Source of the DNA: Candidatus Lustribacter sp.
GTDB taxonomy: Bacteria; Vulcanimicrobiota; Vulcanimicrobiia; Vulcanimicrobiales; Vulcanimicrobiaceae
Reading direction: 5' to 3'
Length of the DNA: 64,000 nt
NCBI GenBank assembly: GCA_965277805.1
Contig: OZ255842.1
Span: 1,504,001-1,568,000, forward strand
Shown here: piece by piece, positions 1-64,000 of the stretch
How the letters are laid out: each line of letters opens with the position of its first letter
Position numbering within the stretch: position 1 is the stretch's first letter
The notes under the pieces: generated by a model
Told to the model about the DNA's origin: nothing
What the model saw: only the letters and a program-made list of their open reading frames with translations
Database searches by the model: none
Position numbers and translations under genes: made by a program

Positions 1-1
1 C

Positions 2-328
2 AAACTCAACGTCCGCGTCGCAATCGACGATTTCGGGACGGGGTACTCCTCGTTGTCGTTTCTCAAGCGCCTGCCGGTCGATATTGTCAAGATCGATCGC
101 AGCTTTATCTCCGGCGTGCTCAGCGATCCGCACGACGAAACGATCGCCGAGACGATCATCGCCATTTCCGAGCGCTTCGGCTTCCAGTCCTTAGCCGAAG
201 GCGCCGAACAAGATGCGGAAATCGAATGGCTGCGGCAGCGCGCGTGTCACTACGTCCAAGGTTATGCAATTTGCCACCCGCTCCCGATGCAGGAGTTCAA
301 GTCATGGCTGAACGCGCGCCCGACATAG
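2..328 (+). CDS. EAL-domain c-di-GMP phosphodiesterase, C-terminal part (5' truncated by window edge)
   Basis: Frame is open from position 2: VAIDDFGTGYSSLSFLKRLPVDIVKIDRSFI...AEGAE...QGY, the canonical EAL C-terminal motifs. Confidence 0.93.
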   Translation, partial: KLNVRVAIDDFGTGYSSLSFLKRLPVDIVKIDRSFISGVLSDPHDETIAETIIAISERFGFQSLAEGAEQDAEIEWLRQRACHYVQGYAICHPLPMQEFKSWLNARPT

Positions 329-768
329 CGAACGCCTTCGAAGGCGTGGAGGTCTTGCTCGTTGAGGACAACGAGCAGGATGCGGACCTCATCTTGCTCG
401 CGTTCAAAAAGGGCAAGCTCGTTAATAAGCTGTTCTGGGTGAAGGACGGCGTTGAAGCGCTGGACTTCGTCGGCGCGACCGGAGCCTACGAAAGCCGCGA
501 TGTGTGGGATGTGCCGCGCTTGATCCTGCTCGACATGAGCATGCCGCGGATGGGTGGGCTCGACGTGTTGCGGGCGCTGAAGGCCGACCCAAAAACGCGC
601 GCCATTCCGGTTGTCGTCATGACCGTATCCAACCAAGAACGCGATCTGAGCGATTGCTATGCGCTCGGCGCCAACGGCTTCGTGACCAAACCGATCGGCC
701 TCAAAGAACTCACCGACGCGGTTGCCAAGATCGGGATGTACTGGCTGCTCGTCAACCGCCAAGCGTAG
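304..768 (+). CDS. Single-domain response regulator (Rcp1/CheY-like receiver)
   Basis: LLVEDN, ILLD(MSMP) phosphoacceptor, VMT and FVTKP motifs; YW near the C-terminus as in Rcp1-type regulators. ATG at 304 preferred over the ORF-track start at 226. Confidence 0.9.
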   Translation: MAERAPDIANAFEGVEVLLVEDNEQDADLILLAFKKGKLVNKLFWVKDGVEALDFVGATGAYESRDVWDVPRLILLDMSMPRMGGLDVLRALKADPKTRAIPVVVMTVSNQERDLSDCYALGANGFVTKPIGLKELTDAVAKIGMYWLLVNRQA

Positions 769-2377
769 CCGGCACGGCGTCCGGCCGGCCGACGCGCGAG
801 CGGGCGTTGGTGTACCACACCATGCCGGGCGCGGCATCACGCTGTTTGCGCACGTACTTGCGCTCGGTGAAGTCGATCTCGACGCGCGGCGCATTGCGCG
901 CGCGGCTGTGCAGCGCGGCGTAGTCCGCAGCGCAATCGAGATCGCTGGCATCGGGTTCCGCGCCGGGCGGCGCCTGCAGCACGACGTGCGAACCGGGAAT
1001 GCCGCGCGCGTGAAACCAGAGATCGTCCGGCCGCGCGATGCGGAACGTGACCTCGACGTTTTCGCGCGGCGAACGCCCGACGAAGATCCGCGCACCGGAC
1101 GGCCGCTCGACGCGCAGCGGTGCGCGCGCGGTGCGTTTTCCGCCCGGCGCGGGTGCGGCCGTCTTACGGCCTTCGATGCGGTCGAGTTCCGCGCCGATTT
1201 CGGCCAAGGTCGTTGCGTCGCCGCGGTCCGTCTCGAACGCCAGGTCTTCGAGCGCCGCGCGCTTCGCTTCGAGCAAAGCGAGGCGGCGTTCGAGATGCGG
1301 TAATGCATCGGCAGCCTTGCGGTAGCGCACGAAATAGCTCGCGGCATTCGCTTTCGCGTCGAGGTCCGGATCGAGCACGATGTCGATCGCATCCTCGCCC
1401 GGCGTGCGGAAATGCGTGGCGCCGGCCGGGATGTCGTGACCGTAGGTGTGCAGCGCGTCACCGGCCGCCCGCAGCGCTTCGCGCCCGGCCGCGTCGTTGC
1501 GGCGCGCGGTGACTTGGGCGACTTCGGCCGCCGTATCGCGCATGCGTTTCGCGATCCGGTTGCGCAATGCCGTGCGCCGCCGTTCGCCGGCGTCGCTCGC
1601 GCGGCGGCCGGCACTGGTCGCGCGCGACTCGGCGAAGAGCGGCAGCAGCGCCGTCACGGTGCTGCGTTCGAGCGCTGCATATTGCGCCAGCGGCACGACG
1701 TGCGCCGCCACGAGCTTGCCGGCCTCACGGTAGACATACACCGGCGCATCGGGTGAAGCCGCGGCATCGTTGGCCGCCGCTTCGAGGGCAGCGCGGCGTT
1801 GCGGACCGGCATCGCCGGTCGCGGCCAGCGACTCGGCGAGCTGCTTCGGGAGCCGCGGCGGACCCTCGGGCAGGGGCGGCGGCCGGTAGGGTCCCCCAAC
1901 CCCCACGCTGCGCGCCTCATTTTCAGCCGGCGAGAATTGCTTCGCGGCCGCGATGATCGCGCCGTCGCGCAGGAGCAGCAGGTTCCCGAAGCGCGGCACC
2001 AACTCGGCCACGAGTTTGGCCCCGGACGTCACCCCGAACCGTGAAGTCGTTCCGAAGTCTAGCACGAGCACCCGGTCGCCCGGCCGGCTACGCACTTCAC
2101 CCAGCCGCAAGCCCCGCAAGGCGGCGGCGATCGGCTTCGACCAGCCCGGGTCACCCGCGATTGAAAGCTCCAGGGTCTCGAGCGAGACGAGCGGCGGCGA
2201 GCCGAAAATGTCGATCGCGAGAACGTCACCGGCCTGGAGGCCGCCCTTGCGCCGGCCGCCGAGGCGAATGCCGAAGCGCCCGTCGTCGAGCAGCCCGGCG
2301 TCGGTCACCCGGGCTCCGCGCAACTCGCGTTCGAGCTCCGCCGCCGCCCGTCGGATGAGGATCCAGTCCGTGACCAC
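752..2377 (-). CDS. rqcH: NFACT/FbpA family ribosome quality-control protein (RqcH/Rqc2 homolog)
   Basis: N-terminal PGDRVL and ELVPRFGNLLL; coiled-coil with NAASYFVRYRKA; C-terminal NFACT-R motifs GRSPREN, DLWFHARGIPGSHVVL and RKYVRK. Confidence 0.88.
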   Translation of the reverse strand: MVTDWILIRRAAAELERELRGARVTDAGLLDDGRFGIRLGGRRKGGLQAGDVLAIDIFGSPPLVSLETLELSIAGDPGWSKPIAAALRGLRLGEVRSRPGDRVLVLDFGTTSRFGVTSGAKLVAELVPRFGNLLLLRDGAIIAAAKQFSPAENEARSVGVGGPYRPPPLPEGPPRLPKQLAESLAATGDAGPQRRAALEAAANDAAASPDAPVYVYREAGKLVAAHVVPLAQYAALERSTVTALLPLFAESRATSAGRRASDAGERRRTALRNRIAKRMRDTAAEVAQVTARRNDAAGREALRAAGDALHTYGHDIPAGATHFRTPGEDAIDIVLDPDLDAKANAASYFVRYRKAADALPHLERRLALLEAKRAALEDLAFETDRGDATTLAEIGAELDRIEGRKTAAPAPGGKRTARAPLRVERPSGARIFVGRSPRENVEVTFRIARPDDLWFHARGIPGSHVVLQAPPGAEPDASDLDCAADYAALHSRARNAPRVEIDFTERKYVRKQRDAAPGMVWYTNARSRVGRPDAVPATLGG

Positions 2378-2431
2378 AGCCGGTTCGGGTTCACAGAGGG
2401 CTTCAAACGTTCCCCTTTGAAACCAAGTTAG

Positions 2432-3100
2432 TTGCCTGCGAGCCTGGCTCGTAGGCGCCGTCGTCTTAGGAGGAGTAGCGTTCTAACCGGGCCAGGTCTG
2501 TTGTTCGTCGTGTCGGGGCCCTCGGGGGCCGGAAAAGACACGCTGGTCGACGGGCTGCGATCGCGCCACGGACGCCTCAAATATTCGGTGTCCGCCACCA
2601 CCCGCGCACCTCGGCCGGGCGAGCGGGAAGGCATCGACTACTTCTTCGTAACGCGTGAAGCGTTCGAGCAGAAGCTCGCCGACAACGGCTTTATCGAACA
2701 CCGGCTCTACAACGACAATCTCTACGGTACGCCCCGGTCGTTCATCAACGAAGCGTTGCTGGACGGCTACGACGTGATCATGAAACCCGAAGTCAACGGT
2801 GCGATCGCGATCAAGGAACGGTTCCCCGAGGCCGTCTTAATCTTCATCGTTCCCGACCGCTTCTCGCTCTTGCAAACCCGGCTGGAAGCGCGGCGCACGG
2901 AAACCAACGACGTCATCGCCCAGCGCCTGGCCATCGCCCACGAAGAACTGCGCTACGTCCGCTTGTTCGACTACCTGCTCGTCAACCAAGAAGCCCACCC
3001 GGAAGTCGCCGTCGAGGACCTCGAAGCGATCGTCCGGGCCGAACGCATGCGCATCTACCGCTACCCGGACACCCGGATCAAGGAAATCGAAGAAAACTAA
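2432..3100 (+). CDS. gmk: Guanylate kinase (true start probably near 2480; see findings)
   Basis: P-loop SGPSGAGKDT, SVSATTRAPRPGEREGIDYFF and YGTP; directly upstream of rpoZ. Confidence 0.95.
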   Translation: MPASLARRRRRLRRSSVLTGPGLLFVVSGPSGAGKDTLVDGLRSRHGRLKYSVSATTRAPRPGEREGIDYFFVTREAFEQKLADNGFIEHRLYNDNLYGTPRSFINEALLDGYDVIMKPEVNGAIAIKERFPEAVLIFIVPDRFSLLQTRLEARRTETNDVIAQRLAIAHEELRYVRLFDYLLVNQEAHPEVAVEDLEAIVRAERMRIYRYPDTRIKEIEEN

Positions 3101-3318
3101 TGAGTAACTCCGTATTCGGCGACCTCGACGGCCTGCTCGCGCACGTCGACTCCAAGTTTTCGCTCGTCAACGTCGTGACGAAGCGGGCCAAACAGCTCAA
3201 CAACGGCGCCCCGCCGCTGACCGACTCGGTCAATCCGAACAAGCCGGTCTCGACCGCCTTCAGCGAAGTCCGGGAAGGCCGGATCCCCTACCACCGCACC
3301 AAAGAGGGCATCAAGTAA
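3100..3318 (+). CDS. rpoZ: RNA polymerase omega subunit
   Basis: 72 aa with SKFSLVNVVTKRAKQL and KPVSTAFSEV; conserved gmk-rpoZ synteny; TAATG overlap. Confidence 0.93.
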   Translation: MSNSVFGDLDGLLAHVDSKFSLVNVVTKRAKQLNNGAPPLTDSVNPNKPVSTAFSEVREGRIPYHRTKEGIK

Positions 3319-3349
3319 CCCCTTTCGGATTCGGCGCCTTCTAACCACT

Positions 3350-5188
3350 ATGTGCGGCATCGTAGGGTACATCGGCGAACGTGACAGCGTCCCGGTGATC
3401 ATGGATTCACTCGGCCGTCTCGAGTACCGCGGCTACGATTCGGCCGGGATCGCGGTGATCGACGACGCCGGCACGCTGATCGGTTCGAAGGCCGAAGGCA
3501 AGCTGGCGCGGCTGGCCGAGCGGCTGGCCAACGGCGAGGCGCTGCACGGCCACGTCGGCGTAGGACACACGCGCTGGGCCACGCACGGCCGCCCCTCGGA
3601 CGAGAATGCGCATCCGCATCTCGACTGCTCGAAGAAATTCGCGGTCGTCCACAACGGGATCATCGAAAACTACGCGGCGCTGCGGACCGAGCTGATCGGT
3701 GAGGGCCACACCTTCACGAGCGAGACCGATACCGAAGTCCTCGCGCACTTGCTGGAACGCCACTATACCGGCGATCTGGTCACCGCGGTACGCCATACGC
3801 TGGCCGAGGTGCGCGGCGCGTTCGCGCTGGGCGTGATCTCCTCCGACACGCCCGACCGGTTGATCTTCGCGCGCAACGGCGCCTCGCCGCTGGTCGTGGG
3901 CTTGGGCGACGGCGAGATGTTCGTCGCCTCCGATATCCCGGCGATCTTGCAATACACGCGCAAGGTGATCGTCCTCGAAGAGGGCGAGGTCGTGGAAGTG
4001 CGCCGCGACGGCTACGCGCTCACCGCCTTCAGCGGCAAAGCGATCGAACGCGAAGTGCGTCAGATCGCTTGGGAAGCCTCGTCGGCCGAGAAGAGCGGCT
4101 TCAAGCATTTTATGCTCAAGGAGATCTTCGAGCAGCCCAACGTGATCAAGGAAACGCTGGCCGGGCGCATCGACGAATCGTGCGACGTGCAGCTCGGCTC
4201 CGAGCTGCAGATCGAAGAGATCGTGCTGCGCGCGATGACCAAGATCTCGATCACCGGCTGCGGCACGGCCTACCATGCCGGTATGGTCGGAATGTATCTG
4301 ATGCGCGCGCTGTGCAAGATTCCCGTCGAAATGGAACTCGCGTCGGAATTTCGTTACGGTGACCGCGCGATGGACCCGCGCACGCTGACGATCGCGATGT
4401 CGCAGTCCGGCGAGACCGCCGACACGATCGAAGCGGTGAAGATCGCGCGCGAAGCCGGTGCTCCGGTGATCGGCATCTGCAACGTCGTCGGCTCGCATCT
4501 CACCCGCCTGGCCGACGGCACGCTGCACACCCGCGGCGGCCCGGAAATCTCCGTCGCGGCCACAAAAACCTATGTGTCGCAAGCGATTGCGGCGACGCTG
4601 CTCGCGCTCTATTTGGCGCGCGTTCGCAAGTCGGCGCCGCTCGAACGCTTGCGAGAGATCGCCGAGGGTACGCGCCTTCTGCCGGCCGCCATCGACGTCG
4701 CATTGAACGCGAGCGATGCGGTGAAGAAGGTTGCGCGGAAGATCCGGCGCGCGCGCTCGGTGCTCTTTCTCGGCCGCTACGTCAACTTTCCGACGGCGCT
4801 CGAAGGCGCGCTCAAGCTCAAGGAGATTTCATACATTCACGCTGAGGGGTACGCCGCGGGCGAGATGAAGCACGGGCCGATCGCGCTGCTCGATCCGCGC
4901 ACGCCGGTGGTCGGCATCGTGACCGACGGCCGCGTGCGGGAGAAGATGCTCTCCAATCTCTCCGAAGCGAAGGCGCGCGAAGCCCCGCTGATCATTGTCG
5001 CCAACCACGGCGACGACGAGGCCGCGGCCATCGCCGACCACGTGCTGTGGGTGCCGAAGGTCGACGAGCTGCTCTCGCCGATCGTCAACGTGATCCCGCT
5101 GCAATTGCTCGCCTACCACATCGCCGACATCGAAGGCAAAGACGTCGATCAGCCGCGCAATCTGGCTAAGACGGTTACGGTCGAATAA
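3350..5188 (+). CDS. glmS: Glutamine--fructose-6-phosphate transaminase (isomerizing)
   Basis: MCGIVG N-terminus, [19 protein letters not shown] and C-terminal [11 protein letters not shown]. Confidence 0.98.
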
Positions 5189-5190
5189 GG

Positions 5191-5913
5191 GTGCGTCCCG
5201 ACGGAAGAGCGCCCGACGCGTTGCGCCCGGTGACGATTGCGACCGGCTTCATGCCCAATGCCGAAGGCAGCGTACTGATCAGCGTCGGCGAGACGCGCGT
5301 CATCTGCGCGGCCTCGTACGAAGAACGCGTCCCGCCCTGGATGCGCGGCCGCGGCACCGGCTGGGTGACCGCCGAGTACAGCATGCTGCCGCGCGCGACG
5401 GTCGAGCGTACGCAGCGTGAAGCGAACAAAGGCAAAATCGGCGGCCGCACGCACGAGATCCAGCGCTTGATCGGGCGCGCGCTGCGGGCCACCGTCGACA
5501 TGGCGAAGCTCGGCGAACGCATGATCACGATCGACTGCGACGTGATCGGTGCCGACGGCGGGACGCGCACGGCGTCGATCACCGGCGCCTGGGTTGCGCT
5601 CTCGCTCGCCCTGCGCAAACACTTCGATCCCAAAGATGCCAAGACGTGGCCGCTCACGGGTCAAATTGCGGCGATCTCTGTCGGCATCGTCAACGGCACC
5701 CCCGTGCTCGACCTGCCCTACGTTGAGGACAGCACGGCCGAAGTCGACATGAACGTGGCCATGACGGCGGCCGGCGGTTTCGTCGAATTGCAAGGTACGG
5801 CGGAGGGCAAACCCTTCGACCGAGCGCAGCTCGATACGCTGTTGGCGCTCGCCGACGGCGGTATTCGCACGCTCTTCGAAGCGCAGGCCGCGGCCCTCGC
5901 CACCCGTGTCTGA
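5191..5913 (+). CDS. rph: Ribonuclease PH
   Basis: [41 protein letters not shown] and ELQGTAE. Confidence 0.97.
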
Positions 5914-6238
5914 CGCGCCGCTGCGCGCCTTAGCCGAACGCGTCGCCGCGTTCCACATCACCGATCGAGCGATGCTGCGCGCGCAGAATACTTTCACTGC
6001 GGCCCTGCGCGCGGGAGAACCATCACCGGCTGAGAGCGCCGCGTATCTGCGCGCCGTCCGCACCTATTTCAGCGGCTTCGAACGGGACGCGCAGGCCCAA
6101 CTGGCAAGCGTCGACCGCGAACTGGACCTGCTCTATCAGCGCCAGTACAATCTCGCCGCAGAGCGTGGCGTAGCGCACAAACGCCTCGAGGCCGTGCAGG
6201 GCGTTCTTGCATCGGTTGCTGAACTCGGCTCTCCATGA
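5906..6238 (+). CDS. Hypothetical helical/coiled-coil protein
   Basis: 110-aa ORF filling the gap between rph and mlaE and overlapping both; no motif recognised. Confidence 0.7.
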
Positions 6239-7008
6239 ATGTGCTCGAAGATCTCGGGCGTGAAACGACCGGGTTCTTCTCGTACGCGGGCGGCGCGGCC
6301 ATGCTGCTTGCCGATAGCGCGTCGTTCGTGGGCAAGCTGCGGGTCCGCGTCGGCGAGACCATGGAACAGGCGTTCCGCCTCGGCGTGCAATCGTGGGGCA
6401 TCGTTATCCTCACGTCGCTTTGCACCGGCATGGTGTTTGCGCTCGAGTCGGCCAATCAGGCCGTAGCCTACGGCGTGGGCAACCTCGTCGGCGGCGCGGT
6501 CGCGTTCACGATGGCACGCGAACTCGGGCCGATGCTCTCGGCTGTGGTCGTCGCCGGGCGGTCCGGAGCGGCGATTTCCGCCGAACTCGGATCGATGGTC
6601 GTGACCGAGCAGATCGAAGCCCTGCAGTCGCTGGGCCTCTCGCCCACGCGTATGCTGGTCGTGCCGCGACTGGTCGCGCTCGTCATCATGCTGCCGCTGC
6701 TCACGGTCTTCGCCGACATCGTCAGCATCGCTGGCGGCGCCTACATCGCAAGCATCTTCGCGCACGTCAGCTACGAGTCGTTCATCAATTCGGCCCGCGC
6801 ATCGGTGCCGTTCATCGACGTCTGTAAGGGACTGCTGAAGTCGGTCGTGTTCGGGATCATCATCGCGATCATCGGCTCGTATAGCGGCCTGCAGACCCGC
6901 GGCGGGGCGGCCGGCGTCGGCCGCGCGACGACCTCGGCGGTCGTCATCGCCATCATCCTGATCTTTATATTCAACTTCGCGCTCTCGTACGTGCTGTTTC
7001 CGCAATGA
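6235..7008 (+). CDS. mlaE: MlaE-family lipid ABC transporter permease
   Basis: RELGPMLSAVVVAGRSGAAISAELGSMVVTEQIEAL and GGAAGVGRATT motifs; multiple TM segments. Confidence 0.95.
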   Translation: MNVLEDLGRETTGFFSYAGGAAMLLADSASFVGKLRVRVGETMEQAFRLGVQSWGIVILTSLCTGMVFALESANQAVAYGVGNLVGGAVAFTMARELGPMLSAVVVAGRSGAAISAELGSMVVTEQIEALQSLGLSPTRMLVVPRLVALVIMLPLLTVFADIVSIAGGAYIASIFAHVSYESFINSARASVPFIDVCKGLLKSVVFGIIIAIIGSYSGLQTRGGAAGVGRATTSAVVIAIILIFIFNFALSYVLFPQ

Positions 7009-7778
7009 CCGCGACGGCGAGCGATCCGAAGATCTACGCGCGGCTCGACGACATCGGCGTGCGCTACGGCCCGAAGGTCGTGATGCAGCACCTCTCGCTC
7101 GACATCGTCGAGGGCGCGATCACGTGCATCATCGGGCTCTCCGGGGCGGGCAAATCGACGATTCTGCGCCTGATCAACGGCTTGCGCCGGCCCGACGAGG
7201 GCCGCGTGCTTATCGGCAACCGCGATATCTCGGGGCTGCCCGAACGCGATCTGATCGCGATCCGCGAGACGATCGGCTTTTCGTTCCAGTTCGCGGCGCT
7301 CTTCGATTCGCTCTCGATTTTCGACAACGTGGCGCTCCCGCTGCGCGAGCGCACGAAGATGCCCGAGGACAAGATCCGCTCGCTGGTCGAGGAAACGCTC
7401 GAGAGCGTGGGCCTCGCCAACGTGATCGACCGTTTTCCGGCCGAGCTCTCGGGCGGGATGGTCAAGCGCGCCGGCTTCGCCCGGGCCGTGATCTCGAACC
7501 CGCACTGCGTGCTCTACGACGAGCCGACCACCGGCCTCGATCCCATCATCACGCACGTGCTGACCGATCTCATCATCCGCTTGCGCCAGCGGCTGAACGG
7601 AACCGCGGTCGTGGTCTCGCACGACCTCGAGAGCATCTTCCAGATGGCCGACTACGTGGCCATGCTCTTCGAAGGTGCGATCATCGCTTACGGCACACGC
7701 GAGGAGATTCAGGCCTCGCACAACCCCATCGTGCAGCAGTTTTTGCAAGGGAGCGAAGTGGGACCGATACCGATATGA
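7005..7778 (+). CDS. mlaF: MlaF/Mkl-family ABC ATPase
   Basis: Walker A GLSGAGKS, FQFAALFDSL, signature LSGGMVKR and Walker B LYDEPTTGLDP; lies between mlaE and an MCE gene. Confidence 0.94.
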   Translation: MTATASDPKIYARLDDIGVRYGPKVVMQHLSLDIVEGAITCIIGLSGAGKSTILRLINGLRRPDEGRVLIGNRDISGLPERDLIAIRETIGFSFQFAALFDSLSIFDNVALPLRERTKMPEDKIRSLVEETLESVGLANVIDRFPAELSGGMVKRAGFARAVISNPHCVLYDEPTTGLDPIITHVLTDLIIRLRQRLNGTAVVVSHDLESIFQMADYVAMLFEGAIIAYGTREEIQASHNPIVQQFLQGSEVGPIPI

Positions 7779-9412
7779 ACAAACAAGCGATCGTCGGCCT
7801 CTTCACGATCCTCGGCCTGCTGGCGCTTTTCGCGGTGTTCCTGGTCATCGCCAACGTCGGCACCGGCGGGCGTTACGAAACCGCCGTGCACTTCAAATCC
7901 GCCGCCGGTCTGCACAAGGGCGCGCTGGTCTACGAAAGCGGCGTCATCGTCGGCGTCGTCGATCAGACCAGATTGCTGCCCGAGGATTTCACCGTCGACG
8001 TGGTCATGGGAATCAACAACAGCGTCGATGTGCCGCGCGATTCCCGCTTCCTGATCGCCGCGCCGCTGACCGGCGACGCGACGGTCGAGATCGTGCCGCC
8101 GCTGCCGGCGCCGCGTCCGGCCGGCCTCGTCGGTCCGACGCCCGTGCCCCAGCAAGTCGCGCTCCTGCCGCGTCAAGTGCTGCCGCTCGAACAGCAGCCG
8201 CAGGGAACGAACCCGGCCACGCTCGGCGATTTACTCGAAGAAGGCCAGGGCGAAGTGCACCGTCTCGACCGCATGCTGGGCCAGCTCGAAGACAGCGAAC
8301 CGCACCTGTTGGCCTCGCTGCAGTCAGCGCTCAACAACGCCAACGACCTCACCACGCAGGGCAGCAAACGCCTCTACCGTTTGGCCGACAAACTCGATGC
8401 GATGACGACCACGCTGCAAGTCGCGCTGGATGCCGGGAGCAAAAACCTCGTCGACATCACGGGCACGCTCGACACGACCTTGCACCACAACACCGCGAAC
8501 GTCGATCAGATGTTTTCGATGTTGAGCAAGACCTCGGTCGCGCTCAACCAGACCGTCGACCAAGTGCGCGATCTCGCCTCGAACCCGCAGGTGCATCAGA
8601 ACCTGCTCGACGTGACCAAAGGGCTCGCCCAAACGGCCACCAACATCGGCGGGATGACGCAAGACCTGCGCAGCGTTACCGGCAATCCGCAAACGCAAGC
8701 GCAGCTGCGCGATACGATCGCGAACACCGACGCCGCAACGCAGAAACTCAACTCGCTGTTGCGCAGTTTCGGCGGCACCAGCAGCGTGTACGGCGTCGAT
8801 TCCGGGGCCACGCCGGCTCCGGGAGCCACAGGCGGCCCCCGCGCGGCTGCACCGCCTCCGGGCGGCGGCGTTCCCGGCGGTACGATCGCGGGCGTTCCGA
8901 ACGCGGCCGGCAGTCCGACGGCGGGAACGCTGCCGCAAAACTTCAAGAGCCGCATCGGCGCCGTCGCGAAGAGCCTTCTGGCGATTCAAATCCGCTTGAG
9001 CGAGCTCGACGCGTATCAGCCGAACACGATCGGCCAGCGGCTGCTGCAAACGAGCCAGCGCGGACCGCAGACCGACGTCAACGCGTTCATCCTGCCCAAC
9101 GGCAAGACGTCGCTCTTCGTCGGCGCAAACGACATCGGCACGCCGCAGACCAGCTGGAACGTTGCCGTCAAGGAGAACGTCGCGCCGCACATGTATCTCG
9201 GCGGCGGCGTGCTCTACAACAACCTCGGCGCGATCGCGCAGTACAACCCGGGCGTGATCGGCTTCGAAGCCCGCCTCTACGATCCGCAATTTCCCACGCT
9301 CGACGCGTACGCGAATATCAATCTGTCGCGCGGCATCCAGCTCTTCGGCGGCGAGCGCGACATCACACACAGCGGCCGGCGTACCGTGTTCGGGCTTCAG
9401 CTGCAGTTTTGA
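7775..9412 (+). CDS. mlaD: MlaD/MCE protein with long helical stalk and C-terminal beta-barrel-like domain
   Basis: ATG at 7775 overlaps the mlaF stop. N-terminal TM (AIVGLFTILG), MCE motif FKSAAGLHKGALVYESGVIVGVV, heptad-rich helical region, then alternating beta strands ending VFGLQLQF. Confidence 0.9.
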   Translation: MNKQAIVGLFTILGLLALFAVFLVIANVGTGGRYETAVHFKSAAGLHKGALVYESGVIVGVVDQTRLLPEDFTVDVVMGINNSVDVPRDSRFLIAAPLTGDATVEIVPPLPAPRPAGLVGPTPVPQQVALLPRQVLPLEQQPQGTNPATLGDLLEEGQGEVHRLDRMLGQLEDSEPHLLASLQSALNNANDLTTQGSKRLYRLADKLDAMTTTLQVALDAGSKNLVDITGTLDTTLHHNTANVDQMFSMLSKTSVALNQTVDQVRDLASNPQVHQNLLDVTKGLAQTATNIGGMTQDLRSVTGNPQTQAQLRDTIANTDAATQKLNSLLRSFGGTSSVYGVDSGATPAPGATGGPRAAAPPPGGGVPGGTIAGVPNAAGSPTAGTLPQNFKSRIGAVAKSLLAIQIRLSELDAYQPNTIGQRLLQTSQRGPQTDVNAFILPNGKTSLFVGANDIGTPQTSWNVAVKENVAPHMYLGGGVLYNNLGAIAQYNPGVIGFEARLYDPQFPTLDAYANINLSRGIQLFGGERDITHSGRRTVFGLQLQF

Positions 9413-10113
9413 TCCCCATCGGTGACGGCCGGCGCTTGCCGGGCTTCCCCTTTGTGGTCTACCTGCTCATCGCGTGCAACGTGTACGTGTTCATCCAGGA
9501 GCTCGGCGCGCCGGATATCGACCGGTTCATCAATCTCTACGCCACGATTCCGTTCGACATCACGCACGGCATCGTGCTGCCGCCGCCGAGTCCGCCGTTC
9601 CCGGCCCTGACGATTCTCACGGCGATGTTCTTGCACGCGAGCATCCTGCACATCGGCTTCAACATGCTCTTTCTGTTCGTGTTCGGGCCCGAGATCGAGT
9701 ACGTGTGCGGGCACGTCGGATTCGCCGTGCTCTACGTCCTGTGCGGCGTGGCGGGCGGCGTGCTGCAAATCGCCATTTCGCCCGGCAGCCACGTGCCCGA
9801 ACTCGGTGCGTCCGGCGCAATCGCCGGCATCCTCGGCGCGTTCATCGTGACCGATCCCACCGCGCGCATCAACACGATCGTCCCGATCGGCTGCTTTCCG
9901 TTGTTCTTGCGCATCCCGGCGGTGATCGTGATCGGCATTTGGGCCGCGATTCAATTCGTCAGCGGTTTCGGCTCGCTCTCCGAGCGGCTGGCGACGGAAA
10001 CCAGCGGGACGGCATATTTCGTCCACATCGGCGGTTTCGCGTGCGGCGTCTTCGCGATCGGTCTCTTCCGGCGCCACAGCGCGGGAACACGCGGCCGGCC
10101 CGGAATAAGCTGA
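9409..10113 (+). CDS. Rhomboid family intramembrane serine protease
   Basis: TTG start overlapping the mlaD stop (MIPIGD); MFLHASILHIGFNM, catalytic GASGA and HIGGF. Confidence 0.92.
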   Translation: MIPIGDGRRLPGFPFVVYLLIACNVYVFIQELGAPDIDRFINLYATIPFDITHGIVLPPPSPPFPALTILTAMFLHASILHIGFNMLFLFVFGPEIEYVCGHVGFAVLYVLCGVAGGVLQIAISPGSHVPELGASGAIAGILGAFIVTDPTARINTIVPIGCFPLFLRIPAVIVIGIWAAIQFVSGFGSLSERLATETSGTAYFVHIGGFACGVFAIGLFRRHSAGTRGRPGIS

Positions 10114-10116
10114 AGC

Positions 10117-11034
10117 ATGCGGATCGGCATCATCGGCGCCGGGGCACTCGGGACGCTGTTCGGATACCGTCTCGCGCGCGACAACGACGTCTCGATGCTG
10201 GAAGTCCGGCCCGAAGTGGTCGCCGCAATCCGGGACCAGGGCCTCGTGGCGGAAGCGGGTGCGGCCCGCCGGCCGGTGAGTATTTCCACGAGCGCGCGCG
10301 ACTTATTTTCCGCCCAGGTGCTGTTCATTTTCGTCCGCGCGACCGATACGATGCGTGCGCTGCGGCCGTTCGTCAACGAACTGGATCCGTCGTGCGTGAT
10401 CGTTTCGCTGCAGAGCGGCATCCAAAACGAAGACGCGGTGAAGGCCACGCTCGGCAGCAACGTTGCGCTCGTGATCGGCGCCACCACCGAATCGGCGTTG
10501 ACGCTCGCGCCGGGCAGCGCCGAACCGCTCGGCGCGGGCACCACGATCGTTGGTCCGGGCGGCGCGTCGCCCGAGGTGTGCACGCGCGTTGCACGCCTGT
10601 TGTCGGACGCGGGAATGACGGCTTCCGTCGCCTACGACATCCGTCCGCACTTGTGGGGAAAGCTGATCGCCAGCGCCGCGATCAATCCCGTCGCGGCCTT
10701 GCTCGATCGCCCGAACGGCATCATCCTTGCCGATCCGGACGCGGGCGAACTGGCACGCTCGCTTGCGCGGGAGGCGGCGGCGGTGGCGAGCGCGTTGCGC
10801 ATCGCGCTGCCGTTCAACGATCCCTGGAGCTACGTGCGCTCGATCGCGGAGCAGACGGCGGGCCTGCAAAATTCGATGCTCGCCGATTTGGCCCAGGGAA
10901 CGAAAACGGAGAACGACCACATAAATGGGGCGGTCGCGGCGGCCGGACGGCGCGCGGCGGTGCCGACGCCCTATAACGACACGATGTTCCGGCTCATCCG
11001 GGCGCGCGAAGCCGTTGCGGTTATTGAAAAATAA
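10117..11034 (+). CDS. panE: 2-dehydropantoate 2-reductase (ApbA/PanE family)
   Basis: GAGALG Rossmann motif, LWGKL...INP, SMLAD and TENDHING. Confidence 0.85.
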   Translation: MRIGIIGAGALGTLFGYRLARDNDVSMLEVRPEVVAAIRDQGLVAEAGAARRPVSISTSARDLFSAQVLFIFVRATDTMRALRPFVNELDPSCVIVSLQSGIQNEDAVKATLGSNVALVIGATTESALTLAPGSAEPLGAGTTIVGPGGASPEVCTRVARLLSDAGMTASVAYDIRPHLWGKLIASAAINPVAALLDRPNGIILADPDAGELARSLAREAAAVASALRIALPFNDPWSYVRSIAEQTAGLQNSMLADLAQGTKTENDHINGAVAAAGRRAAVPTPYNDTMFRLIRAREAVAVIEK

Positions 11035-11063
11035 CTTGAAATTTAAGAGGCCGTAGCCGTGTG

Positions 11064-11108
11064 TTTTCGCGAAAAGCCTCTATACTTCGGTGGTTTTTTG
11101 CGTATAAT
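11064..11108 (+). promoter_or_regulatory. Putative hup promoter: -10 TATAAT (11103-11108) with an upstream 12-bp palindrome TTTTCGCGAAAA (11064-11075)
   Basis: AT-rich intergenic patch in a GC-rich genome; perfect consensus -10 about 50 nt upstream of the hup ATG; AAGGA SD. Confidence 0.55.
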
Positions 11109-11155
11109 TGCCGCGATACGGCTAAGCTAGCCGATTCGCTCAGCGAAAGGAATCC

Positions 11156-11566
11156 ATGACGAAATCGGAACTGGTGAGAGTACTCGCCGAAGACTTCGAG
11201 CTGCCGCGGCGGCAGGTAAATGACTTGGTCGAGGGCCTCCTCGACAAGATTACCGAAGTCCTCAAATCCGGCGATAAAGTTGCACTCACGCCCTTCGGGC
11301 AGTTCAGAATCCGCGATCGCGCAGCGCGTATCGCGCGCAATCCGCAAACCGGTGAACCGGTCAATGTCCCGGCCAAGCGCGTGCTGAAATTCACGGCCGG
11401 CCGGACGCTCAAAGAAGCCGTCGGCGCCCCCAAGCGCGGCGGAGCGAAAAAGTCTGCAGCCAAAAAGTCGACGGCCAAGAAATCCGTTGCCAAGAAGGCG
11501 CCCGCAGCAAAGAAAGCGGTAGCCAAAAAGGCCCCGGCCAAAAAGAAAACCGCCAAAAAGCGCTAG
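11156..11566 (+). CDS. hup: HU DNA-binding protein with histone-H1-like Lys/Ala C-terminal tail
   Basis: MTKSELV, GDKVALTPFGQF and ARNPQTGE HU motifs, followed by an (xxAKK)n tail. Confidence 0.94.
   Translation: MTKSELVRVLAEDFELPRRQVNDLVEGLLDKITEVLKSGDKVALTPFGQFRIRDRAARIARNPQTGEPVNVPAKRVLKFTAGRTLKEAVGAPKRGGAKKSAAKKSTAKKSVAKKAPAAKKAVAKKAPAKKKTAKKR
11444..11563 (+). repeat. Degenerate coding repeat giving eight AKK-containing units (HU tail)
   Basis: Translation: AKK SAAKK STAKK SVAKK APAAKK AVAKK APAKKK TAKKR. Confidence 0.8.
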
Positions 11567-11594
11567 AACGCGCTCGTAGCTCTTATCAACGGTT

Positions 11595-13058
11595 CTACGC
11601 GCGGGCGGCGTAGAACCGTTCGATAAAGTCCAGCGACTCCGTCCGCCAGCCCGATCCTTCGGTCATGTCTCCGCCGAAGGTGAGATAGTTATCACGGCCG
11701 GCATCGTATGGAGCCCACGCCGGTACTCCCGGCCCATTTGGATTACCCGTGGCGGCAAACTGAACCCACGCGGCCATCATCGCATCCGACACCCGTTTGT
11801 CCGCGGCGTCGAACGTGCCGTTTCCGAATACGTAGATCACGTCATCGCTATGAACGGGCGGATTCGACGTGTGCGCGCCGGCATGGGTGAACAAGTAGCG
11901 GAACGTCTTGGGCTGGCGCTTGCTGATCTCTTTCGCCAGGCTGCGGGCGCCGTAACTGAACTGAGCATCGCCGAACGCATCGCCCACCGCCCGCTCCACG
12001 GCGTCGTCGGTCGTGGCGCCATAGTGCGTCCACGCTTCATCCACCATGTCGCCGTAGTTGTCGGCCACGTACGCGCGCAGCTTCTCAGTGGTGCGCACCG
12101 GAATGTTGGCGGTGAACCACCCGCCTTCATACGCGTTGCTGCCGACGATCGCCGGTACGTGCGCAAACGTACCCGAGCGAAAGGCGTCGACCTCATCGCG
12201 ATCGATCGACCAGCCGTCGATAATCGTGCGCAGCGGCCGCGGAATCGTGAGCCCGCGAATCGCCGGGTTGATCTTCGCGTTCAGGGGCAACAGCTCGGCC
12301 GGCGTCATCGCGCGCATCGCCACGAGATCGCCGCCGGCGACGAGGCCGGCTTTTTCCGCATCGGCCAGCGGCGAGAGCGGACGAAATGAACCGGGACTCT
12401 GCAAGATGACTTGGTCGAAGGTCGTGCGGGCTAGCGGCGAGATCAGCAGTGCCGCGACGACCGCGCCGCCGGCCGATTCGCCGAATGCCGTGATGCGTGT
12501 CGGATCGCCGCCGAAGGCCGAGATGTTATCGCGCACCCATTGCAGCGCAGCGATCGCATCGAGAAAGCCGTAGTTGCCGGAGGCGTGCTGCGGTGACTCC
12601 GCCGTGAGCGCCGGATGGGCCAGAAAGCCGAAGACGCCGACGCGGTAGTTCACCGTCACGAGGACGGCGCCGAGCTGCGCGAAGCGCGTGCCGTCGGTGC
12701 GGATCTTCGCGCCGGAATCGGCGGTGAAGCCGCCGCCGTCGAACCACACCAGCACCGGCGCACCGCCGGCAGGCGGGTTCGCCGGAGCCCACACGTTGAG
12801 CGTCAGGCAATCTTCCGACATGCCGGGCGCTTGCGACCCGCGGTCCGCCGGTTCGTTGAGCTGGATCGGATCGAAGCCGAATTTCGAGCCGTCGCGCACG
12901 CCGGTCCACGCGCCGGCCGGCTGCGGCGGGCGCCAGCGAAGCGGCCCCACCGGCGGCGCCGCATACGGAATCCCGCGAAACGCGCGCACGCCGGACTCGC
13001 TGACGGTACCGGAGATGTCGCCCGAGGCGGTGTGAACAATTGATTGCGCAGACGTCAT
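11595..13058 (-). CDS. Carboxylesterase type B (PnbA/COesterase family)
   Basis: FRGIPYAAPPVGPLRW, SEDCLTLNVW and nucleophile GESAG. Confidence 0.94.
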   Translation of the reverse strand: MTSAQSIVHTASGDISGTVSESGVRAFRGIPYAAPPVGPLRWRPPQPAGAWTGVRDGSKFGFDPIQLNEPADRGSQAPGMSEDCLTLNVWAPANPPAGGAPVLVWFDGGGFTADSGAKIRTDGTRFAQLGAVLVTVNYRVGVFGFLAHPALTAESPQHASGNYGFLDAIAALQWVRDNISAFGGDPTRITAFGESAGGAVVAALLISPLARTTFDQVILQSPGSFRPLSPLADAEKAGLVAGGDLVAMRAMTPAELLPLNAKINPAIRGLTIPRPLRTIIDGWSIDRDEVDAFRSGTFAHVPAIVGSNAYEGGWFTANIPVRTTEKLRAYVADNYGDMVDEAWTHYGATTDDAVERAVGDAFGDAQFSYGARSLAKEISKRQPKTFRYLFTHAGAHTSNPPVHSDDVIYVFGNGTFDAADKRVSDAMMAAWVQFAATGNPNGPGVPAWAPYDAGRDNYLTFGGDMTEGSGWRTESLDFIERFYAARA

Positions 13059-13116
13059 AGGCGGCTTTCCTTCGCCCTTGACAGCGCGGACGCTTCAACC
13101 GACAATCGGCCCCGTC

Positions 13117-13518
13117 ATGAGTTTGCTCAAACGGATCACCAGCCGCGAGGTCGCGGAGCCGCCGCCGCAGTCGTTCTCGCAGTGCCTGCGAGCGGGCGAT
13201 ACGATCTACGTCTCCGGGCAGCTCGCCCGCTTGGAAGACGGCAGCATCGCCGGTGACGGCTCGATGCTCTCCCAGGCGACGATCGCGCTCGGCCGCATCA
13301 AAGCGCTGCTCGAAGCCGCCGACGCGACGATGGACGACGTCGCCAAGCTGACGATCTATTGCACGGACATCAGCAAGCGCCCCGAGATCAGCGAGGCGCG
13401 GCAGAAGTTCTTCACCGGCGACTTCCCGACGTCGACGCTGGTCGAAATCAGCGCGCTCGCCGCACCCGGCCTACTCGTCGAAATCGAGGCCGTCGCGTTC
13501 CATCCGCGAGCTAGCTAG
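13117..13518 (+). CDS. RidA/YjgF/UK114 family protein
   Basis: IYVSGQ, FPTSTLVEISAL and LVEIEAVA. Start 13117 chosen; alternative 13078. Confidence 0.9.
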   Translation: MSLLKRITSREVAEPPPQSFSQCLRAGDTIYVSGQLARLEDGSIAGDGSMLSQATIALGRIKALLEAADATMDDVAKLTIYCTDISKRPEISEARQKFFTGDFPTSTLVEISALAAPGLLVEIEAVAFHPRAS

Positions 13519-14056
13519 GCAGCAGCGGGGCGCCGTCGGCGTTGATCAGGACGAAGGCGATCTTGCACATCGCGCTGCTGCGATTGACCCAGGCGTGGTT
13601 CGTGCCTTGCTGGATCAGGAAGTCGCCGGCTTTCAGATGGACTTCGGTATCGTCGAGGAGCATGTCGATCTCGCCCTCGAGCACGATCGCGTAGTCGACG
13701 CTTTCGGTCGCGTGCATGTGCGGGTGCCGCGCGGCCTTGCGTCCGCGCGAATCCGGCGCGATGCCCATCTCTTTCAAAACGGCTGCGTTGTCGGCGTGAT
13801 ACCCGGGCGGCTCGGGCGGAAATTCGACCACGCGTAAGATCGTGCTGCCCGGCAGGGGGCCGGTTGGAATCTTCATGTCGGCGCGATCGTCGTTGGCGTA
13901 CGTCGCGGGCATCGATGACGTGGTCCACAGCAGCGTGGAACGCGTCCCCGAGCTGCGGGAACCGACGTTGGGTGCGATGCCGTCGATCAGGACAACGGCC
14001 TTACCGTCCGCATCGTGCGTCGTAACGACACGGCGGAGATTGGAGCTTTCGGTCAT
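13511..14056 (-). CDS. Cupin-domain protein
   Basis: RRVVTTHDADGKAV, MHATESVDYAIVLEGEI and QQGTNHAW cupin motifs; ATG at 14056. Confidence 0.9.
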   Translation of the reverse strand: MTESSNLRRVVTTHDADGKAVVLIDGIAPNVGSRSSGTRSTLLWTTSSMPATYANDDRADMKIPTGPLPGSTILRVVEFPPEPPGYHADNAAVLKEMGIAPDSRGRKAARHPHMHATESVDYAIVLEGEIDMLLDDTEVHLKAGDFLIQQGTNHAWVNRSSAMCKIAFVLINADGAPLLPS

Positions 14057-14060
14057 ACGT

Positions 14061-15050
14061 TCAGCTGCCGGCTTTCTCGCGTTCCACGAATTGGCGTAAC
14101 GCTTGGCGGAGGGCGGGATCGACGCCCATGTAGGCGCGCGGATCGGTACCTTCATGGACGACGCGGCGGGGCACCTCGTCGGTCATCTTCTGGGGCGGGG
14201 GTGAGCGCTGGATCAGGTAGCGCCCGTTCTGGAAGAAGATGTCGAACCGCATTTGTGTCAGCGGCAGCACGTCGGCCGAGTACTCGAGCACCCAAATCCG
14301 GTCGAGCTGGTCGCGGAACATCAGATACCGCAGCGTGCCGAAGCGCAGTTCGCGCTCGTGCAGGCAGTGCAGTCCCAGCACCTCGCCGTCGAGGTAGCGG
14401 TAGTTGTCCTGCGCGAGGGTCCGGTCGCGGCGCTCCTCATCGCTGACCGTTCCGGCCGCGAGGCGCGTCGTGTAGTCATTCCGCTCCGCATCGATCGCGG
14501 CGCACTGCTTGGCCAATATTTCGAGCCGCGGGTCGGCGTCGAGCTCGGCGCGGCCCTCGGGGGTCTTGTAGTGCTTGCGGACGTCGAGTTCGCGTACGAC
14601 CAGGGCGGTGCCGATCTTGTCCATGTGGCGCTGAAGCTCGCGCGAGGTCGTGCGGACCTTAATCTGCGCTTCGCGCTTGGCATTGGCAGCTTCGAGCGCT
14701 TGTTTGTAATATTTCTCGGCCGCGCCCATCGAGATGATGTTGTCGAAGAAGAGGGTCGGCGGACGGACGATGCCGCTGGCAGTGCGCTGCTTGGGCACGA
14801 TGCGGGCGTATTTCGAGCGCGTCTGGTGGGCGTGCCGTTCGAGGGCTGCGAGGACGGCCTCTGCCGCGCGCTTGTTGGCTTCAAAGCGGAGGCGCTGGAA
14901 TTCGTGCTCTTCGCGCATCTTGCGCAACGCGTCGGCGATCGCCGCGATGAGCAGCGTCTTGGAGACGGCCTGATACTGCGTGCGGATCTCATTGTCCGCG
15001 ACAAAGTCGGGGACGACATACGGTGCCTCGTCACGCGAATTAAGGCTCAC
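14061..15050 (-). CDS. Hypothetical protein (helical N-terminal two-thirds, beta-rich C-terminal part)
   Basis: 329-aa ORF with normal amino-acid composition, 4 nt upstream of the cupin start; no family recognised. Confidence 0.75.
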   Translation of the reverse strand: MSLNSRDEAPYVVPDFVADNEIRTQYQAVSKTLLIAAIADALRKMREEHEFQRLRFEANKRAAEAVLAALERHAHQTRSKYARIVPKQRTASGIVRPPTLFFDNIISMGAAEKYYKQALEAANAKREAQIKVRTTSRELQRHMDKIGTALVVRELDVRKHYKTPEGRAELDADPRLEILAKQCAAIDAERNDYTTRLAAGTVSDEERRDRTLAQDNYRYLDGEVLGLHCLHERELRFGTLRYLMFRDQLDRIWVLEYSADVLPLTQMRFDIFFQNGRYLIQRSPPPQKMTDEVPRRVVHEGTDPRAYMGVDPALRQALRQFVEREKAGS

Positions 15051-15121
15051 TCGTCAGTCCTTGTCGACGGAGCGGCGCACAGGTTCCTCCTCGGCATCCC
15101 AATCGCCGATAAGACAGAGAG

Positions 15122-15355
15122 ATGTCCGTCGACGGTAACCGGGACGACGCTGCGGTCATATTCGAGATCGCGGCCGAGATTCACCGCTTTATTCAGACGT
15201 TTCCCAACAGCTACGCCTCCCGGGCGCTGGCGGCGCTGATCAATCGTGAGGCCGCCGGGGAAGCGATCGAGGACGACGAGCGGGAACTCGTGCTCATGAC
15301 CCTCGTCCGCGAAGCCAAAGCCCATGCCCGTCAGCGGCGTTTCGGCCGCGAGTGA
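15122..15355 (+). CDS. Small hypothetical protein
   Basis: 77 aa with natural composition; GTGA overlap with the downstream kinase. Confidence 0.6.
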   Translation: MSVDGNRDDAAVIFEIAAEIHRFIQTFPNSYASRALAALINREAAGEAIEDDERELVLMTLVREAKAHARQRRFGRE

Positions 15356-16272
15356 AGCCTCGCGACCGCGTCGTTTGCGTCGGTAATGCGGCGCTCGACC
15401 GCACCTATGCCCTGAAGGGGCCCGTTCACCTCGCGACCTCGAACCCGGCCGTTCTGAGATCGAGCTTCGGCGGCGTGGCACGCAACGTGGCCGAGAACCT
15501 CGGCCGGCTTGGGGTGCCGGTGGCCCTCGTCACGCAGGTCGGCGACGACGCCGGCGGCCGCGCCTTGCGCGACGACTGCGCCAAGCACGGGGTCGATGTC
15601 TCAGGTGTGATCGTTTCGGGCGCGCACCCCACCGCCGAGTACGTGGCGATCGTCGACGCCGGCGGCGAGCTCGTGATCGGCGCCTCGGCGACTGCCGCGA
15701 TCGATGCCCTGAGCATCGCCTCGCTCGGCGCTGCGTTCGACGAGGACGCCCGCACGGCGTGGACGTTCGCCGACTGCACGCTGCCGGCACCCGTGCTGGC
15801 CGCATTCATCGAGGACCGGCGGGCGGGCGGGCCGCCGCTCGCAATCGACGCGGTCTCGATTGCCAAAATCGAACGCCTGCCGCACGATCTGCGCGGGCTC
15901 GATCTGCTCTTCCTCAACGAAGACGAAGCACGCGCGCTGCTCGGTACGTCCGCGCCGGGCGATGCCGCGGAACTTGCCCGCGCGGTACGCAAGCGTGGCC
16001 CGACTGCGGTCGTCCTCACCTGCGGCGCACGCGGCGCCGTCGTTGCGGAAGGCAACGCCACGACGGAAATAGCGGTGATTCCGGCCGCCGTCGTCGACGT
16101 GACCGGGGCCGGCGACGCTCTGATCGCGGGCACGCTCTTCGGGCTCTTACGCGGCGATGAGTTGCCCGGCGCCGTGCGCACGGGCGTCCTGGCGGCGAAG
16201 CTTACGATCGAGTCGCCGGTCTCGGTAGCGCGCAGCCTGACGCGCGCCGCGCTCGAAGCGGCCCGCGTGTGA
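15352..16272 (+). CDS. psuK: PfkB-family kinase, probable pseudouridine kinase
   Basis: GGVARNVAENL and DVTGAGDA PfkB signatures; adjacent to psuG. Confidence 0.85.
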   Translation: MKPRDRVVCVGNAALDRTYALKGPVHLATSNPAVLRSSFGGVARNVAENLGRLGVPVALVTQVGDDAGGRALRDDCAKHGVDVSGVIVSGAHPTAEYVAIVDAGGELVIGASATAAIDALSIASLGAAFDEDARTAWTFADCTLPAPVLAAFIEDRRAGGPPLAIDAVSIAKIERLPHDLRGLDLLFLNEDEARALLGTSAPGDAAELARAVRKRGPTAVVLTCGARGAVVAEGNATTEIAVIPAAVVDVTGAGDALIAGTLFGLLRGDELPGAVRTGVLAAKLTIESPVSVARSLTRAALEAARV

Positions 16273-17228
16273 GGCCGCAACTCGCGGGGCTGGTCGAGAT
16301 CGCGCCGCGCGTCGCGGCGGTGCTGGAGCGCGGCGGTGCGGTGGTGGCGCTGGAAACGACGATCGTCACCCACGGCATGCCGTACCCGCAGAACGTCGAG
16401 ACGGCCCTCGACGTCGAAGCGATCGTCCGCGCAAGCGGTGCCGAACCGGCCACGATCGCGATCGTCGACGGACGCATCCGCATCGGGCTCGAGCCCGCTG
16501 AGATTCGCGCGCTGGCCGGCATGACGTCGGTGCGCAAGGTCAGCCGCGCCGATCTCCCCTTTACGGTGGCGACCGGTGCGCCCGGCGCGACCACGGTCGC
16601 GGCGACGATGATTGCCGCGGCGCTGGCGGGGATCGCGGTATTCGCCACCGGCGGGATCGGCGGCGTCCATCGCGGCGCCGGGGAAACGTTCGACGTCTCG
16701 GCCGATCTCGACGAACTCGCGCGAACCCCGGTCGCCGTCGTCTGCGCCGGGGCGAAGGCGCTCTTGGATTTGCCCAAGACGCTCGAGGTGCTCGAAACGC
16801 GCGGCGTGCCCGTCATCTGTTACGGCAGCGATTTCTTCCCGGCATTCTGGAGCCGCAGCAGCGGTTTGCGCGCGCCGCTGCGATTGGATTCGCCGGCGGC
16901 GATCACGGGCGCGATACGCGCGCAGCATGCCCTCGGCTATACGAGCGGTACGCTCGTGGCGAACCCGGTTGCAGCGGCCGACGAGATTCCGGCGGGCGAA
17001 ATCAGCGCGCACATCGAGGCTGCCGTCGAGGCTGCGCGTGCGACCGGCATCAGCGGGAAAGACGTCACGCCGTTTCTGTTGGACCGCCTGCTCGAACTCA
17101 CCGGCGGCCGCAGTCTTAAGACGAATATCGCTTTGATTAAGAGCAACGCACGGCTCGCCGCCGAGGTCGCGGCCGAGCTCGCAGCGGGGGGAGGCTTCAG
17201 CCCGTTCCAACGAAACCCGGCTTCCTGA
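16269..17228 (+). CDS. psuG: Pseudouridine-5'-phosphate glycosidase
   Basis: [38 protein letters not shown] and GKDVTPFLL. Confidence 0.96.
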
Positions 17229-18859
17229 TGGACGCGCCCGACAATCACGCCGCGTGGGCTGCGCTAGAAGCGCACTACGCCAAAATCCGCCTAACCCACT
17301 TACGTGACCTCTTCGCCGGCGACCCGGATCGCGGTGAACGTCTCAACGCCGAAGGCGCCGGCGTCTTTCTCGACTACTCGAAGAACCGCATCACCAACGA
17401 AACACTCGAACTGCTGCTGAACCTCGCCGAACAGTCGAACCTGCGCGCGCGCATCGACGCCATGTTCCGCGGCGACAAGATCAATGTTTCGGAGAACCGC
17501 GCCGTATTGCACGTGGCCCTGCGCGCGCCGCTCGGCAGCGAGATCATGGTCGACGGGAAGAACGTCGTGCCGGAAGTGCACGAGACGCTCGATAAGATGA
17601 CCGCGTTCTCGGAACGCGTTCGCAGCGGCGAGTGGCGCGGCCATACGGGCAAACGAATTCGCAACGTCGTCAACATCGGGATCGGCGGCTCGGATCTCGG
17701 TCCCGTGATGGCCTACGAAGCCCTCCGCGCATACAGCGATCGCGACATGACGTTCCGCTTCATCTCGAACATCGACGGCACGGACTTCGCTGAAGCGGTG
17801 ATCGATCTCGATGCATCCGAGACGATGTTCATCATCTCATCGAAAACATTCACCACGCTCGAGACGATGACCAACGCCCACACCGCGCGATCGTGGTTGC
17901 TGGGCAAGCTGCACAGCGACGACACCGCGATTGCCAAGCACTTCGTCGCCGTGTCGACCAACGCCGAGGGCGTAGCCCAGTTCGGCATCGACACCGACAA
18001 CATGTTCGGCTTCTGGGATTGGGTCGGCGGCCGCTACTCGATGGATTCGGCCATCGGGCTCTCGACGATGATCGCGATCGGGCCCATGCACTTCAAGCAG
18101 ATGCTGCTCGGCTTCCACGAGATGGACGAACATTTCCGTACCACGCCCTTCGCGCAGAACGTGCCGGTGCTGATGGCGCTCTTAGGATTGTGGTATAACG
18201 ATTTCTTCGGGGCGCAGACGGTAGCCGTGCTGCCCTACGAACAGTATCTCAAGCGCTTTCCGGCCTATTTGCAGCAGCTCACGATGGAAAGCAACGGCAA
18301 GAGCGTACAGCTCAACGGCGCACCCGTCGAACACATCACGGGCCCGATCTACTGGGGCGAACCGGGCACCAACGGCCAGCACTCGTTCTACCAGCTGATC
18401 CATCAGGGCACGCGGCTGATCCCGATCGACTTCATCGCGTTCATCAAGTCGCACAACCCGCTCGGCATGCATCACGACATCCTGATTGCCAACGTATTCG
18501 CGCAAGGCGAAGCGCTGGCGTTCGGCAAGACGCCCGAACAAGTGAAGGCCGAGGGCACGCCCGACTGGCTCGTTCCGCACCGCGTGTTCAAGGGCAACCG
18601 GCCGACGAACACGCTGCTGCTCGATGAATTGACGCCGGCCGCGCTCGGCAAGCTCGTCGCGCTCTACGAGCACGCCGTCTTCGTACAGGGCGTTATCTGG
18701 AACATCGATTCGTTCGATCAATGGGGGGTCGAACTCGGCAAGGTTCTGGCCCAGCGCATCATCCCCGAACTCGACGGTACGCAAGCCGAAATGGGCGCGC
18801 CGCTCGCACACGATAGTTCCACCAACGCCCTGATCCGGCGCTACCGCACGCAAAAGTAA
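17228..18859 (+). CDS. pgi: Glucose-6-phosphate isomerase
   Basis: [42 protein letters not shown] and [10 protein letters not shown]. Confidence 0.98.
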
Positions 18860-18868
18860 GGAGAACGA

Positions 18869-19891
18869 ATGCAACTCGGGATGATCGGCCTCGGCCGCAT
18901 GGGCGCCAACATGGTGCGGCGCTTGATGCGCGGCGGACATACCTGCGTCGTCTACGACCGCAGCGCCGACGCGGTTGCGGGACTCGGTAAGGAAGGCGCC
19001 ACCGGCGCTACCGCGCTGAAAGATTTCGTTGCCAAACTCGACAAACCGCGTTCGATCTGGCTGATGGTTCCGGCCGGCGTCACCGATGCGAGCATCAACG
19101 ACCTCGTGCCGCTGCTCGAGAAGGGCGACTGCATCATCGACGGCGGCAACTCGTACTACATCGACGACATCCGCCACGCCAAAGAACTGAGTGCCAAAGG
19201 CATCGATTACGTCGACGTCGGCACGTCGGGCGGCGTGTGGGGCCTCGAACGCGGCTACTGCATGATGATCGGCGGGCCCGATAATGCGGTTAAGCGGCTC
19301 GATCCGATCTTCAACACGCTCGCGCCCGGCATGGGCGACGTCGCGCGCACGCCGGGCCGCCCGGAGAACAAGGGCACGGCCGAACGTGGGTACCTGCACT
19401 GCGGTCCGAGCGGCGCGGGTCATTTCGTGAAGATGGTGCACAACGGCATCGAATACGGCATGATGGCTGCCTACGCTGAGGGGCTCGGCGTGCTGAAGTC
19501 GGCGAACATCGGCAAGACCGCCGGAGCGGAGCACGACGCGGAAACGACGCCGTTGCGCGACCCCGAAGACTATCAGTACGATCTGGACCTGGGGGAGATC
19601 ACCGAAGTGTGGCGGCGCGGCAGCGTGGTTGCATCGTGGCTGCTCGATCTTACCGCGCAGGCCTTCGTCACCGACGAGAATCTCTCGAAGTTCGCCGGCC
19701 GCGTTTCCGACTCGGGTGAAGGCCGCTGGACGATCAAGGCGGCGATCGATGAAGCGGTGCCGGCGCCGGTGCTTACGGCAGCGCTCTACGCGCGGTTCAG
19801 TTCGCGCGGCGAAGCCGACTTCCAGAACAAAGTGCTCTCGGCGATGCGGTTCGGCTTCGGCGGACACTTGGAGACGCCCAAGCCCTCATGA
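18869..19891 (+). CDS. gnd: 6-phosphogluconate dehydrogenase, decarboxylating (short YqeC/GntZ type)
   Basis: [40 protein letters not shown] and FGGH. Confidence 0.96.
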
Positions 19892-20478
19892 ACGGGCCGG
19901 TTCGCGGCGTCCACCATCTGGCGCTCAATACGGAAGACATGAAGAAGACCGTCGACTTCTACACCGACGTGTTGGGCATGCCGCTGATTCACGCGATGCG
20001 CGTGCCGCCCGGACTCGGCACCGGCGCCGGGAACCGCGGCAACCCGCCATTCGAAAACCTGCGCCACTATTTCTTCGATATGGGCAACGACAGCACGCTC
20101 GCGTTCTTCGAGATTCCCAAAGGCGCGAAACCGCACGGCGATCGCGACGGCATCGGCGCGATGCAGCATCTCGCCGTCGCCACGAGCGCCAAAGGCGCCG
20201 TTGAACTCCTCGCGCGGCTGGCGAAACACGACATCGAGAATACCGGCCCGATCGAATCGTTTCCGGGCGTGATGTCGGTGTATTTCTACGATCCCAATGG
20301 AATTCGCCTAGAGTTCGCGTGGCAAGTGGTGGAAGAGGGTCCCGATATCCACGTGATTGACAGCGTGCCGCAGTCGGCCGGCGATGCATTGGCCGAACTT
20401 CGCACCCTCACCGACGACCCCGCCTGGCTCGACCGCGCGACGGCCTACTGGCGGCAACCGGCGGTCACGAACCGTTAA
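19888..20478 (+). CDS. VOC/glyoxalase family protein
   Basis: GVHHLAL...[13 protein letters not shown] and [18 protein letters not shown] overlap with gnd. Confidence 0.88.
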
Positions 20479-21426
20479 CTACCAGTAGGGTTTCGATTCG
20501 GCGACGAGCGTTCGCATGTCGGTCGATTGTTTGAGTATGCCGAATTTGAACGCCGCGTCGATGGCCGGCTGAAGAAGAGCCGGATCGAGCGCATCGGCAT
20601 ACGTGTTTCGCGTTACCGAATTGAACGTCGCGGCGTCGACGTTGGCGAGCGGCGCGAGTATCGCCGCCGTCTCGGCGTGGTGCGCGTTCGCCCAGCGCGC
20701 GGTCTGCATCATGATGCGAACGAAACGTTTGGCTGCCTCGGGATGGCTTGCGACCCACGGTTTCGACGCAACGAAGACGCTGTTGATGAACAGCGGAGAG
20801 ATGGCACCGAGCGCGTCACCGAGTTCTTCGACGTCGGAGCGTGCTTCGGCGAGATACGGTTCGGCCATCATCGCCGCATCGATGCGGCCCGTTTTGAGAA
20901 CGGCACCCATCGAGGAGGACGGAACTTCGACGAAATGAACCGTTTTCGGATCGCCGCCCGACTTCGCGATCCATAACGCTGCGCCAAGTTGCAGTTCGCC
21001 GTCCAGCGTGGGAACGCCGACGATCTTGCCGGCGAGATCGCCTCCGCTTTTCAACGGCGAGCCTTTGGCCTTGACGAGTAGAATGTCGGGCGCCTTGCTC
21101 GTAAATAGGACGGCCGGCGTGAGGATCATGACCGGAAGACCGTGTTGAATTGCGGCGACCGCTGAAACGACGTTGGAAAACGCTACTTCGGCGGAGCCGC
21201 CGGCCACGGCCGCCAGCATCGCACCGCCGCCGCCGGTGCCGGTCATCGTTACGTCGAGCCCTTCACGCTTGAACGCGCCGAGCGCGATCGCGTAGGTCGG
21301 CACCGCCGGATTGTCGCCGCCGACGCCGCCCAGCACGCGGATGGGCACGAGCGCGCGCGTCTGGGCGGCACTGCCTAAGGGCGAGAACGTCAGAACGAGC
21401 GCGATAATGCTTGCGAAGGCCCGCAT
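20479..21426 (-). CDS. SsuA/NMT1-like ABC substrate-binding protein (#1)
   Basis: Signal peptide MRAFASIIALVL; FKREGLDV, GGDPKTVHFVE and LDPALLQPAID motifs shared with paralogs. Confidence 0.87.
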   Translation of the reverse strand: MRAFASIIALVLTFSPLGSAAQTRALVPIRVLGGVGGDNPAVPTYAIALGAFKREGLDVTMTGTGGGGAMLAAVAGGSAEVAFSNVVSAVAAIQHGLPVMILTPAVLFTSKAPDILLVKAKGSPLKSGGDLAGKIVGVPTLDGELQLGAALWIAKSGGDPKTVHFVEVPSSSMGAVLKTGRIDAAMMAEPYLAEARSDVEELGDALGAISPLFINSVFVASKPWVASHPEAAKRFVRIMMQTARWANAHHAETAAILAPLANVDAATFNSVTRNTYADALDPALLQPAIDAAFKFGILKQSTDMRTLVAESKPYW

Positions 21427-21439
21427 TAGCGCGACCCGG

Positions 21440-22381
21440 TCAAACGAGCTGCGCCTCACGGGGCTTGGTATCGGGGATCGTGTACCCGTGCGCCTGTTCG
21501 TTCGCGATGTCGGCGAGCATCGGGAGCTCGATGATGAAGAAGGTGCCGCCCGTTGCTGAACCGATTTCTCCGACCTCGGCGCCGGCTTGAATCCACATGT
21601 ACGTGCCGACGTCTTCGGTCTCGCCACCCTGCCACGTCTTGCCGTCGTAGGTGATCGAGCCGTCGATGAGATAGCGAATCTCCGCATCCTCCTCGATGCG
21701 CGCGGGAATCTTGGCGCCCGCATTGATGCGCATGTACCGTGCACCCGAGCGGCGCGCGCCGAACTGCCCGAGGTACTTGTGTTCGACGCCCGGCAGCTTG
21801 CGATCGAGACTCCACTTGGCGGCGGCGGCCTTCATCACGATCGGCGTTGCAAATGCCGCCTTCGGAAACGCAATCTTCTCGCCGGTGAGATACTCGAAGC
21901 AGGCGGCGTGCCCGTCTTTCGTGATCTTGCGGCCGTCGGGCATCTCGCGCGTGTAGATGCCTTTTTCGAACCGCCCGCCTTCGGCTTCCAGCGCTTTCTG
22001 CGCCCGCATCAAATCATCGTGACGAAGGTATGGAATGCCCGCCGCACCCTGAAACTGCAGGCCGAGTCCGGTGCTGGCTTCGGTTTGCATCTGAGGTCCG
22101 TACGGAACGCCTTCCGGATAGAATCCGCAATCGCCGGGCCGCAGATAGCCGTCTTTGATTTCGCGGTCGCCTTGCAGCGCAAAACGAAACTGATCGAAGG
22201 TGTGCTTGTGGCGCGGCGTGCCGTAGCCTTTGGAGTAGGCGTTCCACGAAAACTCCATATCGACACCGGGCACGCCCGTTTCGAGCGGGAACTGTTTGAC
22301 CGCCATGCTGCCTTCGCGGCCGATTCCGGCCCCCATGAGCTTGACGTCGGCGATCGACATGATGGTGACGGAAGGTTTCAC
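21440..22381 (-). CDS. Hypothetical protein, probable tandem cupin-like fold
   Basis: PRHKHTFDQFRF and YPEGVPYGPQ resemble cupin motifs 1 and 2; a second degenerate cupin-like half follows. Confidence 0.65.
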   Translation of the reverse strand: MKPSVTIMSIADVKLMGAGIGREGSMAVKQFPLETGVPGVDMEFSWNAYSKGYGTPRHKHTFDQFRFALQGDREIKDGYLRPGDCGFYPEGVPYGPQMQTEASTGLGLQFQGAAGIPYLRHDDLMRAQKALEAEGGRFEKGIYTREMPDGRKITKDGHAACFEYLTGEKIAFPKAAFATPIVMKAAAAKWSLDRKLPGVEHKYLGQFGARRSGARYMRINAGAKIPARIEEDAEIRYLIDGSITYDGKTWQGGETEDVGTYMWIQAGAEVGEIGSATGGTFFIIELPMLADIANEQAHGYTIPDTKPREAQLV

Positions 22382-22393
22382 TGCAACACTCGC

Positions 22394-23338
22394 TTACGGA
22401 TGGGCGATCAGATCGCTTGCGACGATCGGACCAGGGATGAGGTGGTACTGGGCTGCGCTGTCGAGAACCGGCTGGACGAGCGCCGGATCGAGCGTGAGCG
22501 CATACGGATTGATCTTGTCGGGATCGATCGGAACGCTGAAGTACTTCGCCAAAATCGCGGCATACTGGACTTTGTTTTTCGGATCGTTGCTCCACACCGC
22601 GGCATCGTGAATCACGCGGGCAAACGTTTTGAGCGTCTGCGGGTTCTGCGCGATCCAATCGTTGCCGGCAAACCAGCCCGTGACGATCAGCCGGCGCCCG
22701 ATCGCGTCAAACGGGTTGCCGATGACGCGAATTTGCGAACGCACGCTTGAGAGCCCGGGATCGATCATCGCCGCGGCGGCGATCGTCCCGCGCTGCAACG
22801 CAGCGAATTGTTCCGCGGGCGGCACTTCGATAACCTTGACTTGGCTCGAGTCGCCGCCGTTCTTATCGATCCAGGAATCCATCGCTAGCCGGAAGATGCC
22901 GGCGACGGAGACGCCGGCCACCGTTTGACCGTTGAGATCCTTGGCCGTATGAACGCTGCTCTGCGGCATGACGACGAACTGCGCGTTCGGGGCCGAGCTC
23001 AAATACATCGAGCCCGGAGCGACGAAGGTGAACGGCAGATTTTTCGCGTGCGCCTGCGCGATCGTCACGACGTTGCTCGTTCCCACGTCGACCGTATGTC
23101 CGGCGACGGCCGCGGCGATCGCCGCTCCGGTGCCGATGATTTGGATCGATGCGTCGAGGCCCGCACGTTTGAACATGCCGAGATCCTGCGCGATGTAGGC
23201 CGTATAGCCGTCGGTGCTCGTGACGGCGATCCGCACTTGCGGCGTCTCTGCGGGAATCGCTGCGGCGGAAACAAGAGCGAACAAAACGACGGCTGCGAGA
23301 CCGCCGGCAAACGATCGGGACGTAAGGCGTGACCGCAT
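22394..23338 (-). CDS. SsuA/NMT1-like ABC substrate-binding protein (#2)
   Basis: Signal peptide; AQDLGMFKRAGLD, WIDKNGGD and LDPALVQPVLD; GGAGG SD. Confidence 0.88.
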   Translation of the reverse strand: MRSRLTSRSFAGGLAAVVLFALVSAAAIPAETPQVRIAVTSTDGYTAYIAQDLGMFKRAGLDASIQIIGTGAAIAAAVAGHTVDVGTSNVVTIAQAHAKNLPFTFVAPGSMYLSSAPNAQFVVMPQSSVHTAKDLNGQTVAGVSVAGIFRLAMDSWIDKNGGDSSQVKVIEVPPAEQFAALQRGTIAAAAMIDPGLSSVRSQIRVIGNPFDAIGRRLIVTGWFAGNDWIAQNPQTLKTFARVIHDAAVWSNDPKNKVQYAAILAKYFSVPIDPDKINPYALTLDPALVQPVLDSAAQYHLIPGPIVASDLIAHP

Positions 23339-23451
23339 CGTATGCCTCCCGATGAAGGAGTTGCCGGAGTTTTGATAATCGTTACGCCGTATAGAAAGCT
23401 ACACCTCCGGAAAGGGCCTCGCAATGCAGGTCTCGGGTCCAAACGTAACGA

Positions 23452-23470
23452 GCCCTCGCTTCGAGAGGGC
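23452..23470 (-). terminator. Possible intrinsic terminator hairpin downstream of the recombinase
   Basis: GCCCTC-N7-GAGGGC stem about 40 nt past the xer stop; weak T-tract (TCGTTACGTTT) on the minus strand. Confidence 0.35.
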
Positions 23471-23510
23471 CACGACGCCCATCACCGATCCCGGCATCAC
23501 CAGGCAGTGC

Positions 23511-24518
23511 TCACGAGTCCTTGGCCGCATCGATCGCGTCTTCGAATTCGTCTTTGTCGCGCGGGTGGGCGGCGTCGAACGCTTTCTTGAGATGCGCGAT
23601 CGACTGGTCGATGTAGATCTGCGTCGTTGCGATGTTCGCGTGGCCAAGTAGTCGCTGTAACGACGACACGTCGCCGCCGCCGTCGATGAAGTGGGTGGCG
23701 AACGAATGGCGCATCGCGTGGGTCGTTGCGCGATCGACGCCGCTCTTGGCCGCATAATCCTTGACGATCTTCCAGACCTGGCGCAGTCCGAGCCGCGCGT
23801 TGCGATTGCTCAGGAAGAAGGCCCGGTCGGTCGATGCCGGACGCTCGTGCAGGTACGACTGCATTGCGAACACCGACGCTTCGGTGAGCGGCACCATGCG
23901 GCGTTTGTTGCCCTTACCCGTGACCTGCGCGACGCGCTGACCGAAATCGACGTCATCGAGGTTCAAGTCGGCGAGTTCCGCGCGGCGGATCCCGCTGCCG
24001 TAGAGCAGTTCAATGATCGCGCGGTCGCGCGCGGCGAGACTCTTGCCGCCCGGCCGGTCGACGCGCGTCTTGATCATCGAGGCGACCTCGGGCATCCGCA
24101 AGACCTTCGGCTTGCGCTGTTCGGCCTTGGGCAGCTCGACGTCGAGCGCCGGCTGATCCGTGCGCAGCCCCTCGCGGCGCAAGTAGGTGTAAAACGTCCG
24201 CAGCGCGCTGAGATTGCGGCGCACCGCGACAACCTTGTAGCGCCGTTCCATCATCAAGAAGAGCACGTACTTGCGGATATCGCTGGCGGAGGCATCCCGC
24301 AGCTTCGGATAGATGCGCGGGGGGCGGCCGGGGCCGTCCTCAACGCGCGGCTTCTTGTCGCCCGCGAGAAAACGGCCGAAGTGTTCGAGGTCGCGCGTGT
24401 ACGCTTCCATCGTCCGGGCCGAGCGGTTCTTGCGGAGCAGATCCGATACGAAATCCGAGATGAGGGGGTCTTCGGGCAAGAAGAAGCGCTCGCCGGATGT
24501 CGCCCGCGGCGTACTCAT
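23511..24518 (-). CDS. XerC/XerD-family tyrosine recombinase
   Basis: SARTMEAYTRDL; catalytic residues in LYGSGIRRAE, GKGNKRR, HAMRHSFATH and LLGHANIATTQIY; C-terminal HPR motif typical of XerC/D. Confidence 0.93.
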   Translation of the reverse strand: MSTPRATSGERFFLPEDPLISDFVSDLLRKNRSARTMEAYTRDLEHFGRFLAGDKKPRVEDGPGRPPRIYPKLRDASASDIRKYVLFLMMERRYKVVAVRRNLSALRTFYTYLRREGLRTDQPALDVELPKAEQRKPKVLRMPEVASMIKTRVDRPGGKSLAARDRAIIELLYGSGIRRAELADLNLDDVDFGQRVAQVTGKGNKRRMVPLTEASVFAMQSYLHERPASTDRAFFLSNRNARLGLRQVWKIVKDYAAKSGVDRATTHAMRHSFATHFIDGGGDVSSLQRLLGHANIATTQIYIDQSIAHLKKAFDAAHPRDKDEFEDAIDAAKDS

Positions 24519-24525
24519 TGCCCCG

Positions 24526-24548
24526 AGTATACCACTATTTCATGATTA
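24526..24548 (-). promoter_or_regulatory. Putative extended -10 promoter of xer (TGgTATACT, 7 nt before ATG) with adjacent dif-arm-like sequence TAATCATGAAA
   Basis: Minus strand reads AATAATCATGAAATAGTGGTATACTCGGGGCA-ATG; no SD. Confidence 0.55.
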
Positions 24549-25478
24549 TTTGGTCCAGGTGAGTTCGGCCGCCGTCACCGGGCGCGGGAAGCTGCCGTAT
24601 TTTGCGGCGTTGTCGATGACCGGCTGCAGTAAGGCCGGGTCGAGCGCGGTGCCGTAGGTTGCGCGCTGCATGCGGGCCACGACGTCGGCCGTCATCTTCG
24701 TGTATTTGAGCAGAATGGCGGCCGATTCGGCGTGGTGTCCGTTGGCCCAGTCCGCGGTTTGCTTCATCACCGCGGCGAACTTCTGCGCGACATCGGCGTG
24801 GGCGGCAAGCCACGAGTCGCTCGCGATCCAACCGGTGGCAAGGAAACGCTTCGCGACGTAATCGTCGATCGGGGCGATCGAGACCGTGTCGTCGAGTGCG
24901 CTCGAGATGAACGGTTCGATTAAGATGCCCGCATCGATACGATGCTCTTTGAGTGCCGGCAGCATCTCAGGCTCCGGCAGCTCGATGAACTTCATGTTGC
25001 TGGGATTGCCGCCGGTCGCCTCGACCCACTGCTTGGTCGCGTAGAACGTGAGATCGGCGAGGCCCGTTACCGCGATCGTCTTGCCGGCCAGATCGGGTCC
25101 GGTATGATACGCCGTGCCTTTGAGCCCGACGAGCCGCGCTGTCGGCGCCGTTGACGAATAAAGTCCGGCCGCCGCGAAGAACTTCACCGGAATGCCGCGC
25201 GAGCGCGCCGCGACGACCGATCCCACGACCGAATTCCCGACGTCGACGGCGCCGGATGCGACCGCCGAGATGATCGGCGGGCTCGCCGCCATCGGCGTGA
25301 GCGTTACGTTGAGACCGGCGGCTTTGAAGTAGCCGAGATCCTGGGCGTAATAGGCTTGCGCCGCCGACTCCGAGGGGATCAATGCGATCGAGACGTTGAT
25401 GGGATCGGCCGCGCTCGCGGGCGGGGCGCACACGGCGGCAACGGCAACGATAGCAAGCGCACGAATCATAACGTTCAT
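24546..25478 (-). CDS. SsuA/NMT1-like ABC substrate-binding protein (#3)
   Basis: Signal MNVMIRALAIVAVAA; AQDLGYFKAAGLNV and LDPALLQPVID. Start set at ATG 25478. Confidence 0.88.
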   Translation of the reverse strand: MNVMIRALAIVAVAAVCAPPASAADPINVSIALIPSESAAQAYYAQDLGYFKAAGLNVTLTPMAASPPIISAVASGAVDVGNSVVGSVVAARSRGIPVKFFAAAGLYSSTAPTARLVGLKGTAYHTGPDLAGKTIAVTGLADLTFYATKQWVEATGGNPSNMKFIELPEPEMLPALKEHRIDAGILIEPFISSALDDTVSIAPIDDYVAKRFLATGWIASDSWLAAHADVAQKFAAVMKQTADWANGHHAESAAILLKYTKMTADVVARMQRATYGTALDPALLQPVIDNAAKYGSFPRPVTAAELTWTK

Positions 25479-25549
25479 ACGACTTTGTTGGCAGCGGCGT
25501 CCCGCTGTTCCCGCAGTTTCGTACAACGCGACTGTCGAAGGGATACCGG

Positions 25550-27241
25550 ATGGAACCAGATACCCGCACGCTCGACGGATTCGCAGCGCTTGGTCTCGAT
25601 GAGCGCTTGATCGCCGCGCTGACATCGCTCGGATACGAAGAACCGACCGCGATCCAACGCGAAGCGATTCCGCCGTTGCTCGCCGGTAAGGACGTCTTGG
25701 GACAGGCCGCAACCGGCACCGGTAAAACGGCCGCATTTGCGCTCCCGCTCTTGCAGCGGCTGGGTGAGCCGACGGACACCGCGCGCGCGGTGCGCGGCCT
25801 CATTCTCGTGCCGACGCGTGAGCTCGCGATGCAGGTTGCCGAAGCCGTGCACAAATACAGCCGCGGCTCCGCCGTGCGCGTCGTGCCGATTTACGGCGGT
25901 CAATCGATCGTGCAGCAACTGCGCGCGCTGGAACGCGGCGTCGACGTCGTCGTCGCAACGCCGGGCCGCGCGCTCGATCATCTGCGCCGCGGTTCGCTGC
26001 GCTTGGATGCGGTGCAGACGCTAATTCTCGATGAAGCCGACGAGATGCTCGACATGGGCTTCGCCGAGGAACTCGAGGCGATTCTCGAGCACACGCCGGC
26101 CGAACGCCAAACCGCGCTGTTCTCGGCGACGGTACCCAAGCGCATCCTGGAAATTGCCAAGCGGCATTTGCGTGCGCCGGTACAAGTGAAGATCCAGCCC
26201 GAGAAACTCGCTGCCGGCGAGCGGGCGCGCGTGCGCGAGATCGCCTACATCGTGCAGCGCCGCAACAAACCGGCGGCGCTCGCCCGCGTGCTCGACATGG
26301 AAGGCCCAACGTCGACGATCGTGTTCTGCCGCACGCGCATCGAAGTCGACGAGCTTACCGAAACGCTCGGCAGCCGCGGGTATTCGGCGGAAGCGCTGCA
26401 CGGCGGTCTCTCGCAAGAACAGCGCGATCGCGTATTGCGCCGCTTCCGCGACGGCGCGAGCGAGATTCTCGTCGCGACCGACGTCGCCGCTCGCGGGCTC
26501 GACATCGACCACGTCTCGCACGTCGTAAACTTCGATGTGCCCTCGTCGCCGGATGCCTACCTGCACCGCATCGGCCGTACCGGACGCGCCGGACGTGACG
26601 GCGTTGCGGTCACCCTCGCGGAAGCGCGCGAAAGCCGGCTGCTGCGCAACATCGAGCAGTTCACAAAGCACAAGATCACGATCGAGTCGGTCCCGACCGC
26701 GCACGATCTGCGCGCGCGGCGGCTCGAGTTGATGCACACCGCGCTGGAAGAAACACTCGCGAGCGGCAACCTCGATGCGTACCGGCGCGTGATCGAATCG
26801 CTGGCCGTCGAACACGACGTACTCGACATCGCCGCCGCTGCCGCGAAGCTCGCCGACGAAGCGCGCGACGGCAGCGCCGACGACGAGGCGGATATCCCGA
26901 AGGACGTGGCGTTCGTTCAGCCGTTCGCCGAGCGGCCACGCTTCACGAAAGCCCATCCCGATGCGGCGAAGCGCATGGCGTCGGCCGACATGACGCGCAT
27001 CTACATCGATCTCGGGCGCAGCGCCGGGATCCGGCCGGCCGACCTCGTCGGCGCGATCACGAACGAAGCGAAGGTCGACGCGCGTCAGATCGGCGCGATC
27101 GATATCGCCGACGGCTTTTCGCTCGTCGAAGTGTCGAACGCGTCGGTCGACAGCATCATTGCCGCGTTGCGCGGCACGAAGCTGCGCGGCAAGCCGGTAA
27201 CGGCCCGCCGCGATCGCAAGGTCAAGGGCGTCCGGCCGTAA
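25550..27241 (+). CDS. deaD: DEAD-box RNA helicase (DeaD/CsdA type) with C-terminal DbpA-like RNA-binding domain
   Basis: Q motif, ATGTGKT, PTRELA, DEAD, SAT, ARGLD and HRIGRTGR; C-terminal RPADLVGAITNE. Confidence 0.92.
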   Translation: MEPDTRTLDGFAALGLDERLIAALTSLGYEEPTAIQREAIPPLLAGKDVLGQAATGTGKTAAFALPLLQRLGEPTDTARAVRGLILVPTRELAMQVAEAVHKYSRGSAVRVVPIYGGQSIVQQLRALERGVDVVVATPGRALDHLRRGSLRLDAVQTLILDEADEMLDMGFAEELEAILEHTPAERQTALFSATVPKRILEIAKRHLRAPVQVKIQPEKLAAGERARVREIAYIVQRRNKPAALARVLDMEGPTSTIVFCRTRIEVDELTETLGSRGYSAEALHGGLSQEQRDRVLRRFRDGASEILVATDVAARGLDIDHVSHVVNFDVPSSPDAYLHRIGRTGRAGRDGVAVTLAEARESRLLRNIEQFTKHKITIESVPTAHDLRARRLELMHTALEETLASGNLDAYRRVIESLAVEHDVLDIAAAAAKLADEARDGSADDEADIPKDVAFVQPFAERPRFTKAHPDAAKRMASADMTRIYIDLGRSAGIRPADLVGAITNEAKVDARQIGAIDIADGFSLVEVSNASVDSIIAALRGTKLRGKPVTARRDRKVKGVRP

Positions 27242-27288
27242 ACAGGATCAACAGCTGCGTTGTGACGTTCGTAAAGGGGTAGCTTGTC

Positions 27289-28167
27289 GTGCCTTATAGC
27301 TTCGCTCGCTTTCTCGCTGAAACGGGACGATCGATACCGATGCCTGAGTTCGATCCGCCCTCACTTGTGCCGTTGCGCAAGCCGGTGGCGGAATCAACGG
27401 TCGGGATGTTCGTGAGTTGTGGCGTCCAGCTTCCCGAAGATCCGCCACTCCTAGAGACGGAAGACATCACGTTTCGGCTGCTACCGCGCGATGTTCCGAC
27501 CGATCGGCTCGTCGTTTCGCACCAAACGCTCGTGCGTAAGTGGGCCTTGGAAGACCTGAACGTGGCCTACCCGATCGACCGTATGAAAGAGCTGGAACGC
27601 GAGGGGACGTTCAAGCGGCTCGCCCACACGAACGTCTCCATGGTCGGCTCCATCGAGCGCTACACCGAATTGATGGAACAGACGGTGCCGCGGATAAAGG
27701 CGGTCTTCGATGCGCAGGGTGTCGACCTTGTGTTGTTGCTCCCATTCTGCCCCGCATGTCATCGGGCGACCGGCCTCATCGCTCGTGCTTTGGAGGCTCG
27801 CGGGTTGCCGACGATCAGCACGAGCGTGCTATGGGAAATGAGCGCTGCCGTAAAGCCTCCGCGCACCTGCTTCTTGGATTTTCCATTGGGTTGTCCGGCC
27901 GGCAAACCGCACGAAGCGGCACAGCAGCGCGACATTCTGCGTCGAACGCTCCAGCTCGCGCCGGAGTTCGATCCCCAAGAATGGTCGATGAAGTCGCTCC
28001 CGTTTCAATGGGACGCCGACGGAAATCGCGACTGGGAAACCGTCACGGAAGAACTCTACCGGAGCGGTGGCATCAAGATCACTGACCGGCATATGGCGGC
28101 GCACGCGAGCGTCGGCGAGTCGTTGCTCGGCAACGAGCGCGCATTCGCCGTCAAATGTAACTGCTAG
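27289..28167 (+). CDS. Glycine/sarcosine/betaine/D-proline reductase selenoprotein-B-like protein (PrdB/GrdB-like), Cys variant
   Basis: DLNVAYPIDRMKELEREG, GVDLVLLLPFCPACHRATGLIARALEARGLPT and VKPPR...FPLG match PrdB/GrdB-type architecture; CxxC at the UxxC position. Confidence 0.75.
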   Translation: MPYSFARFLAETGRSIPMPEFDPPSLVPLRKPVAESTVGMFVSCGVQLPEDPPLLETEDITFRLLPRDVPTDRLVVSHQTLVRKWALEDLNVAYPIDRMKELEREGTFKRLAHTNVSMVGSIERYTELMEQTVPRIKAVFDAQGVDLVLLLPFCPACHRATGLIARALEARGLPTISTSVLWEMSAAVKPPRTCFLDFPLGCPAGKPHEAAQQRDILRRTLQLAPEFDPQEWSMKSLPFQWDADGNRDWETVTEELYRSGGIKITDRHMAAHASVGESLLGNERAFAVKCNC

Positions 28168-28170
28168 GGC

Positions 28171-29817
28171 CTAAACGGGAATCGTGGCGCCCGCCCCGAT
28201 CGCGCGCGACAAAACAGCGGCGGGGTCGCCGAAACCGTCGCCGCGCCACGCGATGTGATGATCGGGGCGGACCAGCACCACATCGGCGGCGTAGAGTTCG
28301 CGTGCGACGGGATCGTCGAAGTGCACGACCGTCAGCGGAACGCGCAAGGCCGCCGCGGCCCGTTCCCACCGTTGCGCGTCGACCGGCCCGAGCACGAGCA
28401 GCGTGAAGTCGAGGCCGAACAGATCGAGCAAGGACCCCGTGCCGGCGGGACGGTGCGGTGCGCGCGCGCCCGGATACCCCGTGGGTATGTAGCGGCCCGG
28501 TTCGTCGGGCGGCGGCGGCGTGTCTTCGGCGGCAACGATCGCGCTCGTATACCGCACGCCGAGCTGCACGCCGGGAATGTTGAATTCGCTTGCGACGTGG
28601 GCGGCGAGCGCGCGCCCGAGGCGTTCGCGGGCCGCGTCGCCTTCGCTGCCGTCTTGCTCGACGAGCGGCGTGACGGGCACACGGCCGATGCTATCGGCCA
28701 TGCTGCCGGCGAACGCGGTGTTGCGTTGCGCGATCGGATGCCGTTCGGCTTCGTAGGTGTCGAGCAGCGCTTCCGGTGCCCAGCCTTGCAGGACGGCCGC
28801 GAGTTTCCAGCCCAGATTCACGACGTCGTCGACGCTCGTGTTGTATCCCATTCCGCCGGTCGGCGTAAAGAGATGCGCGGCATCGCCCGCGATCATGAGG
28901 TTGCCTTTGCGGAACACGTCGGCCACGAGCGCAAAGCCGGCGCGCCACGGCACTTTCGCGATCATCTCGTGCGCGAAAGCGGCCCCGACCGATTGCGTGA
29001 GCACCGTCTGCGCATCGATGTCGTCGGCTGTCTGACCCTCGCGTAACTGAATCATCAGCACGAACGTATTGATGCCGTCGACCGAGCACAGCAACGCGCG
29101 CTGTTGCGGGTTCACGGCCCAGTACTGCCAGGCTTGGTCTTTGCCGAGCACGCCGTAGAGTTCGTTCGAGCGGAAGTAGAGCGAGAGCATGTCGCCGCCC
29201 ATGAAGTCGCGTTTGGCCGCACCGTTGCCGCTGTAGTGGACGCCCATCGTCTGACGCACGACGCTGCGCGGGCCGTCGCAGCCGACGGCGTAGCGAGCCT
29301 CGAGCGCGGTCTTCTCGCCGCTGCGCACGTCCACGGCTTCGACGCGCACGGAGTTGCCGAGATCGGTCACGCCGGTCACGCGTTCGCCGAACCGCATGTG
29401 CACGCTCGGATAGCGCTCACCCTGCGTCTTGAGGATCGGTTCGATGTACATCTGCTGCACGCGGTGCGGCAGTTCGGGCGTCGGCCACGCCTCTTCGCTG
29501 TAATCGCCGAATGCTTGGCGCGATGCCGCTTGGCTAGCGGACGGAATGCGGAAGCGCGTGAGTTCGTGCGCGGCAAGGCGGGTGGTGTAAACGATGTCCT
29601 GCGGATACTCCCACGGCAATCCGAGCGCCCGCACCTGATCGGCGAATCCGCGCCGCCGGTAGTGCTCCATCGTGCGCGCCGAAGTTGCGTTCGCCTTGGG
29701 CAGATGCGGCGGCGTCGTGTTCTCGTCAAACACGGTGCACTCGATGCCGCGCACCCCTAATTCGATCGCCAGCATGAGGCCTGCGGGCCCGCCGCCGACG
29801 ATCGCTACGCCGGTCAA
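28171..29817 (-). CDS. FAD-dependent monooxygenase (aromatic hydroxylase family) #1
   Basis: GGGPAG, GCDG, GDAAH...PTGGMGYN, NLGWKLA and VRPDHHIAWRG. Start TTG 29817; alternative 29847. Confidence 0.92.
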   Translation of the reverse strand: MTGVAIVGGGPAGLMLAIELGVRGIECTVFDENTTPPHLPKANATSARTMEHYRRRGFADQVRALGLPWEYPQDIVYTTRLAAHELTRFRIPSASQAASRQAFGDYSEEAWPTPELPHRVQQMYIEPILKTQGERYPSVHMRFGERVTGVTDLGNSVRVEAVDVRSGEKTALEARYAVGCDGPRSVVRQTMGVHYSGNGAAKRDFMGGDMLSLYFRSNELYGVLGKDQAWQYWAVNPQQRALLCSVDGINTFVLMIQLREGQTADDIDAQTVLTQSVGAAFAHEMIAKVPWRAGFALVADVFRKGNLMIAGDAAHLFTPTGGMGYNTSVDDVVNLGWKLAAVLQGWAPEALLDTYEAERHPIAQRNTAFAGSMADSIGRVPVTPLVEQDGSEGDAARERLGRALAAHVASEFNIPGVQLGVRYTSAIVAAEDTPPPPDEPGRYIPTGYPGARAPHRPAGTGSLLDLFGLDFTLLVLGPVDAQRWERAAAALRVPLTVVHFDDPVARELYAADVVLVRPDHHIAWRGDGFGDPAAVLSRAIGAGATIPV

Positions 29818-29821
29818 ATCG

Positions 29822-30427
29822 TTACTTCGCCGGCTCGGGCGCGGCAAAGGGCGTCATCCGTTGGCCGACCTTTGCGCGCCAATCGCCGTAGGGCGTGTAG
29901 CCGGGGCTCGATTCGCACATGTCTTTCGTCAGCTGGGCCAGCTCGGCGTCGGACTTCGAGAGATCGAGCGGAATGAGGAACGGCTGCGTGATGTACCACT
30001 CGGTGTCGACGAAGAACTCGAGGTTGTTGCCCTCGGGATCGTGCGCATAGATGCTCCACGCGATCCCGTGATTGGCCGGAAACAAGTCGCTGCCGCCTTC
30101 GGCCAGCAGCCGCTCGTGAATGTCGCGCAAGTCGGCGAGCGATCCCATCCGGAACGAGATCTGGTTGATGCTCGGTCCGAACTGAGCGTTGGCCGTGTTC
30201 TGCGGTAGCTTCTCCGGACGTCCGGTCGCCAGCACGATCTGATGGTGATCGTACGGATCGCGCGAGAGGAAGACGATTTGCATGCCGGCCGCTTCACCGC
30301 GATCGGTGACGGTGAAGCCCAGCGCGCGCGTGTAGAACTTTTCCATCATAGCGATATCGGTCACGCTGATGCCCATGTGGCTGAACATCAGGTTGGGAGC
30401 GGTCGTCTTTTCAGCGGTCGTGGACAT
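29822..30427 (-). CDS. VOC family protein (extradiol-dioxygenase-like single domain)
   Basis: FSHMGISV...FYTRALG, HHQIVL and HGIAWSIYAHDPEGNNLEFF; GGAG SD. Confidence 0.87.
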   Translation of the reverse strand: MSTTAEKTTAPNLMFSHMGISVTDIAMMEKFYTRALGFTVTDRGEAAGMQIVFLSRDPYDHHQIVLATGRPEKLPQNTANAQFGPSINQISFRMGSLADLRDIHERLLAEGGSDLFPANHGIAWSIYAHDPEGNNLEFFVDTEWYITQPFLIPLDLSKSDAELAQLTKDMCESSPGYTPYGDWRAKVGQRMTPFAAPEPAK

Positions 30428-30437
30428 AACGGTCTCC

Positions 30438-32111
30438 TTAGACGGGTGCGGAGATGGGTGCGGTGAGTCGAGCGGGCTCGTGCCCGATCACGAGGTCGAA
30501 GATGCGATCGGGATCGCCGGCATCGCCGCGCCAAGCGATGTGCTGATCGGGACGGACCAGCAGATACGCGGTTCCGGCGAGCGCCTGCAGTTCCGCCGCC
30601 CCCGGAAGATGCAGCAGTTTGAGCGGAATTCCGCGCGCATTCGCCGCGTGCATCCATGGCGCGGCGCCGTCGACGTTGCCGAAGGCGATCAGCGTGAATT
30701 CTTGGCCGAGCCGATCGTAGAGCGCGGTGCCGTCCGAGAGCCAGACGTGCGGAAGCCGGCTGCCCGGAACCGCGTTGGGCACGTACTCGATCGGTGAATC
30801 TGGCGGTGCCGGTGCGCCGTCCGCGGCGACGATGGGCGAGCCGTAGTAGCTTACGCCGAGCTGGATGCCCGGCGTGTCGTACTCCCAGCGCGCGAATTGC
30901 ATCAAGTGCGCGCTCGCCGCTGCGCGCGCTGCGTCGCCGGCTGCGGTGTTCGCTTCAATATCGGCACTCACCGGTGCCGCACCGTTGCGGCGCGCTAAGG
31001 TCAACGCGTACGCGGTGTTGCGCTCGGCGATTGGTTTGCGTTCCGACTCGTAACTCTCCAGCAGCGCGAACGGCGCCCAACCCGCTTCGACGGCCGCGAT
31101 TTTCCAGGCCAAGTTGACGGCGTCTTCGATGCCGGTGTTCAAGCCGAAGCCGCCGGTCGGGGTAAAGAGATGGGCGGCATCGCCGGCGAGAAAGCAGCGG
31201 CCGCGGCGGAAGCGATTGGCGACTAGGCTCACGCCAGCGCGCCATTCGGCGGCGGAGATGACCTCGCACGGCGTCGGTGCGCCGACCACTTCGGCCAGTA
31301 CGTCCGCGAACGGCTTCGCGTCGTTCGGATCGGCCGGGAATTGATAGTGCATCAGGTAGAGATCGCGCTCGGCATCGAGCGCCAGCAGCAACGCGCGCAG
31401 GTGCGGAAGAAGGATCCAATTCTGCCACGCGTGCGGGTGGCGCAGGCGGCGCTGCAAACCGGGCGCGCGGAAGTAGGTCGCTTCCATGCGGCCGCCCATA
31501 AACGTGAGGTCGACCCCGCCTTCGCCCTGCAGGCGTTCGCCGATTGCGTTGCGGACGAAACTGCGCCCGCCGTCGCAACCGATGGCGTAGAGCGCGCGCT
31601 CGGTCTCGCGTTCGCCCTGCGCCGTTTCGGCCTCGAGCGTCACGCCGTGGCCGTCGTCTGCCAGCGCCGTCACGCGCCGTCCGAACCGCACGTCGACGCT
31701 CGGAAATTGGCGCGCGCGTTCGAGCAGTACGGGTTCCAAGATCAGCTGGCTCGTGCGAAACTGCGGTTCGGGCGTCGGCCAGCGCGTATGCGGGCGGCGC
31801 GTCTCCTCGACCGCGCCGGCCGGCGTCGGGAGCGAAACGCGATGCAGTTCGTGGCCGAGTAAGCGCGTGTAATAAGCGACGTCCGTTCGCTGCTCTTTCG
31901 AGAGCCCGCGCGCGCGGAGCGCCCCGCTGATTCCGTGGCGCCGGTAGATCTCCATCGAGCGCGCGGTGTGGGTATTCGCCTTCGGATGCGTCGACGTCGT
32001 GGCTCCATCGTTCAAAACGATGGTCGAGATTTCGCGCAGGCCGAGTTCGCATGCCAGCAACAGGCCGACCGGCCCACCGCCCACGATCGCCACGGTCGCA
32101 GAAAGCATCAC
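30438..32111 (-). CDS. FAD-dependent monooxygenase (aromatic hydroxylase family) #2
   Basis: GGGPVG, GCDG, GDAAHLFTPTGGFGLN and VRPDQHIAWRG; clear paralog of #1. Confidence 0.92.
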   Translation of the reverse strand: MMLSATVAIVGGGPVGLLLACELGLREISTIVLNDGATTSTHPKANTHTARSMEIYRRHGISGALRARGLSKEQRTDVAYYTRLLGHELHRVSLPTPAGAVEETRRPHTRWPTPEPQFRTSQLILEPVLLERARQFPSVDVRFGRRVTALADDGHGVTLEAETAQGERETERALYAIGCDGGRSFVRNAIGERLQGEGGVDLTFMGGRMEATYFRAPGLQRRLRHPHAWQNWILLPHLRALLLALDAERDLYLMHYQFPADPNDAKPFADVLAEVVGAPTPCEVISAAEWRAGVSLVANRFRRGRCFLAGDAAHLFTPTGGFGLNTGIEDAVNLAWKIAAVEAGWAPFALLESYESERKPIAERNTAYALTLARRNGAAPVSADIEANTAAGDAARAAASAHLMQFARWEYDTPGIQLGVSYYGSPIVAADGAPAPPDSPIEYVPNAVPGSRLPHVWLSDGTALYDRLGQEFTLIAFGNVDGAAPWMHAANARGIPLKLLHLPGAAELQALAGTAYLLVRPDQHIAWRGDAGDPDRIFDLVIGHEPARLTAPISAPV

Positions 32112-32116
32112 AGCAA

Positions 32117-32135
32117 TAGTATGACTACTATACTA
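32117..32135. promoter_or_regulatory. Inverted repeat TAGTAT-N7-ATACTA (candidate operator) overlapping the -10 region of FAD monooxygenase #2
   Basis: Perfect 6-bp AT-rich inverted repeat 5 nt upstream of the start codon; contains CATACT/TATAGT -10-like hexamers on the minus strand. Confidence 0.5.
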
Positions 32136-32165
32136 GTTGGCGTTATCCCGCCGTGGGGGCGCCCC

Positions 32166-32762
32166 TTACTTGACGGCCACCAAGTCGATCAGCGCGGACA
32201 TGCCGCCGTGCCCGTCTCCCTCGTAGATCTCGGCATCGTATTCGGCGATGTCGACCGTGGCGAACGACCCGAAACCGGCCTCGAGGTCGGCGCGCGTGTA
32301 GAGCCGTTCGACGTCGCCCGGGCCGCCGGTGCCGTAGTCGAGCTGTTTGGGCGGATACCCCTCGAGAAGAAGAAGCCCGCCCGGTTTGAGCGCGCGCCGG
32401 ATGCCCGCAAACAGTGCCGTCTTCTCGAGCGGCTGCGCGAAGATCACCACGATGACGTCGTACGCATCGGCCGGCCACTCCCACTGCGAGAGATCCACGA
32501 GCTCCGTCGTGATCGTCACGCCTCGCTCCGACGCGAGCGCCCGGGCTTTCGCCTGCGCGACCGGAGAGAAATCCATCGAGACGACGTCCAGCCCTTGTTC
32601 GGCCAGCCACACGCCGTTGCGGCCCTCGCCGTCGGCAATCGAGAGCGCGCGTCCGTGCTCAGGCAAGCGCGCCTTTTGCGCCGCGAGAAACGCGTTGGGC
32701 GCCATTCCGAACAGATAACTATCGGAAGAAAAGCGCCCATTCCAGCGTTCGAGTTCGCCCAC
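32166..32762 (-). CDS. Class I SAM-dependent methyltransferase (TehB-like)
   Basis: ALSIADGEGRNGVWLAEQG, ALKPGGLLLLEGY and YGTGGP. Confidence 0.9.
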   Translation of the reverse strand: MGELERWNGRFSSDSYLFGMAPNAFLAAQKARLPEHGRALSIADGEGRNGVWLAEQGLDVVSMDFSPVAQAKARALASERGVTITTELVDLSQWEWPADAYDVIVVIFAQPLEKTALFAGIRRALKPGGLLLLEGYPPKQLDYGTGGPGDVERLYTRADLEAGFGSFATVDIAEYDAEIYEGDGHGGMSALIDLVAVK

Positions 32763-32764
32763 GA

Positions 32765-33760
32765 TCAGCGCTTCGGCACGATGCGCGCTTGGAGCTCGCC
32801 AATGACCGGCGAACTATGCACGACCACGTCGCCCGTTTTGAGGAAACGTTCCGGTGCGGCGGTGCCGTCGGGCAGACGGGCACTCGAGTCGGCTGCGGTG
32901 CCTTTGGCCGTTCCACCCGAGATGACGTCGCCCGGATAGAGGGTCAGATCGGTCGTCAGGTATTGCAGATACTCCGCAAACGACACGATCATATCGCGCG
33001 TGTTGTACTGCTGGCGCAGTTCGCCGTTCAGCCATGTTTCGACGTCGACGTTCGAGGGGTCGATGTTTTCGCCCGCGACGATGCACGGTCCCAGCGAATA
33101 CGAACCGTCGAAGTTCTTGGACATCCCGAATTTCAGCGTCGCATCGCCTTCGTGCTGATCGCGAATGCTCCAATCACCGAAGAGTGTTATGCCCCAAATG
33201 TACGGCTTGAGATCGTCCGTCGCTTTGAAATCCTTGGCGGGTTTGCCCAGCACGATCGCGAGCTCGCCTTCGTAGTCGAAGCGTTTCGTGCGGCCCGGAT
33301 ACATGATCTCGGCGCCGGGACCGGCCGCGTCGCGTCCGACTTTCCAAAAGCCCCAGATCCCGCGCGCGCGCAGACGCGCCGTAACGGCCTTGATGTCGCC
33401 CGCATCCGGGGGCGTCTTGCCGTTGCGGGCCGCCATGGCCAGCGTGTGGTCGGCAAAGTTTCCGCCGGCGCAGGCGATGCGCGCGCCCGGCACGTGCGGG
33501 GCGCGCAGCGGAACGTCCGCGAGGGGATACACGCCGTTTGCGGCGTGCTGCGCTTTCGGTTTGAGGATCGCGGCTTCGACGACGCGTTTCGCATCCGCCA
33601 GTGCTTGCGCACCGCCTTCGATCAGCCCGAGGAGATCGGAGGGGAGCGGAGCATCAACGATGCCGGGGTTGGCTTCGCTCGCACGGGCCAGATCGACGAT
33701 CAGATCATTGGCCGTCCACGCACCGACCCGTTTATCTGAACCAAATACAACGATTCTCAC
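32765..33760 (-). CDS. Fumarylacetoacetate hydrolase family protein
   Basis: CAGGNF, FDYEGELAIV, DWSIRD, SKNFD and LYPGDVISGGT. Confidence 0.92.
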   Translation of the reverse strand: MRIVVFGSDKRVGAWTANDLIVDLARASEANPGIVDAPLPSDLLGLIEGGAQALADAKRVVEAAILKPKAQHAANGVYPLADVPLRAPHVPGARIACAGGNFADHTLAMAARNGKTPPDAGDIKAVTARLRARGIWGFWKVGRDAAGPGAEIMYPGRTKRFDYEGELAIVLGKPAKDFKATDDLKPYIWGITLFGDWSIRDQHEGDATLKFGMSKNFDGSYSLGPCIVAGENIDPSNVDVETWLNGELRQQYNTRDMIVSFAEYLQYLTTDLTLYPGDVISGGTAKGTAADSSARLPDGTAAPERFLKTGDVVVHSSPVIGELQARIVPKR

Positions 33761-33832
33761 AAAACTGATGATGGCCCAGGGGTTCTACCGGTCCCTGCTG
33801 CAACGTTATCGGGCTACTCAAACGGAGGCTTC

Positions 33833-34765
33833 ATGAATCGTTACCGGATCATGCTCATGGCGCTCGTCTTCGCGCTGATCGCCGCACCCGGCGGCGCGCA
33901 AACGAAGGAGAAGATCACCGTCGCGTTTCCGCCCGTCGACCCCACGGCGGAAGTCATCTACGCCTACGACCTGGGGCTTTTCGACAAGCAAGGTCTGGAC
34001 GTTACGCTGCAGCCGCTCGGCAACGGCGGCGCGATCGCGGCCGGCGTTGCGTCGGGATCGATCGACTTCGGCGTCGGCAACGTCATCACGATCGAATCGG
34101 CACACACTAAGGGCCTGCCGCTCACGATCGTGGCACCCGGTGCCGCGAACGTCAACAGCGCGCCGTCGAACGTGCTGATCGTAAAAAAGGATTCGCCGCT
34201 GCAAAAAGCCAGCGATCTCAACGGGAAGACCATCGCAACGAATCCGCTGCGCGGCATCGGCGATCTGATGACGGACGCGTGGATCGATAAGAACGGCGGT
34301 GACTCATCGACCGTGAAGTACATCGAGATCCCGTTCCCGCAAGCAGAGGGCGTCGTCACCCAGGGCCGCGCCGATGCATCGCTCAGCGTCGAGCCGTTCA
34401 TCACGATGGCCAAAGGCGACACGCGCGTCTTTGCCAACACGTTCGGCGTTTTGGGCGACAACTATCTGATCACGGCGTTTTTCGCAGCCGCACCGTGGGC
34501 GCAAGCCCATCCCGCGATCGTCGCGAAATTCGCCGCCGCCATTCGCGAAGCGGGCGATTGGGCCAACAAAAACCCGGCGAAATCAGCCGAGATTTTGGCC
34601 AAGTACGGCAAGCTCGATCCGGACCTCGTGAAAGCGACGATCCGCGCGCGCTACGCGCTCACGCTAACGCCGGGACAGCTGCAACCGACGATTGATACGG
34701 CCGCGAAGTACAAGTTCATCGACAACGGTTTCCCGGCCCAAGAGCTGATCTTTCAAGCAAAATAG
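33833..34765 (+). CDS. SsuA/NMT1-like ABC substrate-binding protein (#4)
   Basis: GGAGG SD and signal peptide; DLGLFDKQGLDV, WIDKNGGD and LQPTIDTAAKY. Confidence 0.9.
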   Translation: MNRYRIMLMALVFALIAAPGGAQTKEKITVAFPPVDPTAEVIYAYDLGLFDKQGLDVTLQPLGNGGAIAAGVASGSIDFGVGNVITIESAHTKGLPLTIVAPGAANVNSAPSNVLIVKKDSPLQKASDLNGKTIATNPLRGIGDLMTDAWIDKNGGDSSTVKYIEIPFPQAEGVVTQGRADASLSVEPFITMAKGDTRVFANTFGVLGDNYLITAFFAAAPWAQAHPAIVAKFAAAIREAGDWANKNPAKSAEILAKYGKLDPDLVKATIRARYALTLTPGQLQPTIDTAAKYKFIDNGFPAQELIFQAK

Positions 34766-34792
34766 CCGCGCTGGTCGAAAAGACCAGGAGAA

Positions 34793-35263
34793 ATGACCGA
34801 AATCCAAATCGAGTTGGTGCCCGCGATAACCGACGACGTGCGGGCGCTGATCTACGAACTGGACGCCGGCCTTGCGGTCGCTTACCCGCCCGAGCAATTG
34901 CACGGCCTGACGTTGCGCTCGCTGTTCGAACCGCACGTGAAATTTTTCATCGCGCGGATCGACGGCGGCGCGATCGGCTGCTGCGGCGTCGCGTTCTTCG
35001 ACGGCTTTGCCGAACTGAAGCGCATGTACGTGCGCGAGCGCGCCCGCGGCCAAGGCACCGCGCAAGCGCTGCTCGCCCACATTGAAGACGTCACGCGCGC
35101 GGCCGGTTATTCGGTGCTACGCCTCGAGACGGGCGTGCGGCAACCAGCGGCCGTACGACTGTACGAAAGCGCCGGCTTTCATCCATGCGGGGTCTTCGAA
35201 CCCTACACGTCGATGGCGCCGGCGGCGATCAAGAACAGCTTGTTTTACGAAAAGCAGCTCTAG
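34793..35263 (+). CDS. GNAT N-acetyltransferase
   Basis: ELKRMYV, RARGQGTA (motif A), LRLETG and LYESAGF. Confidence 0.92.
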   Translation: MTEIQIELVPAITDDVRALIYELDAGLAVAYPPEQLHGLTLRSLFEPHVKFFIARIDGGAIGCCGVAFFDGFAELKRMYVRERARGQGTAQALLAHIEDVTRAAGYSVLRLETGVRQPAAVRLYESAGFHPCGVFEPYTSMAPAAIKNSLFYEKQL

Positions 35264-35266
35264 GCG

Positions 35267-35794
35267 CTAGGCGCGTTTACAGGTCGAGGCGTTGGTGCTC
35301 ACCCACTGGCCGTTGCGCAGGGTTTCCATTTCCCGGCGGAACGCCGTTGGGGCTAGCCGCGTGTAGACCATCCGGATCGGCTGGTCGAACCGCCGCGGTT
35401 CCTGAATGGCTCCGGCCGGCGGCGTCAGCACCTGGTCGAGATTGCCCTCGAAGTTCCAGACGTCGGTGCTCCAGGGGCCAGCCGTCATGGTCTCGAGAAA
35501 GCCCGGCCGCCCGGGGTCCGTCGCGCTGACGGCCCAGTGTCCGGAGGCCGGATCCAGCGTGTAGAGCTCGTCGAATTCACCTTGCAAACCGCCGGCGGTT
35601 ACGAAGCGATTTTTCAAGCTGATCTGGTTGTCGGTGTCGCGCGTAACGACCATCGTGCCTGCGCTGTGCGCGATGCTCTCGCACGACCACGTCCCGACAA
35701 GCTGGTAGGCGGAATCGGCCGCCGGCGTTTGCTGCGCCGTTGCGGGAGCCGAAACGGCCAGCGCGACCATCACCCCAATCGCTAAAACTCGCAT
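35267..35794 (-). CDS. Hypothetical secreted beta-rich protein
   Basis: Signal MRVLAIGVMVALAVSAPATA; LVGTWSC motif and a C-terminal Cys (possible disulfide). Alternative start 35827. Confidence 0.7.
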   Translation of the reverse strand: MRVLAIGVMVALAVSAPATAQQTPAADSAYQLVGTWSCESIAHSAGTMVVTRDTDNQISLKNRFVTAGGLQGEFDELYTLDPASGHWAVSATDPGRPGFLETMTAGPWSTDVWNFEGNLDQVLTPPAGAIQEPRRFDQPIRMVYTRLAPTAFRREMETLRNGQWVSTNASTCKRA

Positions 35795-35866
35795 GAGCAC
35801 GGTACTTTTCCGGCACCGGGCAAGCACCCTATCGGTCCCTCAGGGCGCCTGCGGCCCCTTCTATCA

Positions 35867-35894
35867 ATATCACATAATGTTGATTTCATGATAT
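35867..35894 (-). other. Candidate dif / Xer recombination site (11-6-11): ATATCATGAAA-TCAACA-TTATGTGATAT
   Basis: Intergenic and AT-rich. Right arm matches the E. coli XerD arm TTATGTTAAAT at 9/11; outer AATATCA/TGATATT is a perfect inverted repeat. Confidence 0.6.
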
Positions 35895-35918
35895 TTTGTA
35901 AGATCGCGGTATCGTTAA

Positions 35919-36338
35919 CTACGGCTGGTAGCTTCCGAAGCTCCAGAGATAGCCTTCCGGATCGGCGGCGCTGAATGTTCTGCCGCCGTATTCCGGCGAG
36001 CGCAGTTCGATCGTGATGCGCGCGCCGGCCGCTTTTGCGCGCACGTAGGCTCGTTCGACATCGTCGTCGTTATCGAGCACGATGTAAGTGCCCCCCGTGA
36101 CGCCGCCGAGCTCGCCCGGCGTGTGGCTGGGCCACTCGCCGTCATCGTGTTTGCGGGCGGAGCCGAGCATGATGAAATGGCCGCCGAGCTTGAGCTGCGC
36201 ATGCTCGACCTGCCGGTCGGTGCCTTCGTAGACGGCATGCTTCTCGAATCCGAACGCGGCGCACAGAAAGTCGATTGCGGCCAGCGCATCGGCGTAGGTG
36301 AAACACGGCATGATCGCGCGAATTACGGATGTGGTCAT
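35919..36338 (-). CDS. VOC/bleomycin-resistance family protein (PhnB-like)
   Basis: PCFTYAD...AIDFLCAAFGF, HAQLKLG and YGGRTFSAADPEGYLWSFG. Confidence 0.88.
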   Translation of the reverse strand: MTTSVIRAIMPCFTYADALAAIDFLCAAFGFEKHAVYEGTDRQVEHAQLKLGGHFIMLGSARKHDDGEWPSHTPGELGGVTGGTYIVLDNDDDVERAYVRAKAAGARITIELRSPEYGGRTFSAADPEGYLWSFGSYQP

Positions 36339-36372
36339 AGGCTCAGTATAGCTGATGAATGGCAGCGGGCTG

Positions 36373-36813
36373 CTAGGGCGAGTGGTCCGTGATGATCTTC
36401 CACCCTTGCGCCGTGCGGTGGAGCACTAACGTGAATAGTCCGGTGTTGCGCGAGCCGCCGGTGCCGTCGAGATGCCAACGCGCAACGGCAACGGCGTAGT
36501 CATCGCCGAGCGGCCGAACGAGCACGTTCGAAATCGTCAGCGCTCCCATTCCGTGCTTGTAGCCGGCCGCGTAGTGTGCGCGGATGTTGGCGTAGCCGCG
36601 AACCACGGTTTGCGAACTGACATACAGCGTATCGGGCGATTGTTCGTACGACCGCATGAAGGTCGTGAGATCGCCACGGTTCCACGCTGCGGTGCTGCGC
36701 GCGAGCAAGGCGTGAATCGCTGCTGCGGGCCTCAACGAAGCAGCGGCTTGCGACGCTCCCGTCGTGACAACGGGCAAAGCGCAAATCACTGCGAGGAGGC
36801 GCATCGCGCTCAT
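36373..36813 (-). CDS. Secreted SnoaL-like/NTF2-fold protein (DUF4440/YybH type)
   Basis: GGAGG SD before ATG 36813; signal peptide; AAWNRGDLTTFM and GLFTLV...GWKIITDHS. Confidence 0.85.
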   Translation of the reverse strand: MSAMRLLAVICALPVVTTGASQAAASLRPAAAIHALLARSTAAWNRGDLTTFMRSYEQSPDTLYVSSQTVVRGYANIRAHYAAGYKHGMGALTISNVLVRPLGDDYAVAVARWHLDGTGGSRNTGLFTLVLHRTAQGWKIITDHSP

Positions 36814-36984
36814 AAAGCCTCCGGCACGGTCGGCAGTGAGACAAGTAAGCATGCGGCTCCAAATGTGTGGCACTTCTCAATGATGAGAATTGTGCGAATC
36901 ATGTAAAGATGGGCCTTTAATTCTCCGATGACCTAGTGAGCGTCGCAGTGAGGTGGCGCTAGTCAGCTTCAAGGATGAAACGCT

Positions 36985-37734
36985 ATGCGTCGTTTGCTAC
37001 AGGCAGCGCTAATTTCGTCATTGACTTTCTTGCTCGCCGCGTGCGGAGGCGGGGGAACCGGCGTCCTTCCGCCCGGAGGTTCGGCGGGCTCGAGCACAAC
37101 GGATGCCGGATCCGCTGCGGCACGGACGACGTTCAACGAAACCTGGTCCGAATTCAGCCCGGGCGCGATTTGGGCGGACGGCACCGTCTACGGCCGGTGG
37201 ACGGATCAATGGAACGGGTACGGCGCAATCGACGTCGCGGGTACCGGAACGCAAGGCTCGGGCTTGACGCTCGCGCCGCAGGCTGCAGCTCCGTGGGACC
37301 ACTCGGCGCTCGTGACGACGACGGCACCGCTGTCAAACTTTTCGGCGTCCGTCACGCTCACCACGATCAAACAGCTGAACACTGCGCCGAACCCGTGGGA
37401 AGTTGGTTGGGTGCTGTGGGGCTTCACGGACAACACGCACTTCTACGCCTTCACGCCGCAGCCCAACGGGTGGGAATTGAGCAAGCAAGATCCGGCCTAT
37501 CCGGGCGACCAGCGATTCCTCGCGACGGGCTCGACGCCGAAGTTTCCGGTGGGCGCCACGTACACGGTAGCGGTGGCGCAACAGGGTGCGCTCATGTCGG
37601 TGTGGGTCAACGGTCAGTTCATCGTCTCGTTCACGGACCATGAACGCCCGTATGTCAGCGGCTCGTTGGGACTTTATTGCGAGGAAGCCGCTGTCAACTA
37701 CGGTCAAATCTTCGTGACCCCGAACGCGAGCTGA
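36985..37734 (+). CDS. Lipoprotein with a beta-sandwich (ConA/DUF1080-like) domain
   Basis: Lipobox LLAAC-GGG and Gly/Ser linker; PNPWEVGWVLW, VWVNG and SGSLGLYCE. Confidence 0.7.
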   Translation: MRRLLQAALISSLTFLLAACGGGGTGVLPPGGSAGSSTTDAGSAAARTTFNETWSEFSPGAIWADGTVYGRWTDQWNGYGAIDVAGTGTQGSGLTLAPQAAAPWDHSALVTTTAPLSNFSASVTLTTIKQLNTAPNPWEVGWVLWGFTDNTHFYAFTPQPNGWELSKQDPAYPGDQRFLATGSTPKFPVGATYTVAVAQQGALMSVWVNGQFIVSFTDHERPYVSGSLGLYCEEAAVNYGQIFVTPNAS

Positions 37735-37749
37735 GTTGAAGCCGGAGAA

Positions 37750-39510
37750 CTAACGCGGTGCGGCGCCGAGCCGCTGGAGCCAGACGGAAACGATCGCCGG
37801 CTTGCCGGCGCGGACTGCGGCCTTCGCCCGGCGCATCGCCGGCCCGACCTCGTCCGGCGTGCGCACGTTTTCGCCGTGGGCACCGGCTGCCTGGGCCTCT
37901 TGTGCGAAATCGACCGGCGGATCGAAATGTCCGCCTTCGTAGCCCGCTTGGAACGCGTAGCCCTCCGGATAGATCTCGCCAACGTTCACCGTGCCGGTTG
38001 AATAGCTGCGGTTCTGATAGACCACCGCCATGAACGGCGCGCCGAAATGCACCGCCGCCCAGAGCGCCGCGGTGGCGGTGCTGTACTGATAGAATCCATC
38101 GCCGGTGCAGGCGATGATGTCCTTATCCGGTGATGCGAGCTTCGCGCCGAATGCAGCGCCGATCGACCAGCCGCCGCTCGAAGCCGGGTTGTGAAAATAC
38201 GATCCCGGCACGTTGCACGGCACGTAGCGATCGATCATCGGGGTCTGCAACGTCTCATCGAAAACGATGCTGTTATCGTCGATGACCTGCGCGAGTTCGT
38301 AGGTGACGTAGGCCGGATCGATCGGATCGGAGGCGGCCTTGGATTCGGCGTAGGCGTTCCATTCGGCGCGCCGGGTGCTGGTGAACGTTTCCCAGCGCTC
38401 GCGGCGCGCGTCGATCTTCGCCCGCACCGCCGGGGTGAGTTCTTCTTCCACGAGTTGCGTCAGGAGTTCGATGGCCCGCAACGCGTCTGAGGTGACGCGG
38501 ACGTCGGCGGTAAATTCGTATGTCGGGATCCGCTGCCGCACCGGGTCGATATCGATCACCGCTACGTACGCACTCGCGGGCGGCGCTTTCGGTCCCGGAG
38601 TCCACGGGACGTTCGCATCGATCGCAACGACGACATCCGCCTCTTTCAACGGGTAGTCGCCGAGATAGAGCGGATGACGCTTCGGAAAACAGTGATACGC
38701 CTTGAAGCCTGAGTTCGCGACCGGCAGTGCCAGGAGTTCGCAGAGCTTGACCAGCGCCGGGACCGTCGCCGGGTTGCGGCCGGACGTCGAAGTGACGACG
38801 AACGGATTTTCCGCTTCGATCAGCTTGCGGGCGATCGTGCGCGCGGCTTCCATTGCCGGCGCCGGCGTCTCCGGGATACCCAGCTGTTGCGCAGTGGGAA
38901 ACGACCTATCGCGCAACGGCACGAGCGTGAGTTCGCGCGGTGGCGTGAAGTACACCGGGCCGCGCGGCTCGGTCAGCGCGATCTGCAGTCCACGGCTAAC
39001 GATGAGGCCGGGGTTGTCGGCGAATTCGAGCCGCTTCTCCCACTTCACGTAGTTGCGTACGATGCCGTTTTGATCGGCGGGTTGCTGAAACCAAAGATGC
39101 CCGCCGCGGTCGCGCGCGCCGCGGACCGTGCCGGTATACGCGGTCGGGCCGCCGCCGCCGGTGATGAAGACCGGAAGGTTGGCGTGCGCCGCGGTATGCA
39201 AGGCCCCGCCGTAATTGAACGTGCCCGCGTCCGCGTGCGCCGCGGTCGCTACCGGCTTGCCGCTGACCGCCGCGTAGCCGAGCGCGGCGTTGAGGCTCGC
39301 GTGCTCGTGAATCATCGTAATGAGACGCGGAGTCTGCCGGCCGAGCGCCTCCGCCTTCGCGATGGCTTCTTGGTAGAACGCGAGTTCGGAACCCGACGTG
39401 AAAAAGAGATATTCGACGCCGCCGGCGGCTAATGCCGCGACGATCGCTTCCCCAGCGTCCCCGTCCGGCAGCTGAACCCAATCGTGCGCGGTCTTCTCAG
39501 GAGCTTGCAT
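37750..39510 (-). CDS. Thiamine-diphosphate-dependent enzyme (ALS/benzoylformate decarboxylase-like)
   Basis: GVEYLF and catalytic HE (MIHEH); ThDP motif GDG...VYQN. Confidence 0.9.
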   Translation of the reverse strand: MQAPEKTAHDWVQLPDGDAGEAIVAALAAGGVEYLFFTSGSELAFYQEAIAKAEALGRQTPRLITMIHEHASLNAALGYAAVSGKPVATAAHADAGTFNYGGALHTAAHANLPVFITGGGGPTAYTGTVRGARDRGGHLWFQQPADQNGIVRNYVKWEKRLEFADNPGLIVSRGLQIALTEPRGPVYFTPPRELTLVPLRDRSFPTAQQLGIPETPAPAMEAARTIARKLIEAENPFVVTSTSGRNPATVPALVKLCELLALPVANSGFKAYHCFPKRHPLYLGDYPLKEADVVVAIDANVPWTPGPKAPPASAYVAVIDIDPVRQRIPTYEFTADVRVTSDALRAIELLTQLVEEELTPAVRAKIDARRERWETFTSTRRAEWNAYAESKAASDPIDPAYVTYELAQVIDDNSIVFDETLQTPMIDRYVPCNVPGSYFHNPASSGGWSIGAAFGAKLASPDKDIIACTGDGFYQYSTATAALWAAVHFGAPFMAVVYQNRSYSTGTVNVGEIYPEGYAFQAGYEGGHFDPPVDFAQEAQAAGAHGENVRTPDEVGPAMRRAKAAVRAGKPAIVSVWLQRLGAAPR

Positions 39511-39555
39511 TCCCGTTGCTTCGCTTGCGCGAGCGCTAGAGCTTCTCGCCGCGCA

Positions 39556-40494
39556 TCAGCGTAAGAACTCCGGGGCGAAAAGGTCCGCGGCGAGAATTCT
39601 TTGCGGCAGCACGCCGTACTTCACGCCGGCATCGATGACGGGCTGGATCGCGCCGAGATCGGTCTTCTCGAGGAAGGTTGCCCGCGCCATTCCGCGCACG
39701 ACCGCGACGTCGAGCCCCATGCCCTTGGCGACGAATTCGGCCGTTTGGTCCTGGTGCCGATTGGCCCAGGCTGCGGCTTCGAGGTTGGCTTGCTGGAATT
39801 TATGGGCGGTGTCGCGATTGGCGGCGATCCACGCTTGCGAGGCGACGTAGCCGTCAATCATCCAACGTGGACCGAACCCATCGAATGCCTTGCCGAAAAA
39901 TCGCCAGTCGCCCTTCGACTGCGAGAGAAACGGTTCGGGCAAGATGCTCGCGTCTATCCGCTTCGAGAGCAGCGCCGCTCCCATAGACGAATTCGCAAGC
40001 TCGAGAAACTTGACTTGTTTGGAGTCGCCTCCGTTTTTGTCGATCCACGCTTGAGCCGCCACGTGCGCTATTCCCTGGAGCACGTTGACGCCGACCGTGG
40101 CCCCGGCAAGATCGCGCGCCGTGGCGAGTTTTGAATCTTTCGCGACGACCATCACCGTCGTCGGATGTTGCGTCGTATAGACCGCACCGGTGGCGATGAT
40201 CCGGATCGGCGCGCCGTGCGCATACGCAACGGCGAGCGAAAGCAGATTGGATCCGCTCAGATCCAGCGTGCCGCCGAGCATCGCAGCGAATGTCGTGTTG
40301 CCGTTGGTAAATGTCTGCGGCTGCACGTCCAACCCGGCCCGGGCATAGATGCCGACGTTGATACCCGATAAGACCTCGGAAGCGGAGTCCGTTTGCGCGG
40401 TTCCGAGCGAGATTTTCGTGAGTTCGGCCGCACCCGCAACGCTGCGAATCGCGAGGACAGCCGCGCCACCGGAGATGAGCCGGCCGCGGTTCAC
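39556..40494 (-). CDS. SsuA/NMT1-like ABC substrate-binding protein (#5)
   Basis: MNRGRLI signal; YARAGLDV, WIDKNGGD and IQPVIDAGVKY; overlaps the aldolase stop. Confidence 0.88.
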   Translation of the reverse strand: MNRGRLISGGAAVLAIRSVAGAAELTKISLGTAQTDSASEVLSGINVGIYARAGLDVQPQTFTNGNTTFAAMLGGTLDLSGSNLLSLAVAYAHGAPIRIIATGAVYTTQHPTTVMVVAKDSKLATARDLAGATVGVNVLQGIAHVAAQAWIDKNGGDSKQVKFLELANSSMGAALLSKRIDASILPEPFLSQSKGDWRFFGKAFDGFGPRWMIDGYVASQAWIAANRDTAHKFQQANLEAAAWANRHQDQTAEFVAKGMGLDVAVVRGMARATFLEKTDLGAIQPVIDAGVKYGVLPQRILAADLFAPEFLR

Positions 40495-41309
40495 GATGCG
40501 GCGTCCGTGAAGCTGGCGGCAAGGTCGCGCGCCTCCATGCGAATCGCTTTGAGCAGCAGCGACTCATCGGTGCTCGCCGAGATGAACGATGCGCCAAGAC
40601 TCCGCAGGTCGCGAATCACGTCCGGCTGCTGCTTCACGCCGGCCACACCGAGCCAGCGCCCGCTGCGGCGGCACGCCGCGGCGACGGTTTCAAACGCCGC
40701 GCGAATTTTCGGATGATCGCTATTTCCGTGAATGCCAAGTTCGTCGCTCAAGTCTCCGGCGCCGACCAGGATCATGTCGACGCCGTCGACCGCGCAAATG
40801 GCGTCGACGTTGGCAATCGCCTCGGCCGTTTCAGCCATGACGATCACGATCGTGCGCGCGTCCAAGATCGCCGAGCCTTCGTCAGCGGAAACCGGCGCGT
40901 AGCCGAGCGGCGGGCTCGCTCCGGCAAGCGCGCGCGTCCCCCGCGGACGGAACCGCGCCGCATCGACGACGCCGCGCGCTTCGGCAGCCGTGTTAACGTG
41001 CGGAACGATGACGCCGGCCGCACCCCCGTCGAGCGTGCGCATGATGTACTCGCGGCTGTGGGAGGGCACCCGAACGAGCGGCGTCAGCCCCATGTTCCAG
41101 GCGGTGAGGGAGAGCGTGGCTACGTCATCGAGAGAGAACATCGCATGTTCCATATCGAAATACACAGCGTCAAAGCCGGCCATTTTCGCCATTTGGAGCA
41201 CGTGAATCGAGCGCGACATCCGGATCGGCAAGCACGTTGCCGCTCCGTTCGCGGCGAGTTTGTTGATCAGCGGATTGTCGCTCCGCACGCCCTTCGCGAC
41301 GTCCATCAC
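40491..41309 (-). CDS. HpcH/HpaI class II aldolase
   Basis: GFDAVYFDMEH, PLVRVP, VPHV, MAET and GAGDLS. Confidence 0.9.
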   Translation of the reverse strand: MMDVAKGVRSDNPLINKLAANGAATCLPIRMSRSIHVLQMAKMAGFDAVYFDMEHAMFSLDDVATLSLTAWNMGLTPLVRVPSHSREYIMRTLDGGAAGVIVPHVNTAAEARGVVDAARFRPRGTRALAGASPPLGYAPVSADEGSAILDARTIVIVMAETAEAIANVDAICAVDGVDMILVGAGDLSDELGIHGNSDHPKIRAAFETVAAACRRSGRWLGVAGVKQQPDVIRDLRSLGASFISASTDESLLLKAIRMEARDLAASFTDAAS

Positions 41310-43399
41310 GCGACCGGCGCCGCGACGCGCAGGGTCGTCTCACGAGACCGTTCGCCTACCGCCGCGACCGTTACAAGCATATTCGACTCCTCATCGACGA
41401 CGACGCTGTCGCCGGGGTGAATGAGCGTTGTGGACGCGACTTCCTCGATGACTGCGGGTCCGCTGACAGCGACACCCGGACGGAGTTCATCGCGCCGGTA
41501 GATCGCTGTCTCGACATATCCGAGATCCTCGAAGAAAACCCGCCGTGACGATTGCCGTTCACCGGCATGCGCGGCGCTCTCGACCCGGACCACAGGCTTC
41601 GGAAGGTGCCCGTAGACTTCGACGTGCATCGCCACCAGTTCGGTCGGTGTCTTCTCGAACGCGTGTCCATAACGCAGTTCGTGCAGGGTTGCGAAGCGCT
41701 TCTGAAGGTCGGCGATGACGTCGCTTGACCCCAGCTCGGCGAACGGCAGGCGCAGCGTGAATTCCTGACCCGCGTAGCGCATCTCGACGGCCCGCACGCA
41801 ACGGATGTCGGCTTCGCTGAAGCCGGCACGGCGCATCCGCTCGCGTCCTTCTTCTTCCATCTGCGCAAAGTACGGCTCGAAGGTCTGCGCGCTCGATTCC
41901 GCCATCTTACAGATGCGGCTCAGCTTGAATGACTCCTTGGCATCCGAGAGCAGCATCCCGAGCGCCGAGAAGATGCCGGGATGCGGTGGAATGACGACGG
42001 TCTTGATCCCGAGTTCGCGCGCGATTGCCACGGCGTGTCCTGGTCCGCCCCCGCCGTAGGCGAACAGGACGAATTCGCGCGGGTCGTAGCCTTTTTGAAC
42101 CGTCATCTGACGGACGGCTTGCACCATGTAGGTGTCGGCAATTTTGACGATGCCGAAGGCCGCGTGCGATATTTCGAGGCCAAGCGGCCCGGCCACGTGC
42201 TGTTGGATGGCTTCTTGCGATCGATCGACGGAGAGACCGATGTCGCCACCCAGAAAATATGCGGGGTTCAAGCGGCCCAGCACGACGTTGGCATCCGACA
42301 CCGTCGGCCGCGTGCCGCCTTTGCCGTACGCAGCCGGCCCCGGTACGGCGCCCGCGCTCTCCGGGCCGACCTTCAAGGCGCCGAGCGCATCGACGTGCGC
42401 GATGCTGCCGCCGCCGGCGCCGATCTCGACGACGTCGACAACCGGAAGCTGCAGCGGATACCCGTGTTCCTCGCCGCCGATGAAGTAGCCCTCGGCGATG
42501 TCGAGCTGACCGTCGCGAACGAGACTGACTTTGGCCGTCGTGCCGCCCATGTCGAAGGCAACGACGTTGCGAAAGCCCGCGTTCGCGGCGACATGCGCGG
42601 CGGCCACGGTTCCGCCCACGGGTCCCGACTCCATCATCCGCACCGGCTGTTGACGGGCCAGTTCGATCGACATCGTTCCGCCGCCGGACTGCATGATCAT
42701 CGCGGTTCCGGCAAAACCACCGGTACGGAGGTAGTGCTGGATGCTGTCGAGATAGCCGCTCACGCGCGGTCCCACGTAGGCGTTGAGGACGCTCGTCGAG
42801 GTTCGTTCGAACTCCCGGTACTCGCGCACGATATCCGAGGAAATCGAAACGAACATCGGCCGCGACGCGTGTTTGCCGATGAGATCGCGGATCGTCCGTT
42901 CGTTCTCGGGATTCGCGTAAGAATGGAGCAAACAGACCGCAATCGCGTCGACGCCGGCCGCCTCGAGCTGTTGCAGCACGTCCAGCGCTTGGACGGCGTC
43001 GACCGGTTTGAGAACCCGGCCGTCGGCCAGCATCCGTTCGGCGATCTCGAGCCGGCGGCGCCGGGGTACGAGCGGTTCGGCCGTCGTGAACATCAGGTCG
43101 AAGGCGTTGATGATGTTGCCGCGCGCGATCTCGAGCGTGTCGCGAAAGCCGGCAGTCGAAAGCAGGCCGGTGCGGGCTCCTTTGCGTTCGATAACGGTGT
43201 TGATCGCGATCGTGCTGCCGTGAACGAAGTAATCGATGCCCGCGAGGTCGACCTTCGCTTTGGCCACGGCGTCGGCGACGCCGTTTTTGACATCGAGCGT
43301 CGTGCTCGCCTTGGAGATCGTGAGGACGTTGGTCGACGCATCGAATGATGCGAGATCGGTGAACGTCCCGCCGACGTCGGTTGCAACGCGTAAGCTCAT
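41306..43399 (-). CDS. Hydantoinase/oxoprolinase subunit A (ATP-binding)
   Basis: DVGGTFTD, HGSTIAIN, SGPVGG, DMGGTT and IGAGGGS; ATG 43399 overlaps the subunit B stop. Confidence 0.93.
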   Translation of the reverse strand: MSLRVATDVGGTFTDLASFDASTNVLTISKASTTLDVKNGVADAVAKAKVDLAGIDYFVHGSTIAINTVIERKGARTGLLSTAGFRDTLEIARGNIINAFDLMFTTAEPLVPRRRRLEIAERMLADGRVLKPVDAVQALDVLQQLEAAGVDAIAVCLLHSYANPENERTIRDLIGKHASRPMFVSISSDIVREYREFERTSTSVLNAYVGPRVSGYLDSIQHYLRTGGFAGTAMIMQSGGGTMSIELARQQPVRMMESGPVGGTVAAAHVAANAGFRNVVAFDMGGTTAKVSLVRDGQLDIAEGYFIGGEEHGYPLQLPVVDVVEIGAGGGSIAHVDALGALKVGPESAGAVPGPAAYGKGGTRPTVSDANVVLGRLNPAYFLGGDIGLSVDRSQEAIQQHVAGPLGLEISHAAFGIVKIADTYMVQAVRQMTVQKGYDPREFVLFAYGGGGPGHAVAIARELGIKTVVIPPHPGIFSALGMLLSDAKESFKLSRICKMAESSAQTFEPYFAQMEEEGRERMRRAGFSEADIRCVRAVEMRYAGQEFTLRLPFAELGSSDVIADLQKRFATLHELRYGHAFEKTPTELVAMHVEVYGHLPKPVVRVESAAHAGERQSSRRVFFEDLGYVETAIYRRDELRPGVAVSGPAVIEEVASTTLIHPGDSVVVDEESNMLVTVAAVGERSRETTLRVAAPVA

Positions 43400-45123
43400 G
43401 CCGTCACCTTCGCTCCCGAACGTGCGGCCTGCGTTGCCGGTTCGTCGATCGCGCCGGCGGCCGAGACGACGACGCCGTAGTCCCGTTCGGCGGCCTCCGC
43501 CGTGATATACCCGTCGATCACGTCGTCCGCGACCGCCTCCACGCTGCGCTCGTGCGGATCGCCGTAGCCACCGCCGCCGCCGGTCAGAATTCGCACGGTT
43601 TGCCCGGCCGGAATGTCGTAGTCCACCCGGCGCGACATCCGCTGATCGCCGTCGGCGGTGATCAGGTACGCCTCGTTCCCGGCAGCCTCTTTGCCGCCGT
43701 AGATACCCCACGGCTTGCAGATCGAGCGGATCATGTTGCTACGGGCGACGGAATCCAGCGACATGTGCACGACGACGTCGGTGCCGAACCCGCCGCGAAA
43801 CCGTCCCGCCCCGGCGGAATCCGTCCGCAAGGCAAGCTTGTCGAAGACGACGGGATACTTCGCCTCGTTGATCTCGACCGGCATGCTGTGCTCGTTACCT
43901 TGCTGGATCGAACACTTGGGTGCCGGGCCGTCGTGGTTCGGTCGCGCGCCGTGGCCGCCCGGATGCGGGATGTGAATGCTGAAATATTTCCGCGTCTTGG
44001 CATCGAAGCCGCCGATCCCGACGCCTCGCGGATCGCCGCGCGTTGCGGCCGGAATCCGCCCGGGTGCCCCGTCCGCAACGGCTTTGAGAATCGTGTCGAT
44101 CACCGTCGGGAAAATCACCGACCACTCGTACATCGCGGCCGGCCGGCGCGCATTGAGGATCTTGCCTTCGGGGCAGATGATTTCGAGCGGCCGAAAGCAG
44201 CCTTCGTTCGAGGGCAGATGCGGCGTGGTCAGGCATTTGAACGCGATCCGGCCGACATTCGTGGCGCCGCCGTAGTAGCCGCTATTGATCGATCCCTTGA
44301 CCTGATCGGCAACTTCGGAAAAATCGATGATCATGCGGTCGCTGAGCATCTCGACACGCACGCGAATGTTTACGGGTTCGTTACCAACGCCGTCGTTGTC
44401 GAGGAACGACTCGGCCGTGTAGACGCCCGGCTTCGTGTTGGCCATCGCGGCGCGCGCCGCGGCTTCCGTCATGTCCCAGTTTTTTGCAATCGCTTCTTCC
44501 ACGACATCGAAGTCGAAACGCACGAGGAGCTCGGAAATTCGCCGATGGCCCAAGCGGCACGCAGCCATCTGGGCGTTGAGGTCGCCCATTACCATTTCCG
44601 GCAGGCGCGAGTTCGCTTCAATCAGATTAAGAACGTCCGGATTCGGCTTGCCCTTGCGATAGATGCGGGCAGCGCGAATCTGCAGACCTTCTTGAAAGAT
44701 CTCAGTCGTGCTCGGCGAGCCCGAACCGATTGTAGACCCGCCTACGTCGTGCAGGTGCGCGCGGACGCATGCGTACCCGAATAGCCGGTCTTCCCAGAAG
44801 ATCGGCGTGAAGACCACGACGTTGTTGAGGTGCTGCCCCTGGATGACCGGATCGTTGGTGGCAATCACGTCGCCGTCTTCGATCAGATCCTCGCCAAGCG
44901 TGTCGACGGCACCCTTAACGACGAATCCGAGATCGCCGGTGAACGCCGGATGCGTGTAACGGGACTGCGTGATGATGCGTCCCTTCCGGTCGATGAAGCC
45001 CACTGCGAAATCGCGGATCTCGTAATTGAAATAACTGTACGAGCTCTTCCAGAAACTCGTCGTCATTTCGTCGGCGAACGCCGTCAGCGACGACGAGACG
45101 ACTTCGAGCGTAATCGGATCCAT
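43396..45123 (-). CDS. Hydantoinase B/oxoprolinase family protein
   Basis: MDPITLEV, NDP...HLNN, HLHDVGG, EIFQEG, SAGAGRFRGG and GGGGYGDP; GGAG SD. Confidence 0.93.
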   Translation of the reverse strand: MDPITLEVVSSSLTAFADEMTTSFWKSSYSYFNYEIRDFAVGFIDRKGRIITQSRYTHPAFTGDLGFVVKGAVDTLGEDLIEDGDVIATNDPVIQGQHLNNVVVFTPIFWEDRLFGYACVRAHLHDVGGSTIGSGSPSTTEIFQEGLQIRAARIYRKGKPNPDVLNLIEANSRLPEMVMGDLNAQMAACRLGHRRISELLVRFDFDVVEEAIAKNWDMTEAAARAAMANTKPGVYTAESFLDNDGVGNEPVNIRVRVEMLSDRMIIDFSEVADQVKGSINSGYYGGATNVGRIAFKCLTTPHLPSNEGCFRPLEIICPEGKILNARRPAAMYEWSVIFPTVIDTILKAVADGAPGRIPAATRGDPRGVGIGGFDAKTRKYFSIHIPHPGGHGARPNHDGPAPKCSIQQGNEHSMPVEINEAKYPVVFDKLALRTDSAGAGRFRGGFGTDVVVHMSLDSVARSNMIRSICKPWGIYGGKEAAGNEAYLITADGDQRMSRRVDYDIPAGQTVRILTGGGGGYGDPHERSVEAVADDVIDGYITAEAAERDYGVVVSAAGAIDEPATQAARSGAKVTA

Positions 45124-45166
45124 CGTATCTTCTCCACAGGCGGCAGGAAAGCACAACAGTTTTAAC

Positions 45167-45178
45167 TGAACGCGTTCA
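45167..45178. promoter_or_regulatory. Perfect 12-bp palindrome TGAACGCGTTCA, candidate TetR operator
   Basis: Lies in the 92-bp divergent region between the hydantoinase operon and the TetR gene. Confidence 0.6.
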
Positions 45179-45215
45179 ACGGAAACTTACCTGATCGGAC
45201 TGAGGGTGTCAAGGC

Positions 45216-45890
45216 ATGAAGCGCGCTGCTTACCGGCTCGGTTTACGAGCAGGAGCACAAATGGAGCGCCGTCGGCGCGTACTCGAAGCAGCCGAGGCCC
45301 TGTTCCATGAAAAGGGACTCGAGGCGACCGGAATGCGCGAAATTGCCCAACGCGCGGGAGTCGGGACGGGCACGATCTTTTTGTACTCGCCCGACAAGCG
45401 GGGCTTACTCTTACTTATCCACAACGAGCAGCTGCGTCTGTGCCACGAGCGCGCGTTCGCAACGCTCGATCCGGCGTCCGGGCCCCTCGATCAGATCGTC
45501 CACGTCTTTCGCGCACAATACGAGTATCTCGCGCGGGACACGCGGCTCTCATTGCAAGCTATGCAGGAAGCCTCGTATTTCTCACGTGCGGATCGCAAGA
45601 TTCCGGAGCTCGAGGCTTCGGATTACGTGCGTCGCAAAGCGGCATCCCGCAAGCGCCTCCGGGAACTCGTCAGCAAGCAGCAGGAGCGGGGAAACATCCG
45701 GGCCGAGGTCGATCCGGTCGACGTCGTGGAGATCTCCATGGCAATCTACGTTAGCGAAGTCCGCGAATGGTTAACGTCGATCGAACTCGAGACCGATACG
45801 ATACCTGACGTTGCCCGGGGCGTCGAACAATTGCGGCATCGGCTAGGCTTGGCGTTGGCTGGTTCCATGACGTGTCTCCCGGCCCTTTGA
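45216..45890 (+). CDS. TetR/AcrR family transcriptional regulator
   Basis: RRVLEAAEALFHEKG...MREIAQRAGVGTGTIFLY...K helix-turn-helix. Confidence 0.92.
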   Translation: MKRAAYRLGLRAGAQMERRRRVLEAAEALFHEKGLEATGMREIAQRAGVGTGTIFLYSPDKRGLLLLIHNEQLRLCHERAFATLDPASGPLDQIVHVFRAQYEYLARDTRLSLQAMQEASYFSRADRKIPELEASDYVRRKAASRKRLRELVSKQQERGNIRAEVDPVDVVEISMAIYVSEVREWLTSIELETDTIPDVARGVEQLRHRLGLALAGSMTCLPAL

Positions 45891-45962
45891 GCTTAACCCA
45901 CCAGACCCCGAACGCAAGCTGAGCATGGAAAGCCGTCGCGGACGCGAAGCCGCCGAACGGTC

Positions 45963-46889
45963 GTGGCGATCAAACGCAGTTCGTTCATCGGCGGCATAGC
46001 GGCCCTCGGCGCTACGGCGCCGGCCCGCGCGTTCGGCTTCGCACGCGCGCTGGTCGTCGTCAACCGCCGCTGGGAGTGCGATGCGCTCGAGGACGCGTGC
46101 ACGTACACGCGCCTCCACGCGTTTCCGGCCCGCTATCAGCGTGCCGACACCGTGCGTGGTTTGCGCGGGCACTTCGACAGCGCCAACGGCAGCGTGGAAG
46201 TCTGGTGCATCGAGGATATGCTGCCGGCGGGCGCCGACGTGCGCAGTTCGGCCGACAAAGCGCGGGTGTTGCCGGCGCTCGTGGGCGGCAACAGCATGGC
46301 GCTCGTGGTGGCCGTCGGCACGGCGGCGAGCATCGCGGCCGAACCGCAGAACGGCAGCGTCATCATCGGTACGAATACGTTTGCGCACGACCCGCACGTT
46401 GCAGACACCACGTCACACTGGAGCCCGCCGCATCCCGACGCGCTCGTCACCTCGGCGTTGGACGCCGCGACCTTCCGAAACGTCATCGGCAGCGAAGCCG
46501 ATCTCACGTCGATCAACCAGTTCTTCTTGCCGGCGCCGCTTGCGCCCGCATTACGCCCGCGCGTCTTCGCCGACCGCTCCTTCGTCGCGCTTGCCGATAT
46601 AAACGTGACCCGCAACGAAGATTACTCGCTCGCCGACCCGACCGTCGTGCGCGCCTACCGCCGCTCGGGTGCAAGGGCACCGGTCGGCTCGCTCGAGACG
46701 ACACACGCCGTGATCCGCGCCTGCACGAGCGCTCCGTTCTTCTTCATCTCCGGCATCACGAACCGCGTCGGCGCATTCGAGGCCGAGGTCATGCCACGCT
46801 TCGATGCGCAAAATTTCGCGGCGTCGTACAACGCCGGCGTTACGGTGGCGGCCTTGGCCGAACGCATGCTGTATTACTTGGCGCACTAG
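45963..46889 (+). CDS. Hypothetical exported protein, possible divergent nucleoside phosphorylase/MTAN-like fold
   Basis: Tat-like leader KRSSFIGG...ARA; VVAVGTAA...GSVIIG and LETT...PFFFISGITN resemble PNP_UDP superfamily strands. Confidence 0.6.
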   Translation: MAIKRSSFIGGIAALGATAPARAFGFARALVVVNRRWECDALEDACTYTRLHAFPARYQRADTVRGLRGHFDSANGSVEVWCIEDMLPAGADVRSSADKARVLPALVGGNSMALVVAVGTAASIAAEPQNGSVIIGTNTFAHDPHVADTTSHWSPPHPDALVTSALDAATFRNVIGSEADLTSINQFFLPAPLAPALRPRVFADRSFVALADINVTRNEDYSLADPTVVRAYRRSGARAPVGSLETTHAVIRACTSAPFFFISGITNRVGAFEAEVMPRFDAQNFAASYNAGVTVAALAERMLYYLAH

Positions 46890-46935
46890 GCCTTTGGCCG
46901 AAGGCAACGCAGCTCTTCGCACTCTATTGTAGTGA

Positions 46936-48444
46936 ATGCGACGTTGGTCTTTAGCGGCGCTGGCATTTTGCTACCTCGCAATGGTTTCCGGCGTTGCGGC
47001 GGCTCCGGACGCCGCGCTGCCCGATGCGCAAACGCTGCGGGCGCGCATGACGGCGGCCGCGGGCGAACCGAACCTCAATTATCGTGAAACGATTGTCGGA
47101 AACGGCAGCGACGGCTGGGTCATCAGAACCCACTACCGCCGTGCGCACGACGAACTGACCCGGGTAACGCGCGGTCCGATTCACTTTAGTTACGGAATCG
47201 AACGGGGCGTCGATTGGCATCAAAATGCCAACGGTATCACGGTTCTCGATGGCCCCGAACCGCCCAGTGCCGGCGCGCTGAAAACGGTAACGGTCGTCAA
47301 GCGCGTCTCAACGCCGTTCGCTGCGTACGTGGTGAGTAACCTCGACGCCGGCGGTTACGGCGTGCGCGAATACGTCGATCCCCGCACGTACCTCGTCGTG
47401 CGCAGCGATGCGATCGGCCGGGCAGGAACGACGATTACCACCAACACCGCCTTTGCGCGTTTCGGAACGCAGGTCTTGCCCGCGGCGTGGCGCGTCGAAG
47501 ATAGCGCGTTCAACGACGACACGGCCTATACGCGAACGCGCTTCGTAAACGGACACACGGGCGTGACGGACGTTGCACGGCCTCTCGCGCGCCAAATCGT
47601 GTCGTTGCCGGCCGGCATGACGGCGATCGATTTGCACGCGCACTTCGCGGGCGGACAGATCTCAGTTCCGGTGTCGATCGCCGGCCGCACGTTCTTCTTC
47701 TTACTCGACAGCGGAGCGAGCGCGGTGACGATCGATGCGGCCATCGCGAAGCAACTCGGCCTGACGCTCGTGAACGCGCGGCGCGAAATCGCCGGCCGGA
47801 GCTTTGTTGCGCACGATGCGGTCGTCTCCGCGATTGACGTGGCCGGACTCCGAATGCACGACGTCGTCGCCGCCGTGGCGTCGATCGGAATGGGCAGCAA
47901 GCCGTCGGATCCGGTCGGGCTGCTCGGGTTCGACTTTCTCGCCGGCGTCGCCGTGCGCATCGACTACGAGCACCACCGCGTGCTCGCGATGAATCCGCGG
48001 GCGTACGTGTCGCCGCGCGGAACCGACGTATCGGAACTGCACTTGCGCCTCGGCTCCCAAGTGCCGATGGTCGATGCGAATCTCGGCGGTGCCGACAGCC
48101 GGCGTCTGATCGTCGATACCGGCAGCCCGAGCGCGCTGCTTCTTTTCGACTATTTCTCGCGGCGGCACGGCGACGTCTTGCGTTTCCCGATCGACGATAG
48201 CATGCTCGCCGGCATCGGCGGGGCGTTCCGGTCGCGCGCCTTTCGCATGCCCTACGTGCGCCTCGGTCGCTTCTCGATCGCCGACCTCGTCGCAGACGCC
48301 GTCACGTCGCGCGGCGCGTATCCGCAAGAGAACGACGGCCTGATCGGAAGCGATCTGCTGCAATTCTTCACGGTCGATCTCAATTATGCCGCGGGCCGGA
48401 TCTTTCTGCGCGCCAGACCGGCATTAAGGCATTTCGTTTCTTAA
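46936..48444 (+). CDS. Secreted aspartyl protease with two retropepsin-like domains
   Basis: Signal peptide; FLLDSGAS...GLLGFDFL and LIVDTGS...GLIGSDLL. Confidence 0.87.
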   Translation: MRRWSLAALAFCYLAMVSGVAAAPDAALPDAQTLRARMTAAAGEPNLNYRETIVGNGSDGWVIRTHYRRAHDELTRVTRGPIHFSYGIERGVDWHQNANGITVLDGPEPPSAGALKTVTVVKRVSTPFAAYVVSNLDAGGYGVREYVDPRTYLVVRSDAIGRAGTTITTNTAFARFGTQVLPAAWRVEDSAFNDDTAYTRTRFVNGHTGVTDVARPLARQIVSLPAGMTAIDLHAHFAGGQISVPVSIAGRTFFFLLDSGASAVTIDAAIAKQLGLTLVNARREIAGRSFVAHDAVVSAIDVAGLRMHDVVAAVASIGMGSKPSDPVGLLGFDFLAGVAVRIDYEHHRVLAMNPRAYVSPRGTDVSELHLRLGSQVPMVDANLGGADSRRLIVDTGSPSALLLFDYFSRRHGDVLRFPIDDSMLAGIGGAFRSRAFRMPYVRLGRFSIADLVADAVTSRGAYPQENDGLIGSDLLQFFTVDLNYAAGRIFLRARPALRHFVS

Positions 48445-48601
48445 CGTCTCCGCGACGCCGAGTGCTGGGGATGTCACGGAATTCTTAGTCACGATATGTG
48501 CCCGCTTCAGCGTGCGGATTACCGGATAGGAACGCGTGCCGCGGGGAACTTGGTCTTCAACGCCGTGGTAGAATCTATAAACCAACCATCCCGTTGACAG
48601 C

Positions 48602-49102
48602 ATGGAGGTCGTTTCCCTCGTGAACCTCACGCTCGAGCTCGGCATCGTCGTCCTAGTCGTGATCGGTATCGGCATCGCCATCGAAGTTTACCGGCTGAAC
48701 GCTGCGAAGCGCCGGAAGCGTCGCGCGGCGATGGGACCGCCGCGCCGCTCACCGCACCTCGAGCGCCGGATGGCCGAGGCGTTCCGCGGACCGCGCGAGG
48801 CATACGGCGACGTCTTCGAGGGCTTTTCCGTGATGCGCGTGGCGGACACCACCCAGATGGACGTCGCAACGAAGGGTCCGTGGCTGAATCTTAACCTCTT
48901 CACCCGGTCCCTGATCGTACGCCACCTCTGGCGCTCGCTCGAGAAACTCGCGCGCAACACGGTGACCGTGCGCGTCGACCCGGGTGCGCCCAACGCGATG
49001 CTCTGGACGGCGAAGCAGACGGCGGAATTCAACGACGGCGGCAAGATGGAGCCGTGGGCGCCGGCGCGCGGGAAAGCGGGGACCCTGATTTCCGGAGGCT
49101 GA
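48602..49102 (+). CDS. Hypothetical membrane-anchored protein
   Basis: N-terminal TM ([15 protein letters not shown]) followed by basic KRRKRR; ends 1 nt before the AKR gene. Confidence 0.7.
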
Positions 49103-49103
49103 A

Positions 49104-50102
49104 GTGGGCCTCATGGATCAGCGACAACTCGGCCGGAACGGACCCCTCACCTCGGCCATCGGGCTCGGCTGCTGGGGCATGTCGGGCACCTACGGTGCGA
49201 GCGACGATACCGAGGCCCTGCGCACCGTCGACCGCGCGCTCGAACTCGGCATCACGTTCTTCGATACGGCCGATGTGTACGGGGACGGGCACAACGAAGA
49301 ATTTGTCGGCCGGTCGCTGCGCGGACGGCGCGACCGCGTCTTGCTCGCGACGAAGTTCGGGCGCACGTTCGGCGCGAACGGGTCGCGCGGCGTCAACGGC
49401 CGGCCCGAATACGTGCGCGAAGCCTGCGATGCCTCGCTCAAGCGCCTGGGCGTCGAGACGATCGACCTCTACTACTTACACCGCGTGGATCCGAACGTGC
49501 CGATCGAAGAAACGGTCGGCGCGATGGCCGAGCTCAAGACGCTCGGGAAGATCCGCTATCTCGGTCTCTCGGAAGCGAGCGCCGCTAACGTGCGGCGCGG
49601 CGCGGCCGTTCACCCGATCGCGGCGCTGCAGAGCGAATACTCCCTCTTCAGCCGCGACGTGGAAGACAACGGCGTCCTCGCTGCGATTCGCGAGCTCGGC
49701 ATCGCTTTCGTTCCCTATAGCCCGCTCGGACGCGGCATGCTTACGGGAACGGTCCGCAGCAATGAGGGCTTTCGCAATCAGGACCTGCGTTCGCACAATC
49801 CGCGGTTCGAGGGCGACAACTTTGCGAAGAATATTTCGGTCGTCGATCATTTGAGCGCGCTGGCCGCCGAGTTCGGCATCACGAGCGCGCAGTTATCGCT
49901 CGCGTGGCTGTACGCGCAAGGCAACGACATCATTCCCATTCCGGGAACAAAACGGGTCAAGTATCTCGAAGAGAACGCGGCCGCAACGAACGTGCACCTC
50001 ACCGCGGAGCAACTCGGGCGCATCGCCGCCGTTGCGCCCAAGGGCGTCGCGGCGGGCGCGCGCAGTCACGACCCGATCACGGTGCCGGCGGCGCCACGAT
50101 AG
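49104..50102 (+). CDS. Aldo/keto reductase
   Basis: [39 protein letters not shown] and IPGTKR. Confidence 0.95.
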
Positions 50103-50793
50103 CATCGGTCTGACCGGTCGCGGTCAGCCCGCGCTGAACGAAGCCCGACGCTTTCAACTCTTCGATGAGCGCGCTGATGTAGCGCACCGCTTCGGGGCCG
50201 TGCGTCGTCACCATCGCCTGTTCGATCACCATGAAGCGTCCATCCAAGAGCCGTACGCCGTCGTGCGTTTCCACGTACGCAGCGAGCGCGGCTTTCACGC
50301 CGGCCGCGACGTCGAAGCCGTCGCGCAAGAACGCCTCGATCGCATCGGCGCTCGTGGGTATGCGCGTGATCTCGGCATGCTTCAGCGTTCGCGTGAGGTA
50401 GAGATCGTATGCGCTCGCGTCGCCGACGGTCATGCGCGTGCCCGGACGGTCCACTTCATCGGCATGTTTCAGCGGCGAATCGTTGCGCACCATGTAACCG
50501 CCTTCGATCAGGACGTACGGCGGGGTGAAGCCGAGGTCGGCCGCGCGTTTCGGATCGATCGCCATGAACGCCACGTCGAACACGTCGTCTTTGGCGACTT
50601 TGACGACGTCGCCCGCGCCTTCGAACCCGATGAGTTCGAGCGGAACGTCCAGCCGGCGCGCCAGTTCGCGCGCGATGTCGACCGAAACGCCACCTGACTC
50701 AGCCAGCGTCGGCCCGCGGCGAGCCAAGACGACGTTGCCGAAGTTGATGGCCGCCCGCAAAACGCCCTTGGGTGCGATTACTTCCCGTTCCAC
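50077..50793 (-). CDS. Family-3 (PBP2) substrate-binding-domain protein without signal peptide
   Basis: [38 protein letters not shown] and SAYDLYL; GTG 50793 overlaps the upstream SBP end. Confidence 0.82.
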
Positions 50794-51719
50794 GAAAACT
50801 CCGATGCGTTGACCGGACCGGCCAGCAACTTGTATTTTGCGGCGGAGTCGAACACCGGCTGAATCAGCGCGGGATCGAGCTTCGTCGCAAAGCGAATTTT
50901 GGGATGCGCTTCCTTCGCGCCGGTCCACTTCGCGAGGATGACGGCAGCTTGTTCTTGGTTCTTCTGTCCCCACTCGCCGCCGGCGACGATCGCGTCGCTG
51001 AAGCGTTTGGCGACGTCCTTGTTCTTCTGCAGCCAGTCTTGGGTTGAAAACCAGGCCGTCTGCATGAAGACCTTGGCGATCGCATCGTAGCCGCTGGCGA
51101 GCACCTTCACTTGCTTCGCCTCGATCGCTGCCGACATCTCGGGATCGTTCATCACGGCGCAAGCGATGCGCCCTTGGGCGAGCGTTTCGGCCATCGCCGA
51201 CGGCGGCACTTCGATGCACTTCACCGAACTGAGATCGCCGCCGGTGCGATCGACCCACGCGTCGAGCGCGAGCTGATCGAGTCCGCCGACCGAGATCACG
51301 CCGACCGCTTGACCGTTGAGATCCTTCGCCCCCTTCACCGTCGAGTTCGGCGCAACGACCATCATTGTGGTGGGCACGGCGCCGTCGTAGTAGGCACCCG
51401 GCGCAAACATGACGAGCGGTACGTTGCGCTGATGCGCCGCGCCAAGCGAGAGAACGTTGGCGACGCCGCACTGCAGGTCGCCCCCGACGATCGCCGCCAT
51501 CGTCGTCGTTCCGCTGCGCAGTTTCTGGACATCGACGTCGAGCCCGTTCTTCTTGAAGAACCCCATGTCGGCGGCATAGAAAATCTGCGCGTTCGCCTCG
51601 ACCGATCCGGTGCCGACCCGCAGATGCAGCGGATCGGTCTGCGCGCGTACCGCAACCGGCGCAAGCGCGAGCGCGGCTGCCCCCATGCGAATGAGGCGCC
51701 CTCGTGATAGATTCGACAT
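50778..51719 (-). CDS. SsuA/NMT1-like ABC substrate-binding protein (#6)
   Basis: GGAGG SD; MSNLSRGRLI Tat-like leader; MGFFKKNGLDV, WVDRTGGD and LDPALIQPVFD. Confidence 0.88.
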   Translation of the reverse strand: MSNLSRGRLIRMGAAALALAPVAVRAQTDPLHLRVGTGSVEANAQIFYAADMGFFKKNGLDVDVQKLRSGTTTMAAIVGGDLQCGVANVLSLGAAHQRNVPLVMFAPGAYYDGAVPTTMMVVAPNSTVKGAKDLNGQAVGVISVGGLDQLALDAWVDRTGGDLSSVKCIEVPPSAMAETLAQGRIACAVMNDPEMSAAIEAKQVKVLASGYDAIAKVFMQTAWFSTQDWLQKNKDVAKRFSDAIVAGGEWGQKNQEQAAVILAKWTGAKEAHPKIRFATKLDPALIQPVFDSAAKYKLLAGPVNASEFSWNGK

Positions 51720-51789
51720 CGCCTGGTCCTCCATTGCTTCTAGGCTACGGCAAGAGGAATGGATTTTCCGCGCCTTAATAGCGGATTCT

Positions 51790-52731
51790 ATGAAACGCTC
51801 TCGGGCCATCGCCGTGACCAGCGCGGCCGCGCTGTTTCCGAACATCGCGCGCGCTCAAGATATGCCTAAGCTGCGGGTCGGCTATTCGCCGGCGGGCGAG
51901 TCGCTCGCGCAGGGCATCTACGCAGCCGACGGCGGTTTCTTTGCGAAGGCCGGCATCGACGTCGAACTGATCCCCGTGACCAACGGAGGCGCGATGACCG
52001 CCGGCATCGTCGGCGGCTCGATCGACATCGGGCCGAGCAACGTCGCCTCGATGGCCGCGGCGTATGCGCACGGCCTGCGCCTCAATCTCTTCGCTCCGAG
52101 CATCATCATCTCGTCGACCGCGCCGCCTACGACGATCATCGCCGTGCGCAGCGACTCGCCGTTGCGCACCGCCAAAGACTTCGCCGGCAAGACGATCGCG
52201 TGCAGCACGTTGCGCGACCTGCAACAGGCCGCCGTGATGACGTGGCTCGACAAGAACGGCGGCGATTCCAAAGCGACGCAGTTCGCCGAGATACCGAATC
52301 CCGATCAGCTGCCGGCGCTCGCCGCCAAGCGCGTCGACGCGGCGTGCCTCGTCGAACCGTTCATCTCGACCGTCAAGAGCGATACGCGCCCGATCGCGCG
52401 GCCGTACGACAGCTTCGGCAAACAGATCATGACGTTCGGCTGGATCGCCAACAAGGCGTGGTACGACGGTAATCCGGCGCTGGTGAAAAAGGTCACCGCG
52501 GCCTTGCGCGACAGTGCCCGGTGGGCCAACGCGAACCAATCCGCCACCGCGGTCATCGAGGCCAAGTATTCCAAGGTGCCGGTCGAAACGATCGTCTCGC
52601 AGAACCGCCAACTCTTCGGCGATGGAAAGCTCGATCCGCGCCTCATCCAGCCGATCATCGATGCTGCGGCGCGCTATGGCTTCTTGCCGCAGCAGTTCGC
52701 GGCCAGCGCGCTGTTCGCGCCGGACGTCTAG
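51790..52731 (+). CDS. SsuA/NMT1-like ABC substrate-binding protein (#7)
   Basis: MKRSRAIAV leader; GFFAKAGIDV, WLDKNGGD and LDPRLIQPIID. Confidence 0.88.
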   Translation: MKRSRAIAVTSAAALFPNIARAQDMPKLRVGYSPAGESLAQGIYAADGGFFAKAGIDVELIPVTNGGAMTAGIVGGSIDIGPSNVASMAAAYAHGLRLNLFAPSIIISSTAPPTTIIAVRSDSPLRTAKDFAGKTIACSTLRDLQQAAVMTWLDKNGGDSKATQFAEIPNPDQLPALAAKRVDAACLVEPFISTVKSDTRPIARPYDSFGKQIMTFGWIANKAWYDGNPALVKKVTAALRDSARWANANQSATAVIEAKYSKVPVETIVSQNRQLFGDGKLDPRLIQPIIDAAARYGFLPQQFAASALFAPDV

Positions 52732-52741
52732 GAGAAACACG

Positions 52742-53998
52742 ATGCTCAGCCGCGAGGACAACGAACTGCTCGTCCGGGTCGGACCCGGTACTCCGATGGG
52801 CAACCTATTCCGCCGCTTCTGGACGCCGGTGATGCTCGCATCGGAGCTCGGCGGTCCCGACTCGGCGCCGGTGCGCGTCGACATCCTCGGCGAAAAGCTA
52901 GTGGCGTTTCGCGATTCGGCCGGCGAGATCGGGCTGTTAGATGCATACTGTCCGCACCGGCGGGCGAACTTGTTCTGGGGCCGCAACGAAGAACACGGCT
53001 TGCGCTGCGTTTATCACGGCTGGAAGTTCGACGTGACCGGGCAGTGCGCCGATCTTCCGAACTGTCCCGAAGGCGTCAACCTCAAAGACCGCGTCACGAC
53101 CACCGCCTATCCGACAATCGAGCGCGGTGGTTTGATCTGGGCCTATCTCGGGCCGGCCGACCGCCGGCCGCCCTTCCCGAACTACGAAGGCTTCACGGTG
53201 CCCGATAGCCACCGTTTCATGCGCAAGATGATCGCGCGCGGAAACTACCTCCAACTGATGGAGGGCGACGTCGATTCGAGCCACGTGTCGTTTTTGCACA
53301 GCCGCGTCGACAACAAACCCGTTCCCGGCACCCGTGCCAACCCGAACACCTTTACCGACAAGATGCCGCGCTGGTTCCCGCAAGAGACGAGCTACGGACT
53401 GATGCTCTCGGCGCAGCGCAATGCCGGCCCGGATCACTTCCAGTGGCGCGTCAACCAGTACCTCATGCCGTATGTCACGCTGGTCGCCGCGCCGCCGGGC
53501 ATGCCGATCCTGCACCAAGTACGGGTACCCGTCGACGACGTGACCTCGATGCATTTTCGCTGCTACGTTCATCCGGACCGTCCGCTCACGGCGGAGGAAA
53601 TCGCGCAGTTCGAAGGCGGGATCATCATCCCCGAGATTGCGCCCGGCACGTTCGAGACGGTGGAGAACATGGAGAACGACTACCGCATCGACCGCGCCGA
53701 GCAGAGCGTCCATTCCTATACCGGCATCAAGTCGATCGTGGCGCAAGATCTGGCGGTCACCCAGGACCAAGGCGGCCCGATCGCCGACCGCAGCCGCGAA
53801 CTCCTCGTGAGTTCCGACCGCGCCATCATCATGCTGCGCAAACGGTTGCTGACCGCGGCCAAAGCGCTGGCAAACGGCATCGAACCGCCGGAAGCGCAGG
53901 CCACCTCGATCGCCGTTCGTCCGGGCGACTTCATGCTCGCGCGCGACGTACCGGTTGAAGACGGCGCCCGCGAGTTCCACCTGATCGGGCGCCGTTAG
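52742..53998 (+). CDS. Rieske non-heme iron oxygenase alpha subunit (phthalate 4,5-dioxygenase/LigX-like) #1
   Basis: AGGAG SD; MLSREDNELL, Rieske CPHR...CVYHGW, mononuclear-Fe DSSHVSFLH and QD. Confidence 0.93.
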   Translation: MLSREDNELLVRVGPGTPMGNLFRRFWTPVMLASELGGPDSAPVRVDILGEKLVAFRDSAGEIGLLDAYCPHRRANLFWGRNEEHGLRCVYHGWKFDVTGQCADLPNCPEGVNLKDRVTTTAYPTIERGGLIWAYLGPADRRPPFPNYEGFTVPDSHRFMRKMIARGNYLQLMEGDVDSSHVSFLHSRVDNKPVPGTRANPNTFTDKMPRWFPQETSYGLMLSAQRNAGPDHFQWRVNQYLMPYVTLVAAPPGMPILHQVRVPVDDVTSMHFRCYVHPDRPLTAEEIAQFEGGIIIPEIAPGTFETVENMENDYRIDRAEQSVHSYTGIKSIVAQDLAVTQDQGGPIADRSRELLVSSDRAIIMLRKRLLTAAKALANGIEPPEAQATSIAVRPGDFMLARDVPVEDGAREFHLIGRR

Positions 53999-53999
53999 G

Positions 54000-55394
54000 T
54001 TAAGGAGAGAGCTCTTCCAGGGTCCGGAGTTTCGTTTCTTCGCCCATCGTCGCCATGACGATCGCGCCGAACAGCGCGACGAGCGCGAACATCACGAAAA
54101 TCGCGGTGAGCGCTTCGCCTCCCGTCGTCAGGAGCGCTCCGATGGCGAGCGGCGCGATGAAACTCGCGAGGCGATTGAGGCTGCTGCCGGCCGCGGTTCC
54201 CCAGGCGCGCATCCGCGTCGGATACTGTTCGGGCGTGAACAGATACACGCCGAGATTGTTGACGCTCATCGTCGACGTCATCCCGAAACCGAAGATGACC
54301 AGCACTTGCCAGCCGTGCAGGTGGAAGACACCGCCCGCGAGCGCCCCGCCGAGCGCGAACAAGGCCGACAAACCGAAACCCCAGGCAAACCACGGCACGC
54401 GACCCACGCGATCGATGAAGCCGGCCGTAGCATAGGCGAAGATCACTTGCAGAACCGAGCTTGCTATCGAGAGCGCGAGCGCAGACGACGTCGGCAGGCC
54501 GCCGATCTTCATCAGCAAGAGCGGTTGCCAGATCTGGAAGCCGTTGCTCACGAAATACGAGCAGAACCACTGCGTCCACACAACGAACGTGCGCTTCGCA
54601 TAACGGCCCGCAAAAAGTTCCAAGAAGCTGGTCCGCTCCTGGACCACGGGCGGTACATCGATCGGCGCCGCTAACGGAAGACCGCGGCTGCGCGCTTCTT
54701 CTTCCATCGACGTTACGATCGCGTCGGCTTCGGCCAGCCGCCCCTGCGCTGCGAGCCAACGCGGCGATTCCGGCAGCGCGAAGATCGCCACGATCGCAAC
54801 CAGTGCGGGGATGCCGCCGATGCCGAACAGCACGCGCCAGCCGAGCTCCGGGCCGACGCTGTTATAGAGCAGCAACCCCGCGAGCGGCGCCAGCACGAGG
54901 CCGTAGACGAACATCGTCTCGTAGATCATCACCCACTTGCCGCGCACCACGCTGCGGGCGTACTCGTTGAAGAGCGCAGCAGCAATCGGGACTTCCGCAC
55001 CCAAGCCCACGCCTTGAATCGCACGCGCCCAGAGCAACTCGTGTTCGTTGGAAGCCGTTGCGGCAAAGAGCGAACATGCGCCGAAGATCAGCAGCGAGGC
55101 GATGAATGCCCACTTCCGGCCGATCCGCTCGCTGAGCCAGCCGAAGCCGACTGCGCCGACGATCTGCCCCAGAAACGCCGCGCTGCCGAGGGCTCCGGCG
55201 CTCTTGAAGTCGATGTGGAAGGTCGCGATGATCATCGTCAGCGCGCCGGCGATGCTCAGCGAATCGAAGCCGTCGAAAAGGGTGCCGACGCCGAGCAGCG
55301 CCGTAATGCGCAGATGAAGCGGCAAGAACGGGAGCCGATCCATTCGGCCCGCGATCCGTTCGGGCGTGACGTCCGAAACGGACGATGCGGTCAC
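54000..55394 (-). CDS. MFS transporter (sugar porter / aromatic acid:H+ symporter-like)
   Basis: LFDGFD, GWLSERIGRK, PESPRWL, DRVGR, EQYPTRMR and EETKLRTLEE; GTG overlaps the Rieske stop. Confidence 0.92.
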   Translation of the reverse strand: MTASSVSDVTPERIAGRMDRLPFLPLHLRITALLGVGTLFDGFDSLSIAGALTMIIATFHIDFKSAGALGSAAFLGQIVGAVGFGWLSERIGRKWAFIASLLIFGACSLFAATASNEHELLWARAIQGVGLGAEVPIAAALFNEYARSVVRGKWVMIYETMFVYGLVLAPLAGLLLYNSVGPELGWRVLFGIGGIPALVAIVAIFALPESPRWLAAQGRLAEADAIVTSMEEEARSRGLPLAAPIDVPPVVQERTSFLELFAGRYAKRTFVVWTQWFCSYFVSNGFQIWQPLLLMKIGGLPTSSALALSIASSVLQVIFAYATAGFIDRVGRVPWFAWGFGLSALFALGGALAGGVFHLHGWQVLVIFGFGMTSTMSVNNLGVYLFTPEQYPTRMRAWGTAAGSSLNRLASFIAPLAIGALLTTGGEALTAIFVMFALVALFGAIVMATMGEETKLRTLEELSP

Positions 55395-56545
55395 GTGAGG
55401 GAGGTCAACCGGTTGATCGTGTGCGAGGTGAAGCGAATCATCTCGTTCTTCGCCGGATCGCGCAGCAGCGCCATCGGTTCGCCGCCGGCTTCGACGACTG
55501 AAATCTGCTCGTCGAGCAGCTTGCGGAGCATCACGACGCCGGTGTCGGAAACGCCGAGGTGTTCGGCCGCGCGGTCGACGATCGCACCCTGCGTTTCCCA
55601 TGCCATGCGGTCTTGGCTATCGAAGTTGTTCAGCGCGTAGTCGCCGTTGGGCAGAACGTCGTCCTGCAGCACTTCGAGCGGGATCGGCGCGGGCTGCACT
55701 TCGTCGACGCCCGTCTCGTTGGGCGTGAACCACGCGACGAAGATGCGGGTACTCGTATCGTTCACCGGCGTGCGGAAGTGCTGCGTTTCGTTGATACCCA
55801 CCGGGATGCGCAAGATGTTCGGGAAGATCAACGGCGGCCGCACTTCTTCTTCGAGGTTGCCATCGCCGAGATCGTAGAAGCACCGTTTCTCGATGCCCCA
55901 CTCGCACAGCGAATATTCATACGATGCGATCGGGCGATGAAAGTAGTCCGCGCCGGGGCTCTTGAGCCCTTTGCTCAGCATCGTGTGGCCGTGCAAGTAA
56001 TACGTGTGCACCGTGTCGGCCGTGTTCTCTTGCGCCTGCAGCCAATTGCAGTTCAGCGTCGGCCGCAGCTGAAGTTTCCGTTTGCCGTCGTTGCGCACGA
56101 GCACGTCCCAACGAGGCAAGAGCGGCGCCGGCAAGGGGCCCATGTAGACGAAAAGCAATCCGCCCAGTTCCTCGACCGGATAGGCACGCTGGCGCACGCG
56201 TTCTTTGTAGGTGCTGGTCTCCGGCTCGAAGGGCTGCTCGAGGCACGCGCCGTCCGGTGCGAATTTCCAGCCGTGGTAAGCGCAGCGAATTGCATCACCT
56301 TCGACAAAACCGTAGAACAGCGAACAGCCGCGATGCGTGCAGTGCTCCGCGACGCACCCGTAACTGCCGTCCTCGCCGCGATACACGACGAGGTCTTCCG
56401 ACAGCACTGTCAAGCGCTTCTTCGGATGTTCGCTCATGAGATCGGAGGCGGGCGCGAGCGCCTGCCAATAGCGCCGCAAGAGCGCTCCACCGGGCGTCCC
56501 CGGTCCCACTTGCGTCAAGCGGGCGTTTTTCTCGGCGGTAAGCAT
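55391..56545 (-). CDS. Rieske non-heme iron oxygenase alpha subunit #2
   Basis: MLTAEKNARLTQVGPGTP, CTHR...CAYHGW, DTVHTYYLH and QDRMAWETQG. Confidence 0.93.
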   Translation of the reverse strand: MLTAEKNARLTQVGPGTPGGALLRRYWQALAPASDLMSEHPKKRLTVLSEDLVVYRGEDGSYGCVAEHCTHRGCSLFYGFVEGDAIRCAYHGWKFAPDGACLEQPFEPETSTYKERVRQRAYPVEELGGLLFVYMGPLPAPLLPRWDVLVRNDGKRKLQLRPTLNCNWLQAQENTADTVHTYYLHGHTMLSKGLKSPGADYFHRPIASYEYSLCEWGIEKRCFYDLGDGNLEEEVRPPLIFPNILRIPVGINETQHFRTPVNDTSTRIFVAWFTPNETGVDEVQPAPIPLEVLQDDVLPNGDYALNNFDSQDRMAWETQGAIVDRAAEHLGVSDTGVVMLRKLLDEQISVVEAGGEPMALLRDPAKNEMIRFTSHTINRLTSLT

Positions 56546-56599
56546 CCTTCCGATCTTAGTCGCTGACCGGCAGGGTGTCAATTTTCGCGCGGCGTCGAC

Positions 56600-56959
56600 T
56601 CAGTTGCGGCGCAAACGGCCTTCTTCAGCGTCTTGTTTGTCGAGGTTCGCCTTCTGATCGTTGAGCACGTATTTGTTCGCCGCTTCGCGCTCCGCATCGC
56701 CGACGTGCTCGTCGAAATACTTGCGCAGCTCATCGTCGCTGGCGCCGCCGGCAATCAGCCCATCGAACTCATCGCGCGAGACGCCGGCGCGGTCGAGAAA
56801 TCCCATCGATAGGCCACAGTAGGCCATGTATTCGCCGTTGGTCCCGGCATGGTCGGCACGCACTTTGTCGGCCAGGCGGGCGAGCCAGCTATACCGGCCG
56901 AGCATTTCCCGGCCGCTCCGCGGAGGATCGGTATCGAGGTTTCGTACTGCGGTTGCCAC
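56600..56959 (-). CDS. DUF5069-like small protein
   Basis: PPRSGREMLGRYSWLARLADKVRA...GEY..YC pattern. Confidence 0.75.
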   Translation of the reverse strand: MATAVRNLDTDPPRSGREMLGRYSWLARLADKVRADHAGTNGEYMAYCGLSMGFLDRAGVSRDEFDGLIAGGASDDELRKYFDEHVGDAEREAANKYVLNDQKANLDKQDAEEGRLRRN

Positions 56960-57051
56960 GGGGGCAGTTTACCCGGCTCGCAGGCCTTCGACACATCCGC
57001 GTCTGAAGTCGCATCTCTCACTTACCGCTACCGCGCCGACCGGAGACGAAG

Positions 57052-57951
57052 ATGGAACGGAAAAAAGCCTCCGATTTCCCGCAAGAGCTCCTCGATCTGT
57101 TTCAACTCTACGTGCACGGCGAGATCGACCGTTCGGGCTTTCTGAACGGGGCCGCGAAGTTCGCCGTAGGCGGTTTGACGGCCGCGGGCCTCTTGGCCGC
57201 GCTCAAACCGAACTTCGCCTGGGCCATGCAAGTGCCGCCCGACGACAAGCGCATTCGCGTTGAATACGATACCGTTCCATCACCGCTCGGCAACGGCTCG
57301 ATCAAGGGCTACTTGGTGCGGCCGGCCGCCGCAAGTGCGAACGCGAAGGTGCCGGCAATAATCGTCATCCACGAAAATCGAGGCCTCAATCCCTACATCG
57401 AAGACGTTGCCCGCCGCTTGGGACTGCTCGGCTACACGGCGTTTGCGCCCGACGGCTTGACCAGCGTCGGAGGCTATCCGGGCGATGAGGAAAAGGCCAC
57501 TGCGCTCTTCACCACGGTCGACAAAGGCAAGATGACCGAGGATTTTGTCGCGTCGGCGAAATGGTTGAAGGCGCGACCGGAAAGCAACGGCCGCTACGGC
57601 GCCGTCGGCTTCTGTTTCGGCGGCGGCATCGCGAACACGCTGGCCGTCCGCCTGCCGGACCTCGGGGCCGCCGTGCCGTTCTACGGCACGCCGCCGGCAC
57701 CGTCGGATGTGACGGCGATCAAAGCGGCGGTGCTCGTGCACCAAGCCGGACTCGACACCAAACTTGCGGCGACGTGGCCCGGCTACGACGCGCAGTTGAC
57801 GGCGGCGCACGTGACGCACGACGGTTACATCTACGCGGGTGCCAATCACGGTTTTCACAATGACACGACGCCGCGCTACGATGCCGCCGCCGCGACGCTC
57901 GCGTGGCAGCGCACCGTGGCCTGGTTTGCGAAGTACGTGAACGCGTCCTAG
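57052..57951 (+). CDS. Dienelactone hydrolase family protein (YghX-like)
   Basis: MERKKASDFPQELLDL, HENRGLNPYIEDVARR, nucleophile GFCFGG and HGFHNDTTPRY. Confidence 0.92.
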   Translation: MERKKASDFPQELLDLFQLYVHGEIDRSGFLNGAAKFAVGGLTAAGLLAALKPNFAWAMQVPPDDKRIRVEYDTVPSPLGNGSIKGYLVRPAAASANAKVPAIIVIHENRGLNPYIEDVARRLGLLGYTAFAPDGLTSVGGYPGDEEKATALFTTVDKGKMTEDFVASAKWLKARPESNGRYGAVGFCFGGGIANTLAVRLPDLGAAVPFYGTPPAPSDVTAIKAAVLVHQAGLDTKLAATWPGYDAQLTAAHVTHDGYIYAGANHGFHNDTTPRYDAAAATLAWQRTVAWFAKYVNAS

Positions 57952-58886
57952 GACGCGGCGATCATCTCCGTCGCGCGCACGCGGCGTTCGGTGAACTTCT
58001 CCCGCGCGGAAAGCTCGAGCGTGGGATCGATCATATCCGCGTCGAGCGACTCGGCGTACGTCACCCGCACCATGCGATGCACGGTGGCGTCGTCGATCTT
58101 CGTGTACTTCTGCAAGATCGCGGCCGACCTGTCGTGGTTCGCGTTCGCCCAGCGCGCCGTCTGATAGATCACCGTCGCGAATGCGTGAACGGCCGCGGGG
58201 TTCTTCTTCGCCCAGTCGGCCGTCGCGAACCAGCCGCCGATCATCAGCCGTTTCCCGATCAGCTCGAACGGCTTCGCCAGCACGCGCACGTCGGCGAGGC
58301 TCGCCGCCAGCGACGGTTCGGAGATGACACCGGCAGCGATGGTGCCGCGGTTGAGGGCGGCGCTCACTTGCGAAAACGGCATCTCGATGATGTTGACTTT
58401 GGCGGGATCGGCGCCGTTCGCTTGCAGCCAAGTCACGACGGCCAGATGCGTGATGTCCTTGATGCCGGATACCGAAACCGCTTTGCCCTCGAGATCGCGG
58501 GCGCTCGTGACCGGCGAGTCTTTCGCAACGCAGAGCACGATCGTCGGCGCCGCGGCCGAATACATCCCGCCCCCGGCGATGTACACGAACGGCAAGCCGC
58601 GAATCGTGGCGTTGGCCAGCGTGATGACGCTCGAGATCCCGATGTCCAGGGCGCCCGATGCGACGCCGGTCGAGACTTGCGCGCCGTTGGCGAAGGTCGT
58701 GATCTCGGCGTCGATGCCGGCGCGCGTAAAGTAGCCGAGATCTTGCGCGTAGTAGGCCTCGGCGAAGCTGTCGTTGGCCGTGGCGCCGATCTTCAGCGGG
58801 ATGCGCGTTTGCGCCGCCGCCGGAGACGTGCGCGCGCCCGCGAGCGCAGCCGCCGTAGCGGTGAGAAAAAGCCGTCGATCGATCAC
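57948..58886 (-). CDS. SsuA/NMT1-like ABC substrate-binding protein (#8)
   Basis: Tat leader DRRLFL; AQDLGYFTRAGID and WLQANGAD; GTG overlaps the peptidase stop. Confidence 0.88.
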   Translation of the reverse strand: MIDRRLFLTATAAALAGARTSPAAAQTRIPLKIGATANDSFAEAYYAQDLGYFTRAGIDAEITTFANGAQVSTGVASGALDIGISSVITLANATIRGLPFVYIAGGGMYSAAAPTIVLCVAKDSPVTSARDLEGKAVSVSGIKDITHLAVVTWLQANGADPAKVNIIEMPFSQVSAALNRGTIAAGVISEPSLAASLADVRVLAKPFELIGKRLMIGGWFATADWAKKNPAAVHAFATVIYQTARWANANHDRSAAILQKYTKIDDATVHRMVRVTYAESLDADMIDPTLELSAREKFTERRVRATEMIAAS

Positions 58887-61135
58887 GATTTGCGCTTCGG
58901 CAAACGCTGCGGGATTACCGCGAAGCCCGGATCGCCGAGCTGCCAGAACAGGAAGCTGTACTGATCGGCCAGCAGCGCATCGCTCTGCGCGCGTGAGGAT
59001 GCCATAAACCCGTGACCGGCATCGTAATCGACGCGTAGCAGAATCGGCCGGCCGCTGCTGCTCGCCGCTTGCAAGCGCGCCGCGAACTTGCCCAGCTCCC
59101 ACGGCGAGACGCGTGGATCGTTGATGCCGGTAATCAGCATGACGGCCGGATAGGCGACGCCGTCGCGCACTTGCAAATAGGCATCGATCGGGTAGAGGTC
59201 GTGGAAGCCGGCGGCCGTCGTCTGCGTGCCGAATTCGGGAATGTTGGGCGGTCCGTTAGGCGTGAACTCGCTGCGCAACGCATCGCTGACGCCGACGACG
59301 TCGAGCGCGGCGGCGAAGAGCTGCGGCGCTTGCGTGATCGCGCCGCCGATCGCGATACCGCCCGCACTCGTTCCCTCACCGGCAAGATGCTGCGGGCTCG
59401 TGTAATGATGCGCCACGAGCCACTTGCCGCACGCGATGAAATCGTCGATCGTGTGCTGCTTCGTTGCAAGCATCCCGGCGCGGTGCCAGTCCTCACCGTA
59501 CCAGCCGCCGCCGCGCGGGTGACAGACGGCATAGACGCCGCTGCGCTCGAGCCAAGCGAAGCGGGCCGTTTCGAAATCGGGGAAGATCTCGGTGCCGTAG
59601 GCGCCGTAGCCTTCGAGATATGCCGGATGCGAGCCGTCGAGTCTGATCCCTTTGCGATAGAGTATCGAAAGCGGAACCAGCGTTCCGTCGGCGCTCGGCG
59701 CCTGTACTTCCGCCGACGTGTACGCCGTTGCGTTGAACGGCGACGGCGGCTTCAAATCGGTTTTCACCACGGCCAGGCTCGCATCGTTGCGGTAATAGAG
59801 CAGCGTGTGGGTCCAGCCGGTGAGGCCGAACGTCGTGCCGGCAACGCGCGGATCGGTGAGCATTGCGATCAGCGAGCCGGTAAACGGCATCGGTACCATA
59901 GCCGCGGCGCCGGTGACCTTTCCGTCGTCGTCGACGGGCAGGCGCGCGATGCGCCCGAAGCCGCCGACGCGCGAACGCACGTACAGGCCGTCAGCAGAAA
60001 CGCCGACGCCTTCCACCACCGAGCGCGATGGCGCGACGATCGTTTGCGCGGCAGCCAGATCCGGCGCGGCGAGCGACGTCGCCAGCACCTTGAAGTTCGA
60101 TGCGTTCTTGTGCGAGAGCAAGTAGATCGTGGAACCGCGGAAGTCGAACGACGTGACCTCGTCGGCGACGTCGGCGATCTTTTGCCACGGCGCTTGCGCG
60201 TTGGTCACGCTCGCTGCCGGAGCGGCATAGATCGCCATCTCGTTCTGCACGCCGTTTTGCACCACCGCAAGCGTGTACGTCGATGCCGGTGACGTTACGA
60301 TCGCAACGAAGCCGGTTGCGGGCACCGGTACGGCCGGCGAAACGCCGAAGCCGCCGACGGCGACGTCGGTCTCGGGATCCTGACCGAGCACGTGCAAGAA
60401 CGTGCGCACCTTCTGTTCTTTGTCGGTCGCGGGCTCGCCCGGCGCAAGCTTGTTCTCGCGCAAGTAGTAGAACGATGCGTTATCCGGGCGCCAGCTCGAG
60501 ACGCCGTCGCGCGCGCGGCTGATCGTATCGGGCAGCGCACGTCCGGTGCCGGTCTCGATCACGTGCAGCACCGACTCTTCGGAACCGCCTTCGGAGAGGC
60601 CGTACGCGACGTACTTTGCATCGAGCGAGGGTGCGAAGTAATCGACCGTGTAGTGTTTGCTCGTGTCGGCCGTCAGTGTGTTTGGATCGATCAGCACGCG
60701 TTCGGGCGCGCCTGACGCCGGCCGCACGTAGAGCTTCGGAAGGTTCTCGCCCGGCCGCTGCTTCTCGTAGAAGTACCAATCGCCGACGCGCTGCATCTCG
60801 CCGACGACGGTGCCGGCGTTGTCGAGCTGGTGGATGCGCGCGAGCAGTTTGGTCCGCGCCGGATCGAGCCGCGCCAGCACGCTGCGCGTGTACGTGTTCT
60901 GGGCACGAAAGAACGCTTGCACGTCCGGACGCTTGAGGTCTTCGAAATAGCGGTAGCGGTCGGTCACCGTTGTTCCGAACAGATGTTGCGTCACCGGCCG
61001 CACCGGGGGCGGCGCCGGCGGCGTGGGTAATGCGGCCGGAGCCGCCGAGACGGCGGGTTGCCGCCCGGCGGTGACCGCAACGGCGACCAGCAATGCAACG
61101 GCAGCCAACGAACGAACGGGGACAAAGCGCTTCAT
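58883..61135 (-). CDS. Secreted prolyl oligopeptidase (S9A)
   Basis: Signal peptide; DRYRYFED, GYGAYG, RGGG..G..WH, GTSAGG, NDPRV and AGHG (catalytic triad). Confidence 0.93.
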   Translation of the reverse strand: MKRFVPVRSLAAVALLVAVAVTAGRQPAVSAAPAALPTPPAPPPVRPVTQHLFGTTVTDRYRYFEDLKRPDVQAFFRAQNTYTRSVLARLDPARTKLLARIHQLDNAGTVVGEMQRVGDWYFYEKQRPGENLPKLYVRPASGAPERVLIDPNTLTADTSKHYTVDYFAPSLDAKYVAYGLSEGGSEESVLHVIETGTGRALPDTISRARDGVSSWRPDNASFYYLRENKLAPGEPATDKEQKVRTFLHVLGQDPETDVAVGGFGVSPAVPVPATGFVAIVTSPASTYTLAVVQNGVQNEMAIYAAPAASVTNAQAPWQKIADVADEVTSFDFRGSTIYLLSHKNASNFKVLATSLAAPDLAAAQTIVAPSRSVVEGVGVSADGLYVRSRVGGFGRIARLPVDDDGKVTGAAAMVPMPFTGSLIAMLTDPRVAGTTFGLTGWTHTLLYYRNDASLAVVKTDLKPPSPFNATAYTSAEVQAPSADGTLVPLSILYRKGIRLDGSHPAYLEGYGAYGTEIFPDFETARFAWLERSGVYAVCHPRGGGWYGEDWHRAGMLATKQHTIDDFIACGKWLVAHHYTSPQHLAGEGTSAGGIAIGGAITQAPQLFAAALDVVGVSDALRSEFTPNGPPNIPEFGTQTTAAGFHDLYPIDAYLQVRDGVAYPAVMLITGINDPRVSPWELGKFAARLQAASSSGRPILLRVDYDAGHGFMASSRAQSDALLADQYSFLFWQLGDPGFAVIPQRLPKRKS

Positions 61136-61175
61136 GCCTGCACGATACGCCGCCAAGCGTGCCGCCTCATGGCAA

Positions 61176-62090
61176 TCACCGCGTTGCGGCGATCACCGAG
61201 CTCGGCGGGCGCTCGATTCGCTCGAGGAACGGCTCGAGGAATTTCCCCGTCGCACCGCGCCGGTAGAGCGCCGCAAAGCGAATCCTAAGATTCGGGACGA
61301 TCGAGACGTAGTGCACGCCGCGAATCTTCACGTTGCGCGCTGCCGACGAGAGCAGCGCGACACCGAGGCCGGCGGAGACGAGGCCCAAGAGAATCTGCAC
61401 GTCGGTCGTTTCCTGAACGACGCGCGGCGTAAAACCGGCTTCCCGGCACGCCGTGATGACTTGATCGTAGACCGTCTCGCCGAATTTCGTCGGCGCGGTC
61501 ATCACGAAATCCTCAGCGGCTAATTCACCGATCGCGATTTGACGGCGCGTGGCAAAGCGATGGCCCTCGGGGATCGCTGCGGTTACCGCTTCTTCTGCGA
61601 TCGGCACCACGGCTAACCCATCGTGCTCCACTGCAATGTCGTCGGTGTAGTGGACGAAGCCGAGATCGAGCGCACCGCTTTCGAGCGCCTCGATCTGTTC
61701 GCGCGACCACATCTGCCGCAACTCGACCTTGATGTTGCTGCGGTCGCGGCGGATGCGCCGCACGGTGCGCGCGATCGGGATGAACGGAAAGATCCGGCTG
61801 AACCCAAACACGAGGCGCGTGCTCGCGGCTGCGTTCGCGACTTGCGCCGAACGGAGCGTCGCGCCGGCGGCATCGAGCGTACGCTGCGCCGGCTCGAGCG
61901 TCGCCCGCCCGAGTTCGGTGAGCACGACGCCGCGCGCGGTGCGGACGAACAATTGCCCGCCGAGTTCCGCCTCGAGCTTTTGCATCTGCGTCGTAAGGGC
62001 GGGCTGGGCGATCGCCAGCACTTCGGACGCGCGCGTGAAACTGCCCTGACCGGCGATCTCGACGAAGTAACGAAGCTGCCGAAGTTCCAT
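61176..62090 (-). CDS. LysR family transcriptional regulator
   Basis: MELRQLRYF...SFTRAS..L.IAQPALTTQMQKLEAELG.QLFVR. Confidence 0.95.
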   Translation of the reverse strand: MELRQLRYFVEIAGQGSFTRASEVLAIAQPALTTQMQKLEAELGGQLFVRTARGVVLTELGRATLEPAQRTLDAAGATLRSAQVANAAASTRLVFGFSRIFPFIPIARTVRRIRRDRSNIKVELRQMWSREQIEALESGALDLGFVHYTDDIAVEHDGLAVVPIAEEAVTAAIPEGHRFATRRQIAIGELAAEDFVMTAPTKFGETVYDQVITACREAGFTPRVVQETTDVQILLGLVSAGLGVALLSSAARNVKIRGVHYVSIVPNLRIRFAALYRRGATGKFLEPFLERIERPPSSVIAATR

Positions 62091-62252
62091 TAGGTCTACC
62101 TTATGCTAAAACGTCGTACGAGGCGAGTCATAACATATCGCGATAGCCCTATTCCTACCTGGATATTGGACACAGATTTTGCCCGATGGCATGATGGTCG
62201 CGGCCCGCTCAGGCCTCCAAACGAGCAGAAAGCCAAAAAAAGCAACCCCATC

Positions 62253-62711
62253 ATGAAGACGATCACTACCCTCGCCGCGACCCTCTCGGCAGCGCTCCTC
62301 ATCTCGGCAACGCCCGTTCTAGCAGCCGAGGCAACCACACCGCAAGCGGGCCCGATTCACATCGACGGCGTGCAGCTCTACGGTCAGAACATCGAGGACG
62401 AAGACAGCGACGGCGCCGTTCCCAACTCGGTGAAGATCGCGTTCACGAACACTAGCGCCTCGCCCGCCACCGACGTCGTATTCGCGCTGGAATCCAACGG
62501 TGTCGTGATCGGCGAAGTCGAGGATGCCGGTTCGTTCGCAAACGGCGTCACGGTCAGCCACACGTTCTTCGACGACGAGCTCTCCGACAGCCAGCAAGTC
62601 GCGGTCGAGAAGGCCACCTTCGCCGACGGTACCGTCTGGAACAGCGCCGATGTGCCGGCTTCACAGGGCACCGAAGAACGTAACGCCGTCAACGCGACGC
62701 CGGAGTTCTAA
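62253..62711 (+). CDS. Hypothetical secreted acidic beta-sandwich protein
   Basis: Signal MKTITTLAATLSAALLISATPVLA; IAFTN, DAGSFANG and ATFADGTVW. Confidence 0.75.
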   Translation: MKTITTLAATLSAALLISATPVLAAEATTPQAGPIHIDGVQLYGQNIEDEDSDGAVPNSVKIAFTNTSASPATDVVFALESNGVVIGEVEDAGSFANGVTVSHTFFDDELSDSQQVAVEKATFADGTVWNSADVPASQGTEERNAVNATPEF

Positions 62712-63922
62712 CCCTCGGTCACGGGCCGCAATTGAGCCGGCTCGAGCCGCCGCGCTACGACCAGATACGCAGCGGCCCCGATGAGCGGCATCACGCTCAC
62801 GTCGATGAGCGCCGTCTCGGGGCCGAAGCGCGTCACGGCAAAGCCGACCACGGTGACGAGGATCGAACCCACTCCGAACGCGACGCCGTTGATCAAGCCC
62901 AGCGCCATGCCGAGATTGCGCGGCAAAAGCGACTGCACGATCACGACGCCGGGTGCATTCTGCACCGCCAAAAGGATACTGCCGAGCAGCAGCAGCCCGA
63001 TCCCGAAGGCCGGCGGCGCGAAGAAAAACCCGAGCAAACACGGTACCGCCGCGACCAGCGCGACCACCGAAGCCGTAACCGAACCGAGGCGGTCGCCCAG
63101 ATAACCGCCGAGATACATGCCGATGATGCCGACCAGCAAAAACGCCGTGACGAGTTGACCCGCTTCAACGATCGAACCGCCGCGCGCCGCGAGCAAATTC
63201 GGAAGATAGGTCATGAATGCGGCCGTCGTCAGGAAGCGCGCGGCGGTGCTGCCGACGACCAGACCGATGCCGAGCCGGTCGATGCTTGCCGCCGATGTGG
63301 GTTCCAGCATGCGCTGCGTTTCGTGCGCCGGCTGAGCCGCCACGTGCGCGCGGCGAATGCCGGCGTACACGCACGCGACCGCGAGCAGTCCGAGCGGCAG
63401 CATCACGAGCGACGCCAGCGTGCCGAAACGCGCGAGCAGCGCCGCGATGGCGACCGGTCCGAACGCGAAGCCGAACGAACCGCCGATCTGAAATACCGAA
63501 ATGCCGCCGGACTTGCGCGACCCGCTCAGCAGCGCGGCATACTTGCCGGCTTCGGGATGCATCACGGCCGAACCAAGACCGCCGACGATCACGAGCAGCG
63601 AGAGCATCCACAGCGAACCCGCGAGCGACGCAAACGAGATCGACACCACAACCATCAACACGCCGGTCGGCATGAACCACCAGCGACCGTGCCGGTCGCT
63701 GTAGGCCCCGAAGAACGGCTGCACGATCGAACTGGTCAAATACCAGAGAAAACCCACCGCGCCTTGATACCAGGCCGAAAGCCCGGCGTTGGTCGCGACG
63801 AAAAAGATCGTGAGCGCGACGGTGCCGGAAAAGAAATCGTTGACCCCGTGCCCGAAGGCGATCGCGAGCAAGCCGCGCAGATTCCAATCGGTGCCTTTCG
63901 GCTTTGCGACCGCGTGTGCCAT
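62708..63922 (-). CDS. MFS transporter (Fsr/fosmidomycin-resistance-like)
   Basis: HGVNDF, QPFFGAYSDR, GSAVMHPE and GGYLGDRLG; about 12 TM segments. Alternative start 63973. Confidence 0.88.
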   Translation of the reverse strand: MAHAVAKPKGTDWNLRGLLAIAFGHGVNDFFSGTVALTIFFVATNAGLSAWYQGAVGFLWYLTSSIVQPFFGAYSDRHGRWWFMPTGVLMVVVSISFASLAGSLWMLSLLVIVGGLGSAVMHPEAGKYAALLSGSRKSGGISVFQIGGSFGFAFGPVAIAALLARFGTLASLVMLPLGLLAVACVYAGIRRAHVAAQPAHETQRMLEPTSAASIDRLGIGLVVGSTAARFLTTAAFMTYLPNLLAARGGSIVEAGQLVTAFLLVGIIGMYLGGYLGDRLGSVTASVVALVAAVPCLLGFFFAPPAFGIGLLLLGSILLAVQNAPGVVIVQSLLPRNLGMALGLINGVAFGVGSILVTVVGFAVTRFGPETALIDVSVMPLIGAAAYLVVARRLEPAQLRPVTEG

Positions 63923-64000
63923 CAAGCGCTCTTCGGCGCCGCGCAGGACGGATTCCCCGTCGGCGGCCGCCAACCGTACGGTTCGTGCGATACATCTTCT

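Follow-up and report, generated by a model that had tools for sequence, protein, structure and literature searches.

We assign, with high confidence, the 28-mer at positions 35867-35894 of the window as the chromosomal dif of this bacterium of the Eremiobacterota (WPS-2), served by an Xer system with one recombinase. It is very probably the place where a single Xer protein unlinks the joined daughter chromosomes of this uncultured soil organism. The window is the whole stretch of 64,000 nucleotides that was analysed and comprises bases 1,504,001-1,568,000 of a single contig of 5,533,281 bp. A preliminary description of this DNA had proposed a single-recombinase terminus dif at this place, and this reading is supported by the uniqueness of the site, its position at the replichore junction, its conservation and its linkage to xer.

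The site lies in a gap flanked by two minus-strand open reading frames (35267-35827 and 35919-36338) and consists of the following parts:

35867-35894, no strand assigned: putative dif core of 28 bp with an 11-6-11 layout, unique in the window and in the genome, arms kept across genera
35867-35877: left arm of the putative dif, ATATCACATAA, the more variable arm
35878-35883: central region of the putative dif, TGTTGA, differing between species
35884-35894: right arm of the putative dif, TTTCATGATAT, nearly invariant

The plus strand reads AATATCACATAATGTTGATTTCATGATATT at 35866-35895, and its complement is the minus-strand version in which the 11-6-11 layout had first been recognized. The site has the build of a dif, which is about 28 bp long with two imperfectly inverted arms of about 11 bp around a centre of 6-8 bp. 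Its arms are symmetric at 8 of 11 positions, comprising the outer 6 bp and the innermost AA/TT, and differ at positions 7-9, in line with the unequal inner bases noted before. The outer repeat of 7 bp (AATATCA/TGATATT) that had been described is present here, but its seventh base pair varies within the genus: of 8 genomes, 5 have an A before the 28-mer and 7 have a T after it. The reported 9/11 match to the XerD arm of Escherichia coli is arithmetically right, but concerns the less conserved, variable arm and falls to 8/11 in most other genera (CATAA to CAGAA). G and C make up 6 of the 28 bases, and the GC content of the genome is 64.3%.

Several searches showed that the site occurs once. With up to three mismatches allowed, the 28-mer gave one match in the window, and none of 100 shuffles gave any; ATATCACATAA-TGTTGA-TTTCATGATAT has one occurrence in the 5.53-Mb genome. 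When both strands of the whole genome were scored with a weight matrix derived from 16 distinct sites of relatives, the site reached 45.9 and the next best place 18.4, compared with a background mean of -42.3 (sd 10.1). The single copy per chromosome was also found in seven genomes of the same genus and in each matching genome of the family. A better canonical dif was looked for genome-wide by means of the XerCD inner palindrome: CATAA-N6-TTATG had no match anywhere in the genome, and the six matches to the looser pattern ATAA-N6-TTAT are all more than 700 kb from the terminus.

The recombinase that we propose to act at this site is encoded in the same window:

23511-24518, minus strand: xer, 335 aa, with PF00589 and N-terminal SAM-like domains, the one gene for an Xer-type tyrosine recombinase in the genome

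The description of this gene as a lone recombinase was borne out, as it is the sole strong PF00589 match in the genome (136-138 bits). Four further matches are weak (35-47 bits) and fall in frames of 192-435 aa, one of them broken. The count of one Xer-type recombinase comes from a profile search, which a very divergent second enzyme could escape. None of the NCBIfam cut-offs was reached by the protein, which scored 252.9 bits against XerC (TIGR02224, cut-off 335.15), 237.1 against XerD (TIGR02225, cut-off 329.6), 202.3 against XerA (NF040815, cut-off 220) and 123 against XerS (NF003462, cut-off 267). Among solved structures, the protein matches E. coli XerD best (1a0p, E 9e-43), followed by archaeal XerA (4a8e, E 2e-36). 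The residues R178, K202, H267, R270, H293 and Y302 align to identical residues of XerD 1a0p, and the protein has the complete catalytic core of tyrosine recombinases, R-K-H-R-H/W-Y, as given in a review of Xer systems (PMC5357621). On these profile and structure matches, the recombinase is classed as XerC/XerD-like.

Counts of paralogs in relatives gave a similar picture. At E 1e-30, this Xer has a single match in 56 of 61 genomes of the class, two matches in one genome and none in four. All 81 genomes of the phylum contain an XerD-like match, with exactly one at E 1e-25 in 44 of them, and the XerD cut-off was exceeded in 0 of 81. Many of the second matches listed for the phylum score much lower or belong to tandem pairs or arrays.

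These counts bear on the idea of a conventional two-recombinase dif, whose second enzyme is too divergent to be recognized. The arms are unequal, as they are in XerCD sites, four weak integrase-family matches are present in the genome, and XerL is reported to have escaped homology searches for years (PMC9765430). Nevertheless, we consider a hidden partner highly unlikely: no second conserved Xer-like gene was seen (a single one in 56 of 61 class genomes at E 1e-30), the second matches listed for the phylum are much weaker or arranged in tandem arrays, and the outer bases of the two arms are symmetric and, judged by eye, change jointly in both.

The dnaA gene is located at 4,285,527-4,286,012 and the site at 1,539,867 of the genome, a separation of 2,745,660 bp or 178.6 degrees. 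Cumulative GC skew is lowest at 4,315,702 and highest at 920,843, 619 kb off the site, after which it stays on a plateau up to about 1.55 Mb. The distance between this maximum and the site is due to a negative excursion at 0.9-1.1 Mb. Taken alone, GC skew is at most loosely supportive. Of the 28 bins of 100 kb that run from 4.3 round to 1.5 Mb, 24 have positive values, and in those from 1.5 to 4.3 Mb negative values predominate (26 of 28). With an amplitude of about 0.01, GC skew was too weak and was rejected as a precise marker of the terminus. On its own it places the terminus only between about 0.9 and 1.6 Mb, which is compatible with the site but imprecise.

We also analyzed the polarity of short words along the chromosome. 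GAAGAAG is the most skewed heptamer genome-wide, with 1174 leading and 413 lagging copies (74%), and AGAAGAAG reaches 178:15 (92%). Octamers containing GAAGAAG held ranks 4 to 6 when words with at least 150 copies were ordered by skew in the DNA up to 1.6 Mb from the origin. Octamers of the GGCGGCGG type, which ranked first near the origin, were dropped as guide words because one 250-kb bin dominates their skew (net -397 of 501 copies). In a held-out zone of 2.3 Mb (0.4-2.7 Mb), the single switch that best describes the polarity of GAAGAAG fell in a 6-kb interval at genome 1,536,369-1,542,442, corresponding to 32,369-38,442 of the window, with the site inside. The two polarity zones on either side are:

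4723-32375, plus strand: left polarity zone with 12 GAAGAAG copies directed at the site, the last ones at 32366 and 32369
38442-61595, minus strand: right polarity zone with 14 GAAGAAG copies directed at the site, the first one at 38442

Left of the site, 12 of 13 copies in the window are on the plus strand, and right of it all 14 are on the minus strand. The lone opposite copy, at 2641, lies outside the left polarity zone. The total of 27 copies compares to an expected number of 5.76 +/- 2.53 (4.7-fold), and none of 100 shuffles reached it. According to a crude, GC3-based gene call, 59.8% of the coding bases are co-directional with replication. The skew tracks replication and not transcription, because it is kept in head-on genes (299 leading versus 145 lagging copies) as well as in intergenic DNA (230 versus 93). 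The site is therefore antipodal to dnaA at 178.6 degrees and inside the 6-kb switch of polarity, as is expected for a terminus position.

This arrangement was replicated in relatives with single-contig genomes. In G013 (2,648,196 bp; dnaA at 952,648, site at about 2,261,502) and G081 (3,328,376 bp; dnaA at 1,214,119, site at 2,899,310) the angles are 177.9 and 177.7 degrees. In G005 (3,890,290 bp; dnaA at 2,408,739, site at 594,239) the angle is 167.9 degrees, and the site is 12 degrees away from the antipode of dnaA. GAAGAAG is the top skewed heptamer in the 400 kb around the site of all three genomes. In G013, we counted 52 plus and 5 minus copies on the left and 7 plus and 49 minus copies on the right, with the switch between -0.1 and +1.0 kb from the site; the corresponding values for G081 are 46 and 11 on the left, 19 and 53 on the right, and -3.7 to +1.9 kb. 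The counts in G005 are 43 plus and 11 minus on the left and 10 plus and 44 minus on the right, and here the switch interval misses the site by 8-11 kb; AGAAGAAG occurs in this genome 8 times on the plus and 0 times on the minus strand left of the site, and 0 and 9 times right of it. By dnaA angle and by the switch of the polar word, the site is located at a replichore junction opposite the origin in the genome under study and likewise in G013 and G081.

GAAGAAG is thus frequent, strand-skewed, independent of gene direction and converging on the dif, as KOPS-type words are. The genome encodes an FtsK gamma domain at 5,320,577-5,320,756, and its helix HPRAVRLMKQ aligns with YNRAARIIEQ of E. coli, which we take to be the part that reads the guide word. 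Based on these patterns, GAAGAAG is a candidate FtsK guide word of the Eremiobacterota.

Conservation of the site was analyzed at increasing phylogenetic distance, using genomes many of which are incomplete assemblies; the counts for family and class, and those of the flank words below, include the unpublished genomes G073 (locus L021), G150 (locus L071) and G036, none of which is the sole basis of a conclusion. With up to three mismatches, the 28-mer was found once in each of seven out of seven genomes of the same genus and in 0 of 33 others. Within the genus, changes are confined to the central hexamer (TGTTGA, TGTGGA, TGTAGA) and one outer base, and the flanks are unrelated in most genomes, save for a short word beside the left arm. 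With the centre left free and the same number of mismatches, 14 of 120 other genomes of the family match, once each, and a reversed control pattern gave none; the arms of the remaining 106 are unmatched at this threshold. The commonest form in the family is ATATCACAGAA-N6-TTTCATGATAT, with a variable left arm and a right arm that hardly changes. The site is thus conserved in relatives, in non-coding DNA and amid changing flanks.

An exact-pattern scan of 185,579 species genomes, one per prokaryote species, resulted in 18 matches, 13 of them in genomes that bear Eremiobacterota-type names (Candidatus Eremiobacteraeota, Vulcanimicrobiota, Baltobacteraceae or Ca. Lustribacter). The others are one 'unidentified bacterium' and four unrelated organisms (Aquimarina, Lachnoanaerobaculum, Staphylococcus and Nitrosotalea); by estimate, about four matches are expected by chance for 19 fixed bases in 596 Gb. 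Across the class, the site takes the forms ATATCACCAAA-N6-TTTGTGGATAT, GTATCCCAGAA-N6-TTTCATGATAC, ACATCCTAGAA-N6-TTTCATGATGT and ATGCGACATAA-N6-TTTTATCGTAT. Judged by eye, the outer bases often co-vary in both arms across lineages (ATATC/GATAT, GTATC/GATAC, ACATC/GATGT). Such joint changes are expected if a single protein reads both arms.

The site is also genetically linked to the recombinase gene. In the window, 11,349 bp lie between the start of xer (24518) and the site (35867), and in five of five genomes checked the top Xer-type gene was found 0.4-16 kb from the site. The distance from the site to the match of the xer catalytic domain is about 0.4 kb in G089 and G012 and 1.6 kb in G081; elsewhere in this genus the gap between xer and the site measures 9.7 kb (G005) and 16.1 kb (G002). 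Of 29 xer loci taken from further genomes of the class, 19 have a matrix match of at least 10 upstream of xer, and two more have a plausible one (7.7-7.8). Relative to xer, all 21 sites are oriented like the one in the window and lie 16-1011 bp before the coding match, and the matrix scan revealed no convincing site within 1.5 kb in the other 8 loci. Together with the 106 family genomes out of 120 in which the arms are unmatched, these 8 of 29 loci indicate that in many relatives the site diverges fast or sits elsewhere.

The linkage and the unrelated flanks speak to a first group of alternatives, in which the sequence serves transcription. As a short, AT-rich palindrome in an intergenic gap upstream of a minus-strand reading frame, the inverted repeat resembles a typical operator and could be bound by a transcription factor or form a promoter element of the gene at 35267-35827. 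We regard this as extremely improbable. The 28-mer is kept in seven of seven genomes of the genus with neighbouring DNA that is unrelated in most, and these unrelated flanks were the reason to reject an operator; moreover, the site tracks xer across the class and not a local gene, and in four of four single-contig genomes its position coincides with the polarity switch and is opposite dnaA, if more loosely in G005. A related possibility is that the site is mainly an operator, bound by Xer, through which xer regulates itself, and not a site of dimer resolution. In most genera it precedes the xer coding match by 16-440 bp, where a promoter is expected. However, in this genus the site is strictly conserved at a distance of 10-16 kb from xer, and an operator needs neither a place at the replichore junction nor converging polar words, which makes a purely regulatory role very improbable. 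The roles in autoregulation and in dimer resolution are not mutually exclusive.

The second question raised by the linkage concerns the DNA between xer and the putative dif:

24546-35827, no strand assigned: cargo of about 11 kb separating xer from dif, with genes assigned by a Pfam scan, absent in other genera

By Pfam, the cargo genes encode two NMT1-like proteins (one of them a binding protein), a DeaD helicase, two FAD-dependent aromatic-ring hydroxylases, a glyoxalase-fold protein, an FAA hydrolase and a GNAT protein, together with a small open reading frame. The preliminary description had the distance of 11 kb to the lone Xer right, but this separation turned out to be special to the genus. 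We read the gap as a genus-specific, derived state of an xer/dif module, because the site is found directly upstream of xer in most other genera of the class.

A stretch of about 11 kb with accessory catabolic genes between xer and the site, absent in other genera, could also be an integrated mobile element, with the site as its attachment site or end; Xer-exploiting elements are described as integrating at dif (PMC5357621). We hold this reading to be most unlikely: a second dif-like copy is absent genome-wide (next matrix score 18.4 versus 45.9), the Pfam scan found no integrase or phage genes in the interval, and the pattern had 0 matches in 2.9 million viral contigs. In addition, the gap is present in three species of the genus at differing lengths, so that any insertion would be old. 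Even if there had been such an element, the site would still be a dif.

From these observations, we propose the following mechanism for the one-recombinase dif. Two copies of the one recombinase (23511-24518) would bind the two arms, recognizing the innermost AA and the outer ATATCA that both have in common. Each arm has three asymmetric positions, and these, together with the 6-bp centre, would make the bound subunits unequal and thereby set the order of strand exchange, a pattern reported for XerS/difSL and XerH/difH (review PMC5357621). Two sites synapsed on a chromosome dimer would then be recombined to yield monomers. FtsK may be steered to the site by the converging GAAGAAG-type words, and it probably activates recombination at the septum during division. 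In the ancestral module, xer presumably had the dif directly upstream, and the two would now be separated in this genus by catabolic genes spanning about 10-16 kb. Where the site is placed in the promoter region of xer, it may also autoregulate the gene.

A further feature was found just outside the left arm:

35855-35862, minus strand: purine-rich flank word CCCCTTCT (minus strand AGAAGGGG), outward-facing, 4 bp outside the left arm

A CCYCTTC-like word is present at the same place in eight of eight genomes of the genus, in which the remaining flank diverges. Outward RGAAG words within 30 bp were counted at the left arm of 27 of 42 sites and at the right arm of 14 of 42, and inward ones at 0 and 1 of 42, with a background of 0.04 per 30 bp; the 42 sites are not independent, as many come from related genomes. 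In other genera, the flank word proximal to xer could be the ribosome-binding region of xer. The words on the distal side and those of this genus are not accounted for by ribosome binding. Some genera have an additional inverted repeat, CCACAG...CTGTGG, beyond the RGAAG-type words.

The dif core may act together with bracketing, outward words of the RGAAG/GAGAAG/GAAGAAG type, alongside a convergence on the heptamer of Lactococcus lactis; we put this forward as a tentative and rather unlikely idea. If true, FtsK coming from either side would run into a guide word of reverse orientation shortly ahead of the site with its bound recombinase, and such a DNA-encoded brake or hand-off could replace the XerD-specific step of stopping and activation in two-enzyme systems. 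Three reverse-oriented guide words beside dif are reported to reduce recombination, and one to have no significant effect (PMC3384302); XerCD-dif halts E. coli FtsK that arrives from either side (PMC2800217).

Comparison with the known systems showed likeness to each of them and membership in none. The XerS/difSL system of streptococci and lactococci is described as one recombinase with a 31-bp site adjoining its gene (PMC1914069, PMC2965235, PMC5357621). One recombinase, unequal arms and a site beside the gene in most genera of the class are shared with it. A further likeness to L. lactis is GAAGAAG, reported there as an experimentally proven FtsK guide motif (PMC3384302) and here the top skewed heptamer. 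In contrast, difSL has 31 bp with an 11-bp centre and the present site 28 bp with a 6-bp centre, the protein scores 123 against an XerS cut-off of 267, the genome has 64% GC and belongs to a different phylum, and site and gene are 10-16 kb apart in this genus. GAAGAAG is shared by a phylum of 64% GC and the low-GC L. lactis, both with one-recombinase systems.

For XerH/difH of Helicobacter and Campylobacter, a site near the gene of the one recombinase is reported, as is an enzyme of 354-362 aa that is distantly related to XerCD, and the asymmetry of the difH arms is thought to order binding and cleavage (PMC5357621, PMC5241119). One recombinase and a site near its gene are common to both systems, and the present site has a similar ATGAAA-like inner word, ATATCATGAAA compared with AGTTATGAAAA as given for difH (PMC5357621). 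No XerH was among the nine solved chains matched at E 1e-10, and E. coli XerD was the best of them.

The two-recombinase systems E. coli XerCD/dif and Bacillus subtilis CodV/RipX resemble the present one in the 28-bp, 11-6-11 site, its single copy at the terminus and one arm that is more conserved. An FtsK with gamma domain, converging polar guide words and XerD as the closest solved relative are further parallels to XerCD. The differences to XerCD/dif are the single recombinase, the symmetry of outer rather than inner bases, a genome without CATAA-N6-TTATG and scores that do not reach the XerC and XerD equivalog cut-offs.

Archaeal XerA/dif is reviewed as a single XerC/D-like recombinase with a 28-bp site, forming an xerA/dif module in some species; XerA is said there to work without FtsK, and the archaeal sites to be often not antipodal to the origin (PMC5357621). 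The single XerC/D-like enzyme and the 28-bp site are common to both, and with 202 bits the protein comes close to the XerA cut-off of 220; unlike in XerA/dif, the genome is bacterial, an FtsK gamma domain is present and the site is antipodal. The XerL/dif system of the Legionellales is reported to use a single recombinase and an AT-rich terminus site with variable flanking genes (PMC9765430), and the system described here is likewise an overlooked one-recombinase system with an AT-rich terminus site and variable flanking genes. By its description, XerL differs in being highly divergent from other Xer proteins, in the long, perfect-repeat arms of its site and in a gene more than 400 kb away from it (PMC9765430). 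By these tests, the present system would function like the XerS, XerH, XerA and XerL systems, yet belong to none of them.

The dif predictions of Kono et al. (2011) covered 16 phyla (PMC3025954), in a survey that predates the Eremiobacterota genomes. In the full-text literature, we found no paper joining Eremiobacterota with dif, or Eremiobacter with a tyrosine recombinase, and a broader look at the literature returned none joining the phylum with Xer among the matches listed. A one-enzyme dif system therefore appears to be undescribed for the Eremiobacterota, and published dif tables could hold related predictions.

Taken together, a phylum with few cultured members would gain a terminus marker, a dif consensus, the cognate enzyme and a candidate FtsK guide word, which may be used for orienting and checking assemblies, for placing replichores and for estimating growth from coverage. 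The system would be a fifth lineage-level version of one-recombinase dimer resolution, built on an XerC/D-like protein and not on XerS, XerH or XerL. The reuse of GAAGAAG in a phylum of 64% GC is notable and bears on the co-evolution of FtsK gamma and its guide words, and the apparent joint changes of the arms would offer natural variation on how one protein reads two unequal half-sites.

The predicted 28-bp dif core (positions 35867-35894 of the window) is bracketed by outward-pointing RGAAG/GAGAAG words, the purine-rich family to which the candidate FtsK guide word GAAGAAG belongs. These words were observed at 35855-35862 and in the flanks of the fetched loci L010-L020, L036 and L062-L089. 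Counting over 42 sites, we found outward copies to the left of the core in 27 and to the right in 14, while inward copies near the core occurred at 0 of 42 sites on the left and 1 of 42 on the right. In several genera, a CCACAG...CTGTGG inverted repeat lies outside these flank words.

An aromatic-catabolism-like cluster separates dif from xer, the sole Xer-type recombinase gene of the genome (23511-24518, minus strand). The interval (24546-35827) includes two genes for FAD aromatic-ring hydroxylases, together with one each for a glyoxalase-fold protein and an FAA hydrolase. A DeaD helicase, a GNAT and NMT1-like binding proteins are encoded there as well. Within 22394-34765 there are three NMT1-like genes in all. 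Other genera are without this cargo between xer and dif. The septal translocase FtsK, the proposed activator at dif, is encoded elsewhere on the chromosome contig G000:C1 and carries a long, Asp/Glu-rich acidic linker N-terminal to its motor domain:

G000:C1:5,320,505-5,322,256 (L040:1429-3180): FtsK reading frame

Several compositional anomalies were located on the same contig outside the window. In a single 250-kb bin (3,250,000-3,500,000), GGCGGCGG and its complement together occur 501 times (net -397), compared to about 100-150 copies in each of the remaining bins. This excess probably stems from a highly repetitive gene, or family of genes, rich in Gly/Ala/Pro codons. GC skew dips locally negative at 900,000-1,100,000, and because of this excursion the global cumulative maximum lies 619 kb off dif. 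The strongest GC skew of the genome (-0.066) was observed at 2,100,000-2,200,000. Both skew anomalies are possible inversions or islands.

In the relative G081, seven weak Bac_DnaA-domain matches were detected on contig C1 in frames of 266-395 aa. They fall into groups of identical score: two share 29.8 bits, four share 27.6 bits and a single match has 25.8 bits. This grouping suggests a multi-copy insertion-sequence helper ATPase.

Paired recombinase genes were found in further relatives. Tandem XerD-like pairs, less than 100 bp apart, are present in six genomes (G194, G195, G201, G204, G208 and G212) from families of the phylum whose genomes are large (6-9 Mb), and resemble mobile recombinase arrays more than housekeeping Xer genes. 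One example is:

G208:C109:7024-8803: tandem XerD-like pair

In one genome of the class, two Xer-like genes lie side by side (G030:C14:4685-7211, locus L087), matching the window's Xer protein with E-values of 1.6e-56 and 3.7e-70. A dif-like site was not found within 1.5 kb. The pair may have arisen by duplication in place, as a step on the way to a system with two enzymes.
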